A DNA stretch of 64,000 nucleotides from a virus. The notes under the pieces are model-generated. The model was not told where the DNA came from, did no database searches, and saw only the letters and a program-made list of their open reading frames with translations. The position numbers were made by a program, and so were the translations under genes. Location: the IMG/VR virus record IMGVR_UViG_3300021256_000097. The stretch is one strand, 5' to 3'. Position 1 is the first letter of the stretch. The number at the start of each line of letters is the position of its first letter. Of this stretch, positions 1-64,000 are shown in pieces.

Positions 1-138
1 CATTAATTAATATAACTACAACTGCAGAAAATTCACATTTAAAACATAACATATCAGTGTAGCGACAGAGCTTGCTCTGGAGCGGAACATAACATGTTTC
101 GCAGAAACTGGTATGTTTATAAAAAAATGTATTTTTAA

Positions 139-233
139 AATGTTTCAAAAAAAATGGTTAATTAGCTATATTAATTAATATATATTAATTAATATATACA
201 TACTAAGTAACCATTTTTTTTGAAACATTTAAA
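139..233. repeat. Perfect 22-bp inverted repeat (aatgtttcaaaaaaaatggtta / taaccattttttttgaaacatt). It flanks a tandem tattaattaatatata x2 spacer. A third half-site lies at about 259-277.
   Basis: Read directly from the sequence: the two arms are exact reverse complements. The site is AT-rich and lies upstream of tdk. Confidence 0.7.
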
Positions 234-340
234 TTAATATATTTTTTTATAAAAAAGCCATATTTTTTGAAACATGTTACAGTTTGGCTTTTGTTTTGCT
301 TTTTATATAAAGGTACTATATTACATGTTATTATATAAAT

Positions 341-898
341 ATGATAACATTGATATGTGGACCTATGTTTAGTGGTAAAAGTACTGAGTTAATCAGACAA
401 CTTGAACGTAAACATATTGCAGGCAAAAAAGTTCTTTATATACGACCTAATAAAGACTCTCGTAACTTTGTTGCAAGAGGCTATAAGGGAGACTTGAAAA
501 AACTGGCAAGTCTTGAGTATGTAAATGACTTCAGTAAAAACCATGATAAGTTGGTTGAGTGGATATCTGAGTATGATGCTATTTTTGTAGATGAATACTT
601 TATGATTGAAAACTGTGATCTATTATGTAAGGTTTTACCTGAAGAAGATCATAAGTGTGATATATACTTTGGTGGACTGCTTGCAACCGCAGAAAATGTT
701 ACTTGGCCCGAGGCAGTCAAAATATTGCCATATTGTGATGAAATCATCAAATTGAACGCAGTCTGTACAAATTGTGGTTCAGAACATGGTAATTATTCTC
801 TCTTTAAGGGGGAGAAGAAAGAAGCACTTGTTATAGGCGACAATACTTATATGGCCGTTTGTAGAAAGTGTTATGGCTTGCTTAAAGGACATTTATAA
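341..898 (+). CDS. tdk: Thymidine kinase
   Basis: ICGPMFSGKSTELIR P-loop typical of TK. C-terminal CTNCG...CRKC zinc ribbon. Confidence 0.9.
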   Translation: MITLICGPMFSGKSTELIRQLERKHIAGKKVLYIRPNKDSRNFVARGYKGDLKKLASLEYVNDFSKNHDKLVEWISEYDAIFVDEYFMIENCDLLCKVLPEEDHKCDIYFGGLLATAENVTWPEAVKILPYCDEIIKLNAVCTNCGSEHGNYSLFKGEKKEALVIGDNTYMAVCRKCYGLLKGHL

Positions 899-955
899 AC
901 CTATACTTGTTGGATTTTGTCCACATATTATTATATATGTGAGGACAAATATTTT

Positions 956-1186
956 ATGAATATTGTTTTATCTAAGAAGGATACGGATTATATTCGTAGC
1001 TTAGTTCCGAACAATATGGTAAGTCTCGTTAATCGTAGAATGCCTATTGGAGATGCTGATGTTGTACGACAGTATCTTGAAGGAGCATCCATCGAGAACG
1101 CCACAATCAACATTTTGTTGTATGGTAGCAAACTCGCCAAAAAAGTAAATTTTTATAATAGTCTTATCGGAGGACAACACAGATGA
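956..1186 (+). CDS. Hypothetical protein. The likely start is M14 of the track ORF 917..1186.
   Basis: GAGGA RBS lies ahead of ATG at 956. Its stop overlaps the start of the next gene. Confidence 0.4.
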   Translation: MNIVLSKKDTDYIRSLVPNNMVSLVNRRMPIGDADVVRQYLEGASIENATINILLYGSKLAKKVNFYNSLIGGQHR

Positions 1187-1818
1187 AAATCGGACAGTTT
1201 TTCCATCATCTCAAGAGAAAGGCAGAATCAGGCCTCGACAAACTCATTGACGCAGAGACACGCGTAAACACAGCTCTTCAGGACACAATGGAGAACCTTA
1301 ATAAGCAGGCAGAGAATGCTAAGAAACTTGAAGCTTCCCGCTTGGAATTTAAGGCTAACATGAAGAAGATTGAAAACGAGACAACTCGTTACAAGACAAA
1401 TTGTGAAGTCCTCAAGAATAAGGGTGTCGCTAAAGAGTCTGAGGAATTCCAGATTGCTGGTATGCAGTATATCGAGCATAAAAAGATGCTTGAAGACCTT
1501 AAGAGCCAGGAAAAGCAGATTGATGAAACTTGGGAGCGCGTTCAGAAAGCACTCAAGACTCTCAATTTGAATAAGAGCCTTCTCAATGCCAAGGCAGAAA
1601 TGCTCAAAACAAAGATCAACATGTACAAAGTTATGGAAAATATCACAGACTCAGGTATTGTTGATATCAACACAACATTTGCAGAAGTTGATGAAATGGT
1701 TAACAAGATGCAGTTCCAGAATGAGGCAAGCCGCACAGTTGACAACATTGTTAACGGCCGCGACACATCAAACGCTATGAAAATGGCAGAAGTTGATGAC
1801 CTCTTCGACTCGCTCTAA
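1183..1818 (+). CDS. PspA/IM30 (Vipp1)-like coiled-coil protein
   Basis: About 210 aa of all-helical heptad sequence. An N-terminal DKLIDAE...ALQD segment resembles the PspA N-terminal helix. A GGAGGA RBS is present. A terminator follows at 1852-1880. Confidence 0.45.
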   Translation: MKIGQFFHHLKRKAESGLDKLIDAETRVNTALQDTMENLNKQAENAKKLEASRLEFKANMKKIENETTRYKTNCEVLKNKGVAKESEEFQIAGMQYIEHKKMLEDLKSQEKQIDETWERVQKALKTLNLNKSLLNAKAEMLKTKINMYKVMENITDSGIVDINTTFAEVDEMVNKMQFQNEASRTVDNIVNGRDTSNAMKMAEVDDLFDSL

Positions 1819-1851
1819 TAAGCCAATAAAAGCAAACTAAGCTTTGTTATA

Positions 1852-1880
1852 AGACCCAGTATTTTGCTGGGTCTTTTTTA
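1852..1880 (+). terminator. Intrinsic terminator
   Basis: agacccag...ctgggtc hairpin followed by a T-run. Confidence 0.6.
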
Positions 1881-1972
1881 TACTTTAGTGAAGTTTTTAA
1901 CATATTATTTATATACATTTTATTATAAAAATATTTTAAAGTACAAATATTAAAATTTGTATTGGAGGAAAA

Positions 1973-4663
1973 ATGACAGGACTTACATCTAGTCAGGTTG
2001 AAGCTTCTCGTGCAAAACATGGAAGCAACGTTATTCCAGATTCAGAACCAACAACATTCTGGGCTGAATTTAAGGAAGCACTTGGTGATCCAATGATTAA
2101 GATTCTTATGGCAATTGCCGCTCTTATGATTGGATTGTTCGTAATTGGCGACAATTGTCTTCATCTTGTAAAAGGTATTGATCAGACATTGTTTGAACCA
2201 CTTGGTACTTTGATTGCCGTATTCTTGGTAGCAACAATCTCTGCTAAGACAGCTGTTGGTAGCGACCAGAAGTATCGCGACCTTAAATCACGTTCTGAAA
2301 AGGACAAGGTAAAGGTTCTTCGTGATGGTAAAGTTCAGGTAATTGATGCTGATGACATTGTAGTTGACGATATTGTGCTGCTTCAGTCTGGCGATAAGAT
2401 TCCAGCTGATGGTACTCTTATTGAAGGTAAGCTTAAGGTAAATAACGCAGCTTTGAATGGTGAGACAGAAGAAGCTAAAAAGACTGGCGATGAAAAGTCA
2501 CATATTCCTGAAAATCTTACTGGTGATACATTCGTTGATAAGTCATCACTTTTCCGTGGCGCAATTGTAACAGATGGGGAAGGTTACTTCCGTGTTGAAG
2601 CAGTTGGTCTTGCTACTATGATGGGTAAAATGGCTGAAGAGATGAATGGTGAACAAGTTGATTCACCACTTAAGGTTAAGCTCTCTAAGCTTGCTAACCA
2701 GATTTCAGTATTTGGCTATATTTCAGCTGTTGCAATTGTAGTTCTTTACCTTGTTATGGGTATTGTACATGCTGGTGGTTTTGCTCCATTCTTTACCAAC
2801 TGGCAGGGACTTGTTCATACTATCGTACAAGCCGCAAACCTTGCAATTTTGATTATTGTTTGTGCTGTTCCAGAGGGACTTCCATTGATGATTTCTTTGG
2901 TACTCATGCAGAATACATCTAAGATGCTTGACCATAATGTATTGGTTCGTAAAGCTCAGGGTATTGAAACAGCTGGTTCTTTGAACATTTTGTTCTCTGA
3001 TAAAACTGGTACAATTACAAAAGGACATCTTGAAGTAGTTGAACTTTTTGATGGCGCTGGTAAAGCAACAAAGCCTGCTGAAGCATTCCTTGAATGTGTT
3101 ACAAAGAATACACAGGCTATTATCGAAGGCGACAAAGTAATTGGTGGTAATATGACTGACCAGGCTTTGATGCGCTATGTACTTGAAAACAAGCTTACAG
3201 CCCCTGAAGTTTCTATTGTTAAAGAACAGGGATTCAACTCAGCTAACAAGTTTAGCCAGGCGCAGCTTTCAGATAAAAAGCTTGTATATAAGGGTGCTCC
3301 TGAACGTCTTCTTCCAAACTGTACAAAGTATCTTGATGCAGATGGAAATCTTCAGGATTTCGATGTTAAGCAGCTTGAGCCAAAGATTGACGAAATGGCA
3401 AATAAAGCTATGCGTATGCTCGCATTCGCTTACAAAGCTGACGCAACACTTAAAGAAGATAAAGTACAGGAAGAACTTGTACTTGTAGGTATTGCAGCTA
3501 TTCGTGATGATGTTCGTCCTGAAGCTCGTGATGCTATTGCTGAAGTAAATCGTGCTGGTATCCAGGTTGTAATGATTACTGGTGACCGTCTTGAGACAGC
3601 TGTTGCAATCGCAAAAGATGCTAATCTTCTTGATGAATCTGCAACAATCTTGACTGAAGAAAACAAAGATGAAATGCTTAAGCGTTACAAGGATACTGAA
3701 ACATCAACTGACCGTAAGGGTATCGCAGTTTCTTCTGCAATGCTTAGTACACTTTCAGATGATGAAATCAAGATTCTTGTATCTGGTATCCGTGTAATTG
3801 CGCGTGCTCTCCCAACAGATAAATCTCGTATGGTTCGTATCTGCCAGGAAATGGGACTTGTATGTGGTATGACAGGTGATGGTGTAAACGATTCTCCAGC
3901 TCTTAAAGCTGCTGATGTTGGTTTCGCTATGGGTTCTGGTACAGAAGCTGCAAAGGAAGCTGGCGATTTGGTTATCATTGATGATAACTTTAAGTCAATC
4001 AAAGACGCAATCTTGTTTGGTCGTACAATCTACCACAACATCTTGAAGTTTGTAAGATTCCAGCTTAGTATGAACGTACTTGCAGTACTTGCAACATTGT
4101 TAAGCCCTATCCTTGGTTTCAATGCGCCACTTACAGTTGTAATGTTGCTCTTTGTAAACCTCTGTTGTGATTCATTGGCATCACTTATGTTTGGTCCTGA
4201 ACCAGCTCTTGAAAAGTATATGGATGAAAAGCCACGTAGACGTACAGAATCTATCGTTAGTGGTAAGATGCTTACAAATATCGTTCTTACATCCGTATGG
4301 CTTGCTGCTGTAGGATTTGTAATGATGGCACGTAATGCTGGTACATTGTCAGTATATCAGATGCAGGCTATGTATTTTGTATTCTATATCTGGGGATCAT
4401 TGTTCAATGGATTCCAGTGTCGTTCAGATGGATTTGATATCTTCACTGGTATCAAAGAAAATAAGAACTTCATTAAGATTCCTTTGATTATTGTTGCTGC
4501 TCAGGCTGCAATCGTATGTATTGGTCTTATCCCAGCACTTGCTCCTGTAGGACTTGTATTTGGATGTGAACCAATTGCTGCTAATCTCTGGATTGAAGCA
4601 ATTGTTCTTGGTTTGACTGTACTTCCTATCGGCTGTATCACAAAGATTGGCCGTAAGCGCTAA
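1973..4663 (+). CDS. P-type cation-transporting ATPase (P2-type, Ca2+/Mg2+-like)
   Basis: DKTGTIT phosphorylation motif, MITGD, GDGVNDSPALKAADVGFAMG, and multiple TM segments. 896 aa. Confidence 0.9.
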   Translation: MTGLTSSQVEASRAKHGSNVIPDSEPTTFWAEFKEALGDPMIKILMAIAALMIGLFVIGDNCLHLVKGIDQTLFEPLGTLIAVFLVATISAKTAVGSDQKYRDLKSRSEKDKVKVLRDGKVQVIDADDIVVDDIVLLQSGDKIPADGTLIEGKLKVNNAALNGETEEAKKTGDEKSHIPENLTGDTFVDKSSLFRGAIVTDGEGYFRVEAVGLATMMGKMAEEMNGEQVDSPLKVKLSKLANQISVFGYISAVAIVVLYLVMGIVHAGGFAPFFTNWQGLVHTIVQAANLAILIIVCAVPEGLPLMISLVLMQNTSKMLDHNVLVRKAQGIETAGSLNILFSDKTGTITKGHLEVVELFDGAGKATKPAEAFLECVTKNTQAIIEGDKVIGGNMTDQALMRYVLENKLTAPEVSIVKEQGFNSANKFSQAQLSDKKLVYKGAPERLLPNCTKYLDADGNLQDFDVKQLEPKIDEMANKAMRMLAFAYKADATLKEDKVQEELVLVGIAAIRDDVRPEARDAIAEVNRAGIQVVMITGDRLETAVAIAKDANLLDESATILTEENKDEMLKRYKDTETSTDRKGIAVSSAMLSTLSDDEIKILVSGIRVIARALPTDKSRMVRICQEMGLVCGMTGDGVNDSPALKAADVGFAMGSGTEAAKEAGDLVIIDDNFKSIKDAILFGRTIYHNILKFVRFQLSMNVLAVLATLLSPILGFNAPLTVVMLLFVNLCCDSLASLMFGPEPALEKYMDEKPRRRTESIVSGKMLTNIVLTSVWLAAVGFVMMARNAGTLSVYQMQAMYFVFYIWGSLFNGFQCRSDGFDIFTGIKENKNFIKIPLIIVAAQAAIVCIGLIPALAPVGLVFGCEPIAANLWIEAIVLGLTVLPIGCITKIGRKR

Positions 4664-4685
4664 GTTAAAGGCTAAGTAAAATAAA

Positions 4686-4721
4686 AAGCCAGTTTGAGAA
4701 ATCAGACTGGCTATTTTTTTG
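4686..4721 (+). terminator. Intrinsic terminator
   Basis: gccagtttgagaaatcagactggc hairpin plus a T-run. Confidence 0.6.
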
Positions 4722-4926
4722 GATATATTATGTTTTGGTTTACACAAGTATTAATCTTTATTGGTGGGATTACATTATTATTCTCAGTAAAAGTCAGTAA
4801 ACCTGAAGATTTAATCAGTACTTTAATTGTAGGCCTCTATTATTTCTTTGTTACTGTGCTTATACTCGAACCCGTACTAGCATTTATACTTATAAAGACT
4901 AAAATAATTTATCTATTTTTATAAAT

Positions 4927-4960
4927 AAAAAAACTCCCAAATTAGGGAGCTTTATTTTTT
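4927..4960. terminator. Bidirectional terminator between the + block and the - block
   Basis: aaaaaactccc aaatta gggag ttt...ttttt. Confidence 0.55.
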
Positions 4961-5648
4961 AGATTGTATCATCACCACGCCGCATATCAACACTTATTGA
5001 TGATCCCATCATTTGAGCATTGACATTCTTAGAAAGCTGTCCAAGAATAAATGCGTAGTTTTCCCAACCCTTAAGAAGGCGTTCTACTGTAGAACGTTGG
5101 CCTTCCGCTTTTATTGTTTCCGCTTTAAGTTTAGCAGCTTCCTTTCTGTAGATCTTAAACAATGTTGCATCAATCTCTTTTGATGAAAGCCACTGTGCAG
5201 TTTTTACATCTTTTGTATTATAGGTATTTCTGATTTCCATATACTTATCATAATACCATTCATTATACTTTTCCTTAGCTACTTCAGCATCAAATCGAGC
5301 TTGTTCATACAAAGCTGTAAGAGCAAATAGGGTTGGCTCATAAGTAGAAAGCGCAACATCAAGCTCATAAAGTGTAATATTACCACTATTAAATGATACT
5401 TTACTGTTCATACGCTGAATTTGCTTATCAACATATGCAAGAAGCTCTTCACCCGCCTTAGTAGTTTCACGCTCAATATCAGAATCAGTTTCTGCAAATG
5501 CTGTCCAAGGATTTGGTTCTGGAGCAGCTTGATTTGTAGTTACAGTAGCTGTTTGCATATTATCAAAGTTTATATTTGTAGCTGTTACTGGCTGCTCAAC
5601 CGTAATAGGCGTGCGAGTTGCACGAGTAGCTCTAATTTGTTCACCCAT
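4959..5648 (-). CDS. Hypothetical protein
   Basis: Long ORF with a compatible codon pattern. It belongs to a minus-strand operon. Confidence 0.5.
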   Translation of the reverse strand: MGEQIRATRATRTPITVEQPVTATNINFDNMQTATVTTNQAAPEPNPWTAFAETDSDIERETTKAGEELLAYVDKQIQRMNSKVSFNSGNITLYELDVALSTYEPTLFALTALYEQARFDAEVAKEKYNEWYYDKYMEIRNTYNTKDVKTAQWLSSKEIDATLFKIYRKEAAKLKAETIKAEGQRSTVERLLKGWENYAFILGQLSKNVNAQMMGSSISVDMRRGDDTI

Positions 5649-6132
5649 TTTTTGCCTCGTTATTCATAATACTATTTACTAAATCCAAATATTGGCCTTT
5701 AACGCCATTATACAATGCTTCAGTACCAGAATAAGGATTATCTATCATTCCAAAGCCACCAAGGTCTTTTATTTTATTTACACAAAGTCTGTCACGTTGT
5801 GGCTTTTCTTTTATCTCTGTTAAAGTTTTTCTTTCTCTATCATAGAAGAATGGAACACCCAACTCGCGACAAGCATTGCTTAGCCTATCAGCCTCGTCCT
5901 TACCACAAGTATCTTTTATTTTTTGGTAGAACTCCTCAAAGGCATACCATGTATGATACTCACCCTGGTCAATATATACCTCAACCATTCTAGTTTGTGT
6001 ATTAGGGATAAAAAGCAGGAACATAAACTGTCCCATAGCTTCTTCTGTTCTCTGATATATTTCATCTTGAGCTTCAGCAAACTCTTCTTTTTCTTTATCA
6101 GTCATATAGTAATGGACTCCAAGATGAATCAT
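5641..6132 (-). CDS. Hypothetical protein
   Basis: ORF in the minus-strand operon. It overlaps the neighbouring start and stop codons. Confidence 0.5.
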   Translation of the reverse strand: MIHLGVHYYMTDKEKEEFAEAQDEIYQRTEEAMGQFMFLLFIPNTQTRMVEVYIDQGEYHTWYAFEEFYQKIKDTCGKDEADRLSNACRELGVPFFYDRERKTLTEIKEKPQRDRLCVNKIKDLGGFGMIDNPYSGTEALYNGVKGQYLDLVNSIMNNEAKNG

Positions 6133-6730
6133 GTAATGTATCCATCATAGTTTTAATATTAGCATCTCCCTCTTCTAGAAGGCGGTTAGCTACCAATTGT
6201 GCGTCTCTATTAAGCATCTCAGCGTATTCAATAGCTTTAGTAAGCATTGGGGTTGCACCACAAAGAGACTTAATTTTTCCTGTTAGAGAATCCTTAAAAA
6301 ACTTTGTTTTAGATTGCTTATAATAGTAAAAGGGCATTCCTGGACGAGCAGTAACTGGTCTATGCTGCCGCATTGTTTCATCTGATAAAAATTGCGATAA
6401 TCCAGTACTATTTCCAGCTGAACATCTTTCCAAATAGAATGTAGGCGTTGTACCTTGATGAATAAGATAAGGCGCAGCTAATAATCCGAAATAGAATAAG
6501 TTAAAGTTATCTCTATATAAAAAATCAACTTCTTTTTCGCCTACAAGCTGCAACTCTTGGCCAAATGTTTGAAGGTAGACTTCTCTAAAGTCAGGATTCA
6601 TTGCATACAAGTAGTGGCCATTTAATAATATTTGGTCAACTGCATATTGTTCATTAATAGTTTTATATGTAAATCTATTAGGTGTTACTTCCTCAAATGG
6701 AGTAAGACACCATTCCTTATTTAATATCAT
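6098..6730 (-). CDS. Hypothetical protein
   Basis: ORF in the minus-strand operon. Confidence 0.5.
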   Translation of the reverse strand: MILNKEWCLTPFEEVTPNRFTYKTINEQYAVDQILLNGHYLYAMNPDFREVYLQTFGQELQLVGEKEVDFLYRDNFNLFYFGLLAAPYLIHQGTTPTFYLERCSAGNSTGLSQFLSDETMRQHRPVTARPGMPFYYYKQSKTKFFKDSLTGKIKSLCGATPMLTKAIEYAEMLNRDAQLVANRLLEEGDANIKTMMDTLHDSSWSPLLYD

Positions 6731-7791
6731 TTTGTACCTTCTCTTAAATTAAACTTAAGACCACGCGCTTGCCTAAATCCCATGTCATAAGAACATTTAC
6801 AGCCGGGGAATCCGGTAGTTTCATCTGGTATTGCTCCCAAATATGGACAATAAGAACAAGAAAACTTTGTATAAGTACCAAGATTTGGAATATCAATAGT
6901 TGACCATGGTAATGAATCTGCTTCACGAACTACGGAAATATTATGCTTAATTACTTCATCAACATCTTCTGGTTTATAGTTAACACGTTTTACAGATGCT
7001 AACATATTATCATAATCATTATTATGTTTTTGATCTGAGAATGGGAAGAAAATAAAACAATCTATATTTTCATAGATTTGCTGGCTATTCCAACCTTGTG
7101 TCTGACCAACCATATAAGCATAAAGTACAATCTGTTTCTTATAAGATGCTGCTGAGCTACTTTTAGGACTTTTGTAGTCAAATATGATTACGTGCTCAAG
7201 TGACCCGTCAGGTTTATATTTATAAAGTGACAAGTCAAGGTTTCCTGTATAGAGATGATTATCAATATTTGACTTAAAAGTAAACTCTTTACGGGTTACA
7301 TATCCCTCAGCCTCTTTCTTTGTTACATATTCCGGCCAAAATAGCATAAAACGTCTGAAAGCTTCATCTTCTGAATATTTTGTTCTATCAACCTTATGCT
7401 CAAGAATCTTATCTTCAAGAATCTGTTGCATTTCTTCCATTGTCTTGCCAGATTCCATTTGTTCGGCCATTTCGTGGAAACAAGAACCTTTATGCGCTGC
7501 TTCAGTATTAGCTTCCTGATTAGGATCAAAAGGGCGTACATAACGATAATAATACTTAAGCATACACGCATCAAATGTAGAAATACGGCTATAACTCCAT
7601 TTAGGCGCAACTGTTATAAGGCCATCTTTTACCATAATCCAGTCGCCATCAGTGAGATGCTTTTTAATTTTATCTTTATTTTCCTTATCAAGGGGCAATT
7701 CAATATATGCATCACCTTTTACTACCCAATAGTCACCTTCATGTCCTACGGGTAATGGGTCTGTAACTTTCCAATCATTTATATATTGCAT
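6727..7791 (-). CDS. PD-(D/E)XK nuclease, Cas4/RecB-like with a C-terminal Cys cluster
   Basis: IIFDYKS (D/ExK), QIVLY (QxxxY), and C-terminal CSYCPY...CKC, which could be Fe-S cysteines. Confidence 0.55.
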   Translation of the reverse strand: MQYINDWKVTDPLPVGHEGDYWVVKGDAYIELPLDKENKDKIKKHLTDGDWIMVKDGLITVAPKWSYSRISTFDACMLKYYYRYVRPFDPNQEANTEAAHKGSCFHEMAEQMESGKTMEEMQQILEDKILEHKVDRTKYSEDEAFRRFMLFWPEYVTKKEAEGYVTRKEFTFKSNIDNHLYTGNLDLSLYKYKPDGSLEHVIIFDYKSPKSSSAASYKKQIVLYAYMVGQTQGWNSQQIYENIDCFIFFPFSDQKHNNDYDNMLASVKRVNYKPEDVDEVIKHNISVVREADSLPWSTIDIPNLGTYTKFSCSYCPYLGAIPDETTGFPGCKCSYDMGFRQARGLKFNLREGTK

Positions 7792-7802
7792 AGTAAAATC
7801 CT

Positions 7803-8111
7803 TTAATTAAAATAAACTTCTGAAATATCATCTTCTCCACTTAATATAGGCCCTTCTAAGGTTATACTATCAGAAGTTTCTATCTTATTCCATGCGTCCC
7901 CAAAATATATAAGAGTCGATCCACGGTCAAATTTAGAGTTTCCATTTGATACAACGCAGTAGTCACCCTCATTTGCTGATAAGGGTAAACTATTAGCATC
8001 ATATGTCCCAGTAAAATAGAGACCACTACGTGTATTAGAGATAGAGGAAGAAGTACATACTTCGTGTTCAATAACACTGAACGGAGCTTTATGTGCCATA
8101 TCACAAAGCAC
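7803..8111 (-). CDS. Hypothetical protein
   Basis: ORF in the minus-strand operon. Confidence 0.4.
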   Translation of the reverse strand: MLCDMAHKAPFSVIEHEVCTSSSISNTRSGLYFTGTYDANSLPLSANEGDYCVVSNGNSKFDRGSTLIYFGDAWNKIETSDSITLEGPILSGEDDISEVYFN

Positions 8112-8436
8112 CTTGGCCTTTATTTACATACGGACTGATTGGTGTATTTTCAATATCATTATCCGATATTTTTCTACCAGCAGCTTCATTTAATGCAACA
8201 AGAAGTTTAATAGCATTATCATTTTCAGTAGTTGTCTTAAATGCATCACCATTTTTAGGAAATCTTACATCACCAACTGAGCCACAAACTGTACAATAAT
8301 AATTAAATATATGAGGCTTTTCACATACAGTAGAAATAAAAGTTGCGCAGCCACATTTACATGTGCCGATCAGCTTCATTCCATTAGCCATTTTTTCTTC
8401 TAAATGTTTTAATTTTATTTGTTGTTTTCTATTCAT
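8101..8436 (-). CDS. Zinc-ribbon protein
   Basis: CKCGC...CTVCGS cysteine pairs. It is the first gene of the minus operon. An ATGTTATTATAT promoter variant lies upstream. Confidence 0.45.
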   Translation of the reverse strand: MNRKQQIKLKHLEEKMANGMKLIGTCKCGCATFISTVCEKPHIFNYYCTVCGSVGDVRFPKNGDAFKTTTENDNAIKLLVALNEAAGRKISDNDIENTPISPYVNKGQGAL

Positions 8437-8507
8437 ATTAAATATAATAACATTTTTAGAAAAATAATACCTAACTGTAGAATTTTTGTACTAATTGCAA
8501 ATTGACG

Positions 8508-8517
8508 ACATATTATA
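8508..8517 (+). promoter_or_regulatory. Conserved phage promoter core ACATATTATA. The upstream element is TGTACT-N15.
   Basis: One instance of a motif seen more than 35 times directly upstream of an RBS and start codon. Confidence 0.6.
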
Positions 8518-8620
8518 AAAGCGAAACGTGGGTTTCGAAGGTAAGATATGTTTTTTTGGGATTGCTAATTCTAAGATTACATATTTTATATGTAAACTTT
8601 TATAATTAAGGAGCTTTATT

Positions 8621-8797
8621 ATGAATATGATTATCAAATGGATTTTAACAGTAGTTTCAATTATTTTAATTGCTGCTGGTATTGGACTTTTTCTTTTAGG
8701 AAAAGCTGTTATTGACTTCTGTGGTGGCTGGATGGACTTTGTAAGCATGGCATTAGGTATTAGCATGCTTATCTTTGCTTGGACAAAGGATAATTAA
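8621..8797 (+). CDS. Small membrane protein (58 aa), not in the ORF track
   Basis: AGGAG RBS and a hydrophobic MNMIIKWILTVVSIILIAAGIGLFLLG sequence. Confidence 0.35.
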   Translation: MNMIIKWILTVVSIILIAAGIGLFLLGKAVIDFCGGWMDFVSMALGISMLIFAWTKDN

Positions 8798-8821
8798 TTT
8801 TTTAGATAGGAGGTTAGCAAT

Positions 8822-9349
8822 ATGGTATTAGTTGAAGTAGATAAAAGAATTAGTACAGCAGTTGTTTTCAAAGATAACACTATTTTAACACGTATTGCTT
8901 TTTTTGAAAGTAACGGCCGTATCGCTGGTAAATCATATGATACTGGCACAAGTACTGGAAATAAGGTTAGATTCAGAACAATTGATGAAGCCAGAAATTG
9001 GGTTCATGAGATTGCTCCTGAAAATGCAGAGTTTGCTGCTAATAAACAGTTTAGTGAAGACCACTATGATAATATTGGAAAAAATCGTAGAGATTTTGAA
9101 GAAATGTGGGGTATTCATAATGAGCCAAAGGATATGGTTCGTTTGTTAAACGGTAGCGAAACATATTTTGACAGATGTGTTGGCTATTGTGCTCACCACA
9201 AAAATTATCTTACTAAGCAGCAGCTACAAACAAAAAAGTGCTTGCAGAAAGAATGCAATCGTTTGATTAAAATTGAGTGTAATTTCTGGAAAGAACGCGA
9301 TGCTAAACAGGTTGAGAAGCGACTTAAAAAAGCTTTGGAGGTAATGTAA
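8822..9349 (+). CDS. Hypothetical protein
   Basis: GGAGG RBS. Confidence 0.5.
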   Translation: MVLVEVDKRISTAVVFKDNTILTRIAFFESNGRIAGKSYDTGTSTGNKVRFRTIDEARNWVHEIAPENAEFAANKQFSEDHYDNIGKNRRDFEEMWGIHNEPKDMVRLLNGSETYFDRCVGYCAHHKNYLTKQQLQTKKCLQKECNRLIKIECNFWKERDAKQVEKRLKKALEVM

Positions 9350-9751
9350 TTGCAATCCTTTGAGGTGCAGAAAGATACAATTCAATTTTTTTATGAGATT
9401 GATAAATATTGGCAAGACCATATAAAAGAAAAACAAAATAAAATAATTAAAAAACTTAAACCTCTCTATAAAGGAATCACAGGTCATATGATCTCTCCTA
9501 GTAGAGAGGCATTTCTATATAGAAAACTAGATCGTCTCCTATCATATAAACTTGTAAAAAGCACAATGTCTAAAGAAGATTTCGTAGAGTACATCTTAAC
9601 TAAAGGCGAATTTTTTAATGGCTTTTATAATGCTTTATGTGATTATTATTTTAAGCGTTTAAACGGAGATGATATTAAAGCAATCCATGAGACATATAAA
9701 GATGTAAAGTTTGATTTATTGGAAGATACATATAATAAATGTGTTAAATAA
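9350..9751 (+). CDS. Hypothetical protein (TTG start)
   Basis: GGAGG lies 10 nt upstream of TTG. Confidence 0.4.
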   Translation: MQSFEVQKDTIQFFYEIDKYWQDHIKEKQNKIIKKLKPLYKGITGHMISPSREAFLYRKLDRLLSYKLVKSTMSKEDFVEYILTKGEFFNGFYNALCDYYFKRLNGDDIKAIHETYKDVKFDLLEDTYNKCVK

Positions 9752-9817
9752 TCCATAAATTGGGATTCTACAATTGCTAATATATGCTTATCAATTAAAT
9801 TATTGGAGAAGCATAAT

Positions 9818-10987
9818 ATGCAATGGTCAATTTCAATGAGGCCTCATACCTTTAGTGATATGTATGGCTGTAAGAACATTAAAAGTTATTTTTATGGATT
9901 AAGAGCTAGTGGGCAGCCATACCCTAAGGCAGTTTTGTTTGAGGGTATTTTTGGTGGTGGAAAGACAACGTCCGCAAAGATTCTCGCACAGATGATTATG
10001 TGTACTAATCCAAAAGAAAATGGTGATCCATGTTGTGAGTGTGCTTCTTGCCAATCAATTATTGATGAAACCTTTGATATGGACTGTAAGCAGATTGATG
10101 GTGGTCAGGTAGGAAAAGATGAAGTAATCGATATTATTTCTAATTTTGCATCAAAGCCTTCTTATCGTGGAAACCATCAGAAAGTTGTAATTCTTGAAGA
10201 AGTTCAGGAATTATCAACAAAAGCAAAGAATGCTATATTAAAGATGCTTGAGAAACCACGTGAGAATTTCCATTTTATTTTTACATCAATGGAAACTCTT
10301 CCAGCGGGTGGTCTTAAATCACGTTGTGTTACTTTCCCATTTAAGCCAGCAGGTATGGGTGATATAATGTATTATCTTAAAGACTTGCTTGAGAAAACTG
10401 GAAATTGGGAAAATAAAGATATTATTGGTACAGCTGGTCCTGTTGAATTCTGGGGACCAGTTATTCAAGCCGTGGCTACAAATGCCTCAGGTTCTTATAG
10501 ACAAGCTACGCAGCTTATTGAGCAGTGTATTCATTGTAATTCATTTACAGCCGAAGAAATTCGTGATAATACTGGCTTAGTAGACATGAATACTTGGTAT
10601 GAGATGCTTACTGCGGTAATGGATGGACAAGCAAATGATCTTGTTCTTAACAATCTGCTCGAAGGTGACTATCAGTCAAACTTTAGCCTTGCATATAAGG
10701 TTGTTGCTGATGCAGTTACTTATGATACCTTCGGTAAGATTGTTAAACAGAATTCCTATTTCTTAGCGCAAGCTAAACAGCTTGCTTCACATAAGAACTT
10801 TCCATTACTCAGAGATACATATATGCATATCTCTGAGAATGGAGGAAAGTTTATTGCAAAATCGGATTATATTATTGAAATGTGTAAGCTTATTAAAGCT
10901 TGTCAGGCATCAAATTCAAAGCCTAATTTAACAAAGTTTGCAGAAGCAACTCCGGTTCGTGCAACTCGAACACCGGTTGGAGTGTAG
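9818..10987 (+). CDS. Clamp-loader AAA+ ATPase (DnaX/gp44-like)
   Basis: GGGKTT Walker A, CCECASCQ zinc module, and SRC motif (LKSRC). The start was moved to the ATG after the GGAGAAG RBS. Confidence 0.75.
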   Translation: MQWSISMRPHTFSDMYGCKNIKSYFYGLRASGQPYPKAVLFEGIFGGGKTTSAKILAQMIMCTNPKENGDPCCECASCQSIIDETFDMDCKQIDGGQVGKDEVIDIISNFASKPSYRGNHQKVVILEEVQELSTKAKNAILKMLEKPRENFHFIFTSMETLPAGGLKSRCVTFPFKPAGMGDIMYYLKDLLEKTGNWENKDIIGTAGPVEFWGPVIQAVATNASGSYRQATQLIEQCIHCNSFTAEEIRDNTGLVDMNTWYEMLTAVMDGQANDLVLNNLLEGDYQSNFSLAYKVVADAVTYDTFGKIVKQNSYFLAQAKQLASHKNFPLLRDTYMHISENGGKFIAKSDYIIEMCKLIKACQASNSKPNLTKFAEATPVRATRTPVGV

Positions 10988-10988
10988 T

Positions 10989-11237
10989 ATGAATAAAGGA
11001 TTAAAAGATACCCTTGAGAGCCTCTTGAAGGCTTATGGTGGAACCAATTATAAAAATTATACATTGGAACAGATTAAAACTCAGGTAGGAGATGCATTGG
11101 ATAAAACTCCTATTAAGAGCCCAGCCGAAAAAGCAATTATTATTAAATTTAAGGCAAAGCTCTTAAAAATGAAATCCGCTGAAGCTATTCTTACCGAGAT
11201 TACAGAAAAAATGTTTGGACTAACTGCATCACTTTAA
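10989..11237 (+). CDS. Hypothetical protein
   Basis: GGAGTG RBS ahead of ATG 10989. Confidence 0.4.
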   Translation: MNKGLKDTLESLLKAYGGTNYKNYTLEQIKTQVGDALDKTPIKSPAEKAIIIKFKAKLLKMKSAEAILTEITEKMFGLTASL

Positions 11238-11254
11238 CTACTAATTTTAATATT

Positions 11255-12457
11255 ATGAGATTAAATGAAGCATTAGATTTATCAACTCTCGATAAAGCTG
11301 TAGAAGGCATAAAATCCGGCTCAATTGGTGAAAAAGTACCAACTGAGCTTAAATTATATATAGGTCCAGAAGGTGGAATTAAAGATATAGAGAATTATCT
11401 TAAAGGAGCCGAAGAAGCTCATGCGGATAAAACAAAAACTATTCAGATGGCTGTAAGAGTTGCAGCACATTCTGAAAATCCAGTTGAAGGATTCCACCTT
11501 TGGTCAACTCGTGAACTTTGCCAGAATTTAGCTAAATATGGACAATCAGATTGGCTTAAGAATAATGAAAAATATAAATCTTTAAGTGTAAAAGGCACAG
11601 TATTTACCCGTCATGATTTTGAGGAACTTAGAGCTTTTATACGTTCTGAGTCAATGAAACATGGTAAGAATACTAAAGGTACTGGCGCTAAAAAGAATAA
11701 TGATGTTGAGCTCTTGTATAAAGATGCAAATTGGATCCTTTTAAGACCAAAATCTTGGGAAGCAGAAAAGAAAATTGCTTTCTTTACAAATGATATGGGC
11801 GAAAAAGAAAAGTGCCACTGGTGTACTGCATCTGGTAATGATATTTCTTGGTATAACAGATATACTTATTCTAATACTAAACCATTATATGTAATGATTA
11901 ATAAGGAAGATCAAGCATGGCAGCTTGCTTATTATCCATCCGAAAAAAGAGTTGAGTTCTTAAATGAATTTGATCAAAAAGATGTCTTTACAAAAGGCGG
12001 TTGGATGGATGAGCTTCCAATGGAAATGCAGGAAAAAATTGTAAATGAGTTCAATGGTAGGTCTTTGGCAGACTATACTAGAGCAAAAAATGGCCAGATT
12101 GGAATGGAAGAAGAGCCATTTACAGTTAAGTTTTTACCTTATGTCGAAATATCTGGTAAGCCTGACCTTGGAGAAGATTTTGATGCATTTATGTTGGATA
12201 CACAATCCAAGCTTATAAAATCTAAACTTGCACTTTATATTCGTATAAGAACTCGACCAAATAACTTCTTTAGATTTAGCATTACTGAAGCAGGCCCAAA
12301 AGTAATGGATGATATGAGCATGCTTTTCCCACAAGAAAAGAAGTTTATAAAGACTGCATTGCTACAATATATGGCTGAAGCTATGGGCTTAGATGTAGAT
12401 TATACTAAGCGCTTTGATGCATTGCTAGAAGAAATTAAGAAATTAAAGATTAGATAA
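11255..12457 (+). CDS. Hypothetical protein (400 aa)
   Basis: Long ORF with a bidirectional terminator after it. Confidence 0.5.
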   Translation: MRLNEALDLSTLDKAVEGIKSGSIGEKVPTELKLYIGPEGGIKDIENYLKGAEEAHADKTKTIQMAVRVAAHSENPVEGFHLWSTRELCQNLAKYGQSDWLKNNEKYKSLSVKGTVFTRHDFEELRAFIRSESMKHGKNTKGTGAKKNNDVELLYKDANWILLRPKSWEAEKKIAFFTNDMGEKEKCHWCTASGNDISWYNRYTYSNTKPLYVMINKEDQAWQLAYYPSEKRVEFLNEFDQKDVFTKGGWMDELPMEMQEKIVNEFNGRSLADYTRAKNGQIGMEEEPFTVKFLPYVEISGKPDLGEDFDAFMLDTQSKLIKSKLALYIRIRTRPNNFFRFSITEAGPKVMDDMSMLFPQEKKFIKTALLQYMAEAMGLDVDYTKRFDALLEEIKKLKIR

Positions 12458-12464
12458 AAAAAGG

Positions 12465-12492
12465 GACTCATATGAGTCCCTTCATTATTTTA
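12465..12492. terminator. Bidirectional terminator
   Basis: gggactcatatgagtccc hairpin with flanking A-runs and T-runs. Confidence 0.6.
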
Positions 12493-12499
12493 AGCTAGA

Positions 12500-13651
12500 T
12501 TACCAATCTTCATCATCAATTTCAGCTTTATGAGCATCTTTATATTTAGAAGACATTTTCTTAAATGTTGTGTATCCATCACCACGTTTTTTAGCAGTAG
12601 CAACACGAGGAATTACAGCGCCTTCACCCTCAATAGCATAATCATCTTCTGAATCTTTTTGATTCATAGACTTTCTTAATGCAGCTAAGTCTGTAAAATA
12701 CTCAGCATCGTCATTTTCAAGTTTATCAAGCTTATCAATAGTATAGTTCTTCATGTCTTTGATTAAAGCTAAAGCAACCGTAGTTCTTTGTGGCTTCATT
12801 TTAAGATTACCTGATCCACGAGCTGTTGCGCGATGTGCCAATGGAGAAGATGTTCCAAGACGTTTTTTAGCTACTTTGTCAGCTGCAAATCTTACGATAT
12901 CCATCTTAGTAGCATCGTTACAAGTAATGTTATCAATAGAGTCAAACATATCTACAAGCATTAGTTCGATTTCGGTAACAAGGTCAACTTCGGCCCAGTC
13001 TTCTTCTGCGCCTGTAAACGGTTTCGCACCACTACGAATAGTAGCTGCAGTCTCAGCTTCTTGCTCAGATGTTGCATAAGGCGTTAAGTCCTGACCATAT
13101 CTGTCAGTGGCATTTCCTTTGTATTTATCAACAGGAATAGATGCAATTTCTTTTAAGATTGCTTGTTCCTGACGATATAATTCTCCAACATACCGAGAGA
13201 ATTCAGCATAAGTATATAATGTCTTTTCAAGATGGCCTGTTGCTCCAACTTTTACCATATCAATGAGGTATTTAGTATCACGAGGATCACCATCTTTATA
13301 GTCTGGATTAGGAACAACATATTTTTCTCTAATATCCGATTCAAATTCATCATCAGCCATATGCTTGTATTCACGACGAACATGGTAGAAATGACCGAAA
13401 TCAATTGCGCGATCAGCGGTTTTATTTACTTCAGATGTAAAATCTGTAAAAGACTGTTTTACGCTGTATCCCATAAATTTGAGAGTACCATCAGATTCCT
13501 CATGATAGTCAGCATATACCTGACCATATCCGCGGTATTTACCACGTACAGTTCTTACATCATTTTTGTCTAAATCAATTGCCTCTTTAAGCTCATTTTC
13601 AAAATTTTGAGCTAATTCACCTTCAGATAAACGAATAACTTTCTTTTCCAT
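12500..13651 (-). CDS. Hypothetical protein (383 aa)
   Basis: GGAGGA RBS on the minus strand. It appears translationally coupled to a small upstream ORF. Confidence 0.5.
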   Translation of the reverse strand: MEKKVIRLSEGELAQNFENELKEAIDLDKNDVRTVRGKYRGYGQVYADYHEESDGTLKFMGYSVKQSFTDFTSEVNKTADRAIDFGHFYHVRREYKHMADDEFESDIREKYVVPNPDYKDGDPRDTKYLIDMVKVGATGHLEKTLYTYAEFSRYVGELYRQEQAILKEIASIPVDKYKGNATDRYGQDLTPYATSEQEAETAATIRSGAKPFTGAEEDWAEVDLVTEIELMLVDMFDSIDNITCNDATKMDIVRFAADKVAKKRLGTSSPLAHRATARGSGNLKMKPQRTTVALALIKDMKNYTIDKLDKLENDDAEYFTDLAALRKSMNQKDSEDDYAIEGEGAVIPRVATAKKRGDGYTTFKKMSSKYKDAHKAEIDDEDW

Positions 13652-13800
13652 TATTCTTCCTCCGGTCCAAGGACTTGTTCTACTTTCGCATAGAAGTTGT
13701 CAGCAAGTACATCAAGAACATCATCTAGCGATTCTTGCATTGGTTCACGAGCTGCGCATGCTTGTGAATAAATGCTTTCAAATAATTCGGTTTCATTCAT
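13651..13800 (-). CDS. Small acidic protein (49 aa). Its stop overlaps the start of the 383-aa gene (TAATG).
   Basis: AGGAG RBS. Not in the ORF track because it is under 60 aa. Confidence 0.35.
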   Translation of the reverse strand: MNETELFESIYSQACAAREPMQESLDDVLDVLADNFYAKVEQVLGPEEE

Positions 13801-13889
13801 TTTGTGTTCTCCTATATAGAATTATTCATATGAATTAATATTAAAATTAGTAGCTACATAAGCTAATATAATCATTAGTTGGAGTTATT

Positions 13890-14687
13890 ATGATTAAATT
13901 TATTCCTTGTAGAAAATGCATTGGTAAGAATGGCCGTAATCCAGAAGGTTATATTATTAAACAGGTCCCTTCGGGAAATGGTCAGGGAACTACAACTGTT
14001 GCGGTAGAATGTGAATGCCATAAAGCTTGGCGTGAGGCCACTAAGCTTGAAGTTTATATGCAAAAAGCGGGTATAGCAGCAGATGCAGCAAAATATAATA
14101 TTAGCGATTATGTTGGCACAAAATCTTTAGCTAATGTTAATCGATTAAAAACTTTTACAGAAAGATCTTTGGATAAGAATGAAACCCCAGAAGTAAAATC
14201 TGCTTTAGCTGCAAGTAGCCTATACATTTATGGCCCTAATGGCACACAGAAAACGACCTTATCAATGTGGATGGGCTATGAGTTTTTAAGATCTGGGAAG
14301 AAAGTAAAATATATTCTCATGAATGAGCTTATAAAGCTTTTAATGAAAGCAGACCGTGATGAGGAAATTCAGGCACAATTAGAAAAAATATCAGATGTTG
14401 ATTTATTAATTATAGATGAATCTTTTATGAAAGAGCGTGTTACCCTTTATCGCTCTGGATATCAATTAAGCTTTTTGGATACTTTTTTAAGAAACAGAAT
14501 GCAAACAAATAAAAAGGGTGTTGTATTTATTTCAAATATCAGTATTGAAGAAATTGATAGAAATCTGTTTGGAGAGGGCTTAATTGATCTAGTAAAACGA
14601 AATGTTTATCTATGTAAAGGTGATTTGTTATTTGAAGACAATTATCTTGAAAATAAGTCAAGTATTGATACAAGTGCGTTATTTTAA
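13890..14687 (+). CDS. DnaC/IstB-like AAA+ helicase loader with an N-terminal zinc ribbon
   Basis: GPNGTQKTT Walker A and LLIIDE Walker B. N-terminal CRKC...CECH. Confidence 0.6.
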   Translation: MIKFIPCRKCIGKNGRNPEGYIIKQVPSGNGQGTTTVAVECECHKAWREATKLEVYMQKAGIAADAAKYNISDYVGTKSLANVNRLKTFTERSLDKNETPEVKSALAASSLYIYGPNGTQKTTLSMWMGYEFLRSGKKVKYILMNELIKLLMKADRDEEIQAQLEKISDVDLLIIDESFMKERVTLYRSGYQLSFLDTFLRNRMQTNKKGVVFISNISIEEIDRNLFGEGLIDLVKRNVYLCKGDLLFEDNYLENKSSIDTSALF

Positions 14688-14714
14688 TTAATAACAATGG
14701 AAAGGAGCTTTTAA

Positions 14715-16133
14715 ATGAGCGATTTACAGACTATAGATAATAGTCAAGCAGTAGTATTGTCTGAATATAGATTATTAAATGCAATCTATCTTAATCCAAG
14801 CATACTAGACGATACAGATTATTCAGAAGACTTATATATACACTCAACTTGTAAAGCACTTCATAAAGCTTTTACCAATTTGGTAAAAGAGAAGATTCCT
14901 ATTAATGACTTGTCATTATTTACAGAAGCTTCAAAATATGAAATGACAATATCTAAAGATGTTATTGATGAGGTTATTCATATTAATGATAAACCAGTCA
15001 CTACCATTAAAGATATGACTACAATTCTTAAAACTGCAAAGCGTACAATGGACGCAATGGATAGGCTTTCCCGAGCTCAAACTGCGCTTGCTACAAATAC
15101 GGTTTTAACTCCAGAAATAAAAGAGTCATTACGTAATGAGCTTTATGAAGCTGAAGATTTAATACTTTCAGATTCAGAAGATACATTCAAGAAGTCCCTA
15201 ACAACAAAAGAATGGACTGATATGTATCTTGAATCATATAAAAAACGTAAAGATGGTAAACAATATTGGTTTAATGAGCCGGTTCTTGATAAAATTGTAG
15301 TTGATGGTCCAATTCCAGAGACTGGAGGCATTATTGCTGCTCAGTCTGGTATGGGTAAGTCAACATTTGTTTTAAGCTTAGTAAATAAGCTTATTGATTC
15401 TGGCATTCCATGTATGTACTTTTCTTTGGAAATGGGCCAGGAATCAACAATGGACCGTTTATTAGCGTCAAGACTTCAGATTCCATATTCTGATATTGTT
15501 AATCCGCCAGATTCTGAAACTTTCTATACAATTTATCAGAGAATTTTGGAAGAGAAGAAAAAGTTAGAAATGAATAAAAACTTTAGATTCTCTGAAAATC
15601 CGGATATTTCAATTAATGACCTTAAAAAGGAAATTAAAAAGTTCCAGAATGAAATTGGGCAACAGTACTGTATTGTAATTCTTGACTTGATTACGATGGT
15701 AAAGGATTTCTGTATTGGGGGAAGTTCCGGGGCTTCATTAGCTACAACAATAGAAATGGCAATTAATAAAATGAATGCACTTTCTAAGGAGCTCAAGATT
15801 CACTACATTGGAACTGCTCAGCTTAACCGTGTCGGTGAATCGGCTACTGTAACAGATATTGAAGATATTGAAAAGCTTAGACCATCACGTCATCAGATTA
15901 AAAACTCTGGTGCTTTGCTTGAACGTTGTCGTTATGCTATTTCATTATTTAGACCAAAGTTTTATATCGACCAGAATTTCCCAGATGACCCGGTTGCGCA
16001 GACTGTGGATGATATAGTTGAAGTTCAGCTTTTGAAGCAGAGTAATGGTGAATGTAAAAGATATAAAGAATTATTCAATGGACAGTGTTTTACTGTAACA
16101 CCATTGAATATTGAAGAGGATGTAGAGGAATAA
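14715..16133 (+). CDS. dnaB: DnaB-family replicative helicase
   Basis: AAQSGMGKST Walker A and an SLEM motif. Length 472 aa. Confidence 0.8.
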   Translation: MSDLQTIDNSQAVVLSEYRLLNAIYLNPSILDDTDYSEDLYIHSTCKALHKAFTNLVKEKIPINDLSLFTEASKYEMTISKDVIDEVIHINDKPVTTIKDMTTILKTAKRTMDAMDRLSRAQTALATNTVLTPEIKESLRNELYEAEDLILSDSEDTFKKSLTTKEWTDMYLESYKKRKDGKQYWFNEPVLDKIVVDGPIPETGGIIAAQSGMGKSTFVLSLVNKLIDSGIPCMYFSLEMGQESTMDRLLASRLQIPYSDIVNPPDSETFYTIYQRILEEKKKLEMNKNFRFSENPDISINDLKKEIKKFQNEIGQQYCIVILDLITMVKDFCIGGSSGASLATTIEMAINKMNALSKELKIHYIGTAQLNRVGESATVTDIEDIEKLRPSRHQIKNSGALLERCRYAISLFRPKFYIDQNFPDDPVAQTVDDIVEVQLLKQSNGECKRYKELFNGQCFTVTPLNIEEDVEE

Positions 16134-16136
16134 TTT

Positions 16137-17153
16137 ATGGTAATACGCGCTGTAAAACCACAGAGCGCTCCTGTTATTAGGAAAACAAGAGCTACCAGAA
16201 AAGTTAAGCCTGCATATAAACACTTAAATCTTGCAGGCGTTGACTGCAATATTTTGGCGGATAATCCCGTTCCATCATATAAAAATAAATATGATATGAC
16301 ACCACATTTTATACAAAAAAATGATGATGAATTTATTTGTGCGGCTGTATTTAATGAAGCAGCAATGAAAATGTATACTTGTGGTGAAGTAGGATCTGAT
16401 AATTTTAAGAATGGGAAGTTAAGACGTATTGACCAAAATATGACTCCATACTTTTTTGTATATGAGTCTGATAGTCTTTCATTAGATGAGCAGCTTAAGC
16501 TTATTGATGATATTCTTGATGGTCCTGCTGCATCAGCTATAACCTCTGTTACTTTTTCTGGAAGTAAGTCTATTCATGTCTTAGTTAAGATTCCTGAGAG
16601 ATTCCGAGAAGACATAAAGAAAGACTTTAAGTATTATTGGGATTCAGTTGCTCAGTATATTTTCCAGGAAAATAAAGATAAATTAGATAAAGCCTGCGCT
16701 TCGGTATCTAGGTTAACAAGACAACCAAATGGTACACGAGACTCAGGAGTTAAGCAAACATGTTACTATTATAACAAAAATGCATGTTTGTTAGATTCAC
16801 AGTTTGAATGGTCTGTTCCAATGCACAATGAAGAGCTTAGACAGCTCGAATTGGAAATGGCTGAAAAAGAGAGAAAGCGTATGATGAAAGCAGACGCTTT
16901 GAAAGAGACTGATGAATTTGAAAAGCTTGAATGTATGCATCGTAAAGTAAAGATTGGCGCTTTTGATGTAGCATATAATGCAATCCATGGTGATTGTCCC
17001 GCTGGAGAAAATTATGTAGCTGCGTTAAGAAGCTTGCGTGCTAGGGGCTTTTCTAAGGATATTCAAAGGATAATGCTTGAAAATGTTTCAGCAGCACATC
17101 CTACGAATATCTCTAAAGCAAGAGTTAAATACTTATTGGAACATGACGATTAG
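16137..17153 (+). CDS. Primase, probably of the archaeo-eukaryotic (AEP/PrimPol) type
   Basis: SGSKSIHVLV (AEP motif II-like) and R.PNGTR (motif III-like). It sits directly after the helicase gene. Confidence 0.45.
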   Translation: MVIRAVKPQSAPVIRKTRATRKVKPAYKHLNLAGVDCNILADNPVPSYKNKYDMTPHFIQKNDDEFICAAVFNEAAMKMYTCGEVGSDNFKNGKLRRIDQNMTPYFFVYESDSLSLDEQLKLIDDILDGPAASAITSVTFSGSKSIHVLVKIPERFREDIKKDFKYYWDSVAQYIFQENKDKLDKACASVSRLTRQPNGTRDSGVKQTCYYYNKNACLLDSQFEWSVPMHNEELRQLELEMAEKERKRMMKADALKETDEFEKLECMHRKVKIGAFDVAYNAIHGDCPAGENYVAALRSLRARGFSKDIQRIMLENVSAAHPTNISKARVKYLLEHDD

Positions 17154-17180
17154 TTCCAAATAAAATAGGAGTCTGTAAAA

Positions 17181-17624
17181 ATGGCTAAAAAGAAGAATAC
17201 CACTGAATCAGCAACAGCTGATGTATTGAAGAAGGAATCTTCGGATACAAGTATGCCGATTGATAGTGGGGATTGGGTAAACAATCTCAAAAATGGAGAT
17301 TATCTTTATTCCGCAGGATATGAGCGTAATAAGGACGGCGATGAGCGTGTAAAAATATTGACGCTTAAATTTGTAGAGTATGATTCAAAGGCAGTAGTCG
17401 ATGAAAATACTCGTATGGCAACTTTGATTCCAATTGTTGATGGAAAGGAAGCTGAATCTGTTAAGCTTCCAAGTCAGAATATCCGTTCAGGATATTTCCC
17501 ATCAAAGATTGAAGCAATTAGGGCATTCCAGAATGCGCTTGAGCACATGGTGTCAGTAGTTAAAGAAACAGCTGATAGATTGGAAGTTGAGACAAAGTCC
17601 AACAAAGTTAAAGTAAATGTATAA
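17181..17624 (+). CDS. Hypothetical protein
   Basis: RBS plus ORF. Confidence 0.45.
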   Translation: MAKKKNTTESATADVLKKESSDTSMPIDSGDWVNNLKNGDYLYSAGYERNKDGDERVKILTLKFVEYDSKAVVDENTRMATLIPIVDGKEAESVKLPSQNIRSGYFPSKIEAIRAFQNALEHMVSVVKETADRLEVETKSNKVKVNV

Positions 17625-17635
17625 GGGAGATTAAA

Positions 17636-17923
17636 ATGCAGACATTTGAGAACGAAGAACTTTTAGGCCTTTTTGAGGCAATTGATGATAATAACGAAAA
17701 GATTGATACTCATAAAGAGACAATCAAAATGATTAATGCCGATACAGCAGAGCAGCTTAAGACTTTTGCATCTGAAAAAGAAATTAAGGTTCAGGACCTT
17801 AAAGATGCTTACAAGTATTATCAGAAACGCCATAATGATGGAGAAGCTGCAAATGAGGATTATTTCACACTTTGTGCAATGATCGATACTGCAACTGATA
17901 CCGATGAAGATGAAGCAGAGTAG
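17636..17923 (+). CDS. Small, highly acidic protein
   Basis: 95 aa, rich in D/E. Confidence 0.45.
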   Translation: MQTFENEELLGLFEAIDDNNEKIDTHKETIKMINADTAEQLKTFASEKEIKVQDLKDAYKYYQKRHNDGEAANEDYFTLCAMIDTATDTDEDEAE

Positions 17924-18542
17924 TAAAGATATGAGACTTACTTCTAAAAATGGAAAAAAATGGATAAGTGACTCTATTGACAAGCTACATGCATATTTAG
18001 ATAGAGCACCTATTTTGGTATCTGATATTATCAGTACTGAAAATTGTGTAGATGGCGTATACATTATCCATGAGGAAACAAAGCAGAAATTCTTTTTTCC
18101 TTTTGATTATGATAGCGAACCTAAGATTTGGGTACATAATATAAAAGAAAGGCTTATGCCATTGTATCCGCGTATTATTGAAAATATTTGTGAAGAACGC
18201 GCTTCAACACCAGCTGAAATGGCTGAGTTTGTACTTCAAGGTGGAGACCCATCTAAAGTACCAGTTCTTACAAAGGATACAAAGTCGCAGAAACTTTGGC
18301 GTATTGATAAGGTACAACTTTATAAAGATATTTTTATTTTGCAGCTTGAGGGTACTCGTGAGTTAGGTGAGGAAGTCTGGAAGACTGATGTTACTCCAGC
18401 ACAGCATCGCTTTAAGTTCCAGGGTGGATGTTCAGTACTTTATCTTACAAAGTACAGAAATAAAGAGTTTGCAAATCAGATTGAAGCGGGAAAATATTTC
18501 TTTGATAATTCAATTTTTATTGATGAACTTCAGCAGAAATAG
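17904..18542 (+). CDS. Hypothetical protein (start uncertain)
   Basis: ORF. The RBS is weak. Confidence 0.4.
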   Translation: MKMKQSSKDMRLTSKNGKKWISDSIDKLHAYLDRAPILVSDIISTENCVDGVYIIHEETKQKFFFPFDYDSEPKIWVHNIKERLMPLYPRIIENICEERASTPAEMAEFVLQGGDPSKVPVLTKDTKSQKLWRIDKVQLYKDIFILQLEGTRELGEEVWKTDVTPAQHRFKFQGGCSVLYLTKYRNKEFANQIEAGKYFFDNSIFIDELQQK

Positions 18543-18561
18543 AAAACAACATTTCTTATCT

Positions 18562-18590
18562 AAGGCAGTAGTTAACCCTACTGCCTTTTT
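18562..18590 (+). terminator. Intrinsic terminator
   Basis: aaggcagtag...ctactgcctt hairpin plus a T-run. Confidence 0.6.
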
Positions 18591-18638
18591 ACTTTTAAAG
18601 CACTTGTCTACATATTATAATATGAATATGGAGAAGAT

Positions 18639-19298
18639 ATGCATTTAACAGTAGAAGATAAAGATTGGAACCGTATGTATGACTTAATCGTAGACGGTAA
18701 AGATGGCGCTGGCGTAGCACGCTCAATTAAATCTAAAGAAAAAGCTGTTGCAAGATATGTTGCTGCAATGCGACTTTTAAGTCGAAATCCCGCAGATTAT
18801 TATGAGGATGATACCTACAATAAATATTTTAAGGGTGATTTCGCGGATTTTGCTAATAAAGCGCTTGACTTAGGTGCAACATATGATGACATCTATTCGG
18901 TATGGGATAATTGTCCAGCACCAATTGATTTGATTGAAAAGATTAAAGGGTATTTCGGAGCTGTGGATGTTCGAGCAAATATTCCCGATAATTTCTTTAA
19001 GGAATTGCGCCATAGAAATATTCCAATTATGACAAAACTTACACCTGGTAAATCCATTATGGATACACTGGGCATAAAAGAGGTTCCAATGGATATTGTT
19101 TTTTATCCAGGCGAGTTTGCTGAGTGCTCAGTAAGTATTAAAGTTACAGTCCATAAAAATGGAGAAGCGAATGAATATGCTTTGGTGAAGACAGATGGAC
19201 TTAAAGTTAATGACTTTAGCCATTGTGGTTATAATTTTTTCCGTGAACAGATTTTTAATGCTCTTGATAACAGAGAAGAGCCTGAATCTTACTTTTAA
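18639..19298 (+). CDS. Hypothetical protein
   Basis: Promoter core at 18610-18619 and an RBS. Confidence 0.5.
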   Translation: MHLTVEDKDWNRMYDLIVDGKDGAGVARSIKSKEKAVARYVAAMRLLSRNPADYYEDDTYNKYFKGDFADFANKALDLGATYDDIYSVWDNCPAPIDLIEKIKGYFGAVDVRANIPDNFFKELRHRNIPIMTKLTPGKSIMDTLGIKEVPMDIVFYPGEFAECSVSIKVTVHKNGEANEYALVKTDGLKVNDFSHCGYNFFREQIFNALDNREEPESYF

Positions 19299-19341
19299 TT
19301 TTACTTTATAATTTACATATTATAAATAATAGGAGATATAT

Positions 19342-20799
19342 GTGCGTAGTTCTAGCGTAGATGTGGATGAAGTAAAGCCTTTTGAAAATGTTTTTGGAAA
19401 TAATAAAAAGGCTAATAAAAATAGACTTAGAGATACAATAATCTCAGCTGTGGAACTTTCACGTAGAACGAAAGTTCCAATGTTATTTTTTAGCAATCCA
19501 GGTTTTGGTAAGACAACAACAATTTATAATATTGCACAGAGACTTGGAATGCATGTTGAAGTTGTTTGTGGTTCTCAGTACTCTCAGGATGAAATTTTGG
19601 GATTCCAGACAAATGAGCCAGGTCAGACCTCATTGGTAATTAAAGAGCCAGAATGGTTTGCTCGTATTAATGAATTTGAATCACGAAAAATTCCATCTAT
19701 TCTTTTTATGGATGAACTTTCAACTGTATCAGGTCCTACTCAAGGTGCTTGTTTGCAGGTTATTTTTGAGAGACGCATTCGTGGTGGTAAGGCTTTGCCA
19801 GACGATTGTTTGATTATTGCTGCGGCCAACTATAAAGGAAACTTGTCTGGTTGGTCTGAAATTATTGCTCCAACTTTGAATCGTTTCTGTATTATTAACC
19901 TTCTTCCAGAAGATCCTGTTGAAGCTATTATGGAGTTTACGCAGGATGTCCATGAAAATCAGGATAATTGGCCAGAGTTTGACAATAATAATATAACAGA
20001 CGCAGTAAAAAATACCCTTGTTTCAGAATGTGGCTTGATTTTCCAGAACTTATTTAGAACTTATCAGGCTGGGTCAAATCGTGGCTTCTTGAATATCCGT
20101 AATACAATGTATGATGGCATCTATGACCGCGACGATGGAAATCCAGAAGTATTGAACTTTATTTCTGGTCGTACAATGTCATATTTAACACGCTGCCTTA
20201 TTGGTATGACAGAAATGGGATTGGATAGCCATTCAGATGTTTTCAAAAAAGTAATTGGTGGGCTTATTGGTTTAGGCACAAATACTTGGTCAGAAGATGG
20301 TAATATACAGACCCAGACAGCTCGTCTTGAGAAGTATCTTACAGATGTTACAGCTAAGTTCTCCAAGATTTTGGATAAGGCAGTTTCAAAAGTTAATTCT
20401 AGTAAGTCATCAGACGGAGATAAAGCAGCTATAAATCGTCTTAACGAACTTGTAGGTGAGGACAACTTTACAAATCATGTAACTGCATTTATTGCAAATC
20501 AGGACCCAAATAAATATGCATCAACTGATTTTACAACTCTGTTTAAGGAAGCTTGTGAATTATTCCCTTCAGTTGAAGGTATGAAAGATTCATTAAACGC
20601 TAGCTTCCAGAGCCAGGAAGAGATGCTGTTGTTCAAGTCTAATATGGAATGGCTTGCAAAGCTTTATGATGAAGTTGATTATGCAAACTCTGTAACGGGT
20701 TACTTAAAGCCATATATGCTTGAAATTGATAAGATGTATAGAACATATGAGTTCTATTATAACACAGCTTGTGTTTTACTTAATGAGGAAGAAGACTAA
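19342..20799 (+). CDS. MoxR/AAA_5-type AAA+ ATPase
   Basis: NPGFGKTT Walker A and ILFMDEL Walker B. GTG start after AGGAG. Confidence 0.7.
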   Translation: MRSSSVDVDEVKPFENVFGNNKKANKNRLRDTIISAVELSRRTKVPMLFFSNPGFGKTTTIYNIAQRLGMHVEVVCGSQYSQDEILGFQTNEPGQTSLVIKEPEWFARINEFESRKIPSILFMDELSTVSGPTQGACLQVIFERRIRGGKALPDDCLIIAAANYKGNLSGWSEIIAPTLNRFCIINLLPEDPVEAIMEFTQDVHENQDNWPEFDNNNITDAVKNTLVSECGLIFQNLFRTYQAGSNRGFLNIRNTMYDGIYDRDDGNPEVLNFISGRTMSYLTRCLIGMTEMGLDSHSDVFKKVIGGLIGLGTNTWSEDGNIQTQTARLEKYLTDVTAKFSKILDKAVSKVNSSKSSDGDKAAINRLNELVGEDNFTNHVTAFIANQDPNKYASTDFTTLFKEACELFPSVEGMKDSLNASFQSQEEMLLFKSNMEWLAKLYDEVDYANSVTGYLKPYMLEIDKMYRTYEFYYNTACVLLNEEED

Positions 20800-21044
20800 T
20801 GGCAAGAGAAAAGAAGATTGTAGAAATAGTAGACATGGTATTAGTAAACCATGCTGAAGTTGGCGATATTCCATTGATTTATTATCAGGATAAATTCTAT
20901 GAAGCCGCTTTTACTCTTAAGCTTTCACAGCAGGTAGACGTTTCAAGTATTAAGGGTGTATATTTCCCTTCTAAAAAAGGCATGGAACTTCTGAGTGTAA
21001 AAGACTTCGCAAAAAAATATAAGAACGTTAAAGCATTAAGCTAA
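20799..21044 (+). CDS. Hypothetical small protein, coupled to the AAA+ gene (TAATG)
   Basis: Overlapping stop and start. Confidence 0.45.
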   Translation: MAREKKIVEIVDMVLVNHAEVGDIPLIYYQDKFYEAAFTLKLSQQVDVSSIKGVYFPSKKGMELLSVKDFAKKYKNVKALS

Positions 21045-21060
21045 GGGATAAGTAGTTAGA

Positions 21061-22713
21061 ATGAACGCAAGAGCTAAACGTATTGCTAAAAAAATTAAAG
21101 AGCCTCTCGTAGTTAAAGACCCATCATTGTTAGATGCTGCTGAAGCAGAAATGGCAAAATTGGTATGGGTTCCAATTGAGGATGATTTCCCTCCAATGAA
21201 AATGGCTTTTGCAACTAAAACTAATGATAACTGCTATAAAGTTTTTGTAAATAATAAGATTCCTGAAAGGTACCGAAACCAGTTTAAGTTGCATGAGTAT
21301 GGTCATATTCTTTTCGGACACCTCTTAGATCTTGATGAAAATAATCAGCAGCTAAAACATAAGTTTACGCAGTTTTGGCCAAAGATTAAAAAGCATATTG
21401 AGCTTGAGCCAGAAGATGAAAATAAAGATATTTTGGATATATTCCAAAAATATTTACTTCCCGTTCAGAATCTTTTTGAAAACTACGCTATGGATATGGA
21501 AGTAAACTCTAAGCTCTTTACCAATGCTGCTGAAAGAAAACAAATGCGTGAAATTACAAGTATTGCCTTAGTATTAGCAATACTTAATGATGACTCTACT
21601 TCAGACAGTGTACTTGACCAAATTGAGGACCATATAAAGAATAAGCCTGATGAGCCACATGCTAAGCCAATTTATCCAGAAGACTATGGTTTTCCAGATA
21701 AGAAGTCTTTCACTGAATATCTTGATTTAATGTTCTTAAATCTCGATAAGTTTATGGACTTGCTAAAGCAACAAGCTAAGGACCTGGACCTAGGTCCTTC
21801 TAATGGTAATTCTGGTAATAATGGCGATGGCGATGGTGGTAGCGGATCTAAGCTCTCACTAGAAGAAATCGAAGCATTAAGAAAAGCAGCTAATGCATCT
21901 GATACTGATAAAGAAGAAAATAATAAAATTGCTGAAAAAGCAGGCCATGGAGAAGGTGCGGATGACTTTAGTGATGGTGACAGTGAAAGTGAAGACTCTG
22001 ACCCAGCTGATGGTGAAGGTGCTGGTAGCGGCTGGACAGGCAATAGAGGCTTTGGTGCAGTAGGGCATGGTCACAAAGAAGAAGTTATCGAGTTAGGCAA
22101 TGGTAAATCCCTAGCTAAATATTTAGAAAAAGAAGTATTTTCTAAGCATGTAAGTAACACTCGTGTAAATGAAATGTATTACTATAATCGTAGAAAATAT
22201 GGCGATAAAGATGTTGTTGCGAAGTTGACAAAAGAAGAGCTTTATAGGCCAGGAAATCTTATCCTTGTAATTGACTGTTCTGGCTCAATTGATAAGAAAG
22301 CAATTAGAATTATGATTAGCGTAATTCGTCAGCTTTCTAAAAAGTGTGGGCCAAGATCAAGAGTAATTTGGTGGGATACAAGATTATGTGGCGATACATT
22401 TTTGAGACAGGAACAGGAGCCTTGTAGTGGAGGATGTACTGATATTGCTGGTGGTATTAAATATGCTGCTGAGCATTATCTTAAGCATTCCAATGATAAA
22501 CTTGTAGTTATTAGCGATTATTGTGATACGCTTTCTAGATGGCTAGAGGAAGCTGAAAAGTTTAAGAATGACATTATTGGTATTGGATGGACATATCAAG
22601 CGTCAGGATCTGTTAGTGAATTTATTCGTAGCAACTACTGGACAGGGTCTGTTGATGCTGATAAGTTTATGAAACGAATTCGTACTAAAATCGTTAGAAT
22701 AGATAATAGATAG
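21061..22713 (+). CDS. Metallopeptidase-like (HEYGH) N-domain plus a C-terminal von Willebrand A domain
   Basis: HEYGHILFGH (HExxH) and LVIDCSGS MIDAS motif. An acidic G/D/S-rich linker separates them. It sits next to the MoxR-like ATPase. Confidence 0.65.
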   Translation: MNARAKRIAKKIKEPLVVKDPSLLDAAEAEMAKLVWVPIEDDFPPMKMAFATKTNDNCYKVFVNNKIPERYRNQFKLHEYGHILFGHLLDLDENNQQLKHKFTQFWPKIKKHIELEPEDENKDILDIFQKYLLPVQNLFENYAMDMEVNSKLFTNAAERKQMREITSIALVLAILNDDSTSDSVLDQIEDHIKNKPDEPHAKPIYPEDYGFPDKKSFTEYLDLMFLNLDKFMDLLKQQAKDLDLGPSNGNSGNNGDGDGGSGSKLSLEEIEALRKAANASDTDKEENNKIAEKAGHGEGADDFSDGDSESEDSDPADGEGAGSGWTGNRGFGAVGHGHKEEVIELGNGKSLAKYLEKEVFSKHVSNTRVNEMYYYNRRKYGDKDVVAKLTKEELYRPGNLILVIDCSGSIDKKAIRIMISVIRQLSKKCGPRSRVIWWDTRLCGDTFLRQEQEPCSGGCTDIAGGIKYAAEHYLKHSNDKLVVISDYCDTLSRWLEEAEKFKNDIIGIGWTYQASGSVSEFIRSNYWTGSVDADKFMKRIRTKIVRIDNR

Positions 22714-22717
22714 ATTT

Positions 22718-22749
22718 AAGCCGGTATTTTCTACCGGCTATTTTTTTGC
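22718..22749 (+). terminator. Intrinsic terminator
   Basis: aagccggta...taccggctt hairpin plus T7. Confidence 0.65.
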
Positions 22750-22769
22750 TAATTTAAACTGGAGGAAAT

Positions 22770-23309
22770 ATGAAAGAGTTATACATTCGTGCGGGCAACT
22801 CCAGCGATACTAAAAGAGTACTGATTATTGGAGAAGAAGATATTTTAGGTGCCCGAGATAATTCAGGATATAAACCAAGTAAAGGACAAATATTTGAAAG
22901 CCTTATAGAAATTGATCCATATTCAGGCGGAAAAGATCTAACATATGTACATGTCACACCCAATATAAAATTGGATACAAATCTTTATTCTAGAGACTAT
23001 GATGTTCATAAGTTTATAAAACGCTCCTGCAAAGATTTAGTAAAATGGGACGGTGAAGCAGATGAAGGATTAGTACGGTCTAGAGAAGCTTTTATTGTAA
23101 AAGATGGCCTTGATGTGGATAAAGTTGCTAAAGAACTTTATAATAGAATTGAAAAAGAAATTCATTATAAAACTGTATCCGAGGCCGTATTTGAAGAGAT
23201 TAAAAGAAAAACTGTGGAAGAAGTTAAAAAACAGTATCACCTAGATGACTTGGAAAAGTCTTTAAGGCTACTTAAGGATTTAACTAAAATAGCAAAAACA
23301 TTAAGATAA
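22770..23309 (+). CDS. Hypothetical protein
   Basis: GGAGG RBS. Confidence 0.5.
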   Translation: MKELYIRAGNSSDTKRVLIIGEEDILGARDNSGYKPSKGQIFESLIEIDPYSGGKDLTYVHVTPNIKLDTNLYSRDYDVHKFIKRSCKDLVKWDGEADEGLVRSREAFIVKDGLDVDKVAKELYNRIEKEIHYKTVSEAVFEEIKRKTVEEVKKQYHLDDLEKSLRLLKDLTKIAKTLR

Positions 23310-23486
23310 ATAAAAGGGACAGTTCTGCTGTCCCTTCTTTTTTGTTCTCGTTATTATATTGATATCTAGAAAATGCTGATGTTGTAATTGGTGGAATGTA
23401 ACTAATTTAAACATCTCAACAGGGACATTAGTGCCCAGATATCACTTTAATGGAGTCATAGTACTCAAAAATAGGAGAACAAAAAC

Positions 23487-24971
23487 ATGGCAGATTATTC
23501 TGTTGCTAGCAACGATGCATTCGCTGCATTTGTTAAAAAGTCTGAAGAGGAAGAAGCAAAACTTCAGGCAAAATCTTCCGGAAATGGCGGCAAGTCATTT
23601 ACTTATGAAACTCAGCAGTGGGTAGGTCTTGATCAGGGACAGGCTCACATCCTTCGCTTAGTTGGCAATCCACCAGAATCACTTACACCTGGCTTTAAGG
23701 CTGGCCCTTATGATGCTCACGAAATCTACTTTGAAACAATCAAAGATGATAACGGTGACCGTATGCAGCTTCGTCTTCCTTGTCATGCAGAAGACATTAA
23801 TGATGAACACATTATGTGGCGTATCATCAATAAGGTAAAGGAAGTTGATTGGGTTGATGATCCAGCAAATCCAGGAAAACGTAAGAGAATTCCAAAGCAC
23901 GAAAAGACTTTGGTATATGACAAGATTACACACGGCGGTTTTAACCCAGCAGACCCAAAAGAAGCAGATTCATATCGCTATTCAAAAGGTTGGTCCGGAC
24001 AGCAGGTAACAATTATGAATGTTATCGACCGTGAAGACGACTGGTGTAAAACAAATAAGCATACAAAGCTTTTGTCAAAGAAAGTTTCATATAAAGACGG
24101 CGTTGCTTACCCTACAGTAGGTGTTCCTTCATACGGATTCCTTTCAACACTTAAGAAGCTTGTAAAGGTTTATGGTAGTTGGGAAAACTACGACGTTCAA
24201 GTTGTAAAAACTGGACAGATGAATACGCCTTATGAAGTAAAGAACGCTTCATATTACAAGAGTGTAGGTGTTCCTGAAATTGATCAGTCTAAGCTTGAGT
24301 ATATCTCACTTGACCAGTCACTTACAGCAGAAGAAAAAGCTTACGAACGTTATGATATTGCAAAGTTCTATTCACCAACATCTTACAAGAACTTGAAAGA
24401 GCGTCTTGGAAAAACAATCCAGGAAGTTGACTCAACATTCAACACACACTTCTATCAGGAACTTGTTTCTCTCGCAGAAAAAGAAGAAGCTGAAAGAAAA
24501 GCAGCTCAGGAAGAAGAAGCAGCAAACAATCCTGCTCCAGAAGCCCAGACAGCTGCTCCTGTTTACACAGCAGTTTCTGATCCAGCGCCAATTGTTGAAT
24601 CTACTCCTGCTTACCAGCCAGCTTCAATTCAGCAGCCAGCTCAGGTAGCTCCAGTTGTGGAACCAGCAAAAGTTGCAGAACCTGTAAAAGTTGCAGAACC
24701 AGTAACTCCTGCACAACCAGCTGTAGCAACACGTAGTACAGTAAACATTGGTACATTAGCACCAAACAAAATTGCAGCTCTTAAGGGCTGGATGAAGCTT
24801 ACAGAAGCTCAGAAGGCTCAGATTAAGGATGTAGTTTTGGATGCAAATGGCGCAGTTACAAATGTTATTTATACAGAAAACGCTGCTCCACAGTGCAACT
24901 GTAACAATTGTATGATGCCATCACCACAGGATTTCTTATCTTGTCCAGTTTGCGGTGCTGACTTCGAATAG
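23487..24971 (+). CDS. ssDNA-binding protein, T4 gp32-like
   Basis: GQAHILRLVG resembles gp32 GQAVIRFLP. A P/A/Q-rich linker (PAPEAQTAAPVY...) and a C-terminal Cys cluster are present. Confidence 0.4.
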   Translation: MADYSVASNDAFAAFVKKSEEEEAKLQAKSSGNGGKSFTYETQQWVGLDQGQAHILRLVGNPPESLTPGFKAGPYDAHEIYFETIKDDNGDRMQLRLPCHAEDINDEHIMWRIINKVKEVDWVDDPANPGKRKRIPKHEKTLVYDKITHGGFNPADPKEADSYRYSKGWSGQQVTIMNVIDREDDWCKTNKHTKLLSKKVSYKDGVAYPTVGVPSYGFLSTLKKLVKVYGSWENYDVQVVKTGQMNTPYEVKNASYYKSVGVPEIDQSKLEYISLDQSLTAEEKAYERYDIAKFYSPTSYKNLKERLGKTIQEVDSTFNTHFYQELVSLAEKEEAERKAAQEEEAANNPAPEAQTAAPVYTAVSDPAPIVESTPAYQPASIQQPAQVAPVVEPAKVAEPVKVAEPVTPAQPAVATRSTVNIGTLAPNKIAALKGWMKLTEAQKAQIKDVVLDANGAVTNVIYTENAAPQCNCNNCMMPSPQDFLSCPVCGADFE

Positions 24972-24996
24972 GCTTTGAATCTTTAGGTTATTTATA

Positions 24997-25030
24997 GAAA
25001 GACGCGTTTGAGATGACGCGTCTTTTTTTA
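24997..25030 (+). terminator. Intrinsic terminator
   Basis: gacgcgt...acgcgtc hairpin plus T7. Confidence 0.65.
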
Positions 25031-25098
25031 TGCGCATCTACTCGGCCTAAGAATAAAATAAGCTAATATATAATAAATTAAATTATTGGAGTCTTAAA

Positions 25099-25569
25099 AT
25101 GGACAAAAGTTGGGATAAAACGTTTATTGAGATTGCAGAAAAATATGCTGAGCATAGCTCTTGTGCAAAGTATCATGTTGGCGCAATTATAACAAGAGAT
25201 AGACGAATTATTAGTTCGGGCTACAATGGGGTTCCTAGCGGCAAGCCACATTGTAATAGCATCTTTAAGAACATTAATTTCAAAGAAGATAAAGTAATGA
25301 GCGAAAAGCATCATGAATGGTCTCTTAAGAATGAAATTCATGCTGAAATGAATGCTATTGGATTTGCCGCAAAATATGAAGCTCTTACAAGAGATGCTAC
25401 AATCTATATTACTTTAGCGCCTTGCTTGAATTGTTCAAAGGCTATTATCGCAGCTGGTATTAAGCGTGTTGTATATAAAGAAGCTTATGCTAGAGAACCA
25501 GAATCTATAGAGTTCCTTAAGTCCGCAGGGGTGGAAGTTGTCTGCCTCGAAGAAACTGAGCAGCGTTAG
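25099..25569 (+). CDS. dCMP/cytidine deaminase (zinc-dependent)
   Basis: HAEMNAI and PCLNCSKAI motifs. Confidence 0.85.
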   Translation: MDKSWDKTFIEIAEKYAEHSSCAKYHVGAIITRDRRIISSGYNGVPSGKPHCNSIFKNINFKEDKVMSEKHHEWSLKNEIHAEMNAIGFAAKYEALTRDATIYITLAPCLNCSKAIIAAGIKRVVYKEAYAREPESIEFLKSAGVEVVCLEETEQR

Positions 25570-25608
25570 TATAATATATAGAAATACTTAATTTGGGAGA
25601 AATTAAAA

Positions 25609-26637
25609 TTGGATTTATCGACTACTATAAATAAGGTTTGGGGAAATACTATTCAGAGTAAACAACCCATTTGGGCTACAAAAGAGATTATTGCAAAAGC
25701 AAATGATCTTTCGAAGAGAAATATAAGAGGAAATCTTGCTAAGTTTGTAAAACCTACAAATATTAGAATGTTTCCTGATGGTGGAATGGATGACCCACTT
25801 TTCGTAGATAGAAACGTTCGTCGTTATGGTACAGACATTTACTTTTTGGATGCAATTGATGATGAAACACAGTTGATTCTTCAGGTAATGCTTAAGCAAG
25901 CACAGGCTGAGTTCCTTGGTGACCATGTGCAGGATATTCTTACACAGACACTTTCTGATACAGTTACTATTCATTTGAATTCGCCAGGTGGATACGCTTA
26001 CTGTGGACTTGCACTCTATGATTTTATTAAGCAGATGCAGGTACCAGTTACTTGTGTAGTTGAAGGTTCTTGTGCATCAGCTGCCACACTTATATTGCTT
26101 GCTTGTGAAGAACGTCATATGCTTGATAACTCAGTATTCTTGATGCATCAGTGCTCTTGGGGCGCTTGGGGTGAAAATCGTTATATGCAGGATGAAGCAG
26201 AAAATAGCCGTAAGCTTATGTCTCGCCTCCGCAAAATTTATCTTGATGAAACAGAAATTGGAAAAGAGTATACTGATCCAAAAGAACGTGAAAGCTATAT
26301 TCAAGCTATTCTTGAACATGACAGATATTTCTCAAAAGAAGAATGTGAAAAGCTTGGTATCTTGAAATGTGATTGTGATGGTGAGCCACCACTTAGTGAA
26401 GCTTCAATTGCAAAGCTTAATGAGTTTGCTCAGAAGTTGTATGAGGAAGAACAGAAAGCTAAGGGAAAAGCTATACCAGCTAAAAAGGACGTAAAAGATA
26501 AAAAAGATACTAAAGAGAAAAAAGTTGATTCAGATGATGATGACAAACCAGCTAAAAAGCCTGGTAAGTCTAAAAAGACTGAAAAGGATTCAGTAGATAA
26601 AGATCCACCAGTTCGTAAGTCAACTAAAAAGGCTTAG
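25609..26637 (+). CDS. ClpP-family serine protease (possibly a prohead protease) with a K/D-rich C-terminal tail
   Basis: LNSPGG, GSCASAA (Ser) and FLMHQ (His) motifs. TTG start after GGGAG. Confidence 0.65.
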   Translation: MDLSTTINKVWGNTIQSKQPIWATKEIIAKANDLSKRNIRGNLAKFVKPTNIRMFPDGGMDDPLFVDRNVRRYGTDIYFLDAIDDETQLILQVMLKQAQAEFLGDHVQDILTQTLSDTVTIHLNSPGGYAYCGLALYDFIKQMQVPVTCVVEGSCASAATLILLACEERHMLDNSVFLMHQCSWGAWGENRYMQDEAENSRKLMSRLRKIYLDETEIGKEYTDPKERESYIQAILEHDRYFSKEECEKLGILKCDCDGEPPLSEASIAKLNEFAQKLYEEEQKAKGKAIPAKKDVKDKKDTKEKKVDSDDDDKPAKKPGKSKKTEKDSVDKDPPVRKSTKKA

Positions 26638-26640
26638 TTA

Positions 26641-26685
26641 AAAAAGTCCAGGTAGTTCAAAAAGTTACCTGGACTTTATTTTTGT
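26641..26685 (+). terminator. Intrinsic terminator
   Basis: gtccaggta...tacctggac hairpin plus a T-run. Confidence 0.65.
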
Positions 26686-26703
26686 AATGAACATATTATA
26701 GAT

Positions 26704-27000
26704 ATGAAGAAGAAAGAAAATACAGGCCTGACTTATGTACAGGCAGCTAGCATGATAAAAAGAAATCCATATGGAGTAGACTCAAAAGGTGGAAATGCGC
26801 CAAATCTCATTCGTCGTGACGATTGGACTGAAAATAAAGTCCTTACTATTGATAATAAGGGACAACTCCGTATGGCAGATGTAAGACTGAATCCGTCAAC
26901 AAAGAAGCATATGGTGCCTGAGTTTAACAGTCAGGTTACCGCGCGTGAAGACCTCTGGGCAACAGACTGGTGTTTCATTGATGCGGCAGATTATTTCTAA
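26704..27000 (+). CDS. Hypothetical protein
   Basis: Promoter core at 26691-26700. Confidence 0.45.
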   Translation: MKKKENTGLTYVQAASMIKRNPYGVDSKGGNAPNLIRRDDWTENKVLTIDNKGQLRMADVRLNPSTKKHMVPEFNSQVTAREDLWATDWCFIDAADYF

Positions 27001-27490
27001 TTTTCTCGATGATGAAGATAATCAGTTAGAACATCTAAATTTTGCTAGCACAACCGCGTATAAAAGCTTTTATAATTTCTATGATAAAAGCCTACAAATG
27101 TTTATGCCAGATTCACCTGCGGATTTTGCTTTTGTAAAAAAGTGGCTACAAACATTAGGCCTTGGAAAAGCTTTTAAAAAAGCTTTTAATGAAATTAAAA
27201 AAGTAGATGGAGAAGTAGCAGCATATAAGTTTGCTTCTTATGTTAAGGAATTACTAATCAAATGTTATCTAGTTGTTCATTGTCCTAATGAATATACTTA
27301 CCTTAATGAAAAGGCAGAAGAGCTATCTAAAATTAAACTCATGAAATTTATGAGAAGCCCCCTAATGCAAGAAGAAGCTAGTGACTTTCAATTAGAAAAA
27401 CTATTTGAACTTATAAAACTGATAAACTTTACATTTGATAAATACGCTTATAAATTTTTATTGAAACATGAGCACACAATTAAAGACTGA
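26945..27490 (+). CDS. Hypothetical protein in the +1 frame. It overlaps the 3' end of 26704..27000 and has no RBS of its own.
   Basis: ORF track. The start is unclear. Confidence 0.3.
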   Translation: MKTSGQQTGVSLMRQIISNFLDDEDNQLEHLNFASTTAYKSFYNFYDKSLQMFMPDSPADFAFVKKWLQTLGLGKAFKKAFNEIKKVDGEVAAYKFASYVKELLIKCYLVVHCPNEYTYLNEKAEELSKIKLMKFMRSPLMQEEASDFQLEKLFELIKLINFTFDKYAYKFLLKHEHTIKD

Positions 27491-27725
27491 ATTTGATTGG
27501 GTAAAGAAGAATAATATTATTGTGGTTTATAGTGACCACGCAAGATTCTTTAGGGATTCTTTGCTCTTTACCGAAGTTGACAAAAAAATAACGCCACATC
27601 AAGCAATAAAAATGAGTATTGCTGAGAATATTAAGATTGATCTAAGAATGCTTCCCTCTGATAAGAAAACATTTGTTAGTGAAATTTTAATTGGTCATGG
27701 CGTTTTAGCTGAAAATATAATTTAG
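27468..27725 (+). CDS. Hypothetical protein
   Basis: Overlapping coupled start. Confidence 0.4.
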   Translation: MSTQLKTEFDWVKKNNIIVVYSDHARFFRDSLLFTEVDKKITPHQAIKMSIAENIKIDLRMLPSDKKTFVSEILIGHGVLAENII

Positions 27726-27803
27726 AAAAAATTCTACGGAAGTTTTTTGACTTCCGTTTTTTTATTGACATATTATCTATAACATAACGCATAGGAGATA
27801 ATT

Positions 27804-28907
27804 ATGGACGAAATCAATGAAATCGTAAAAACATTGACAGAATGGCGGAATGCTTACTACAATGGTAGCCCAGTCGTATCAGACGCTGAGTTCGATGACC
27901 TTGAAGATAAGCTCAGACAGCTTGATCCAGATAACGAATACTTTAATGGAATTGGTGAAGATGAGCTGGATGGCTTTCCAAAAGCAAATCACACTATTCT
28001 TATGGGTAGCCAGGAAAAATGTAATACCGTTGAGGAAATTATCAAGAAGCTTAATCATTTTACTGGTAAAAAAGTTGCAATGCTTGTAGAGCCAAAATGT
28101 GATGGAATCAGTCTTGAATTGAACTACAAAGATGGAAAAGCAACAGCGCATATTACTCGTGGCAATGGTTATGTTGGTGATAACATTACTGTAAACGCTT
28201 CAAAAATGCAGGGTGTACCCGCGGGTATTCCTGTTTCGGAGGGTGTTGCTATTCGTGGCGAAATTATGCTGCTTCATTCTGATAAAGAAAAATATTTCCC
28301 AGAACTTAAGAACTGTCGTAATGGCGCTTCTGGTATTGCAAAGAATAAAGATGGAATCGGATGTGAGCATCTTACCGTTGTATGCTACGATTGCCAGTAT
28401 ACCGACGAGGATAAATCTTTCGGAACAGAAGCAAACAAACTCGACTTTCTTACTCAGTGTGGCTTTATGCGCGTAAATGCGGATATGGTTATTGCTGACT
28501 GTACAACTCCAGCTGGAATTAAAAAAGCTGCTGAAGATTTGATGGCAAAAATGAATGAGTTTACAATGACAGAACGTGAATATGACACTGATGGTGTTGT
28601 TGTTAAGCTCAACATTATCGATGACCACGATCTTCGTACAGAACTTCACCCAAAAACTCAGTGGGCCATTAAACCTGCTCGTGTAGAAGTTGAGACTACT
28701 CTTATCGATATTGAATGGAACATGACAAATGGTAGCCTGGTACCAGTAGCAATCTTTGAACCAGTTGTCCTGGATGGCGCAACAATCCAGCGTGCAAGCC
28801 TTGTAAATGTAGCAGAAATTGAACGTCTTGGCCTGTATATCGGCGCAAAGATTATGGTATCTCGAAGAAATCTTGTAATACCTAAAGTAGAGAGATTAGC
28901 TGCGTAA
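27804..28907 (+). CDS. ligA: NAD-dependent DNA ligase, N-terminal fragment (adenylation plus OB domain only)
   Basis: EPKCDGISLELNY (KxDG) and TRGNGYVGDNIT. It ends right after the OB-fold ...NLVIPKV, which matches LigA DVIPQV. Confidence 0.8.
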   Translation: MDEINEIVKTLTEWRNAYYNGSPVVSDAEFDDLEDKLRQLDPDNEYFNGIGEDELDGFPKANHTILMGSQEKCNTVEEIIKKLNHFTGKKVAMLVEPKCDGISLELNYKDGKATAHITRGNGYVGDNITVNASKMQGVPAGIPVSEGVAIRGEIMLLHSDKEKYFPELKNCRNGASGIAKNKDGIGCEHLTVVCYDCQYTDEDKSFGTEANKLDFLTQCGFMRVNADMVIADCTTPAGIKKAAEDLMAKMNEFTMTEREYDTDGVVVKLNIIDDHDLRTELHPKTQWAIKPARVEVETTLIDIEWNMTNGSLVPVAIFEPVVLDGATIQRASLVNVAEIERLGLYIGAKIMVSRRNLVIPKVERLAA

Positions 28908-28991
28908 GTTAAAAATAATTGCCAGAGTTCTATACTCTGGCTATTTATTTTACATATTATAATTGTTAACCTTATACAGAAGGAGGCAATT

Positions 28992-29333
28992 ATGTCTTAT
29001 GTTTTACCTAGAGAAATCGATGTAAAGATGCTTGCTGCAGTAGAGAAAGATAAGCAGGCTATTATCAAAGCTCTCTGGCCAAATGGCAGTTTTGATCCAG
29101 TACCAAATGAAGCTTTTGTAAAAAAATTCATGTCAATTAAGGACCCAATAAGACTCGCACGTCGTGCTAGAGCTTATGTATCTCTTGTTGGAAAGCCTTA
29201 TGTAAATGAAACCACTTTCACAAGCGAGTTTGCCTTGATAGTAAATCAGCTATGGAAAGCTGGATTTGATGGTCAGCAAATTCATGATATTGCACAAACA
29301 AAAGCTAATATTCCTGTTCTTATGAACATTTAG
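28992..29333 (+). CDS. Hypothetical protein
   Basis: Promoter 28952-28961 and a GGAGG RBS. Confidence 0.5.
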   Translation: MSYVLPREIDVKMLAAVEKDKQAIIKALWPNGSFDPVPNEAFVKKFMSIKDPIRLARRARAYVSLVGKPYVNETTFTSEFALIVNQLWKAGFDGQQIHDIAQTKANIPVLMNI

Positions 29334-29342
29334 GAGTTTAAT

Positions 29343-29876
29343 ATGAATCTTATCGTGGATAAGCCAAAATATTCTAATTGTCTCTTTGAAGCCATTAGGT
29401 ATAAGTGGAAAACACATGGTAAGATTTATTCACTTGATCGATTCTATCAGAATACCTTTTATAATGCACTTCGTAGAGATGACGAAGAAACTAACATACT
29501 TACCAAACATTACTTTGTAGTTACACCAGATTTTGAAAATGGTGAGATGGGGTATATTTACCAGTTTAAGTCAGCTAAGGCGAGAGTAAGGTTTCCTCTT
29601 CTTTTTAAGGGAAGCATTACAGCTATGTATAAAGATGATGGCTTTAATACCATGCTTTTCAATTTAGCTTGGGCCATGAATAAGCTTGGTTATTCAACAG
29701 AAGAGATTAAGAATAAAATTCTCGATTATGAAAATAAATGGCACTATAAATCTACTTTAGGAAGTCTTATTTGTAGAGGCATAAAAAAAGACTTGGAGCA
29801 AACTTATCGAGAAGCTTATCCAAGTCTTATTGCTGATTTAGAAGCAATTAAACTTACAATTGTGACGGTTTCCTAG
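29343..29876 (+). CDS. Hypothetical protein
   Basis: RBS plus ORF. Confidence 0.5.
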   Translation: MNLIVDKPKYSNCLFEAIRYKWKTHGKIYSLDRFYQNTFYNALRRDDEETNILTKHYFVVTPDFENGEMGYIYQFKSAKARVRFPLLFKGSITAMYKDDGFNTMLFNLAWAMNKLGYSTEEIKNKILDYENKWHYKSTLGSLICRGIKKDLEQTYREAYPSLIADLEAIKLTIVTVS

Positions 29877-30111
29877 AAGTATATGTTATTGTGCTATTAG
29901 GAAACTCTTTTTTAAGTTCAGCATATTTCTTTTTTGCTTCTGACTTAACATAGCTGCCTTTCTGTAAATTACCATCTACATAGAACAAATAAACACTTTC
30001 GAAATCATCATCTGGATTTCCAGTAATCTCGTGTCCATGTAAGCCTTTTTCAGCTGTAAGTTCTCTAAGGTGATTAGCCTTTTCGTAAATAGATTCAAAA
30101 ATTTTATCCAT
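29854..30111 (-). CDS. Possible minus-strand small protein
   Basis: ORF only. No clear RBS. Confidence 0.25.
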   Translation of the reverse strand: MDKIFESIYEKANHLRELTAEKGLHGHEITGNPDDDFESVYLFYVDGNLQKGSYVKSEAKKKYAELKKEFPNSTITYTSRKPSQL

Positions 30112-30178
30112 AATACATAATTAGCTTATACTTTCCAATTTTATTCTACATATTATAGATACTTAAAGGAGGAAGAAA

Positions 30179-30670
30179 GTGCTTAGAGAAGACGAAATTC
30201 AGATTATGCTCTATGCTATGAATCAGTATTGCGACGCAAACTTTATTGGTGAACGACGCCAGTATGCTAAGGCTTTCATAGCTGAGCTTGATCTTCAGAT
30301 TAACGCTGAATCATTCAGAAAAATAATTCAGGAAGTTGAGGAAAAATTTTCTAACAGAACTTTATGGGATGTTTACCGTAATGTTGCTATGAATCAGAAT
30401 TGGCCACTTAAAAAACATTTACGATGGGTTCACAATCACACTATTGATATGGACCTACTTTATACATATATGAATGACTTAATGCATAAAGAACTACCAA
30501 AAGCATGTTTTGACAATTTCGTTGTAAATTACCTTCAGCCTAAAGCTGAAACATACGTAAAGGTAATTGCGCCAGAAGCTGAAGCAGCTCGCGAAAAGTT
30601 GGAAGAAGCAAAGGATGAATCCAAGAGAGCATTGGAACGTGAAGAAGCATTTTTTAAGGGAGCCTATTGA
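30179..30670 (+). CDS. Hypothetical protein
   Basis: Promoter 30148-30157 and a GGAGG RBS. GTG start. Confidence 0.5.
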   Translation: MLREDEIQIMLYAMNQYCDANFIGERRQYAKAFIAELDLQINAESFRKIIQEVEEKFSNRTLWDVYRNVAMNQNWPLKKHLRWVHNHTIDMDLLYTYMNDLMHKELPKACFDNFVVNYLQPKAETYVKVIAPEAEAAREKLEEAKDESKRALEREEAFFKGAY

Positions 30671-30957
30671 TGGAAAAGTCTGATGGGATATTTGAAGAGT
30701 TTGAATCAAGTATGAATCAGATGCTTAAAGATGGTAAAGACTTCTGGCATGCGGCCAGAGTTATTGCGGGTAATCTTATTGAAAAATATTCAGAAGATAC
30801 TGTATCTGAAGCGTCCGTACTGATAAGAACAATGCCAAATAAAAATGCAAGCCTTGTATCTAGCTTGCTTCAATCCGAACTTGCAATGATGCATATGAAG
30901 TTTGTTAAGCCAGATGGTAAAGAATACCCTATGACTTATCAAAGAGTTTTCAAATAA
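30667..30957 (+). CDS. Hypothetical protein
   Basis: Coupled start. Confidence 0.45.
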   Translation: MMEKSDGIFEEFESSMNQMLKDGKDFWHAARVIAGNLIEKYSEDTVSEASVLIRTMPNKNASLVSSLLQSELAMMHMKFVKPDGKEYPMTYQRVFK

Positions 30958-31008
30958 TTTTTGGACTATAGAACTTTTGTAAACATATAATATATAATTG
31001 GAGGAATT

Positions 31009-31839
31009 ATGAATATTAAAGATTTTATCAAGGCAAATCCAAATGCGCAGAAATGGAATCTTCCATCAGTCTGTCCAGTTTGTGGAGCTGATCTTGAACT
31101 TAATGAAAATCATACAGACATCGTTTGTACGAATGAGGGCTGCAAATCAAAGCTTATCGGACGCTTAAAAAAGTGGGCTGAGAAACTTGAAATCAGAGAG
31201 CTTGCTCCTACAACTCTGGAAAAGTTCATTGATGGTGGTCTGATTAAGAATGTATCTGACCTTTATAAAGCAGACTTTTCTGTTATTGCAAATTGGCCCG
31301 GATTTGGTGAGCGTTCCGCTGAAATCTACAAGAAAAACATTTCAAAAGCAACAACTGCAACTCTTGCTCAGTTTATCGCAGGTTATAATATTGGTGATGT
31401 TGGTGAAAAAGTTGTTCAGAAGATTATTGATGCAAAAGGTATCCGCGAACTTTCTGAATTTGCAAATCTCAGAGCAGAAGATCTTGTTTGTGAAGGCGCT
31501 GGTATTACAACCACAAGAAAGCTTATTGATGGAATCTCAGCTGTCTGGGATGATATGCTTGAAACATCTAAGTACGTAGCAATCGAAGTACCAGCAGAAA
31601 AAGATTCTAACAAGCTCGCTGGAATGGTATTCTGCTTCACAGGAAAAGCTTGTCTTCCACGTCCGCAGCTTCAGGCAATGGCGGAAGCAAATGGTGGAAA
31701 GTGTGCTTCTTCAGTATCTAAGAATACAACTTATCTTGTAACTGATGATACAGACACTGGATCAAGCAAGAACAAGAAAGCTGCTGAGCTTGGTATCCCT
31801 GTAATCACATCAGAACAGTTCTTGGAGCTTGTAAAATAA
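31009..31839 (+). CDS. ligA: NAD-dependent DNA ligase, C-terminal fragment (Cys4 zinc finger, HhH, BRCT)
   Basis: CPVCGADL...CTNEGC zinc finger, HhH region, and BRCT (FCFTGK...LVTDD). It has its own promoter at 30983-30992 and its own RBS. Confidence 0.8.
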   Translation: MNIKDFIKANPNAQKWNLPSVCPVCGADLELNENHTDIVCTNEGCKSKLIGRLKKWAEKLEIRELAPTTLEKFIDGGLIKNVSDLYKADFSVIANWPGFGERSAEIYKKNISKATTATLAQFIAGYNIGDVGEKVVQKIIDAKGIRELSEFANLRAEDLVCEGAGITTTRKLIDGISAVWDDMLETSKYVAIEVPAEKDSNKLAGMVFCFTGKACLPRPQLQAMAEANGGKCASSVSKNTTYLVTDDTDTGSSKNKKAAELGIPVITSEQFLELVK

Positions 31840-32229
31840 ATGAATCTATCTAAGTTCATATTTCTATCATGCGTATGGGCTTTTTTATTCTATAATCTGC
31901 GTATTTATTGCGCAGATGGTAGATATGCTTATGCAAAAATCTTATGTGACTTTCGGGATAAAGTGTCTAATCTTATCGAAAAAGGACTTAAGTTAACTGA
32001 GCATCTGGATCAAGAAGAAGGTAAAACAACACCTGATGATATTGAAAGCATTATATTGATTGCTGGCTTAACTGGAATCCTTGATGAGCTTACTACGGAA
32101 ATGGTCTTTATTAGGAAGTTTCCTTTTATTTATATCCGTAATCCTGAAAAGCGCTTAAGACGCAGATATGAAAGGTACTTAGAGATCTTGAATGCAGCAC
32201 ATGAAAAGTTTTTAGGAAAAACAGCTTAG
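31840..32229 (+). CDS. Hypothetical protein
   Basis: Coupled to the ligase C-fragment (TAAATG). Confidence 0.4.
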   Translation: MNLSKFIFLSCVWAFLFYNLRIYCADGRYAYAKILCDFRDKVSNLIEKGLKLTEHLDQEEGKTTPDDIESIILIAGLTGILDELTTEMVFIRKFPFIYIRNPEKRLRRRYERYLEILNAAHEKFLGKTA

Positions 32230-32246
32230 ATATAGGAGGAGTACTT

Positions 32247-32735
32247 ATGGCACAAGAAAATGATATTATTGAAGTAATGCAGCGACGGCAGCAAGTATTG
32301 CAGGAAGCTGCTGAACGTAAAGCAAGATTCTTTGAAGTTGCAGTCAATAAAATGACGCCATTTATTGAGAATCTGAAAAAGTATAAAATGCAGTACTTGC
32401 AGATGCAATTTGAACATGGCCAGGATTTTGGTGATTTTTCTATGGGAGGCAAAAGTCTTCTTATGGTTACGCCAAAAGGTGTATGTGTCGTTGATATGAC
32501 AAAAGACGTTAAAGACGCCGGGCGTTATGTTGACATGTCATTGGTATCTTTCAATAAGATAACCGAAGAAGAACGGCGTGGCCATTTGTTAAATATTACA
32601 ACATATGTTGCGCAGAATCTGGATAAACTAGTAAGCCAGGAAATAGAAGATATTTATAGCTTCTATAAGAATCAGCTTATTGAAGCCCAGGATAATTCAG
32701 ATGGATGGGAGCAGCTGACACAGAACATAGCTTAA
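32247..32735 (+). CDS. Hypothetical protein
   Basis: GGAGG RBS. Confidence 0.5.
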   Translation: MAQENDIIEVMQRRQQVLQEAAERKARFFEVAVNKMTPFIENLKKYKMQYLQMQFEHGQDFGDFSMGGKSLLMVTPKGVCVVDMTKDVKDAGRYVDMSLVSFNKITEEERRGHLLNITTYVAQNLDKLVSQEIEDIYSFYKNQLIEAQDNSDGWEQLTQNIA

Positions 32736-32758
32736 CTGACTTGTCTATATAGTAAATA

Positions 32759-32825
32759 AAACCCGCTTTAATTCCTACGTTAAATAAGTAGGTTAGGCGG
32801 GTTATTTTTTTTTTATTTTTTTTTG
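32759..32825 (+). terminator. Strong intrinsic terminator
   Basis: aacccgc...gcgggtt hairpin followed by a long T-run. Confidence 0.65.
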
Positions 32826-32902
32826 ATCGGTTTTTATACTCTGCATAAACTATAAACATATAATATATGTAAACTAAAACAATTACTTTGGAGGTAATAC
32901 TT

Positions 32903-33895
32903 ATGATTATGTCAACTGAAAAGAACAAAGTTCTTACAAATGCAAGTGACGCAGAGACAAGAAACTTTACAATTGCTTGTAACGAAAATATTCTTGATAC
33001 CTTGTCAAGACGTCTTTACACAAACATTCCACGTGCTGTAATTCGTGAGCTTGTGTCAAATGCAATCGATGCAAATATTGAAGCTGGTGTTGATGAAAAA
33101 ATCCTGCTTCACCTGCCAAGCGGACTTGAGCCAGAGTTTTATGTTGAAGACCATGGTATCGGTATGAATGAAGAGACAATCTACAACGTTTATACTCAGT
33201 ATGGTAACTCAACTAAGAATGGCTCAAACAATTGTATCGGTGGACTTGGACTTGGTTCAAAAACTCCATTCGCTTACACAGACCAGTTTTTCGTAATTTC
33301 TTCAAAAGATGGTGTTAAGAATACTTTTGTCTGCTTTAGAAATGAGCAGGGAGAAGCTTGTATCACTAAAATGGCATCTGAAGCATGTTCTGAAACTGGT
33401 ACAAAGGTATCATTCCCAGTAAAGGAAAATGACATTCGCAGCTTTACTAACGAGGCTGTCATAACTTTACTCTTCACTATGAAGATGCCAGAACTTGTTG
33501 GTGAAAAGGATCGTTTCTTAAGAGTAGCTGGTGTTGAGTCTCTTGAAGAATATGAAGCACTTCGTAAAGAACTTGCTGAGAACACTTACATCACAAATGA
33601 AAAGCTGCGTTCACTCATCAACTACTCGTCTTCTTATGGTAAACTTATCGTTGAAATGGGCGGAGTTGCTTACAAAGTAGATTCTAACGAAATCTTCGAA
33701 GATGGTAACTACAATCCTGTTCTGGAATATATCTGCAAGAAAAGCGATCTTCAGGTATTCCACTTGCCAATCGGCGCAGTTCAGATCCAGTCTTCTCGTG
33801 AAGCGCTCAACTACACACGTTTCACAAAAGAAGCTCTTACTAAGCTGTTTATTCAGGAATTCTTGGCAGATGCTAAGAAGGTAATTGCAGCTTAA
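32903..33895 (+). CDS. GHKL-superfamily ATPase (Hsp90-like N-domain)
   Basis: RELVSNAIDA (N box), EDHGIGM (G1) and GGLGLGSK (G2). Confidence 0.6.
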   Translation: MIMSTEKNKVLTNASDAETRNFTIACNENILDTLSRRLYTNIPRAVIRELVSNAIDANIEAGVDEKILLHLPSGLEPEFYVEDHGIGMNEETIYNVYTQYGNSTKNGSNNCIGGLGLGSKTPFAYTDQFFVISSKDGVKNTFVCFRNEQGEACITKMASEACSETGTKVSFPVKENDIRSFTNEAVITLLFTMKMPELVGEKDRFLRVAGVESLEEYEALRKELAENTYITNEKLRSLINYSSSYGKLIVEMGGVAYKVDSNEIFEDGNYNPVLEYICKKSDLQVFHLPIGAVQIQSSREALNYTRFTKEALTKLFIQEFLADAKKVIAA

Positions 33896-33970
33896 GTCAA
33901 GACAAGTCAGTTCAGTTAAAAAAATAATTTAAAAAAGTTGCGCAGATTTTATACTCTGCGCAGCATATTT

Positions 33971-33980
33971 ACATATTATA
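33971..33980 (+). promoter_or_regulatory. Promoter core ACATATTATA. The TATACT element lies 15 nt upstream, inside the loop of the preceding terminator hairpin.
   Basis: ttgcgcagattttatactctgcgcag hairpin, then the core motif. Confidence 0.6.
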
Positions 33981-34014
33981 AATGTAAACGATTAAACATC
34001 AAGGAGGAATTAAG

Positions 34015-35427
34015 ATGAATAAAATCGGCACAGCGTTGACAATTTTTAACAACAACGGTTTTGAAGCTGCTTTCAAAGAAGCTCAGAAGTACACTGGTTA
34101 TTTGACAGACGAAGACCGTGCATTGCTTAGCCAGTTAGACGCTTCAGTTAAGGCAAAAGAAGAGGCTTTTACAAAGACTGTCGCAAAGTTTGCAGCTAAT
34201 GGCTTCAAAGTTCTTACTCTTACAAATACAAAATCTGGAAAGAATACTTCTTCAAGCGTTCTTTCACTCAAGTCAGAAACTTCTCGTAACTTGTTCGGCT
34301 TGTCTATGGAATTGAGCAAGTTCCAGAATACTGATGTATTAGTAGCTGATGATGCTCGTTTTCAGGACGACTTGTTTGCAAGAGGCCTTGCTAAGGTTCT
34401 TCGTGAAACTCTTAATTTTGATGGCTGTTATGCAAAAAAGAGCTTTATTGCTCTTCCAGCAAGTAAGCTCAAGTCTTACGAAAAGGTTTTCGATATTGGT
34501 ACAGTTTACAACTTGTCTAGCCTTCTTGATGCAGCAAAAGAAAAGGCAAGACAGGCACGTAAGGTAGCAGCTACTGGTGAACGTTGCGAAGCTGGTGATG
34601 CAGAGCTTTTTTATCAGGTGCTCTATTTTGATACAGCTTCTAATGGCTGGAAATCAAAATACAATATGTCTTATAACAAGCTCAAAGCTGAGTTTGCTGG
34701 AAAGACAATTGTTGCAGCTATTCGTGGAAAAAATGGTGATAACAGCTATGACTATTACGCAGACGTTCGTATTCCTACCGATAAGGCTTCTGAAAAGACA
34801 TTTACAACTTCTGATATTAGCATAAAAAGTCTTCATAACGGTATGTACTACGTTGCCAAGAACTTCGGAGTAGCTGAAAATTATGTTTTGGCTTACTTGT
34901 CTGGTGGTAGTTACAAGCGTCTTAAACTCTGGCGTGATACAGATATTTTGCTTGAAAAACAGACACTTATTGACATCTACCGCGAAAAACTTGCAAATCT
35001 TAAGCCAGTTGAAATTGTGAATTACACAGATAACTTGCTTAACGAGAATAACATTACAGACGTTAAGGCTTGTATTGACAAATACTCAACATTGGCCGAT
35101 CGTCAGACAAAGTTCTACAAGAGATTTGCAATGGCTGTAACAAAGCTTGAACAGCAGGAAACTCTTCGTCAGAGTGACGAGTACGCAACATACTTCAGAA
35201 ATCAGAGTGACTTGAGAGAACTTGGATTTAATGAGCTGGTAACTTACAAGACTGTAACACCAGAACTCTTCGCTGACTACCCAATGCTTAAGCACTTCGG
35301 TTATAGTTATGGTTCTGATCTGCGTCTTTCAAGAGATGGCGCAGTTAGAGAAATGTTCGACTACGTTTCTATGGTAGAAGAACTTCAGGCTATGAAAGCT
35401 GCATCTGTAACTGAACAGGTTGCGTAA
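34015..35427 (+). CDS. Hypothetical protein (470 aa)
   Basis: Promoter, GGAGG RBS and long ORF. Confidence 0.55.
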   Translation: MNKIGTALTIFNNNGFEAAFKEAQKYTGYLTDEDRALLSQLDASVKAKEEAFTKTVAKFAANGFKVLTLTNTKSGKNTSSSVLSLKSETSRNLFGLSMELSKFQNTDVLVADDARFQDDLFARGLAKVLRETLNFDGCYAKKSFIALPASKLKSYEKVFDIGTVYNLSSLLDAAKEKARQARKVAATGERCEAGDAELFYQVLYFDTASNGWKSKYNMSYNKLKAEFAGKTIVAAIRGKNGDNSYDYYADVRIPTDKASEKTFTTSDISIKSLHNGMYYVAKNFGVAENYVLAYLSGGSYKRLKLWRDTDILLEKQTLIDIYREKLANLKPVEIVNYTDNLLNENNITDVKACIDKYSTLADRQTKFYKRFAMAVTKLEQQETLRQSDEYATYFRNQSDLRELGFNELVTYKTVTPELFADYPMLKHFGYSYGSDLRLSRDGAVREMFDYVSMVEELQAMKAASVTEQVA

Positions 35428-35514
35428 GTTAAATAAGTTTTGAAAAAAGTTCGGAAGTTTTGTGCTTCCGAACTACTATAGACATATTATATATGTACAA
35501 TGGAGGTACACGTT

Positions 35515-36630
35515 ATGGAAAACAAAATGCGTTACATGGTAACATCGAATGGCTTGTCAGTATTCTTTGCTGGTAAGAAACCTTTTATGGTTGCAAAAGA
35601 CCATCCAAACTTCAATGCAATTCTTGAGGCTGTAACAGCTGATAAGGCTCCTTCTTATGAAGACATTGAAAAGTTGGCTGAGATCAAGAAGTCTTTGACA
35701 ACTCTGTCTTATGACAATGTTGAAATTGCTCTTGATGAAAATGACGAACTGATCTTGAAGCTTGACGGAAAAGTAACTGAAGTTCTTTCTTCTGCTCTTA
35801 TCGGCCGTTTGGTTGGTATGCTTCGTGAATCAGAAAGCCCACTCCGCAAGGCAGTATTCCAGTCATTCGCAAAGTTCATTTCGAACCTTTACAAGAATCC
35901 TTCTTACCGCTCTGTAAAGCAGATGTACGGCTTCCTTGAAGCAAACAACTTGCCAATCACTCAGAATGGTACATTCTTGGCTTACAAGAAAGTTCGCGGT
36001 GACTATTTTGACATTCATTCAGGCACATTCGACAATTCAGTTGGAAAAGTTGTTGAAATGCCTCGTAATCAGGTTGAAGACAACCCAGAAATCACTTGTT
36101 CACACGGCTTGCACGTTTGTTCATATGGTTACTTGAAACATTACTCATCAGCTTCTGATGACCGTATTGTAATCTGCGAAGTAAACCCAGCAGATGTTGT
36201 ATCAATTCCAACTGACTACGACAACGCAAAAATGCGTGTATGCAAGTACACTGTAGTTGATGAAGTTCCAAGCCACTTCACAGCACAGCTTTCATCTTAC
36301 GTTTACGGTAAGCATTCAGATGGCTGGATCAACGAGACTTACAAGAAGCTTGAAACACTCTTCAAGAAGTTCTTCGCTGTTGAGCATGTTGATTTTGATC
36401 ACTTGCCTAACACAATCAGCTATAACGACATGACACCACCAGTTATCGAAGACTTCTACAAAGAAGCAGAAGCTGTTGGCTTGAATGTTCCAACTAAGTT
36501 GAAGGACCTTTCTCTTGAAAAAGAATGTGTACCTACAATGAAGACAATGTTCCAGTGGCTCGCTAAGTACGACTCAAACTGGGTACGTCCTACAGCTGCT
36601 GACACAGAAGACGAAGCTGACGCTGAATAG
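35515..36630 (+). CDS. Hypothetical protein (372 aa)
   Basis: Promoter 35482-35491 and GGAGG RBS. The start was moved to the ATG after the RBS. Confidence 0.55.
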   Translation: MENKMRYMVTSNGLSVFFAGKKPFMVAKDHPNFNAILEAVTADKAPSYEDIEKLAEIKKSLTTLSYDNVEIALDENDELILKLDGKVTEVLSSALIGRLVGMLRESESPLRKAVFQSFAKFISNLYKNPSYRSVKQMYGFLEANNLPITQNGTFLAYKKVRGDYFDIHSGTFDNSVGKVVEMPRNQVEDNPEITCSHGLHVCSYGYLKHYSSASDDRIVICEVNPADVVSIPTDYDNAKMRVCKYTVVDEVPSHFTAQLSSYVYGKHSDGWINETYKKLETLFKKFFAVEHVDFDHLPNTISYNDMTPPVIEDFYKEAEAVGLNVPTKLKDLSLEKECVPTMKTMFQWLAKYDSNWVRPTAADTEDEADAE

Positions 36631-36635
36631 CAAAA

Positions 36636-36700
36636 CTGACTGGCTTAAGCCAGTCTAGTCAGCCAAGACCGGAGCTAGTTCTCCGGTTTTTTTATTTTAA
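36636..36700 (+). terminator. Tandem hairpin terminator
   Basis: ctgactggc...gccagtc hairpin and ccggag...ctccgg hairpin, then T7. Confidence 0.6.
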
Positions 36701-36766
36701 AATTTTTATATAAGTTTTAGGATATAGAACTTTTATTTACATATTATAATTGTACAGGAGATTATT

Positions 36767-36940
36767 ATGGAAGAAACTAAAATTATTGCTAACAACCCTT
36801 GGGTGCGCCACCACTTCAATTCTGTGTCTGAAGCAGCTGCTTACTTCGGTATTTCAGAGGATGCTGTAAAAAGCGCAATTGAAACTGGTAAGCCAGTTGG
36901 TATCGGTGTTCGTTACTGGACTTTTGATGAGGCACTCTAA
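36767..36940 (+). CDS. Small protein (57 aa), not in the ORF track
   Basis: Promoter 36739-36748 and an AGGAG RBS. Confidence 0.35.
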   Translation: MEETKIIANNPWVRHHFNSVSEAAAYFGISEDAVKSAIETGKPVGIGVRYWTFDEAL

Positions 36941-37110
36941 TGGAATATATTGTAACTGTTAAGTGTACCGCGTATGACGAAACAGAGCTACAGGAATTCC
37001 GAGTAGCTGCAGTTGGTCCAGAAGAAGCTATCGATAAAGCAATGGAGCTTGCACAGGAAAATGGATCAGAAGAATGCGAATACGAATATGATTCGATCCG
37101 TGAAGCCTAA
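36940..37110 (+). CDS. Small acidic protein (56 aa), coupled (TAATG)
   Basis: Overlapping stop and start. Confidence 0.3.
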   Translation: MEYIVTVKCTAYDETELQEFRVAAVGPEEAIDKAMELAQENGSEECEYEYDSIREA

Positions 37111-37121
37111 CTAATTACTTT

Positions 37122-37766
37122 ATGGACGAATCAATTGTAAAAGAACACTGGGAAGGTGGTATTTGCCCAATGGCAAAACAAGCTGCTGATGTAGCGACAC
37201 GCTATCCAGAAGCTGCTGCGGAAGATCTTGAAAAAGATTTCTATGAAGCATATAAAGCTGGTATATCTGGCGAAACTTGCCCAACCCCAAGTCATTTGGG
37301 AGATATTGAAGAAGCTAAACGCAGACGTTATGATAACATGTGTAGAAACTTCTTTGAGCTTGGTAAAGACGCAGCAGACGAAATAAAGCGCAATACATTT
37401 GATGCAACTTATGAAATAAACGACGAATATAATATCGGTATTAAGAATAGTAAAGACCCTGAAAAGTGTACAATCTATTTCTTACATAAGAATAACAAGC
37501 CCGCTGGCTATAGTTATTATGCATCAACTCTAGCAGACCACAAAAAAGACGTTGGTTTGTATCTTGACATGGGACGTGATATTAAGATCAATGGTCAGGA
37601 TATGAATGAAGTTATCAGAATTGCAAAAGCTTACGTAGGTAAGGAAGATGATCCAGAAGAAGATTACGAAGACGAAGCTGCTTTGGTAAGACAGACACAG
37701 GCTTTGTATGATGCTGGCGAAATTGATGACGACGAATATGAACGTCGTATGGACTTTCTTTTGTAA
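37122..37766 (+). CDS. Hypothetical protein
   Basis: ORF. Confidence 0.45.
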   Translation: MDESIVKEHWEGGICPMAKQAADVATRYPEAAAEDLEKDFYEAYKAGISGETCPTPSHLGDIEEAKRRRYDNMCRNFFELGKDAADEIKRNTFDATYEINDEYNIGIKNSKDPEKCTIYFLHKNNKPAGYSYYASTLADHKKDVGLYLDMGRDIKINGQDMNEVIRIAKAYVGKEDDPEEDYEDEAALVRQTQALYDAGEIDDDEYERRMDFLL

Positions 37767-37796
37767 CTTTGTCAAATAAGTTAATTAAGTTGAATC

Positions 37797-37826
37797 AAGA
37801 CCGGATTTTTTCCGGTCTTTTTTTAT
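37797..37826 (+). terminator. Intrinsic terminator
   Basis: gaccgga...tccggtc hairpin plus T7. Confidence 0.65.
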
Positions 37827-37880
37827 ACTATGCAGAAGTTATCTACATATTATAAATACAATAAAGAATTGGAGGAAATT

Positions 37881-38231
37881 ATGCCAAGAAGTATGGAAAT
37901 TAAGAACATCAATAAAAAGCCATTTATTGAGATTCTGGACGACCACAAGTATATTGCTGAAATGAAGCTTGCAGATGGTGATGACATTGTTAAGATCGGC
38001 TTCCCAAAGAAGGATAGCTGTGATAGAGATTACTATCCAGTATTTGTAAATAATCAGGAGGTCTTTGGTACGGGTACAGAGTCCTTCGGTCAGGCAATTA
38101 TTTGGGGTGAAACTTACCTGTCACGAAAAGAAGACCCTGTTGAAACTCTCATGGGTAAAGTAAGAGCTATCAGTCATGAAGCAAACTTTCTGGAATTTGT
38201 TTTGGAAAAAACTAAAGTAAGCGAAATGTAA
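37881..38231 (+). CDS. Hypothetical protein
   Basis: Promoter 37845-37854 and a GGAGG RBS. Confidence 0.5.
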   Translation: MPRSMEIKNINKKPFIEILDDHKYIAEMKLADGDDIVKIGFPKKDSCDRDYYPVFVNNQEVFGTGTESFGQAIIWGETYLSRKEDPVETLMGKVRAISHEANFLEFVLEKTKVSEM

Positions 38232-38297
38232 TTTGTGCTTCACTAAAACTGAAGACATATTATATATACAATAAATAAATATTTAGGAGCCCATTAA

Positions 38298-38570
38298 ATG
38301 GCAAAAAAGTCAACAAAAACAGTGTCTAAGTATGTAGCAAATCGTCAGACACCTCGTGCTGTAAAAGCACAGAAAATTCTTAAGAGCGGCAAAGTAAGCG
38401 CTTCAGCAAAGTCTTTTGCTTCAATTAGCGAAGCAGCTACTTGGGCTGTAAAGCAGGGTCTTACTGATAAGGCTCAGAATGCAGAGTTCAATATCTGTGT
38501 TGCTGCTCAGGGATATGATCGCGACACAGTTCGTAAGTCAGCTTACGGATATGTTTGGAGCCATGCATAG
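38298..38570 (+). CDS. Hypothetical basic protein
   Basis: Promoter 38255-38264 and a GGAG RBS. Confidence 0.5.
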   Translation: MAKKSTKTVSKYVANRQTPRAVKAQKILKSGKVSASAKSFASISEAATWAVKQGLTDKAQNAEFNICVAAQGYDRDTVRKSAYGYVWSHA

Positions 38571-38630
38571 TTTTTGTTTATAATCGGAGCGCTTCCTGGT
38601 GAGGCGTTCCGATTTTCTTTTGTTGATTTT

Positions 38631-38921
38631 ATGAAGAAACTGTTAATTTTAATAAGTCTGGTAAGCTGCTTGTTTATCAGCTGCGCAAAACCAGTACATA
38701 AAGAAGACCCAGTTAATTCTGCTATTCAGTTTTCAGAAAGTGATTTTATCAATCTTAAAAAGATAGCGGGCAGAGTATATGTGGATCTTAATTCGGATGT
38801 ACTTTATTACTATGATAGTCGCTATAGTGACCGGTCTGCTATATCACCTATTATGAAAGCTGATGGAACTTGTCTAACATTTTCTGAATGGAAAAGTAAA
38901 CAATCCTTATATGTTTTTTAA
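38631..38921 (+). CDS. Putative lipoprotein
   Basis: MKKLLILISLVSCLFISC signal peptide with a lipobox Cys. Confidence 0.5.
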   Translation: MKKLLILISLVSCLFISCAKPVHKEDPVNSAIQFSESDFINLKKIAGRVYVDLNSDVLYYYDSRYSDRSAISPIMKADGTCLTFSEWKSKQSLYVF

Positions 38922-39033
38922 GATGTGTTCATTAGGTAGTATTCCCTTAAACATTATTAAATGGAAATCTACAAGTCTGATTCAAGAGACAATCTAACAG
39001 TAAGTCACTCTTGTTGAAAGGCGAATCTTTATT

Positions 39034-39597
39034 ATGGTTTACGGATTTAACTTATATAAATATACTGTAATAGAACGCGTATACGATATTGATTTGAGAC
39101 AAACAGCATCAATGCTTCTATTTGATCGTCCTGGTTATCCATTCAGAGTTTATTTTAAGTTTGATCCTGAATATAAAGAAATTAAAGAAGTATATCCTCT
39201 TCTTTTAGACGGTGATGTTAAAAAGTCTATTAAAGTGTTTAAGTCTGAGAAACCTTATAAAGGAACTTTTGATTTTAACAAATACAGTTATTTAAGCTGG
39301 GACTTGAAGACAGAACCAAATCAGGTTTATTTTGATAGCCCAACGGGATTAAAACGTTTTGCTGGTGACGACTTAGCTCAAGATATGGAATATGAAAATG
39401 TTTCATTGGATGAGTTAGTTGAGAGAACAGATATTCCTGATAATATAAAAGAGTTTGCTGATGAAAAAAATGCGGAGTATATATTTCTTTACTGGCGAGG
39501 TAAAAAGCTCGTTAAATTCTTAATTGGAATAACAATGTTCCATCCTGCTTATCTGATCTTGAGAAAGGATATAGATAGTAAGTTGGCACATTTTTAG
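39034..39597 (+). CDS. Hypothetical protein
   Basis: ORF. A tRNA gene starts immediately downstream. Confidence 0.45.
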   Translation: MVYGFNLYKYTVIERVYDIDLRQTASMLLFDRPGYPFRVYFKFDPEYKEIKEVYPLLLDGDVKKSIKVFKSEKPYKGTFDFNKYSYLSWDLKTEPNQVYFDSPTGLKRFAGDDLAQDMEYENVSLDELVERTDIPDNIKEFADEKNAEYIFLYWRGKKLVKFLIGITMFHPAYLILRKDIDSKLAHF

Positions 39598-39603
39598 ATA
39601 CAT

Positions 39604-39676
39604 TCGGGAGTCGGCAAGCGGTAAGCCCCCGGCTTTTGGTGCCGGTATTCCACAGGTTCGAATCCTGTCTCCCGAA
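39604..39676 (+). tRNA. tRNA-Gln (anticodon TTG). CCA is not encoded.
   Basis: Acceptor tcgggag/ctcccga. Anticodon stem ccggc/gccgg with loop ttTTGgt. T-arm acagg-ttcgaat-cctgt. Confidence 0.7.
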
Positions 39677-39834
39677 CAAGGCCAATAACAGGCCGTATAA
39701 TAACATATTTACATAAAAAAGTTTTCAACTTTTTTCTCTCCTAAGAGCCCTATAATTTTTATAGGGCTCTTTTTTACTTTCTATAGTATTGTAGACATAT
39801 TATATATACAAAATAAATATATGGAGGCTTAAAA

Positions 39835-40788
39835 GTGAATAAGCGAATTATTAAATGGACAGCACTTGGTGTTATTGGAATTTTGGTTCTTATAACCGGG
39901 CTTAATTGTTGTTCTGTAATTGATCCTACAGAAGAGGCTGTAACTGTAACATTGGGTTCTCTTGGTAATGATAACATTGGTCAGGGATTGCATTTCAAAG
40001 CGCCTTATGTGCAGACATTCCGCAAGATTGACAAAAACCCTATTGAATATAAGAAGTCAATTCCGCTCGGTGAAAAGGCTCTTATTACTAAAGATGGCCA
40101 GTCACTTGGTGTTGATTTTACTATGACATGGAAATATACTGATGGTTCAGCAGTACTAGTAGCTAAGCGATTCAGTGATAAAAACTCTTTATATAATTTG
40201 ATTTCAAATCCTTGTAAACAGGCGTTTAAGTCAGAAATTGGTAAGCTTGAAGCACTTGAGTTTGTAGGTAAGCAGGATGAAGTAATAAGTAAAGTAATGG
40301 ATCGTGTTACTGCTGAAACGGCCCGTTTGCAGTTGCCTATTGAGATTCTTAATATTGTAATTGAAAATATTAACTGGGACCCTGGTTTTGAGGCTCAGAT
40401 TAAGAAAACTGCTGAGATGCGTGCGCAGGTAGAACAGGCTAATCAGGCTGCTGACCAGGCTGCTGCTATTGCCCAGAAGAAAGTACGTGAAGCCAAAGCT
40501 GATGCTGACGCGGCTCTTGAAAAGAAACGTATGACTGAAGCAGAAGCTGAAGCAGAAGCTAATGCGGAATTGATTAAAGCACAGAAAGCTGCTGATGCAA
40601 AGCGCGTCGAAGCTGATGCTCTTGCCTATTACAATGCAAAAGTTGCGCAGAACTATCAGGTAGAAATTAAGCTTAAAGAACTTGAAATTGAGCTTGAGCG
40701 TGCTAAGAAATGGGATGGACGACAGGTACCTGAATATATTCCATTGACAGCTGCTGGTGGTATTGTAAATCTTCCGGAGAAGAAATAG
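39835..40788 (+). CDS. SPFH/band-7 (HflK/C, stomatin)-like membrane protein
   Basis: N-terminal TM segment, SPFH-like core, and an Ala/Glu-rich coiled coil (AEAEAEAEANAE). Confidence 0.55.
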   Translation: MNKRIIKWTALGVIGILVLITGLNCCSVIDPTEEAVTVTLGSLGNDNIGQGLHFKAPYVQTFRKIDKNPIEYKKSIPLGEKALITKDGQSLGVDFTMTWKYTDGSAVLVAKRFSDKNSLYNLISNPCKQAFKSEIGKLEALEFVGKQDEVISKVMDRVTAETARLQLPIEILNIVIENINWDPGFEAQIKKTAEMRAQVEQANQAADQAAAIAQKKVREAKADADAALEKKRMTEAEAEAEANAELIKAQKAADAKRVEADALAYYNAKVAQNYQVEIKLKELEIELERAKKWDGRQVPEYIPLTAAGGIVNLPEKK

Positions 40789-40792
40789 AAAT

Positions 40793-41047
40793 ATGACAAA
40801 GAAAGAGAACTTTATTAGCATGATGGCCAAGAAGTTCCGTTTGTCTGATGCAACATCAAAAGCAATTTATGAAGCGTCAGACAAGCTCTTCAAGGACAAA
40901 GATACTTTGAAATACAATTCTTTTAAGAATTGCTATTCAGAGCACTTTCAGAAGGTAATTGAAGAGGCTACATTCTTCATGCAGGAAAGTCCAGAATATT
41001 CAGTTGAAGGAAATATGGACGAAGAAATCCTTGCGCCTTGTTCGTAA
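40793..41047 (+). CDS. Hypothetical protein
   Basis: ORF. Confidence 0.4.
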   Translation: MTKKENFISMMAKKFRLSDATSKAIYEASDKLFKDKDTLKYNSFKNCYSEHFQKVIEEATFFMQESPEYSVEGNMDEEILAPCS

Positions 41048-41062
41048 TGTAAGTTAAGTAGG

Positions 41063-41096
41063 AAATGCCACATTAGGTTGTGGCATTTTTATTTTA
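41063..41096 (+). terminator. Intrinsic terminator
   Basis: atgccacat...gtggcat hairpin plus a T-run. Confidence 0.6.
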
Positions 41097-41146
41097 AAAT
41101 GGTATTCTACATAATTGTGAACATATTATAGTAAATAGGAGGAACT

Positions 41147-41428
41147 ATGACTGCGATTGAAAAACCACACACAATTGAAGCGGTTTTCTGGGATGGCACG
41201 AATCAGGAAGAAGTTGAAAAAGTATTTCCTATGGTTCGTTGGGTTAAGTATCAGGTAGGAGAAGATGCTCCAGTTGAACTTCAGGTCTTATTTGACGGCT
41301 CTAGAGTAATGTCAGTCTCTAGAAATATGTATCTTTGCTGGGATATTCTAGAAGCAAATACAGACCTAAAGGGCTATTTCTGTTTAACAAAGGAAGAGTT
41401 TGAAAAACATTATACAATAGTAGATTAA
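41147..41428 (+). CDS. Hypothetical protein
   Basis: Promoter 41121-41130 and an AGGAGG RBS. Confidence 0.5.
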   Translation: MTAIEKPHTIEAVFWDGTNQEEVEKVFPMVRWVKYQVGEDAPVELQVLFDGSRVMSVSRNMYLCWDILEANTDLKGYFCLTKEEFEKHYTIVD

Positions 41429-41448
41429 AAAGCACTACTAATTTTATA

Positions 41449-42027
41449 TTGAACCTATATAGGAGACTTATAATGAAAGAAACTGTTTATTTGATTACAG
41501 ATAGATATGAACACGCAGAATTTTATGATTTCTACGGTAAGGGAATATATTCTACAGAAGATGAAGCAAACGCTGATCTTAAAAAGGAATATTTCGAGTT
41601 TGTAAAATACGGCCCCGATGACTGTCATACATTCCGCCTTACTAAACATACTCTTCTTCCAGAGGTATTGGCTCAGCTTAAGAAATACTATGAAGCTTAC
41701 AGAGAATCTCAGTCAGATTCAGCTAAGTATGACGTTCGCTATATGAACGACTTTACAGACTTCATGGAAAAGCTCATGAATCTTTCTTCAACTGTTGTTC
41801 TTTTTGAATCTGATGGTTGTTCAGACGCACTTGAAATTGTTGAGAAAGCTGAAGCAAATGGTGAAGACTTCCAGGATGATGAAGTATTCGCAAAATACTT
41901 TGAGGAAATCTGGAATAGCTCAGACAAAGAAGAGACTGAGTTTTTCTGTCCTGATTGTGGAGCAAAAGTTACAAAAGATGCTGACAAATGCCCAAAATGT
42001 GGATGTGAGTTTGATAACGAAGAATAA
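41449..42027 (+). CDS. Hypothetical protein with a C-terminal zinc ribbon
   Basis: CPDCG...CPKCGC. Confidence 0.5.
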   Translation: MNLYRRLIMKETVYLITDRYEHAEFYDFYGKGIYSTEDEANADLKKEYFEFVKYGPDDCHTFRLTKHTLLPEVLAQLKKYYEAYRESQSDSAKYDVRYMNDFTDFMEKLMNLSSTVVLFESDGCSDALEIVEKAEANGEDFQDDEVFAKYFEEIWNSSDKEETEFFCPDCGAKVTKDADKCPKCGCEFDNEE

Positions 42028-42048
42028 ACTTAAGTAAGTTAAGATAGT

Positions 42049-42083
42049 AAAGCCGCAAATAATTGCGGCTTTTTTATTTTTAA
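42049..42083 (+). terminator. Intrinsic terminator
   Basis: agccgcaaataattgcggct plus T6. Confidence 0.65.
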
Positions 42084-42132
42084 ATAGGCTTTCTGCATAG
42101 AAAATTACATATTATAAATACAGGAGAAAATT

Positions 42133-42372
42133 ATGTTTAGAGTTGCAATGTATTTCGAAGATGCACAACATAGTGCGGGTGCTCATTACTTTTCAAAAAG
42201 TGGAGACGGCACAATTACGCAAAACGAAAATAATGCAATTACACATAATTCAGCTTCTGAAGCAGAAGACTATGTAATCAACCAGACTATTGGTACTGAT
42301 AATTACTTTCAGAATATGGGCTATATAATCGAGCATCAGCTAGACAATGGGTCTTGGGAAGAATGCGAGTAG
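42133..42372 (+). CDS. Hypothetical protein
   Basis: Promoter 42107-42116 and a GGAG RBS. Confidence 0.45.
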   Translation: MFRVAMYFEDAQHSAGAHYFSKSGDGTITQNENNAITHNSASEAEDYVINQTIGTDNYFQNMGYIIEHQLDNGSWEECE

Positions 42373-42381
42373 GAGGAAATT

Positions 42382-42882
42382 ATGAATAGCAAAGTTTGGC
42401 CAGAATTAGGAACATCAAAAAAGCTTGGGCATCAAATTATGGAAGAGTTTATTGATAAGGCTTCAAGAACAGAGCTTGCTGAAAAGATTTGGGCAACTAT
42501 TAAGCTTAATCCTAATGACGAAGACGTGATCTCAGATATACTTTACATGATGGAATACATTATCGGAAACTACCGCTGTAAAGAGCTTTATGCGAATCTT
42601 AAAAATACAGTTACGCCATTCCGTACTGTAATTACAGCTAAAAACTCAGATACTGTTCTTTATCTTGATGAAAACGGTAAGTTTACAGACAGAGAAAATG
42701 AATGCGCGCAGTTTGCTGAAAACAATGAAGCTTGTTGCTTTTTGGAAAATTCCACTGAAAAATGTGCTGGTCTCTTTGATGTAATTACTGGAACACTGGA
42801 CTGGCATTTGGAAGAATTCAAAGATGGAATTTGGGTAAAAGCTGAGCCAGATGATGAGTTTCCTGGCTATTTGCCCTTTTAG
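42382..42882 (+). CDS. Hypothetical protein
   Basis: GGAGG RBS. Confidence 0.5.
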   Translation: MNSKVWPELGTSKKLGHQIMEEFIDKASRTELAEKIWATIKLNPNDEDVISDILYMMEYIIGNYRCKELYANLKNTVTPFRTVITAKNSDTVLYLDENGKFTDRENECAQFAENNEACCFLENSTEKCAGLFDVITGTLDWHLEEFKDGIWVKAEPDDEFPGYLPF

Positions 42883-42892
42883 GATATAAAAT

Positions 42893-43159
42893 ATGAGAGA
42901 TATGCAAATAACTTTAATTTCAGCTATTACAGCGGCTGGTCTTTACTTTCTTATAAGTCTTTTACCGGAACGTGTAAAAATTATTGTTATGCTAGTATTC
43001 TGCGGAACTGGCTTTGGATTTTGTCTTTATCCAATAGTTACAATGGGCGCTACTGATCCTAGACTTAAGCTTGGTGTATTCTTTTGTGCTATAGGAACTA
43101 TATCTTGGGTTTTAGTTTTAATAAGAAATATTAAAGGAGGAAAACATGGTCGAAGATAA
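42893..43159 (+). CDS. Small membrane protein
   Basis: Two hydrophobic segments. Confidence 0.4.
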   Translation: MRDMQITLISAITAAGLYFLISLLPERVKIIVMLVFCGTGFGFCLYPIVTMGATDPRLKLGVFFCAIGTISWVLVLIRNIKGGKHGRR

Positions 43160-43670
43160 AGTTAAGGTATTTGACTTTCCACTTGAATGTCATACGGCTT
43201 ATTACTTTGCAAAGTGTAAACATGGGGAGGTTCACCAGACTAGAAAAGGAACTGGCGTGCCCTATTTTATTCATCCAAAAGGTGTAGCTTTAATTGTTAA
43301 GCAGCATGGTGGAAACAATGATCAAATAAAAGCAGCACTGCTCCATGATACCCTCGAAGATACGCATACCTCAGATGAAGAATTACGGGTATGCTTTGGA
43401 GAGCATGTTCAGTCTTTGGTACGTGAGCTTACTAACCAGCGATATAAAATTGAAGAGATTGGTAAAGAAGCCTATATGACAGATAAACTTATGCATCTGT
43501 CAAATGAAGCCCTGTTGGTTAAGTTGGCTGATATGCTCTATAATATTTCAGACAATCCAACTGAAGCACAGGAAGTTAGAATGCTTCATAATATTTCTGC
43601 TTTGATTGCAAACAGAAAAGACTTAACTGACAATACAAAACGCCTTGCAGTAATGGTGTTTGGGAGCTAA
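43146..43670 (+). CDS. HD-domain (p)ppGpp hydrolase (small alarmone hydrolase, RelA/SpoT-HD type)
   Basis: RKGTGVPYFIHP...AALLHDTLEDT matches the SpoT hydrolase HD motif. AGGAGG RBS. Confidence 0.7.
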   Translation: MVEDKVKVFDFPLECHTAYYFAKCKHGEVHQTRKGTGVPYFIHPKGVALIVKQHGGNNDQIKAALLHDTLEDTHTSDEELRVCFGEHVQSLVRELTNQRYKIEEIGKEAYMTDKLMHLSNEALLVKLADMLYNISDNPTEAQEVRMLHNISALIANRKDLTDNTKRLAVMVFGS

Positions 43671-43674
43671 AAAA

Positions 43675-43836
43675 TGGATAAGAAAGACTTTTATAAGGAC
43701 ATGTGGAACCCTAAGCTTGAGCTTATCCTGGTAGAATTGGTAATAAACCTTCTAATAAAGGCTTATGTTGGTACACAGATGGTACTAAAAATATTATGGC
43801 TTCTAGTTGCCCAAGTGGTTTTAGAAAGGGAATGAC
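43675..43836 (+). CDS. Small protein (53 aa), not in the ORF track
   Basis: GGGAG RBS. Confidence 0.25.
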
Positions 43837-43876
43837 GAAAATAATTAAATAAAAATATACTTTACAATAATAAATT

Positions 43877-43886
43877 ACATATTATA
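43877..43886 (+). promoter_or_regulatory. Promoter core ACATATTATA. It starts the transcript of about 420 nt that runs into tRNA-Leu.
   Basis: Core motif. No ORF lies downstream until the tRNA. Confidence 0.55.
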
Positions 43887-44304
43887 ATTGTTAGGTGATA
43901 AACCTAATCGACCTAAGGCGTGGTAGCCTAAATAGTGATGAAGTATAGGATAGCGGTGTGCTTAAGAGCTACGCGACAATTACGTTTCCTATATGGAGCT
44001 ATGGAAGAAAAGCTCAGAGTTTCCTAATTGGGCTCTAGACTTGGACCATACAGACCAAGAGATCCTAACCCTAGAGTTAGGGGATGCAACGGTACGGTTA
44101 TAAACAACGAGAAGCTTCAGAGTGAGCTAATCGGGTCCAGTTTCAAACGTGGGAACATCCGTATTCCGTGAGTTTACACGGACACATTAGAATTGAAGAG
44201 TAGGGTCATACGGGATACCGAAATTCGTATTATTGCTGGTCAGTGAAAAGTTAGAAGCCCTAGCATATGGCGTCTGGCTTGGAGACCGAAATATATGCTA
44301 ATCT
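43887..44304 (+). ncRNA. ORF-free structured leader of about 420 nt, a candidate ncRNA, between the promoter and tRNA-Leu
   Basis: Several hairpins, for example ttaggtgataaacctaa, cttggaccatacagaccaag and ccctagagttaggg. No ORF or RBS. Confidence 0.3.
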
Positions 44305-44339
44305 GCGTGAGTGGCGGAATTGGTAGACGCCCAGGACTT

Positions 44340-45026
44340 TGAAGTCTAGAATGTTTACAAACAATTTGTACTAATTTAATTATGATTAGTAATGAAGAGT
44401 TTATAAGCATTGTAGAAAAATGTCAAACAATGGCACTAGCTGCCAAAAAAGTTGGTATGGCCTATACTTCCTTTATTAGGAAGGCAAAAAAACTTGGTTG
44501 TTATAAACCAAATCAAGGCCATAAAGGTGTTAAAACTGGTCATCCATCAAATTGGATCCGGACAGAAGACATCTTAGCTGGTAAGTACCCACAGTATCAA
44601 ACATATAAGTTAAAAGCTAGACTTATAACTGAGGGGTATTTAGAGGACAAATGTTCTTTATGTGGTTGGGATAAAAAGCCAGAAGGAGCAAGATTTACTC
44701 CTTGTGAGCTTGACCATATAAATGGAAATCCAACGGATCACAGATTTGAGAACTTAAGATTGATTTGTCCTAATTGCCATTCTCTTACTGAGACATATCG
44801 TTTCAGAAGAGGTAAGACAAATGAGTCACAAGGTAGGAAACTCCTTGATGAGAATGAGGCTAATTCGACGAACCCTTAACGATAGTTAAAGCGTTATGGC
44901 AACGACGAGCTAAGCAAAATGTGTAGAGACTATACACCTCGTACCTAAACAGAAATGCATGGTAATGAAATAGTCCAGACCACAAACCTTTTGTTTGATA
45001 AGGGTAATGAAAGTTATGGTGGTAAG
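44340..45026 (+). mobile_element. Group I intron in the tRNA-Leu anticodon loop, carrying an HNH homing endonuclease ORF
   Basis: The 5' exon ends in U and the intron ends in G (ggtaag|aaaa). The IGS aagtc pairs with exon gactt. P7 R/S-like elements tagagacta (about 44925) and aatagtcc (about 44970) are present. The insertion site is the same as in the classic tRNA-Leu(UAA) intron. Confidence 0.7.
44382..44879 (+). CDS. HNH homing endonuclease (intron-encoded)
   Basis: CSLCGW...ELDHINGNPTDHRFENLRLICPNCHS is an HNH motif with zinc cysteines. Confidence 0.85.
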   Translation: MISNEEFISIVEKCQTMALAAKKVGMAYTSFIRKAKKLGCYKPNQGHKGVKTGHPSNWIRTEDILAGKYPQYQTYKLKARLITEGYLEDKCSLCGWDKKPEGARFTPCELDHINGNPTDHRFENLRLICPNCHSLTETYRFRRGKTNESQGRKLLDENEANSTNP

Positions 45027-45165
45027 AAAATCCTGTGCTCGCTAAGGGCGTACGGGTTCAAGTCCCGTCTCGCGCAATGCACAGTAAAGTCTTTTGAAAT
45101 AATAAAGGCCATGGGACACTTAAGCTGTACGCTTTAGCCTGCTTTTCTTTGGTGTAGCCCAAGTC

Positions 45166-45207
45166 GCGGATTGAGGTGAAAGATGGTTCGACTCCATCCG
45201 TTCCGCA
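45166..45207 (+). ncRNA. tRNA-like module with an acceptor-like stem and a T-arm but no D-arm or anticodon arm (tRNA mimic, possibly YrlA-like)
   Basis: gcgga...tccgc stem. T-arm gatgg-ttcgact-ccatc. Only 9 nt separate the 5' stem strand from the T-arm. Confidence 0.3.
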
Positions 45208-45574
45208 TACGTGGCATAGAATTGAGGAGTAAATTGATCCTATGTGCATTTAGTGGATATCCCTACTTGCGCAATAAAAATAGGGGATTTTGAACGATTT
45301 TGTGTCCGCATACGTCGAGGCGACGTCATATTGTAACAGGTATGACAGGCGGTGCAACTCTCGCTATGTATGCATAGTGTTCAGGCATGCCTAACACGAA
45401 TTGAAAATCGCCAGGAGTAATTGACGAAAATTACGCGCGTTAAAGTAGTTGATGAATTATACTGGGAGCCTTAGAAAAACAACTGAGCCGCACTTGGTTG
45501 CTAAGGTATTGGGACTCGTACCAATTGAATATCCTACGATAAAGGCAGGGATAGCCACAACATCCAACCTTTAT

Positions 45575-45659
45575 GTATCAGTGGTCGAGAGGTCGAAGAC
45601 AGCAGACTGTTAATCTGCCGAGCGAAAGCCCACCACAGGTTCGAACCCTGTCTGATACG
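45575..45659 (+). tRNA. tRNA with anticodon GTT (Asn-like) and an atypically long 16-nt variable region. Identity is uncertain.
   Basis: Acceptor gtatcag/ctgatac. Anticodon stem gcaga/tctgc with loop ctGTTaa. T-arm acagg-ttcgaac-cctgt. Confidence 0.5.
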
Positions 45660-46151
45660 CTAAAAATCCAGGATCTAATACCTGGTTAGAAGTGTATTAG
45701 AGACCTAATATGAGCGGATGGTTTTACCAGATGAAACTTGTATTAGAAGGCTATTACTTTACAAATACTGTACGCTTGTGTCAGTCCTTGCGTTAACGAT
45801 GCGCAGGTATAACGGCTGGGAAGGTTCGTAGAAAGCCTAAGCTTAGAGTACTATGCTCAATACCGTAAGTCCGTCGCCTCAAGTTTGATTCTACCTATTA
45901 TATGATAAGGGTCGACTGACAGCCTACGGAAGTTTAGGGATTGATAGTAGGTGACCAATTATACGAGTCGTAATCCCTTTATAAATAACCATTATATGGA
46001 AGAGTCCTTAGGGAATGGCCTACCGAAATGGTAACAATGGGAATTGAAGTACTATTGGGGAGTGAACCGATTATAGGAACATTGTAGTATAGTGGTATTT
46101 ATAAACGATTTTTGTTAGTTATGTTAGTTTTATACTTTATTTGGTAAGCTA

Positions 46152-46161
46152 ACATATTATA
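46152..46161 (+). promoter_or_regulatory. Promoter core ACATATTATA. It drives a transcript of about 260 nt that ends at the terminator at 46393-46424.
   Basis: Core motif with no ORF downstream. Confidence 0.55.
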
Positions 46162-46164
46162 AAT

Positions 46165-46428
46165 ATGAAATTATGCGTATAATATGAAAGTTGAAATTTC
46201 ATAAAATACGCTAATATAAATATAACAGAAAATGCTGTAGGATTAGGTTTACTTAGATTCTATTTTTGGTTTAGAAAAAACAAAGAGCCTATCCGATTTT
46301 TCGCTTTTCTTAATTTTGGAATTATATGTAAGCCGACTCCCTATTACCAAATCGGGACCCCTCCTTGTCGGATTCATATGAGACATAGTTACGGGAAGCA
46401 TGCGAATGCTTCCTTTTTTTTTATTTAT
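46165..46428 (+). ncRNA. Candidate small ncRNA, about 260 nt from promoter to terminator, immediately upstream of the Ro60-like gene (possible Y-RNA-like RNA)
   Basis: The unit is bounded by the promoter and the gggaagcatgcgaatgcttcc+T9 terminator. An internal 13-bp hairpin gcgtataatatgaaa/tttcataaaatacgc is present. No ORF or RBS. Confidence 0.35.
46393..46424 (+). terminator. Intrinsic terminator
   Basis: gggaagcat gcga atgcttcc plus T9. Confidence 0.7.
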
Positions 46429-46471
46429 AAAATTATTTAATAAACTTCAGTTTGAAGTGAGGAGAAATAAA

Positions 46472-47917
46472 GTGAGTAAGGTTAATCAGAAAGCCAGTGT
46501 AGCAGAAGCTAAGAAGGTTTATGTACCGGGCGTTAAGGAAGATGCAAGACGTACTCTTATGACTTGTCTCTTGTGGGAAGATGAATACTATGAAAATGGT
46601 GTTTCAATTGCTGACCGCCTTAGGGGATATGTAAAACGCCTTAGCGAGCAGGATTGTCGTGAATTGTTATTGGAAGCAAAGTTCCAGAACAAGCTTCGCC
46701 ACGCTCCATTATTCTGGGCTGTTCAGATGGCAAAAGAAGGAAAGCTTAAGGCAGACGATGTTGCAAAGATTTGTGACCGTGTAGATACAATGGCTGACCT
46801 TTTGGCTATTTACTTTGATGAAAACCCTCTTTCAGACTCAGAAAAGTCAAAGTGTTATAAAAACGGAAATCGTGTGCACCGTGATAACAAAGCGGTACCA
46901 AAAGCAATTACAAAGGGCCTTCAGAAAGCAATTGAAAACCCAAGATTCGACGAATACGCTTTTGCAAAGTATCGTCTTGAGGATAAAGCAATCAAGACTC
47001 GCGACGTAATTCGTCTTGCACACGTAAAGCCATCAACCCCAGAACGTTCAGCTTTGTATAAGAAAGTACTTGATGGCACACTTGCGACTCCAGATACATG
47101 GGAAGTAGCTATCTCTGCTGCAGGTTCAGACATGAACGCTAAGCGTGACGCTTGGACTCGTTTGCTTTCAGAGAATAAGCTTGGTGTATTGGCATTGCTT
47201 CGTAACCTTAATGGTATGAGCCGTGCAGGTGTTGACCAGGCTAAGATTCGTAAGGCAGTAAAAGCAGCTTCAATTGGTCGTGTACTCCCATTCCAGATTG
47301 TAACTGCTTCAAGACACGCGCCAGAATTGGCAGATGTATTGAACACAAAGTTCATGGAATCTGTTGAAAACGTTGAAAAGCTTGAGGGAGAATCTCTTGT
47401 ACTTGTAGATGTTTCTGGTTCTATGAATGCTCCATTGTCAGCTAAGTCTGATACAAAACGTGTAGACGTAGCTGCTGCTCTTGGAGCTCTTGTAAAGGAA
47501 GTAAGTAAGGGTAGCGTAATCTACGCATTCGACGACAGCCTTAGACCAGTATCAACTGACCTTGCTGGATTGCCACTTGTACGTGAGCTTTCAAGAAATG
47601 GTGGTTGTACTGCAGTAGCAGAGTGTACAGAAAGAGCTATTAAAAACTACAGAAATTCACATGGCGGACGTGATCCAGCTCGTGTTATTGTAGTAACAGA
47701 CGCTCAGGACAACTCTTCTTACAACCGCGGTTGGGGCTGTGAATACGATGTAGCACGTATGCCAAAGGTTCCTTATGGAACTGGTTACATTGTAAATGTT
47801 GGAGCTCAGAAGAATGGCGTTGAATACGCGCTTCACTCTGGCTGGATGACTGTTTACGGATGGTCAGACAATATTGTTAAGTACATTGCAGCTTTGGAAA
47901 ATGAAAGACGCAAGTAA
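46472..47917 (+). CDS. rsr: Ro60/Rsr-like protein (TROVE plus vWA)
   Basis: CLLWEDEYYENG (TROVE-like), ALLRNLNG (Ro60 ALLRNLG signature), and vWA MIDAS LVDVSGSM. GTG start after GAGGAG. Confidence 0.6.
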   Translation: MSKVNQKASVAEAKKVYVPGVKEDARRTLMTCLLWEDEYYENGVSIADRLRGYVKRLSEQDCRELLLEAKFQNKLRHAPLFWAVQMAKEGKLKADDVAKICDRVDTMADLLAIYFDENPLSDSEKSKCYKNGNRVHRDNKAVPKAITKGLQKAIENPRFDEYAFAKYRLEDKAIKTRDVIRLAHVKPSTPERSALYKKVLDGTLATPDTWEVAISAAGSDMNAKRDAWTRLLSENKLGVLALLRNLNGMSRAGVDQAKIRKAVKAASIGRVLPFQIVTASRHAPELADVLNTKFMESVENVEKLEGESLVLVDVSGSMNAPLSAKSDTKRVDVAAALGALVKEVSKGSVIYAFDDSLRPVSTDLAGLPLVRELSRNGGCTAVAECTERAIKNYRNSHGGRDPARVIVVTDAQDNSSYNRGWGCEYDVARMPKVPYGTGYIVNVGAQKNGVEYALHSGWMTVYGWSDNIVKYIAALENERRK

Positions 47918-47937
47918 GCTCTAATTGAGTTTAAAAA

Positions 47938-47966
47938 TAAAGGAGGCTTCGGCCTCCTTTTGTTAT
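47938..47966 (+). terminator. Intrinsic terminator
   Basis: aggaggcttcggcctcct plus T4. Confidence 0.6.
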
Positions 47967-47975
47967 TATTAAATT

Positions 47976-48530
47976 ATGATTACCTATTCAAAAGTATTTT
48001 ACGATAAAAATACAGATAATTTTTATAATAGCCTCACATGTGGAAAAGATACCAAAGATATGATTCCAGTAGATGATTTATGGATTATACATAATGAAGC
48101 TACAATTCTTGGTAAAAGTGCTATAAATACTTATACAAGGTATCTTAACAATATTTCCAGAAACCCTTCTAACTATATTACTTGGAAAGTATCCAAGTAT
48201 GGTATACTTTCAAATAATGAAAATACTAAAAAGAGAATTAGAGTAATAGAAGCTGGACTTGGAAGCTCAGCTAGAAGTATTGTATACACAGAGCAAAATG
48301 AAAAATACATTGTATCTTTTATTCAGAATGGCAGGTGTAGACGGCGCTACTCTTATCCAAATAAGAAAGACTCTACATTTAATTTGGGGTATGTTCGATT
48401 CTTAGAAGAAAATAAAGAAGAACTATTAAGCCTTGGTTTTGAAGAATATATGGATATAAGATTTGAGCTTAAGCCAAGAAGAATACAGTATATGACTAAA
48501 GATGATGCTGCGGTTTATTTTGATGATTAA
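47976..48530 (+). CDS. Hypothetical protein with no promoter motif or RBS of its own
   Basis: The ORF starts 10 nt after the terminator. Confidence 0.4.
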   Translation: MITYSKVFYDKNTDNFYNSLTCGKDTKDMIPVDDLWIIHNEATILGKSAINTYTRYLNNISRNPSNYITWKVSKYGILSNNENTKKRIRVIEAGLGSSARSIVYTEQNEKYIVSFIQNGRCRRRYSYPNKKDSTFNLGYVRFLEENKEELLSLGFEEYMDIRFELKPRRIQYMTKDDAAVYFDD

Positions 48531-48660
48531 TCTATTTTCAGAAACATAACTAATTTAAAACCTAAAAATAAGTTAGCATATCGCAGCCGTATTGTCTCTA
48601 TTTAAGCTCGCTGCGGTGATTAGAATCTAACATTTAGGAAAGCTGCGTCCTAATTAACGT

Positions 48661-49344
48661 ATGAATCTAAGTAAGAAACATACGAAAAAACAAAAGAAGC
48701 CGCTTTCATGGTCAACACATTTCTGGGTTGTAGCATATACTATAGGTTACATGATTTTAACCCTTTTATACTGCTTACCTAGACTTATAGTTCAGCTAGC
48801 CGGACCTGGATTTAATCCATATTGGCTATCTGTAACGGCGACAAGTGGAATTCCATTGGAAATCTTTGCTTGGGGCTTGTTAGTAATCTGTGCTGGATAT
48901 TCTGGTATAGACAGAGCTTCATTAGCAACAAAGTCATCCATGATGGAAGTAGGATGCTGCGATATGGGCGATCCTGCAAAATTAAGAAGCGTAATTTATT
49001 TGCTGACGGCAGTATTCATTGAGAGTATTGCTTTGAACTTCTTCTTTGGGCAGGATTTTACAAAGATGACTGTTATTGCAGGAACTACGGAAGAAATAAC
49101 TAGGGTTTACCCTGGATTAAATCTTCCATTGGAAGGCGTGAGCTCCGCCTTAATGTCAACAGTTGTTGTATATGTTCTTGGTAACAAGTCTATACGTTTA
49201 ACTCAAACAATGGACCATACAAAAGCAGATGAGGATTGGGCTGATGAGAAAGAAGACCGAGTTTATGTAAAGAACGCGGAAAGTACTCAGCCAGCTGAAA
49301 AATCCGATCTAGGGTATCATGAAGATGAAATCCTAGGCATGTAG
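48661..49344 (+). CDS. Multi-pass membrane protein
   Basis: Several hydrophobic helices. Confidence 0.5.
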   Translation: MNLSKKHTKKQKKPLSWSTHFWVVAYTIGYMILTLLYCLPRLIVQLAGPGFNPYWLSVTATSGIPLEIFAWGLLVICAGYSGIDRASLATKSSMMEVGCCDMGDPAKLRSVIYLLTAVFIESIALNFFFGQDFTKMTVIAGTTEEITRVYPGLNLPLEGVSSALMSTVVVYVLGNKSIRLTQTMDHTKADEDWADEKEDRVYVKNAESTQPAEKSDLGYHEDEILGM

Positions 49345-49439
49345 ATTCATGTTGAGATATAAATAACCTTAAAGGTTCGCCGGTTCCACGACGAGCCTTT
49401 TTTTATTATTTATGCCAATATATAATTATTGGAGAGCTT

Positions 49440-49610
49440 ATGAAACCTATAATTTTATTTTTTGCTGGTTTCGTGATTTTAGGATTTTCACTAATGCTAA
49501 AGTCCGGATATACACCTATAAAAACTGTAGAGTCGGATAAGTCATATAAGCTTGAAGCAGTTTGTCCAAAGAAACATTGGAAAAATGAAATTCCTGTAAA
49601 AGATATTTAG
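49440..49610 (+). CDS. Small membrane protein (56 aa), not in the ORF track
   Basis: GGAGAG RBS and an N-terminal TM segment. Confidence 0.3.
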   Translation: MKPIILFFAGFVILGFSLMLKSGYTPIKTVESDKSYKLEAVCPKKHWKNEIPVKDI

Positions 49611-49669
49611 GATTCTACAGTAGAGGCTACATATTATATATGTAGCTTTTATTATATATGGAGGTAGCT

Positions 49670-50071
49670 ATGAGAACAAAAGAAAAGAAATACGTATTGG
49701 ATAATGGATCAGTACGCCTTCCAATTGCAAGCAAACTTGTTAAGAACATTTACAATGATAAGTTTGTTGGATGGTCCCGTTACGGAAGTTATGGTACTCT
49801 TGCATTCAATTTCACAAAGCCAAAGAACACTACCTATTTTCAGATTCTGAAGTCTTTCTACGACAATATGCTGCCTATGCGTATGGGTGATGCAAAACAG
49901 TCTGTTGGACTTCCGCGTAATTATTGGTCAACCTTTACTGGTGCAGTAACTGATTTTGGCCTTCTCCGTCGCGTTCCGGGTTCGTGGAACTATGAGCTTA
50001 CTTCAACTGGCATGATCTATGTCAAAGAAGTTCTTGCTGGCCGTGACGAGTTCCAGATTGTACAGGCCTAA
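49670..50071 (+). CDS. Hypothetical protein
   Basis: Promoter 49629-49638 and a GGAGG RBS. Confidence 0.5.
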   Translation: MRTKEKKYVLDNGSVRLPIASKLVKNIYNDKFVGWSRYGSYGTLAFNFTKPKNTTYFQILKSFYDNMLPMRMGDAKQSVGLPRNYWSTFTGAVTDFGLLRRVPGSWNYELTSTGMIYVKEVLAGRDEFQIVQA

Positions 50072-50074
50072 ATC

Positions 50075-50446
50075 ATGATTCAGCGAATGAAAACAAAAGC
50101 CCCGAAATATCGAGGTGTATCAGATAATATTAAAGCGCAGTTGCGACAGCTTGACGAGGGCCTTCACCAGTTTGACTATCTTGACAAGAATTGTATTTAT
50201 ATTAAGAAATGGCACTACAAGCAGCATCGTAACTGGTTTACTAAAACATATCGTACAAAGAGAAGTCGGGATATGATGGTAAGAACAGTAAGTTGTGTTC
50301 CGGGTTCTGATAGCATTAGAGACCAGATTTACGCAATTCTGGATAAGAATGTAAACCTGCCTCATACTAAAAAAGGGCTTGCTAAGTATTTGAATCGTAA
50401 ACTTAAGGAAGTCCAGTTGGATAGGTATTGGGTAATTTTTTACTAA
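50075..50446 (+). CDS. Hypothetical basic protein
   Basis: ORF, coupled to the upstream gene. Confidence 0.45.
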   Translation: MIQRMKTKAPKYRGVSDNIKAQLRQLDEGLHQFDYLDKNCIYIKKWHYKQHRNWFTKTYRTKRSRDMMVRTVSCVPGSDSIRDQIYAILDKNVNLPHTKKGLAKYLNRKLKEVQLDRYWVIFY

Positions 50447-50498
50447 TCACTTATACTTCTGCAGTTTTATTTACATATAATATTTGTATGGAGGAATT

Positions 50499-50723
50499 AT
50501 GAAAAAGGTATTCAATATTCTTGTTCAGGTATCAGTTGAAGATACAGGTCGAGAAAACATCATCAAGCATTTGGATAACATTTGTAATAATGTAAACAAT
50601 TGCTGTCAGACGGAACCTGAAAGTGATGTTACTGGCGAAGCAATTATTGATGGCTACTGGAATTCAGAGGAAGACTATATGGCGGGTCAAGATTGCCGTG
50701 ATGATGATAACTGGGAGGAATAA
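50499..50723 (+). CDS. Small acidic protein
   Basis: Promoter 50473-50482 and a GGAGGA RBS. Confidence 0.45.
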   Translation: MKKVFNILVQVSVEDTGRENIIKHLDNICNNVNNCCQTEPESDVTGEAIIDGYWNSEEDYMAGQDCRDDDNWEE

Positions 50724-50996
50724 ATGGAAGAAGCTAAGTTAGAAGAAGTTCAGACATTAGCTGACTACACCCAGTTTGTAAAAAATATGGACCCAAAACT
50801 TAAAATAAGATTTGGTGGAATACATGGCGATCCAATGGTAGGTTTCCAGTTGGGTAATATTAAGCAGATGTACAGGATGGATTCCGGAAATAACTTTCCA
50901 AAGTTTGTTATGGATTCACATCTTAAGTTTATGCAGGATTTGGCTCTTAATCACTTAAAAGATCCAGATGCTCAGGAGGTAATTTTTGGCAAATAA
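50724..50996 (+). CDS. Hypothetical protein
   Basis: Coupled start. Confidence 0.45.
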   Translation: MEEAKLEEVQTLADYTQFVKNMDPKLKIRFGGIHGDPMVGFQLGNIKQMYRMDSGNNFPKFVMDSHLKFMQDLALNHLKDPDAQEVIFGK

Positions 50997-51210
50997 AGCA
51001 AGCGCTTCAGCTTCAAGCGGAATTGGTATTGGAACAGTATGTTTTATTGTATTCGTAATTTTGAAGGTTATGAATATCGCACCTATCGCAAGCTGGTCTT
51101 GGCTTAAGGTAATTCTTTTACCGGTAGCTATCAGTTTTATTCCAGCACTGATTGTAATGTTTTTCTGGATAATTGGTCTTCTTTTCCTTTGGCTTTTTTC
51201 AAGGAAATAG
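50986..51210 (+). CDS. Small membrane protein
   Basis: Two TM helices. Confidence 0.4.
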   Translation: MANKASASASSGIGIGTVCFIVFVILKVMNIAPIASWSWLKVILLPVAISFIPALIVMFFWIIGLLFLWLFSRK

Positions 51211-51228
51211 GCTAATCTATTATTGTAA

Positions 51229-51238
51229 ACATATTATA
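51229..51238 (+). promoter_or_regulatory. Promoter core ACATATTATA upstream of the tmRNA
   Basis: Core motif about 60 nt before the tmRNA 5' end. Confidence 0.55.
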
Positions 51239-51297
51239 CAAAGTTAAAAATATTTATTTAAAAAATATTACATTTAAAAAACGTATAAATATATTAT

Positions 51298-51663
51298 GGG
51301 CCTGACTTTGGAATCGATTGGTATCAGAGTAGTCTATGTATCATGCACAGTGGTTATTGTACCCTAAAAGCAACGTAAGTAATCGACGCACAGAACGAAT
51401 ATGCAATGGCTGCGTAAGCAACCTAGCATCTAGAGACTTCGAGAGCTCTAGCGCTTGAACCAACAGATGTAGGTGGTATGGTTTTAAGTGTGGCTACTAC
51501 CTTCTAGGAAGCAGTGAGAGGCGGAGCGAGAGCTTGTAACTGTAACGACAATACTAGGGCAGAATCCGGTTGCCGGTCCCGAATCGAAAAAAGGCTTAAG
51601 CATGTAGAGAAGTACATATTCAAAAAGGTAAGCAAGACGAGAGTTCGAAACTCTCCAGGTCCA
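51298..51663 (+). ncRNA. ssrA: tmRNA (SsrA), standard one-piece form. The tag reading frame is (D)AQNEYAMAA-stop at 51385/51388-51417.
   Basis: The 5' end GGGCCTGACTTTGGAATCGATTGG matches tmRNA GGGGCTGATTCTGGATTCGACGGG. The conserved TAAGCATGTAG motif is present. The 3' tRNA-like end is gagag-ttcgaaa-ctctc plus acceptor caggtcc, which pairs with the 5' gggcctg. The ORF gca cag aac gaa tat gca atg gct gcg taa is present. Confidence 0.8.
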
Positions 51664-51689
51664 GTTCGGTAAATATAACTAATTTAAGT

Positions 51690-52382
51690 ATGGAAACAGA
51701 AAGAATTAGATATATTTATCAAATTACAAATTTGGTTAATGGAAAAACTTATTTTGGTCAACGTACTAGAAGCTTAAAGTATACTTCTTCTTTAGCAGAT
51801 ATGTATTGGGGATCAGGAGTTTTATTAAAAAAAGCTAAAGAAAAATATGGCTTAGAAAATTTTGAGAAGAAAATTATAATAGAGGGTCATTTTTCTAAGG
51901 AACAGATAAATCGCTTTGAAAGATGTATAATACGTATTCAGCGTTTTATAGGTAAAGCAGAGTATAATCTTGCAGATGGTGGTGATGGTGGTGATACCTC
52001 AAGATTTATAGATTATTCCTCAATTGAACGTTCAGAAAATATTTCGAATGCAATGAAGGAAGCTTATAAAGAAGGTAAAATAAAACCACGCGGGTGGACC
52101 TTTCATAAGGGTATGAAAGGGAAACATCAATCTGATGATGCTAAAGAAAAAATTCGAAAGGCACAGTCAGGATGTAAAAATTCACAATATGGCAAGCATC
52201 GTTCTGAAGAAACAAAAAAGCGAATACGAACTGCTTTAGCGAGAGATTATAAAGCTGAATATAAAGAGCTGTATGAAGCTTTTTTAGACCATGTTTTATC
52301 TTCTGATGAAAAAAGGCTTTTTGCTAAGAAATATAATATTGCATATGACTCTATAAATAGAGTTTTAAGGCAATTTATATAG
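51690..52382 (+). CDS. GIY-YIG homing endonuclease (I-TevI/Seg-like, with NUMOD3 repeats), free-standing directly after the tmRNA
   Basis: YIYQITNLVNGKTYFGQ (GIY-YIG), YNLADGGDGGDT, and repeated KGMKGKHQSDDAKEKIRKA / QYGKHRSEETKKRIRTA NUMOD3-like motifs. Confidence 0.85.
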   Translation: METERIRYIYQITNLVNGKTYFGQRTRSLKYTSSLADMYWGSGVLLKKAKEKYGLENFEKKIIIEGHFSKEQINRFERCIIRIQRFIGKAEYNLADGGDGGDTSRFIDYSSIERSENISNAMKEAYKEGKIKPRGWTFHKGMKGKHQSDDAKEKIRKAQSGCKNSQYGKHRSEETKKRIRTALARDYKAEYKELYEAFLDHVLSSDEKRLFAKKYNIAYDSINRVLRQFI

Positions 52383-52483
52383 ATTTCCTTGTTTCAAAGT
52401 AAACAAGGTGGTGGAAGGTTGTATCTAACTGGATACATCCCTCAGTGTTTTTAGGACTTATCTTCTTTCTGCTAATATAGCAG

Positions 52484-52897
52484 TTGGAGGATATGGTTTT
52501 GAAAACATATTTTTTTGTAGCTGTTGTAGTTGCTGGTGTAACTGAATGGCTTAAGAATTTCCTTCCTGCAAAGGTAGTGGAAAACAATAAGGCAATGGCT
52601 GGAATTGCTGGCGCAATGTCAGTAATTGGATCTCTCGCTTACATCTTTATCAATAAAGCAATTAATCCAGATGTAGCTCTTACATGGCAGAATATTATAG
52701 TATTTACTGTAATGGTTGTTGGTCTTGTTCAGGTCAGCTATAATGTACTTGTACAGACTTTCAAAGCTGTTAAAACAAAGCTGACACAGAAAGCGGGTGT
52801 TGATCCAGAAACTGCTGCTGATGAGATTGCTGATAAGGTTATTGAGGGAATTACAAGCGAAGTAACAGGTTTGCCTACAACTAAAAAAGAAAAGTAA
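52484..52897 (+). CDS. Membrane protein, possibly holin-like (speculative)
   Basis: 2-3 TM helices and a charged C-terminus. Confidence 0.4.
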   Translation: MEDMVLKTYFFVAVVVAGVTEWLKNFLPAKVVENNKAMAGIAGAMSVIGSLAYIFINKAINPDVALTWQNIIVFTVMVVGLVQVSYNVLVQTFKAVKTKLTQKAGVDPETAADEIADKVIEGITSEVTGLPTTKKEK

Positions 52898-52967
52898 GTT
52901 TAGCTAGTTTTGTACTTCTACAGTAGAATAAACATATTATATATGTAATCTATTTGTGGAGGTACTT

Positions 52968-53291
52968 ATGGTTGAATTGAAATTCAAAAGTTGGGAAGCA
53001 TTTCAGAAAGTTCCCCTTCAGATTCTTAAGATGAAGTTTCTTGAGAAGCAGTGTCTTAATGAAAAGGGTGAACGTGAAATTGCAATCACAGTTGATGTAG
53101 CTGGTGATGAATTTACTTATGGCGTACGTTATTTTTCTAATATGAACGTTGCTATGAGATTTGAGATAATTTTCGAAATGTCACAGTTTGATGACAATAT
53201 TGAATGTTGTCCAGAACTTCGCCAGTGTCATACAGCAGATGAAGCTTGGGCTTTTCTTGAGGAGCAACTTAAAGAAAAGTTCGGCAACTGA
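52968..53291 (+). CDS. Hypothetical protein
   Basis: Promoter 52932-52941 and a GGAGG RBS. Confidence 0.5.
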   Translation: MVELKFKSWEAFQKVPLQILKMKFLEKQCLNEKGEREIAITVDVAGDEFTYGVRYFSNMNVAMRFEIIFEMSQFDDNIECCPELRQCHTADEAWAFLEEQLKEKFGN

Positions 53292-53493
53292 GAGCTAGGC
53301 TATGGCTGACTTGAACAACCTAAATGCCGTTAGTAACTAAAAAAGCCTTTACGGTTTTCTGGAGAAAACTACTTCGTATGTAGATGCTTGTCCTCTGAGG
53401 AGGCAAGTTAGACTTTAGTTTTAATTTAGTAAACATTTGGAACACGACGCTCGAAAAGGGTGTCGTGCTTTATTATTTCTGGAGGACTATTAT

Positions 53494-53679
53494 ATGTCTC
53501 AACTTATTGCCAATTTTATGGCTAATGTTCATGCATTTGGTGTTGACCCAATTTCAACAGCAATTGTCAGTTTTCTTATTGTAGATGTTCTTGTTATTGC
53601 GACATGTCTTATTAAAATTGCTATAATCTCAAGTAAAGAGAAAAAGCCACCAAAAGTGCGCAGATTCGGATCGTACTAA
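53494..53679 (+). CDS. Small membrane protein
   Basis: GGAGG RBS and one TM helix. Confidence 0.4.
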   Translation: MSQLIANFMANVHAFGVDPISTAIVSFLIVDVLVIATCLIKIAIISSKEKKPPKVRRFGSY

Positions 53680-53703
53680 ATTCATACTTATCAGAAAATA
53701 ATC

Positions 53704-53713
53704 ACATATTATA
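53704..53713 (+). promoter_or_regulatory. Promoter core ACATATTATA. An untranslated leader of about 280 nt follows before the sigma-factor gene.
   Basis: Core motif. The leader contains hairpins gtcttcaatagatagaagac and ctcaaccttgagtgttgagg. Confidence 0.5.
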
Positions 53714-53995
53714 TTTATAGTTACGCGATTAAATACGCGTACACGGTTAATCGATAGCTGGTCACGCTATAGCAGAGCTGTCTTCAATAGATAGAAGACA
53801 AAGCGGTTTTAGAGGATGACTGCTGGAGGTTTATTCAATGCTAGAACGTTTTTTGTCTCTCAACCTTGAGTGTTGAGGAAAGGCAACAAATGGCGCGGAT
53901 TAGTACTTACCGCTTAAAATAATAAGTAACATTCTTAAATATATAGTCTTCTATTCTTAACACTCAAGGCGAGTAAATTAAGATAGGAGACGCGA

Positions 53996-54697
53996 GTGTT
54001 TGAAGAAAAAACTGATTATGAGCTTTTCGCTCAGTACATTAAAAACCCAGGAGCAAATGAGGGAGACAAGAAAGCTGCTCTAACTCAACTCTGGATGCGT
54101 TATGAGGCGCTTACACACAAGATGGGACACGTACTTGAAGCGAGACGCAACAAAGGTAATTTCTACGGACTAGAAACAGAGACTTACTATTCCGATTTTT
54201 ATGATGCTTTCTTGAAGGCAGTTGATGGTTTGCAGCTCAGTAAAATTAAAACTGATCCAAAGACTTGGAAGTTCTGGATTCAGTATAATGGCTACTTGCG
54301 TTCTGCTAATCGTGATAAGATTAATGATTATTGCCGCATAACAAAGCATGAAAGACCAATTACGGTTACAAATGAAGATGGAGAGGAAGTCAGCATTGCA
54401 GATTTATGTGGTTCAGAATATTCTGCTACAATTGAAGATGATTACTTTAAGAGTGAAGAATCAGTAGTTCTTAAAGAAGCAATCAAAAATGCTTATTCAA
54501 AGTTTTCCGATAAGCAGAAGAAGATTTGGTCAATGCGTGAGGGTGGCGATACCTTTACAGCAATAGCTAAATCAATGAATGTATCATCTAGCTCCATTAA
54601 ATATCAGATGAATCGCATTAAAGACGTTTTACGCAGTGAGTTAAACGAGTCAAATAAGCGACATAACACTGAAATTCGTCCTGCTTGCTTAATGTAA
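53996..54697 (+). CDS. Sigma-70-family sigma factor (regions 2 and 4; small, FliA/ECF-like)
   Basis: FLKAVDGLQLSK...WKFWIQYNGYLRSA (region 2.2-2.3-like) and the C-terminal HTH FTAIAKSMNVSSSSIKYQMNRIKDVL (region 4). GTG start after AGGAG. Confidence 0.7.
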   Translation: MFEEKTDYELFAQYIKNPGANEGDKKAALTQLWMRYEALTHKMGHVLEARRNKGNFYGLETETYYSDFYDAFLKAVDGLQLSKIKTDPKTWKFWIQYNGYLRSANRDKINDYCRITKHERPITVTNEDGEEVSIADLCGSEYSATIEDDYFKSEESVVLKEAIKNAYSKFSDKQKKIWSMREGGDTFTAIAKSMNVSSSSIKYQMNRIKDVLRSELNESNKRHNTEIRPACLM

Positions 54698-54701
54698 AAT
54701 A

Positions 54702-54736
54702 AAAGCCCAGACTTAATGCCTGGGCTTTTGTTTTTA
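54702..54736. terminator. Bidirectional terminator between convergent genes
   Basis: aaaagcccagacttaatgcctgggctttt. Confidence 0.65.
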
Positions 54737-54743
54737 TTGGTGG

Positions 54744-54878
54744 CTAACGCCAGAGTAAAACTTCTGGGTTATTTACGATCTTGGTAGCTGCTCCTTCGAT
54801 TCCAGCTTTCCAATCATAAGTTCCATTCTTAATAGCTTTTTTAATAGCTTTAACCTTTTCTGATTTGATTTTTGGCAT
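54744..54878 (-). CDS. FlgM-like anti-sigma peptide (44 aa), not in the ORF track
   Basis: EKVKAIKKAIKNGTYDWKAGIEGAATKIV matches the FlgM C-terminal sigma-28-binding region ([27 protein letters not shown]). It has its own AGGAGG RBS and a minus-strand ACATATTATG promoter at 54891-54909. Confidence 0.4.
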   Translation of the reverse strand: MPKIKSEKVKAIKKAIKNGTYDWKAGIEGAATKIVNNPEVLLWR

Positions 54879-54928
54879 TATACCAATTCCTCCTGTTATA
54901 CATAATATGTATATATCTATGCAGAAGT

Positions 54929-55264
54929 CTAATTTTTTATATTTTCTTTTAAGAAATTACGATAAGCTTTATTAAAGATAGCTTTATTTACTCCGAGAGT
55001 AGCATAATTTATGCTAGTTGTACCAGGTGCCGGAGGTGGAGTAACATCGAGCTTATCAAATACTTTGTGAATAACTTTCTTTTCTGACTCAGAGAGTTTA
55101 TTAAAATCAAATCCTACTATAGATAACGCATCTTCATGTACTTTATACACATTACGGTTCGCTATTTCGCCCTTAGCATTTCTATACTTGAATGCTACCA
55201 TTTTTGAATCATCAGCTACGGCTTCTTCAGCAACTTGTGTTGAATCTAATACTTCTTCTTCCAT
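54929..55264 (-). CDS. Hypothetical protein, a paralog of 61320..61589. The true start is probably the internal M22.
   Basis: About 40% identity to the + strand paralog (NAKGE...VTP.P....S.DYA.LG). Confidence 0.5.
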   Translation of the reverse strand: MEEEVLDSTQVAEEAVADDSKMVAFKYRNAKGEIANRNVYKVHEDALSIVGFDFNKLSESEKKVIHKVFDKLDVTPPPAPGTTSINYATLGVNKAIFNKAYRNFLKENIKN

Positions 55265-55331
55265 AAAATTATTAGTAAGTTCTATGCTTCTGTAAATCTA
55301 CTGACATATTATGCGTAGAAAGGAGGATTAT

Positions 55332-55703
55332 ATGAATGAGCAGCTCTTAGACGCATTATTGGGCGACTATGGTGAATACTATGGCAGTATTTTGCGTCTT
55401 AATCTTGGATCATACGCTGGTACATCAAATATTGACCCTGAATTTGAAGTTGATACAAATGATGATGGAACAAAGTTTGTAAAAAATTGTAATTCAGACA
55501 AGATTGTTGAAGCATGTATTGACGGTTTCAAAAATCATCTTCGTGACGCTGATAAATATGAAGATTATGACATCGACGAAATCACAGTTGAGAATCTTGG
55601 TGATTACTTGGCAAGAGAAGAAACAATAGGCTATGCGATCTATCAGTATGAGACCTGGCTCAATGAAGACAATAATGACGAGTCAGACGAAAAAGTAAAA
55701 TAA
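55332..55703 (+). CDS. Small, highly acidic protein
   Basis: Promoter 55304-55313 and an AGGAGG RBS. Confidence 0.5.
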   Translation: MNEQLLDALLGDYGEYYGSILRLNLGSYAGTSNIDPEFEVDTNDDGTKFVKNCNSDKIVEACIDGFKNHLRDADKYEDYDIDEITVENLGDYLAREETIGYAIYQYETWLNEDNNDESDEKVK

Positions 55704-55751
55704 TTTCTGTACTTCTGTATAGATGACAACATATTATAAACAGAGGTAATT

Positions 55752-56039
55752 ATGAAAAACTATTTGGGAATCAAAACAAAGACATTCAAGTTTACACATC
55801 AGCTGGTAATTGAAGATAACCAGATTGGTACATTCTGCCAGGAATTGGTAGACGTACTTAATCCATGTGGTACATTCAAAATGGCAGTTGGTACTGCAAT
55901 GTATCCAATGGTAGAAATCCGCGTACCAGAAGATTATGGTGTACAATTTGAAACATTTTTGGATAAGTGGTTTGGAAAAGGAACTGCTGATAAATGGCGT
56001 CAGGATGTCCTGGATGATGACGAGGACGAAACCGACTAA
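55752..56039 (+). CDS. Hypothetical protein
   Basis: Promoter 55728-55737 and an RBS. Confidence 0.5.
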   Translation: MKNYLGIKTKTFKFTHQLVIEDNQIGTFCQELVDVLNPCGTFKMAVGTAMYPMVEIRVPEDYGVQFETFLDKWFGKGTADKWRQDVLDDDEDETD

Positions 56040-56138
56040 GTAGACTTTTTGGGCTTCTACGTAGTAGCCCACATATTATAAGTGTAAATGAGAAAGCCTG
56101 AACTCAGGCTTTTGGTTAATAGTTCAAAGGAGGATAAC

Positions 56139-56384
56139 ATGAACGAAAACACAAATCCAGCTGTAGCAGCAGCAGTAAACCAGGCAGTAAATGCACTCCG
56201 CTTCAAGGGTGTATCAGCAGCAGCAAAGTACCTTTCAAATGAAAAGGGAATCGATCTTATGAATGCGCGTGACTGTATCTACAAGTCACTTCGTACTGCA
56301 AAGGGTGGAAAGACACATGGCTACAAAACAGCTCGTGATGAAGTAACTCGTGAAGTAATTCTTACACGCGTTCAGCCAGAATAA
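56139..56384 (+). CDS. Hypothetical protein
   Basis: Promoter 56071-56080 and an AGGAGG RBS. Confidence 0.45.
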   Translation: MNENTNPAVAAAVNQAVNALRFKGVSAAAKYLSNEKGIDLMNARDCIYKSLRTAKGGKTHGYKTARDEVTREVILTRVQPE

Positions 56385-56418
56385 GTTTTTAAGCAGCTGG
56401 AAAAATTATGGAGAAAAA

Positions 56419-56450
56419 GAGGACCAGATTTACCGGTCCTTTTTTATTTT
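56419..56450. terminator. Bidirectional terminator
   Basis: ggaccagatttaccggtcc plus T6. Confidence 0.6.
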
Positions 56451-56967
56451 AGAAGAAATCGTAATACTCGTCGTCCATGTCGGCTTCATCCTGAGCCTGA
56501 ATTAACTTGGCTAAGTCAGAATGTGAGCCTCTGGAAACAATACTATAAAAATAATCACGCTCTTCCATTACTCGGTATGCATTCTTTGCAGTATACTTAC
56601 CAACAATTTCTTCAAAATCTGTTGAGTTCATTTCTTCAACAGAAGTAACTTCAAACTTGTGATCATTTCCAAAATTACCTGGCACAATACTATGCTGTAC
56701 TATATCCCGAAATCCATCAAATGGACTTGGAATCTCAATATCATATCCAACAAGATATTTAATTTCTTCGTTGTCATTAGAAACTTTTACTAGTGCAAAC
56801 TTTTTGTGTTCTGGTCCTGGCTCATGAATATCCCATGATTCTTTGAGCTTAGAAGCAGCTTTATATCCAGCTTCAAAAGCTTGAAGTCCGAACTTTAGCT
56901 CTTTTGTACCAAGAGTTAAATCAAGAGTGTCAAGCCAGTCATTATACATTTTTGTACATTTTCCCAT
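56449..56967 (-). CDS. Hypothetical protein
   Basis: Minus-strand ORF with an RBS. Confidence 0.5.
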   Translation of the reverse strand: MGKCTKMYNDWLDTLDLTLGTKELKFGLQAFEAGYKAASKLKESWDIHEPGPEHKKFALVKVSNDNEEIKYLVGYDIEIPSPFDGFRDIVQHSIVPGNFGNDHKFEVTSVEEMNSTDFEEIVGKYTAKNAYRVMEERDYFYSIVSRGSHSDLAKLIQAQDEADMDDEYYDFF

Positions 56968-57050
56968 AGTTATCTCCTATAAAAATTAGTCTACAGAATT
57001 AGACTTTATTCTACGCAGAATACATATTATATATGTAGATAGGAGGAATT

Positions 57051-57353
57051 ATGCTTATTGTTATGTTTGGCGCTTGGAATGATGAGCGACATGAATATAA
57101 AGACCTCAATGAATATTTAGAAAAGAATAAGGACCAATTTGTTTGGTACGTAAACGCTTTCTTAGAAGAACATCATCCAGAAATGCCAAAGTTTGAGCTT
57201 ACTGATGAATGCAAAAAATTCTGTGAACAGTACGTAGAAAAACATGGTGCTGAAGCGCCTTGGTTTGCTTTGAATAAGGATGGATATTCTTATGAGCATA
57301 TAAGACTTAACAATTTAATTGTTGATGCAATCGCTATATTTTTGAACGTGTAA
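57051..57353 (+). CDS. Hypothetical protein
   Basis: Promoter 57022-57031 and an AGGAGG RBS. Confidence 0.5.
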   Translation: MLIVMFGAWNDERHEYKDLNEYLEKNKDQFVWYVNAFLEEHHPEMPKFELTDECKKFCEQYVEKHGAEAPWFALNKDGYSYEHIRLNNLIVDAIAIFLNV

Positions 57354-57404
57354 TTCTAGGCTTGTTCTGCGTAGAATACATATTATATATGTTTGGAGTA
57401 CAAT

Positions 57405-58163
57405 ATGACTATTGAAGTTGAAAATAAACAATTTAAGCTTAATGAAATTGAATCTCTTACATTTCAAACATATTTGGCAACATTGAAGGAAACTAAGCCA
57501 AACAAGGATAGATTCCGGATTGTAGTCATTAGCGATGGTGTTCCACAAGAGTATTACCTTCGTCCAAAGTCGCTTGAATATGTTAAAACTAGATGGTGTC
57601 CTACGGGCTTACTCCGAAAATGTGAGCATGTATTACTTGCAAGCAAGCCTTATGTTAAAGGTGAAGTTAGCCATGCAGAAGCACTTTACAAGAGACGCGC
57701 ATCAAATGATGCACAGTTTAAGATACTTTTGAGTCATGTATCAGAAATTGAAGCTGCAATTGGCTATACATTTAATAATAAAAACTTAATTGCTCAGGCC
57801 TTTATCCCTAAGGGCTGCGAAACAAGTATGGTTAATAGTGCTGCATTGGAATTGATTGGTGACCGAGTTCTTTATACAATTGTAATCCAGCATCTTGCAA
57901 AAGTTTGGACTAAAAGCATTAATGGCTATGTAATGGCCGTAAATATGGCTACATTCTCTGATAAAGCAACTGGAGATATTAGTAATCATACTTTTGCAGC
58001 ATTCTTTAAGAAAGCTGATCTTACAAAGTTTTTGCTTTCTACAACAAAAACTTCAAAGAAGATACTTGCAAATGGCTTTGAATCTATTTTCGGGGCAGTT
58101 GCAATTGATACAAATTACAATTTTGATACACTTAATAAAGTGTACGATAAGCTTACTGCATAG
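57405..58163 (+). CDS. RNase III-domain protein
   Basis: AALELIGDRVL (ERLEFLGD-like signature) and ESIFGAVAID (the second catalytic motif). Confidence 0.6.
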   Translation: MTIEVENKQFKLNEIESLTFQTYLATLKETKPNKDRFRIVVISDGVPQEYYLRPKSLEYVKTRWCPTGLLRKCEHVLLASKPYVKGEVSHAEALYKRRASNDAQFKILLSHVSEIEAAIGYTFNNKNLIAQAFIPKGCETSMVNSAALELIGDRVLYTIVIQHLAKVWTKSINGYVMAVNMATFSDKATGDISNHTFAAFFKKADLTKFLLSTTKTSKKILANGFESIFGAVAIDTNYNFDTLNKVYDKLTA

Positions 58164-58172
58164 GAGAATCAT

Positions 58173-58388
58173 ATGACAAGTAGCGATTATGAGTGCTGTA
58201 AATGTGGAAATAATGTATCAGTTGATAATGTTGGATTTCCAGATGGTACCAGTAAAGTTTATTTACTTTCTGATGATGAACATAATAATGTTGAATCAGC
58301 CGATATTCATTGTCCAAAGTGCGGCTCAAAAAATATGGAGTTTCTTCAGGGTGATGAAAACAACTGGGGCAATTATGATTGTGAATAA
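58173..58388 (+). CDS. Zinc-ribbon protein
   Basis: CCKCG...CPKCG. Confidence 0.5.
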   Translation: MTSSDYECCKCGNNVSVDNVGFPDGTSKVYLLSDDEHNNVESADIHCPKCGSKNMEFLQGDENNWGNYDCE

Positions 58389-58480
58389 AAATAAATAAGT
58401 TTGTCAAGCTGTAGAAGTTTTTATACTTCTACAGTTTAGTTTACATATTATAAATACAAAACAAATAAATGGAGGCAATT

Positions 58481-58978
58481 ATGGGTTGGGTATTTTCTCG
58501 ACGAATTACATCAGAAAATGTTGATGATTTCCAGGCAGCTTTTGAACGCGAAGTTATGCCACAGGTAAAAGAGTTCCTTAAAAAGTATGAGCTTGGAGAA
58601 TGCTCATCTTATGTATCATACGGCGACAATGGCCTTAGTGTAAAGGTATCTTCTAAGTATACACTTGCAGGTGGCGCAAAACCTTGGGCTGAATCAACTA
58701 TGCGTGAAGATTTTGAACGCTGGGCAAAGAATGCTGATACTACTGACGAACATGGTAAACGAGTTATTGCATTCGTTGATGCGCTTCCTTCTGGTAATCT
58801 TATTGGAAGGCATGTTCATATTCCTGGCTCTTCAAAAAGATACCCAGATGAAACTTTCACACTTACTGGTTACAATCCACATGCAAGATACCCTCTTGAA
58901 GTTACACGTGACCGTGACGGTAAGAAGTGGTCTTGGGAAGTAAATCTTGATATGAGGTTTGTTGATTACTCCAAATAA
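58481..58978 (+). CDS. Hypothetical protein
   Basis: Promoter 58443-58452 and a GGAGG RBS. Confidence 0.5.
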   Translation: MGWVFSRRITSENVDDFQAAFEREVMPQVKEFLKKYELGECSSYVSYGDNGLSVKVSSKYTLAGGAKPWAESTMREDFERWAKNADTTDEHGKRVIAFVDALPSGNLIGRHVHIPGSSKRYPDETFTLTGYNPHARYPLEVTRDRDGKKWSWEVNLDMRFVDYSK

Positions 58979-59058
58979 GTTGGTAAGGCTGTAGAAGTTT
59001 TTAGGCTCTACAGCCTTTATTTACATATAATAAATGTAAACTTAATAAGGAGGCAACT

Positions 59059-59364
59059 ATGGCTGGAGATTATTGGAACGACAGACAGTTTGTATCAACA
59101 TTTCCAACAGACTTCTCAATAGCAAATGCTTTTGGAGAAGCAGCTGTAAGAGATACTTATAAGCGCGCTTTTGAGGGCTGGAAAGACGACTACAAGATGC
59201 TCACTGATCTTGTTATCACACTTAACTGGATGATCTGGGCGTTGTATAAGAAGAATGAGGCTCTTGCTCGTGTATATAACGAGCTCTGGGAAAAAGCTAA
59301 AAACTACGCTGAATCTCACCTTAAGGGTGAAGCCATGACATACTACTTTCAGGAGACTGACTAA
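59059..59364 (+). CDS. Hypothetical protein
   Basis: Promoter 59023-59032 and an AGGAGG RBS. Confidence 0.5.
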   Translation: MAGDYWNDRQFVSTFPTDFSIANAFGEAAVRDTYKRAFEGWKDDYKMLTDLVITLNWMIWALYKKNEALARVYNELWEKAKNYAESHLKGEAMTYYFQETD

Positions 59365-59513
59365 TGTTACGAGAATTTTCAATTCGAATCCAGAATACTA
59401 AAACTGGTAAAATCGATATTATGACAGTAAGCGCCTTCGATTATGATATGGCTCTTACTATGGTAAGCGAGTTTGCTGCAAGTGAACCGAATATTGCAGT
59501 TCTTGGCTTCTAG
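59364..59513 (+). CDS. Small protein (49 aa), coupled (TAATG), not in the ORF track
   Basis: Overlapping stop and start. Confidence 0.3.
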   Translation: MLREFSIRIQNTKTGKIDIMTVSAFDYDMALTMVSEFAASEPNIAVLGF

Positions 59514-59535
59514 CTAAATTTATTGGAGGATAAAA

Positions 59536-59712
59536 ATGAAAAAACTTCATAAATCAGGTGATGGTATGATTTGTGGAGTATGCAGTGGTATTGCGGAATA
59601 CCTGGATATTGATCCAACTATTGTTCGTGCACTTTGGCTTCTTGCTGTATTTGGATGTGGTGTTGGGCTTATAGCATACTTCGCGCTTGCTTTAATTATG
59701 CCAGAAGAATAA
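59536..59712 (+). CDS. PspC-domain membrane protein (58 aa), not in the ORF track
   Basis: GDGMICGVCSGIAEYLDIDPTIVRALWLL matches the PspC domain consensus. GGAGGA RBS. Confidence 0.5.
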   Translation: MKKLHKSGDGMICGVCSGIAEYLDIDPTIVRALWLLAVFGCGVGLIAYFALALIMPEE

Positions 59713-59785
59713 AAAACAAATTCTATGCAGAGCTTTTTAGGCTCTGCATTTTTTATTTACATATTATAAATGTTTGGAGGTAACT

Positions 59786-60124
59786 ATGGATTTAGCAACT
59801 TTTAAGCAAAAAGAATCCGCATGTATGGAATATCTTGCATCAAATCCTGGTGGTAGTACTTGCTTAGATAAAGAGCATACTGATTTGGTTTTCAAAGATA
59901 CACCGGATTATATCATAACATATTATAAAGGTGAAGAATCTTGTAAGTTTGCTAAGCGATACAAGTCGTCTTTCTTTGCTGCTATACCTAATCCGAAAAT
60001 GACTGAGTTAGTTCGTAGAATGACCTTTGGTAGCATTGTTCGTACTCAGGAAGAATTAGACCTTATTTTGGCTGAGCATGGTCTTATTTTGACAGATTCC
60101 AGCCTTTGTAAAATGGAGTTATAA
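59786..60124 (+). CDS. Hypothetical protein
   Basis: Promoter and GGAGG RBS. The start was set to the ATG after the RBS. Confidence 0.45.
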   Translation: MDLATFKQKESACMEYLASNPGGSTCLDKEHTDLVFKDTPDYIITYYKGEESCKFAKRYKSSFFAAIPNPKMTELVRRMTFGSIVRTQEELDLILAEHGLILTDSSLCKMEL

Positions 60125-60126
60125 TT

Positions 60127-60369
60127 ATGGACAAGAAAACTTTTGAAACAAATGCATCAGTGCATTTTATTTTGGATGGCTGGGAGTTTGAGTGTCGTCA
60201 GTCACACACAGTAAATGATGGAAAATGGTACTTGTATCATTATTCCATTTCACGTGGAGATGACCAGATTGGTGTTGTATCAAATCCCTTCAGTAACTAC
60301 AGCGATTTCCTTTTAAATGCCGGAATTGTTGCTAAGGCTTGGATAAAAAAGAACGGAAAAATCTCATAG
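60127..60369 (+). CDS. Hypothetical protein
   Basis: Coupled start. Confidence 0.45.
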   Translation: MDKKTFETNASVHFILDGWEFECRQSHTVNDGKWYLYHYSISRGDDQIGVVSNPFSNYSDFLLNAGIVAKAWIKKNGKIS

Positions 60370-60423
60370 GATTTATACTTCTACAGATTTATTTACATAT
60401 TATAAATACAAACGGAGGTAATT

Positions 60424-60873
60424 ATGGGACATTATTCAAAGTCATATGTTATGGTTGAAGCACCAAAAGATTTTGCTTCATTCTGGAAACGCACTCGTGC
60501 ATGTGACAGAGATGGCTGTCATACAGTTCATGTGCACACAACAAAGTATTCTGATATGAAGTCCACCAAAGCGCGTACCACTGCTTTTCTTAATGAAGCC
60601 AAGAAAAACGTAAAGGGCAAATATGACTTACTCGATTCGCCTAACAGCTATACAGTAGAAGCGTACGATGTAGGTATTACTCAATATCAGGTACGCCAGA
60701 AGAAAAACAAAATCGTAAATCATAAGCGTACTGAAGTAACAATCTGTAAGGAATACAAATCAAAACCGGCTCATATTCCTGCTGGAGCATGGCTTGTAGA
60801 AATGCACCAGTATGTTATTTCTTATGATGGTCGCTGTTATGAGCCACAGGAGCATGGTGATGTCGACTGGTAA
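60424..60873 (+). CDS. Hypothetical protein
   Basis: Promoter 60395-60404 and a GGAGG RBS. Confidence 0.5.
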   Translation: MGHYSKSYVMVEAPKDFASFWKRTRACDRDGCHTVHVHTTKYSDMKSTKARTTAFLNEAKKNVKGKYDLLDSPNSYTVEAYDVGITQYQVRQKKNKIVNHKRTEVTICKEYKSKPAHIPAGAWLVEMHQYVISYDGRCYEPQEHGDVDW

Positions 60874-61249
60874 AAAATCCTTAAAAATGCCCTATATGAC
60901 TGGTTCCATTAATTGGAACAAGATATATAGCGACGCAAACTATCCTAGGACGAGAGAGCCTATTAAAGTAACTAAAAACCGAGCTGCTTATAAGTTCATA
61001 GAAAAGTGGGCTGATAAAAACTGCCACAAATATATGGACGACGAAGCAATGCGTACTGGTGGCGATGCGTATGGACCATATGAAATGTGTAGTATTGCTG
61101 AGCATGCTTTCATGATGGGTAGACTTTACGGGCGTACTGAAAGGGCTGAAGAAAAGAATAAAGAAATTAAAAAACTTCAGGCTAAGATCAAACGTCTGCA
61201 AGGCAAGGTAGATGAGTATAGGAATGCGACAGAAATGAAAATTTTGTAA
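60860..61249 (+). CDS. Hypothetical protein
   Basis: AGGAG RBS. It overlaps the upstream stop. Confidence 0.45.
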   Translation: MSTGKKSLKMPYMTGSINWNKIYSDANYPRTREPIKVTKNRAAYKFIEKWADKNCHKYMDDEAMRTGGDAYGPYEMCSIAEHAFMMGRLYGRTERAEEKNKEIKKLQAKIKRLQGKVDEYRNATEMKIL

Positions 61250-61319
61250 GTTTTTTATACTTTCTACATAGTATCTACATATAATAAATGTAAAACAAAA
61301 TCATTTGGAGGATTTTATT

Positions 61320-61589
61320 ATGAACATTAAGTTTAATTATGTTAATGCAAAAGGTGAAAAGAAAGCCCGCAACGTAATTGTAGTTCATGAAAGTACTGGT
61401 AAGATCTCTGGATTCGATCTTAAGTCACTCACACGCAGCGAAGCAGCAAAAGTTCGTAAGACCTTCGGAGCAAAGCCAGTTACTCCTTTCCCAACTGAAA
61501 AGACTTCGGTTGATTATGCAAAGTTGGGTATCCCGAAGGATGTGTTCGTTCGCAGCTACCGAACATTTAACAAAGCAGACATCCAGTAG
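61320..61589 (+). CDS. Hypothetical protein, a paralog of 54929..55264
   Basis: Promoter 61277-61286 and GGAGG RBS, plus the homology noted above. Confidence 0.5.
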   Translation: MNIKFNYVNAKGEKKARNVIVVHESTGKISGFDLKSLTRSEAAKVRKTFGAKPVTPFPTEKTSVDYAKLGIPKDVFVRSYRTFNKADIQ

Positions 61590-61667
61590 TAGATAACTGG
61601 ACCCAGTCCTGAATGTAGCCAATAAGTCCACCATGCCGGGTGGGCTTTATTATTTATGGAGCGAATC

Positions 61668-61856
61668 ATGAAAAAATTATTATCTGCATTATCTACAACT
61701 GCAAAAGTAGTTGGAACAGTCAGTAAAGCTCTTGATGGTAAAGCAAAACAAAGAGACTTTGAGAATACTACTTTTCTTGGCTCAGTAAATGAAAATCTTG
61801 AGACATTCAACGCAACTATGGCTGTTGCTAAAAAAATCAAAAAATATCTAAAATAA
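61668..61856 (+). CDS. Small protein
   Basis: RBS plus ATG. Confidence 0.4.
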   Translation: MKKLLSALSTTAKVVGTVSKALDGKAKQRDFENTTFLGSVNENLETFNATMAVAKKIKKYLK

Positions 61857-61907
61857 TTTTACTTTCATTCTACAGAATACATATTATAAATGTAATTGGA
61901 GGTAATT

Positions 61908-62123
61908 ATGGACGAATTGAAAAATATTGTTTTTGATGTAGTCGGTGAATATGTTGACCCAAATTGTTTAATCATTAGTAACAAGGGTGACCATTACTGG
62001 GTTATTTCAAGAGTGCGCATTGATGACGCGCTCCAGCATATGGCGCAGGATGACTTGGATAAGCGTCTTGCTGGAACCCGCTTTGATGACAAAGTAGTTC
62101 TTTATTGGCCGGTAGAAAAATAA
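61908..62123 (+). CDS. Hypothetical protein
   Basis: Promoter 61879-61888 and a GGAGG RBS. Confidence 0.45.
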   Translation: MDELKNIVFDVVGEYVDPNCLIISNKGDHYWVISRVRIDDALQHMAQDDLDKRLAGTRFDDKVVLYWPVEK

Positions 62124-62132
62124 TCTCAGGAG

Positions 62133-62450
62133 ATGAATATGGTACGCTGCGAAGGTGAACTTATAATCAATCGGAATCCAAAAGATATTCCACATCTTGT
62201 GCCCTACATTTCAAAAAAAGAAATTGAAGGCAAAAACAAATGGGTATTCAAGATTGATGACGTATATGAATCAAAAGCTGACTTCCTGAGATGGTATGAG
62301 AATACTGTTAAGAAGCCAATTCTTTTGGATGGTAAAACCAGACTAAATGGCAAGATAGTCATGACAGATATGGAAGATATGAACCAGAGCGGAGATTGGC
62401 TTATTAAAAATAATTTTCCATCATTCCAGCCAGTTTTACCAATGTTTTAG
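62133..62450 (+). CDS. Hypothetical protein
   Basis: AGGAG RBS. Confidence 0.45.
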   Translation: MNMVRCEGELIINRNPKDIPHLVPYISKKEIEGKNKWVFKIDDVYESKADFLRWYENTVKKPILLDGKTRLNGKIVMTDMEDMNQSGDWLIKNNFPSFQPVLPMF

Positions 62451-62492
62451 GCTTTCTACAGAATAGTCACATATTATATATGAGGTAAGAAT

Positions 62493-62888
62493 ATGACTAC
62501 TAAAACCAGAAAAAAGACTATTGAGGTAACGACTTATATTGCTGAAGATGGCAAGAAGTTTGATAATGAAAAAGATTGTCTTACTTATGAAGCAAAATGT
62601 TGGCTTAAAAAACATGAAGTAGCCTATAGTACTCATGATTGGACTGGCTATGTGATCAATAAGTCTGAGTGTCCAACTTTTTTGGATGTATATAGAAGAT
62701 TTGGAGAAGCTTATGGATATTATGCTAACCATATTCCAGCAGACTTAGAGAATGCGGATGGAGACAATTGGAAGTTTTTATTTAAGTTTGATAATGCTAG
62801 CCACAAGCTTTGTTTTTATGGAGCAGATTATGAGATGGCTTGTCTTAACTCAAGATATGAGAGCTTTTGTGAAGCTTTTAATCTTTAA
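62493..62888 (+). CDS. Hypothetical protein
   Basis: Promoter 62469-62478 and an RBS. Confidence 0.45.
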   Translation: MTTKTRKKTIEVTTYIAEDGKKFDNEKDCLTYEAKCWLKKHEVAYSTHDWTGYVINKSECPTFLDVYRRFGEAYGYYANHIPADLENADGDNWKFLFKFDNASHKLCFYGADYEMACLNSRYESFCEAFNL

Positions 62889-62954
62889 TAAAAGCTTTAT
62901 AGATTTTATACTTTCTACAGAATAATTACATATTATAAATGTTTGGAGGTGATT

Positions 62955-63407
62955 ATGTCATTAGAAGCTGAAAAGAACAAAATCATAAAAACCATGGATA
63001 AGGCTTATGAAGAGTCTGGTTACCATAAGGCTTATGAAGTATTCAATACTATGCAGCTTACATATCCTGTTAATCAGGTAAATGCTCGTGTACAGGAAGT
63101 GGAGGACAACTTTGTTGGTACTCTCAAAGAGATCAATGCTGAGAAAGAGCGTGTTAAAGCTCTTTACAAAGAGGCTTATCACAAAGACCTCTTGGAATAC
63201 AATAGAGCTATCAACGATATAAGAGACCATCTTATTGATCTTGCTGCAAAGGATGCTCTTCCTACAGAAGTTGCAAATAATGCTGAGTTTGTTAAAGCAA
63301 CTTGGTATTATGCTCTTTCAAAGGATGAGCCATATAACTGGGCTTCTGAGTATTCAGATTTCTGGGATACTTTTGAAGCTGGCATGAAAGCACTTAAGGG
63401 AGAGTAA
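62955..63407 (+). CDS. Hypothetical protein
   Basis: Promoter 62928-62937 and a GGAGG RBS. Confidence 0.5.
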   Translation: MSLEAEKNKIIKTMDKAYEESGYHKAYEVFNTMQLTYPVNQVNARVQEVEDNFVGTLKEINAEKERVKALYKEAYHKDLLEYNRAINDIRDHLIDLAAKDALPTEVANNAEFVKATWYYALSKDEPYNWASEYSDFWDTFEAGMKALKGE

Positions 63408-63410
63408 GCC

Positions 63411-63701
63411 ATGTGGAAGCCAACAGCTGAGAGAGCTAAAGAACTTAGAGCCTGGTATAAGGAAAACCTTGGCTTAAATCGTAATGATGTTTCAGTTACT
63501 AAGCAGCATGAAGGCTGTCTTAGAATTGAAATGAAAAATCCTAACTTGTCTGTAGAAACTAAAGACAAGATTTGGCAGGCTGCAAAAGGCCACGAGGACA
63601 TTCGCCGTGATGAATACACAGGTGAAATACTTCAGGGTGCAAATGACTTCGTATTTGTTTATGGTCCTGATGGTCGGACATATTGGCCATCCAAAAGATA
63701 G
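63411..63701 (+). CDS. Hypothetical protein
   Basis: Coupled start. Confidence 0.45.
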   Translation: MWKPTAERAKELRAWYKENLGLNRNDVSVTKQHEGCLRIEMKNPNLSVETKDKIWQAAKGHEDIRRDEYTGEILQGANDFVFVYGPDGRTYWPSKR

Positions 63702-63708
63702 AGGATAT

Positions 63709-63885
63709 ATGTGCCAAGCAAAAAGCTGTAAGAAATACAAAGATTGCAAATTAAAAGCTGGTTGTCAGGACTTCCGCTGTTCTAGCTATAAAAAAGCAGA
63801 AGGTAAGGAAGAAGAAGCAAATTATAAGTATAATCCAAATGGCAAGGTTAGTAACCTTAGTCAGGCTATTGGATATTGGTTGTAA
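63709..63885 (+). CDS. Small Cys/Lys-rich protein
   Basis: GAGGA RBS. CQAKSCKKYKDCKLKAGCQDFRC. Confidence 0.35.
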   Translation: MCQAKSCKKYKDCKLKAGCQDFRCSSYKKAEGKEEEANYKYNPNGKVSNLSQAIGYWL

Positions 63886-63945
63886 TTTAGGATTCATTCT
63901 TCTAAAGAACATATTATAAAAGTTCTTCAGAACAAGGAGTTTTAA

Positions 63946-64000
63946 ATGGCAAAAGCAAAATTTAATCGTGAAGACAACTTAATTGCAAAGTCTTTTAAGG
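63946..64000 (+). CDS. 5' end of an ORF that runs off the window
   Basis: Promoter 63909-63918 and an AAGGAG RBS. Confidence 0.35.
   Translation, partial: MAKAKFNREDNLIAKSFK

What the first reader, a model, noticed from the sequence alone, without database searches (positions are those of the whole stretch)
57361..57387. Highly conserved bipartite phage promoter TATACT-N15-ACATATTATA(A/T)ATG in front of nearly every gene; the upstream element is often embedded in the previous gene's terminator loop
More than 35 copies of ACATATTATA (rarely ACATATAATA), usually followed by AATG/TATG, lie 15-35 nt upstream of an RBS. Core positions include 8508, 18610, 19315, 26691, 27768, 28952, 30148, 30983, 33971, 35482, 36739, 37845, 38255, 39795, 41121, 42107, 43877, 46152, 49629, 50473, 51229, 52932, 53704, 55304, 55728, 56071, 57022, 57378, 58443, 59023, 59759, 60395, 61277, 61879, 62469, 62928, 63909, and 54891-54909 on the minus strand. 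In several cases a TATACT hexamer lies exactly 15 nt upstream, at 33950, 37824, 58427, 60375, 62908 and others. It is frequently located in the loop of the preceding terminator hairpin, for example ctgtagaagTTTTTATACTtctacag. The TATAAATA portion resembles T4 late promoters. The motif is near-palindromic: the reverse complement is ACATAATATGT. This gives an extremely modular cassette of promoter, RBS, small gene and terminator.
Basis: seen in the sequence. Interest (0 to 1): 0.55.

Follow-up and report, generated by a model that had tools for sequence, protein, structure and literature searches.

The report
Megaphage promoter–terminator cassette motif
A roughly 40-base signal repeated 42 times in this slice of a ~573-kb gut megaphage is very probably the phage's main promoter, often fused to the previous gene's terminator; it looks more like bacterial sporulation-sigma (σK/σE) promoters than housekeeping ones, and it also marks the points where genes are swapped in and out.

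Summary
The repeat is real: 32 exact ACATATTATA, all on the + strand (0.47 expected), and 42 PWM sites, each co-oriented with its downstream gene. The full element is TTTT-TRKRCT-(TCTRYAGA dyad)-N-ACATATTATA-WATR. It precedes protein genes (core 23–47 nt before the start codon) and RNA genes (tmRNA). "Nearly every gene" is overstated: 33 of 101 genes. About one third of sites are fused to a terminator hairpin, which lies either just upstream or around the -35-like box. The motif recurs, with lineage-specific boxes, in related megaphage contigs (137–554 kb). ATGs at exactly +13 open SD-less genes, which places the transcription start there. That geometry (AC-N17-CATATTAT, C at -12) matches mapped C. 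difficile σK/σE promoters. A σK model fits best in all six lineages, and a σA model fits no better than random sequence. Gene indels between near-identical phages have junctions inside the motif, as with the PeSL cassettes of T4-type phages. Verdict: a real promoter and a new variant of a known kind; which sigma reads it is unresolved.

The parts
898..936 (+). promoter site, core A at 923 (variant ACATATTATT)
   Evidence: PWM 17.7; 33 nt before the start codon at 956
1875..1913 (+). promoter site, core 1900, with an upstream terminator whose U-tract is the motif's T-run
   Evidence: PWM 30.2; hairpin at -49..-25, -16 kcal/mol; precedes the P-type ATPase gene at 1973
8483..8521 (+). promoter site, core 8508
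   Evidence: PWM 28.1
8554..8592 (+). promoter site, core 8579 (variant ACATATTTTA)
   Evidence: PWM 17.5; 42 nt before the start at 8621
18585..18623 (+). promoter site, core 18610, upstream terminator
   Evidence: PWM 18.2; hairpin at -48..-23, -15.1 kcal/mol
19290..19328 (+). promoter site, core 19315
   Evidence: PWM 29.0; 27 nt before the start at 19342
26666..26704 (+). promoter site, core 26691, -35-like box in the 3' arm of a hairpin; ATG at +13 (26704) with no SD, a leaderless candidate
   Evidence: PWM 28.1; hairpin -17.7 kcal/mol; the 98-aa ORF from this ATG is in four public sources with exactly this N-terminus
27743..27781 (+). promoter site, core 27768, box (TTGACT) inside a hairpin followed by TTTTTTATTG
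   Evidence: PWM 30.7; precedes the NAD ligase gene at 27804
28927..28965 (+). promoter site, core 28952, box inside a hairpin
   Evidence: PWM 32.4; hairpin -14 kcal/mol
30123..30161 (+). promoter site, core 30148
   Evidence: PWM 29.4
30958..30996 (+). promoter site, core 30983 (ACATATAATA)
   Evidence: PWM 29.1
32831..32869 (+). promoter site, core 32856 (ACATATAATA)
   Evidence: PWM 31.8
33946..33984 (+). promoter site, core 33971, box in the hairpin loop
   Evidence: PWM 32.8; hairpin gttgcgcaga/tctgcgcagc, -17.3 kcal/mol
35457..35495 (+). promoter site, core 35482, box in the hairpin loop; precedes rIIB
   Evidence: PWM 36.8; hairpin -16.9 kcal/mol
36714..36752 (+). promoter site, core 36739
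   Evidence: PWM 32.2
37820..37858 (+). promoter site, core 37845, upstream terminator
   Evidence: PWM 34.9; hairpin at -48..-26, tail TTTTTATACT
38230..38268 (+). promoter site, core 38255
   Evidence: PWM 32.9
39770..39808 (+). promoter site, core 39795, upstream terminator
   Evidence: PWM 27.5; hairpin -18.3 kcal/mol
41096..41134 (+). promoter site, core 41121, upstream terminator
   Evidence: PWM 16.9; hairpin -15.9 kcal/mol
42082..42120 (+). promoter site, core 42107, upstream terminator
   Evidence: PWM 25.4; hairpin -14.1 kcal/mol
43852..43890 (+). promoter site, core 43877, followed by about 500 nt of non-coding sequence
   Evidence: PWM 30.7
46127..46165 (+). promoter site, core 46152, about 250 nt before the Ro/TROVE gene
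   Evidence: PWM 31.9
49604..49642 (+). promoter site, core 49629
   Evidence: PWM 31.9
50448..50486 (+). promoter site, core 50473 (ACATATAATA)
   Evidence: PWM 35.3
51204..51242 (+). promoter site, core 51229, 69 nt before the tmRNA gene (51298-51663)
   Evidence: PWM 21.9; tmRNA
52907..52945 (+). promoter site, core 52932
   Evidence: PWM 35.9
53679..53717 (+). promoter site, core 53704, followed by a structured 279-nt leader and the sigma-like gene
   Evidence: PWM 26.8; leader fold z = -3.7; promoter kept at -304 in L008
54897..54935 (-). the only minus-strand promoter site, core 54910; drives the minus-strand 44-aa FlgM-like gene
   Evidence: PWM 29.1; 32 nt before the start at 54878; FlgM Pfam 26.4 bits against a cutoff of 25
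55279..55317 (+). promoter site, core 55304 (ACATATTATG)
   Evidence: PWM 23.9
55704..55742 (+). promoter site, core 55729
   Evidence: PWM 29.8
56046..56084 (+). promoter site, core 56071
   Evidence: PWM 33.3
56997..57035 (+). promoter site, core 57022
   Evidence: PWM 21.1
57353..57391 (+). promoter site, core 57378 (the instance given in the finding); precedes an RNase III-like gene
   Evidence: PWM 31.8; sequence read; RNase III Pfam hit
58418..58456 (+). promoter site, core 58443, box in the loop of hairpin ctgtagaag/cttctacag
   Evidence: PWM 39.5, the best in the window; hairpin -17.2 kcal/mol
58998..59036 (+). promoter site, core 59023, box in a hairpin loop
   Evidence: PWM 33.8; hairpin -17.8 kcal/mol
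59734..59772 (+). promoter site, core 59759, box in a hairpin followed by TTTTTATTT
   Evidence: PWM 38.1; also called by the generic terminator scan
60370..60408 (+). promoter site, core 60395
   Evidence: PWM 39.0
61252..61290 (+). promoter site, core 61277 (ACATATAATA)
   Evidence: PWM 35.0
61854..61892 (+). promoter site, core 61879; insertion point of an extra 96-aa gene in the 95%-identical phage L003
   Evidence: PWM 30.5; junctions
62444..62482 (+). promoter site, core 62469; left partner of the recombination that deletes gene 62493-62888 in L003
   Evidence: PWM 30.0; chimeric promoter in L003
62903..62941 (+). promoter site, core 62928; right partner of the same recombination
   Evidence: PWM 35.5
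63884..63922 (+). promoter site, core 63909
   Evidence: PWM 27.1
53996..54697 (+). σ70-family (SigH-like) phage sigma gene: candidate reader of the motif, but not shown to be
   Evidence: TIGR02937 E 1.7e-7, below cutoff; 48 of 84 family members hit TIGR02937; best PDB match 3mzy sigma-H, E 3.5e-6; recognition segments invariant across lineages

Best explanation
The motif is the main promoter of the replication/accessory (early- or middle-type) gene region of an uncultivated ~573-kb megaphage that probably infects gut Clostridia. Each copy is a ~40-bp unit. In core coordinates (A of ACATATTATA = 0) it comprises a T-run (-25..-22), a -35-like box T-R-K-R-C-T (-21..-16, with A-C at -18/-17), a dyad-symmetric spacer box TCTRYAGA (from about -15), the extended -10 box A-CATATTAT-A (0..+9), and a purine at +13 where transcription most likely starts. 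In about a third of copies the unit is fused to the previous gene's intrinsic terminator. Either the terminator's U-tract is the promoter's T-run, or the -35-like box sits in the terminator's loop and 3' arm. Each 1-3-gene unit is therefore transcriptionally insulated. Because about 40-55 bp are nearly identical at dozens of places, the units are also preferred crossover points. Recombination between two copies deletes, inserts or reorders the genes between them and leaves a functional chimeric promoter. This is the behaviour of the PeSL cassettes of T4-type phages. Shown computationally: the repeat, its orientation and position rules, its conservation, the hairpins, and the recombination junctions. 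Inferred: that it is a promoter; that the start is at +13 (from SD-less genes whose ATG sits exactly there); and that it is read by a σ70-family holoenzyme whose specificity resembles the mother-cell sporulation sigmas σK/σE (AC-N17-CATATTAT, C at -12) rather than σA. Which protein supplies that specificity is open: a phage sigma, the SigH-like sigma at 53996, or a modified host enzyme.
For: Repeat and strand bias. Position: the core lies 23-47 nt before start codons, the single minus-strand copy drives a minus-strand gene, and copies precede the tmRNA and long leaders. Conservation: ACATATTATA is also the top word in L003, L004/5 and L008/9, and the 258-kb IMG/VR contig has 57 unique sites in ~36 kb. 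L006 (TGAACTT...GTATATATTA) and L219 (TyAGACAATT...CATATTAT) carry lineage-specific variants. Terminators: upstream hairpin plus U-tract at 27/153 sites against 5/720 random positions. Box-enclosing hairpins with stems of >=9 bp at 15% against 5.8% in the control, with 26 distinct arms among 29 and G.T wobbles that pair only on the transcribed strand. Start site: ATG at +13 occurs 16 times and 13 of those open ORFs of >=45 aa, about 8 independent ones with no room for an SD. ATG at +11 occurs 59 times and never opens one. Few ORF-opening starts appear before +23. Independent gene calls and exact-sequence look-ups agree. Specificity class: Saujet 2013 (PMC3789822) calls CATATTAT the canonical -10 box of mother-cell sigmas. 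Its Table S7 annotates σK candidates as AC-N16-18-CATATTAT/CATATAAT, and the C of CATA lies at -12..-14 from mapped starts. Two-block models trained on those lists rank σK first in all six lineages (median z 2.2-3.1, against σE 0.6-1.9 and σA -0.2..0.8). The best placement is at AC -18/-17 and CATA +1 in 23 of 38 window sites. A generic σ70 scan is not enriched (66 found, 66 expected) and passes only about 3 motif sites. Recombination: L003 (95% identical) lacks gene 62493-62888, and its junction is a chimera of promoters 62469 and 62928. L003 also carries an extra gene inserted at promoter 61879. L008/9 have reordered cassettes with boundaries within about 50 nt of cores. Distribution: 36 sites in the ORFan-rich 26.6-64 kb part, 6 in 0-26.6 kb, about 1 in the 9 kb upstream of the window, and 9 in a related ~6-kb contig that overlaps and extends past the window's end.
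Against: There are no transcript data, so the promoter function and the start at +13 remain inferences. The σK-model scores (median 12.3 bits) are below those of genuine σK promoters (15.9, self-trained). None exceeds the 99.9th percentile of random windows, and only the 'AC' of the σK -35 block is matched. The strongest upstream positions here (C-17, T-16, T-15) are not σK features. L004/5 largely lack AC at -18/-17. The six lineages share ancestry, so they are not independent tests. Dependence of an entire early-type gene set on a sporulation sigma would be biologically odd. No SigK/SigE-like gene is seen in the window, and the window's own sigma is SigH-like. Two thirds of the sites have no hairpin, and several box-enclosing hairpins lack a good U-tract. 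The recombination evidence rests on two clean indels plus rearrangements.
Confidence: 0.7

Rival explanations
1. It is an ordinary host-σA early promoter, as in T4 early promoters and PeSLs. The extra conserved bases would reflect selection for very strong promoters plus homogenisation by recombination, not a different sigma. TRKRCT would be a weak -35 box, TATTAT (+3..+8) the -10 hexamer at 18-bp spacing, and the T-run an UP-like element.
For: TATTAT matches TATAAT at 5 of 6 positions. Some copies have near-consensus -35 boxes (TTGACT at 27768; TAGACA in L219; TTGAAC in L006). PeSLs in T4-type phages use host σ70 (PMC2839356). Early-type genes are normally read by the host enzyme.
Against: The σA two-block model scores the sites no better than random sequence (z -0.2..0.8), and a permissive σ70 scan passes about 3 of them. 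The base triplet where Clostridial σA promoters have TGn is an invariant ACA. The same window carries ordinary extended -10 boxes (TGTTATTAT-N6/7-ATG at 326, 8452(-), 47961; TGCTAATAT at 9775, 52470) that look different. In those boxes the leaderless ATG lies 6-7 nt after TATTAT, but in the main motif only 4 nt after it. That fits CATATT, not TATTAT, as the functional hexamer.
Confidence: 0.25
2. The motif is read by the phage's own sigma encoded at 53996-54697. That sigma would be made first from a host-type promoter and then drive, and auto-activate from, the CATATTATA promoters. The adjacent FlgM-like protein would act as its anti-sigma or as an inhibitor of a host sigma.
For: The protein is a true σ70-family member with a confident σ4-like C-terminal domain. 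It is found in every lineage that has the motif. Its gene is preceded by a motif copy and, further upstream, by a near-consensus extended -10 (TTGCTATAAT at 53618-53627). The one lineage whose -10 box lacks the C (L006) has the only substitution (N98Y) in the region-2-like segment.
Against: The region-4 helix (VSSSSIKYQMN) and almost the whole region-2-like segment are invariant, while the -35-like box differs in all four lineages. Its nearest named relatives are SigH-type sigmas, whose promoters look quite different. N98Y is a single event. The motif is absent within 420 nt upstream of the gene in L004 and L219. Contigs of distant family members were too short to test covariation.
Confidence: 0.25
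3. The motif is the promoter of a phage-encoded non-canonical RNA polymerase (a phiKZ/AR9-type multisubunit or a single-subunit enzyme) that recognises a continuous block around the start. The conserved 0..+16 stretch, with TATG near the start, would be its recognition block.
For: The genome is very large, and such phages often encode their own polymerases (own knowledge). Conservation runs through the start site (ACATATTATAWATGTAAAC).
Against: The bipartite layout with a fixed-distance upstream box is typical of σ70-family holoenzymes. No RNA polymerase subunit appears among the window's protein-family hits, though only the top 25 families per library were listed. The rest of the genome could not be scanned.
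Confidence: 0.08
4. The primary role is recombinational, not transcriptional. The units would be attC-like sites of a cassette system cut by a site-specific recombinase, and their position before genes would be a consequence of cassette structure.
For: Indel and rearrangement junctions lie in the units. Hairpins have variable stems and conserved flanks.
Against: The two sequenced junctions cross over in different sub-segments that are simply the longest shared stretches. This pattern fits homologous recombination. Two thirds of the units have no hairpin. The strict spacing to SD/ATG, the +13 leaderless starts and the units before RNA genes are transcription-type constraints. No integrase was seen among the listed families.
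Confidence: 0.05

Closest known systems
PeSL (promoter-early stem-loop) cassettes of T4-type phages (Arbiol et al. 2010, PMC2839356; Comeau et al. 2014, PMC4122927)
   Same: A highly conserved strong promoter is fused to a terminator stem-loop whose position relative to the promoter varies (upstream AT-rich region, or overlapping the -35 box). There are dozens of copies, concentrated next to small ORFan genes in plastic regions. G-T pairs occur in the stems. Indels and replacements between close relatives have crossovers inside the cassettes.
   Different: The host and phage group differ: ~0.55-Mb gut megaphages with Firmicutes-type RBS, against 170-250-kb T4-likes of Gram-negatives. The promoter is not the host σ70 consensus and is closest to the σK/σE class. 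It has an extra dyad-symmetric spacer box (TCTRYAGA). Only two stem-loop positions were seen here, against five in PeSLs. The stems are not GGGG/CCCC. Mini-circles were not testable.
Mother-cell sporulation sigma (σK/σE) promoters of Clostridia and Bacilli (Saujet et al. 2013, PMC3789822, Table S7)
   Same: The -10 box CATATTAT is identical to the 'canonical' box. 'AC' lies 17 nt upstream, as in σK. The C of CATA sits at -12 from the inferred start (-12..-14 in mapped promoters). TGAAC and TTAGCA-like -35 boxes appear in other lineages.
   Different: The strongest upstream positions here (C-T-T, the T-run, the TCTRYAGA dyad) are not part of σK/σE consensus. The scores are below those of genuine σK promoters. 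The motif drives replication, accessory and RNA genes of a phage, not spore genes. Dependence on σK/σE is untested.
Phage-encoded sigma factors of Firmicutes phages and huge phages (Schwartz et al. 2022, PMC9429907; Al-Shayeb et al. 2020, PMC7162821; phage G, PMC12484599)
   Same: A large phage of a Firmicutes-like host carries its own σ70-family gene and an anti-sigma-like gene.
   Different: Those reports describe the proteins and, for some, effects on sporulation. None of the papers read describes a cognate genome-wide promoter motif. Here the motif is defined but the protein-motif link is not.
T4 early, middle (MotA box) and late (TATAAATA) promoters
   Same: These are extended, phage-specific conservation beyond the host hexamers. 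TRCTT resembles the MotA-box core TGCTT, and TATAAAT occurs in half of the copies.
   Different: The geometry does not fit. TATAAAT lies at -7..-1, not -13..-6. A fixed upstream box is present, unlike late promoters. No MotA/AsiA families appear among the listed hits. The comparison with T4 consensus sequences rests on my own knowledge and was not tested with a tool.

Membership tests
PeSL-type composite promoter-terminator cassette | Many copies of one highly conserved promoter-like sequence, co-oriented with the downstream genes | tested here: met
   42 sites, all co-oriented, against a control mean of 2.3
PeSL-type composite promoter-terminator cassette | Stable stem-loop attached to the promoter, in varying positions (upstream AT-rich region, overlapping the -35 box, etc.) | tested here: met
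   Two positions found: upstream (27/153 sites against 5/720 random) and enclosing the -35-like box (15% against 5.8%). About one third of sites in all
PeSL-type composite promoter-terminator cassette | Concentrated in plastic, ORFan-rich regions rather than conserved core modules | tested here: met
   36 sites in 26.6-64 kb (small ORFs) against 6 in 0-26.6 kb. Sparse in the upstream flank and dense in a related contig that overlaps the window's end. Structural modules could not be examined
PeSL-type composite promoter-terminator cassette | Gene indels or replacements between close relatives have crossovers inside the cassettes | tested here: met
   L003 against the window: one deletion with a chimeric promoter and one insertion at a promoter. 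L008/9: reordered cassettes
PeSL-type composite promoter-terminator cassette | Promoter identical to the host σ70 consensus (host-RNAP early promoter) | tested here: not met
   σA model z -0.2..0.8. The generic σ70 scan passes about 3 sites. ACA stands in place of TGn
PeSL-type composite promoter-terminator cassette | Formation of circular excision products (mini-circles) | not testable with these tools
   Needs inverse PCR or long reads
σK/σE-type (mother-cell sporulation) promoter | -10 box CATA---TA / CATATTAT | tested here: met
   CATATTAT(A) is the invariant core in the window, L003, L004/5, L008/9, L219 and the IMG/VR contig. L006 has TATATATT (definition from PMC3789822)
σK/σE-type (mother-cell sporulation) promoter | -35 element 'AC' (σK) or 'ATA' (σE), 16-18 nt upstream of the -10 box | tested here: inconclusive
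   In the window, A at -18 in 24/43 sites and C at -17 in 32/43, exactly N17 from CATA. AC is also present in L006 and L219 but mostly absent in L004/5. The rest of the σK -35 block (gtAACA) is not matched
σK/σE-type (mother-cell sporulation) promoter | C of CATA lies 12-14 nt upstream of the mapped start | tested here: met
   With the start inferred at +13 from leaderless genes, C is at -12. The start is inferred, not mapped
σK/σE-type (mother-cell sporulation) promoter | Model score in the range of genuine σK/σE promoters | tested here: inconclusive
   Median 12.3 bits (z 3.1) against 15.9 for the training set. σK is the best of five models in all lineages, but no site exceeds the background 99.9th percentile
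σK/σE-type (mother-cell sporulation) promoter | Transcription depends on σK or σE holoenzyme | not testable with these tools
   Needs in vitro transcription or genetics
Canonical σA (σ70) promoter | TTGACA-N16-18-TATAAT, or extended -10 TGnTATAAT | tested here: not met
   The -35-like box matches 3 of 6 positions, there is no TG, and the PWM is not above background
T4-type late promoter | TATAAATA at -13..-6 with no -35 element | tested here: not met
   TATAWAT lies at +6..+12, i.e. -7..-1 relative to the inferred start, and a fixed upstream box is present. The T4 consensus is from my own knowledge
Intrinsic (Rho-independent) terminator | GC-containing hairpin followed directly by a U-tract, at the 3' end of a gene | tested here: met
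   Met for the upstream class (>=5 T in 8) and for some box-enclosing hairpins (27768, 59759). Other box-enclosing hairpins have poor U-tracts

The most novel reading that the evidence does not exclude
This clade of ~0.55-Mb gut megaphages runs most of its accessory/early genome on a private transcription system. A phage-supplied sigma with mother-cell-sporulation-like (σK/σE-type) specificity would read about a hundred or more near-identical promoters that host σA ignores. A dimeric phage regulator, or methylation at the embedded CTRYAG site, would act on the TCTRYAGA dyad in the spacer as a global on/off switch. The same units would serve as the recombination joints by which the phage acquires and sheds genes.
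Probability: 0.2. Interest if true: 0.8.

Novelty: new variant of a known kind. Interest (0 to 1): 0.55.

Why it matters
Transcription in uncultivated megaphages has hardly been studied. The one cultivated example (phage G) has only generic promoter predictions (PMC12484599). This motif gives a concrete, testable promoter model with a predicted start site for a whole clade of ~0.55-Mb gut phages. It allows operons, non-coding RNA genes and leaderless genes to be annotated in these genomes. It extends the PeSL idea (regulatory cassettes that double as recombination joints) from T4-like phages of Gram-negatives to megaphages of probable Clostridia hosts, and so offers a mechanism for how such genomes accumulate hundreds of small accessory genes. 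If the σK/σE-like specificity is real, it would link megaphage gene expression to the sporulation-sigma family, either through a phage-borne sigma or through dependence on host cell state.

Tried and rejected
(1) Near and protein-level searches of annotated phages (INPHARED) found no relative beyond distant rIIB homologues. The sigma protein found nothing in IMG/VR by peptide patterns. The stricter pattern worked. (3) The string ACATATTATA appears in no phage paper. (4) The structure prediction of the sigma-like protein from 9 sequences gave a confident model only for the C-terminal domain, and all fold hits had E > 0.001. (5) Covariation of sigma and motif using distant family members failed, because the contigs were 1.7 and 8.7 kb with too few intergenic regions. 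L220 (27% GC) also shows no clear repeated motif. (6) GCTAATATA as a second motif: 6 copies on the + strand against about 2 expected on both strands. With one mismatch it is not enriched (23 against 31). I reinterpreted it as part of extended -10 boxes, and it remains weak. (7) The extended -10 pattern as a class is not enriched overall (71 against 83.5); only the positional cases are informative. (8) No Rfam family matches the sigma leader. (9) Considered and rejected: the T4-late reading (geometry), σF/σG/σA models, a σG-type reading of L004's GTAT box (the spacing is 14, not 17-18, by direct reading), and the core near-palindrome as a protein-binding dyad (the symmetry holds only in the TATGT variant).
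Full report
WHAT THE WINDOW IS. The sigma-like gene at 53996-54697 occurs twice, 573,277 bp apart, on a 940,564-bp ENA contig. The window is therefore a slice of a ~573-kb phage genome that was assembled as a concatemer. It encodes thymidine kinase, dCMP deaminase, a clamp loader, a DnaB helicase, an NAD ligase, rIIA/rIIB, a Ro/TROVE protein, a P-type ATPase and many small ORFans. It also carries a tmRNA and two tRNAs. Ribosome-binding sites are GGAGG-type. The P-type ATPase is 56-58% identical to proteins of Lachnospiraceae, Ruminococcus and Oscillospiraceae gut MAGs. A host in the Clostridia is therefore likely but not shown. No close relative exists among annotated phages.

THE OBSERVATION. 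ACATATTATA occurs 32 times, all on the + strand, against 0.47 expected. With six ACATATAATA copies this gives 38. In an unseeded word count ACATATTA is the most over-represented 8-mer (37 observed, 2.4 expected; reverse complement 1). Taking the A of the core as position 0, the column profile is as follows:
- a T-run at -24..-21;
- T-R-K-R-C-T-T at -21..-15, with C-17 and T-16 the strongest positions;
- W-R at -5/-4;
- the core at 0..+9;
- W-A-T-R-t at +10..+14.
A PWM finds 42 strong sites against a control mean of 2.3 hits. Forty-one are on the + strand. The single minus-strand site (54910) drives a minus-strand gene. Most cores lie 23-47 nt before a start codon. The exceptions precede the tmRNA (51229), long non-coding stretches (43877, 46152) or a 279-nt leader (53704). 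Only 33 of 101 called genes have a core within 60 nt and 46 within 350 nt, so these are short operons.

TERMINATORS. In the window about 15 sites have strong hairpins, and they fall into two arrangements. In the first, a canonical terminator lies upstream and its U-tract is the promoter's T-run (1900, 18610, 37845, 39795, 41121, 42107, 62928). In the second, the -35-like box lies in the loop and 3' arm (26691, 27768, 28952, 33971, 35482, 58443, 59023, 59759). I repeated the count over 153 non-identical sites from five lineages. The upstream arrangement occurs at 27 sites, against 5 of 720 random positions. The box-enclosing arrangement, with stems of at least 9 bp, occurs at 15% of sites against 5.8% in a permutation control. 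It shows 26 different 3' arms among 29 hairpins, many compensatory changes, and G.T wobbles that pair only on the transcribed strand. The structure is therefore selected at the RNA level. Several box-enclosing hairpins lack a good U-tract. They may attenuate or stabilise transcripts rather than terminate them fully.

RELATIVES. The sigma-like protein has orthologues at 63-87% identity on contigs of 137-554 kb. The same word tops the unseeded counts in L003 (same phage, another sample), L004/5 and L008/9. A 258-kb IMG/VR contig has 57 unique sites in about 36 kb, with the consensus tTTTT-RTACTT-CTRYAGA-N7-ACATATTATA-TATGTAAAC. Two lineages carry variants of the same architecture. L006 has TTTTGAACTT-CTGTAGAA-N6-GTATATATTA. 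L219 has TyAGACAATT-N-aatCC-CATATTAT-ATGTAAT. The spacer box TCTRYAGA is exact in 74 of 159 sites, against 0.13% of random 18-mers. It starts at -15±1 and uses all four symmetric centres (AC, GT, AT, GC). It is thus a true dyad. It is weaker in the window's own lineage: 4 exact and 18 with at most one mismatch, of 38. Most copies have no upstream partner. The box is therefore conserved in its own right, and the box-enclosing terminators appear to have been built on it. It contains CTRYAG. From my own knowledge this is the SfcI/SfeI-type recognition sequence, so it could be a dimeric regulator's operator or a methylation site. Neither possibility is tested.

WHERE TRANSCRIPTION STARTS. I examined 269 sites in all loci.
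- An ATG at +11 occurs 59 times and never opens an ORF of 45 aa or more; it is the consensus WATG-TAA.
- An ATG at +13 occurs 16 times, and 13 of those open long ORFs.
- Few ORF-opening starts appear again until +23, where the SD-led genes begin.
About eight of the +13/+14 cases are independent and have no room for an SD: window 26691, L004 5820, L006 6008, L014 5392, L016 1785, L220 1606 and 3971, and L004 15038. Gene calls in the source assemblies start at these ATGs. The window's 98-aa protein is present with exactly this N-terminus in four sources. The L004 58-aa protein belongs to a 31-member cluster, and every listed member is 58 aa. These are best read as leaderless mRNAs. That places the start at or very near +13, the conserved purine. 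The C of CATATTAT is then at -12, A-C at -31/-30, and the dyad at about -28..-21.

An internal control supports this register. Three intergenic TGTTATTAT boxes (326, 8452 on the minus strand, 47961) are followed by N6-7 and the ATG of SD-less genes. These are ordinary extended -10 σA-type promoters, with the ATG 6-7 nt after TATTAT. In the main motif the ATG is only 4 nt after TATTAT but 6 nt after CATATT. The functional -10 hexamer of the main motif is therefore CATATT, not TATTAT.

WHICH POLYMERASE. A permissive σ70 scan is not enriched (66 found, 66 expected) and passes only about 3 motif sites. Saujet et al. 2013 (PMC3789822) map C. difficile promoters. They call CATATTAT 'a canonical -10 box for mother cell sigma factors' and give σE spoIIID as ATA-N16-CATATATA. 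Their Table S7 annotates σK candidates as AC-N16-18-CATATTAT, CATATAAT or AATATTAT. It lists promoters such as CD3580 (...AAAC-N17-GCATATTATATTGTA), and CD0902 and dpaA with TGAAC -35 boxes like L006. The C of CATA lies 12-14 nt before the mapped start. The window consensus is AC-N17-CATATTAT with C at -12.

I trained two-block models on the lists for σE (47 promoters), σK (25), σF (11) and σG (30). I added a σA model built from textbook frequencies recalled from memory. σK ranks first in all six lineages, with median z of 3.1, 2.7, 3.1, 2.3, 2.3 and 2.2. σE gives 0.6-1.9, σF 0.2-1.5, σG -0.3 to 1.0 and σA -0.2 to 0.8. The expected placement is found in 23 of 38 window sites.

There are caveats. 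The scores (median 12.3 bits) are below the σK training set (15.9). No site exceeds the 99.9th percentile of random windows. Only 'AC' of the σK -35 block is matched. L004/5 mostly lack it. The lineages are not independent. I conclude that the motif is not a canonical σA promoter and that the nearest known specificity class is σK/σE. I do not conclude that σK or σE reads it.

THE PHAGE SIGMA. The 233-aa protein gives only sub-threshold σ70 hits when searched alone. A profile search finds 149 related clusters. Of 84 members, 48 hit TIGR02937 (best 1.7e-14). The nearest named families are SigH-type. The best solved relative is 3mzy, 'sigma-H factor' (E 3.5e-6, covering regions 2-4). The structure model is confident only for the C-terminal σ4-like domain. 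Its neighbour on the opposite strand is a 44-aa FlgM-like protein (26.4 bits against a cutoff of 25), and that gene has its own copy of the motif. In nine orthologues the region-4 helix VSSSSIKYQMN is invariant. The region-2-like segment TWKFWIQYNGYLRxANRDKIN is invariant except for N98Y in the L006 lineage, Q96P in P0007 and an S/T difference. Yet the -35-like box differs in every lineage. This argues against this sigma reading the variable box. The single N98Y/C-to-T coincidence in L006 is a hypothesis, not evidence. The motif lies upstream of the sigma gene in the window, L008, L006 and L220, but not within 420 nt in L004 or L219.

CASSETTES AS RECOMBINATION JOINTS. PeSLs of T4-type phages are strong early promoters fused to terminator stem-loops in several relative positions. 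They are clustered next to ORFans, and recombination between them produces indels (PMC2839356, PMC4122927). The same behaviour appears here. L003 is 95% identical to the window. It lacks gene 62493-62888, and its junction joins the upstream half of promoter 62469 (TTTTAGGCTTTCTACAGAATA) to the downstream half of promoter 62928 (ATT-ACATATTATA-AATGTTTGGAGG). L003 also has an extra 96-aa gene, with its own terminator, inserted at promoter 61879. In L008/9 the same cassettes occur in a different order, with alignment boundaries within about 50 nt of cores. The motif is dense in the ORFan-rich 26.6-64 kb part. It is also dense in L221, a related 6-kb contig that overlaps and extends past the window's end. 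It is sparse in the replication-type left part and in the 9 kb upstream of the window.

COMPARISON AND NOVELTY. In architecture and evolutionary behaviour this is a PeSL-like system, and four of the five testable PeSL features are met. The failed feature is identity to the host σ70 consensus. In specificity it resembles σK/σE promoters. It is not a T4-late-type promoter. None of the papers searched describes this motif. The phage G paper reports only generic predictions. Huge-phage surveys note sigma and anti-sigma genes but no cognate promoters. I therefore rate it a new variant of a known kind. It is a real, well-defined promoter-terminator cassette of a megaphage clade, with an unusual specificity class, an unexplained dyad and an unresolved reader.

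Noticed in passing
whole window; ENA ERZ28612970 scaffold_1 positions 311173-375172: The source contig is 940,564 bp and carries the sigma-like gene twice, 573,277 bp apart. The genome is therefore about 573 kb, assembled as a 1.64-unit concatemer: a megaphage. Relatives sit on contigs of 554, 429, 299, 258 and 137 kb.
   Followed up: partly
window 51298-51663: A phage-encoded tmRNA (tag DAQNEYAMAA) passes the Rfam gathering score. It lies 69 nt downstream of promoter core 51229.
   Followed up: partly
window 46152-47917 (also L008 3633, L009 3635): The Ro/TROVE gene is preceded by about 250 nt of non-coding sequence after promoter 46152. That stretch contains a segment conserved in L008/L009 (aaaatrcGCTAATATAaatataa..gaaaatgctgtagg). 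It may be a Y-RNA-like partner RNA. No Rfam hit at E <= 0.1.
   Followed up: partly
window 44382-44999 and 45575-45660: A sub-threshold group I intron match (44777-44999; 27.5 bits against a gathering score of 50; E 2e-4) overlaps the end of an HNH-endonuclease ORF (44382-44879), inside a long non-coding stretch after promoter 43877. An 85-nt tRNA-Asn follows.
   Followed up: no
window 53717-53995: The 279-nt leader of the sigma-like gene folds much better than shuffles (-77.4 kcal/mol, z -3.7, 0 of 200 shuffles as good). In the MFE structure a long-range helix pairs the GGAGAC ribosome-binding site with GUCUCU about 130 nt upstream. No Rfam family matches. The leader is partly conserved in L008. 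It may be a translational riboregulator of the sigma.
   Followed up: partly
window 54744-54878 (minus strand): A 44-aa protein reaches the Pfam gathering score for FlgM (anti-sigma-28), 26.4 bits against 25. Its gene is divergent from the sigma-like gene and is driven by the only minus-strand copy of the motif.
   Followed up: partly
window 326-343, 8436-8452 (minus strand), 47961-47978; also 9775, 22747, 52470, 53618-53627: This looks like a second, ordinary promoter type. Extended -10 boxes TGTTATTAT are followed after 6-7 nt by the ATG of SD-less genes (thymidine kinase 341, gene 8436(-), gene 47976). TGCTAATAT, TGCTAATTT or TTGCTATAAT boxes lie 23-43 nt before SD-led genes. As a class the pattern is not enriched (71 against 83.5 expected); only the positions are telling.
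   Followed up: partly
core +11..+16 of many sites, e.g. window 33982, 59034, 61288, 61890: The consensus after the core reads WATG-TAA (or TAG), a start codon followed at once by a stop. An ATG at +11 occurs in 59 of 269 sites and never opens an ORF of 45 aa or more. If transcription starts at +13 the ATG is not in the RNA. If it starts earlier, these would be start-stop mini-ORFs.
   Followed up: partly
L219 515, 2143, 2478, 4069, 4740, 6631 (spacer regions): In the L219 lineage the spacer lacks TCTRYAGA but often carries other dyads (CAATTC-tc-GAATTG, CAATT-taac-AATTG, ATTC-ga-GAAT). Dyad symmetry in the spacer may therefore be the conserved property rather than the sequence. This was judged by eye only.
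   Followed up: no
alignment A1, residue 98 of the window protein: N98Y in the region-2-like segment is unique to the L006-lineage sigma (P0008). That is the only lineage whose -10 box starts with T instead of C. It is a single coincidence and was not tested further.
   Followed up: partly
window 1973-4663 and 57405-58163: The window holds a full-length P-type cation ATPase, 56-58% identical to those of gut Clostridia. It is a likely host-derived gene and is unusual cargo for a phage. There is also an RNase III-domain protein, which could process the hairpin-rich transcripts.
   Followed up: partly
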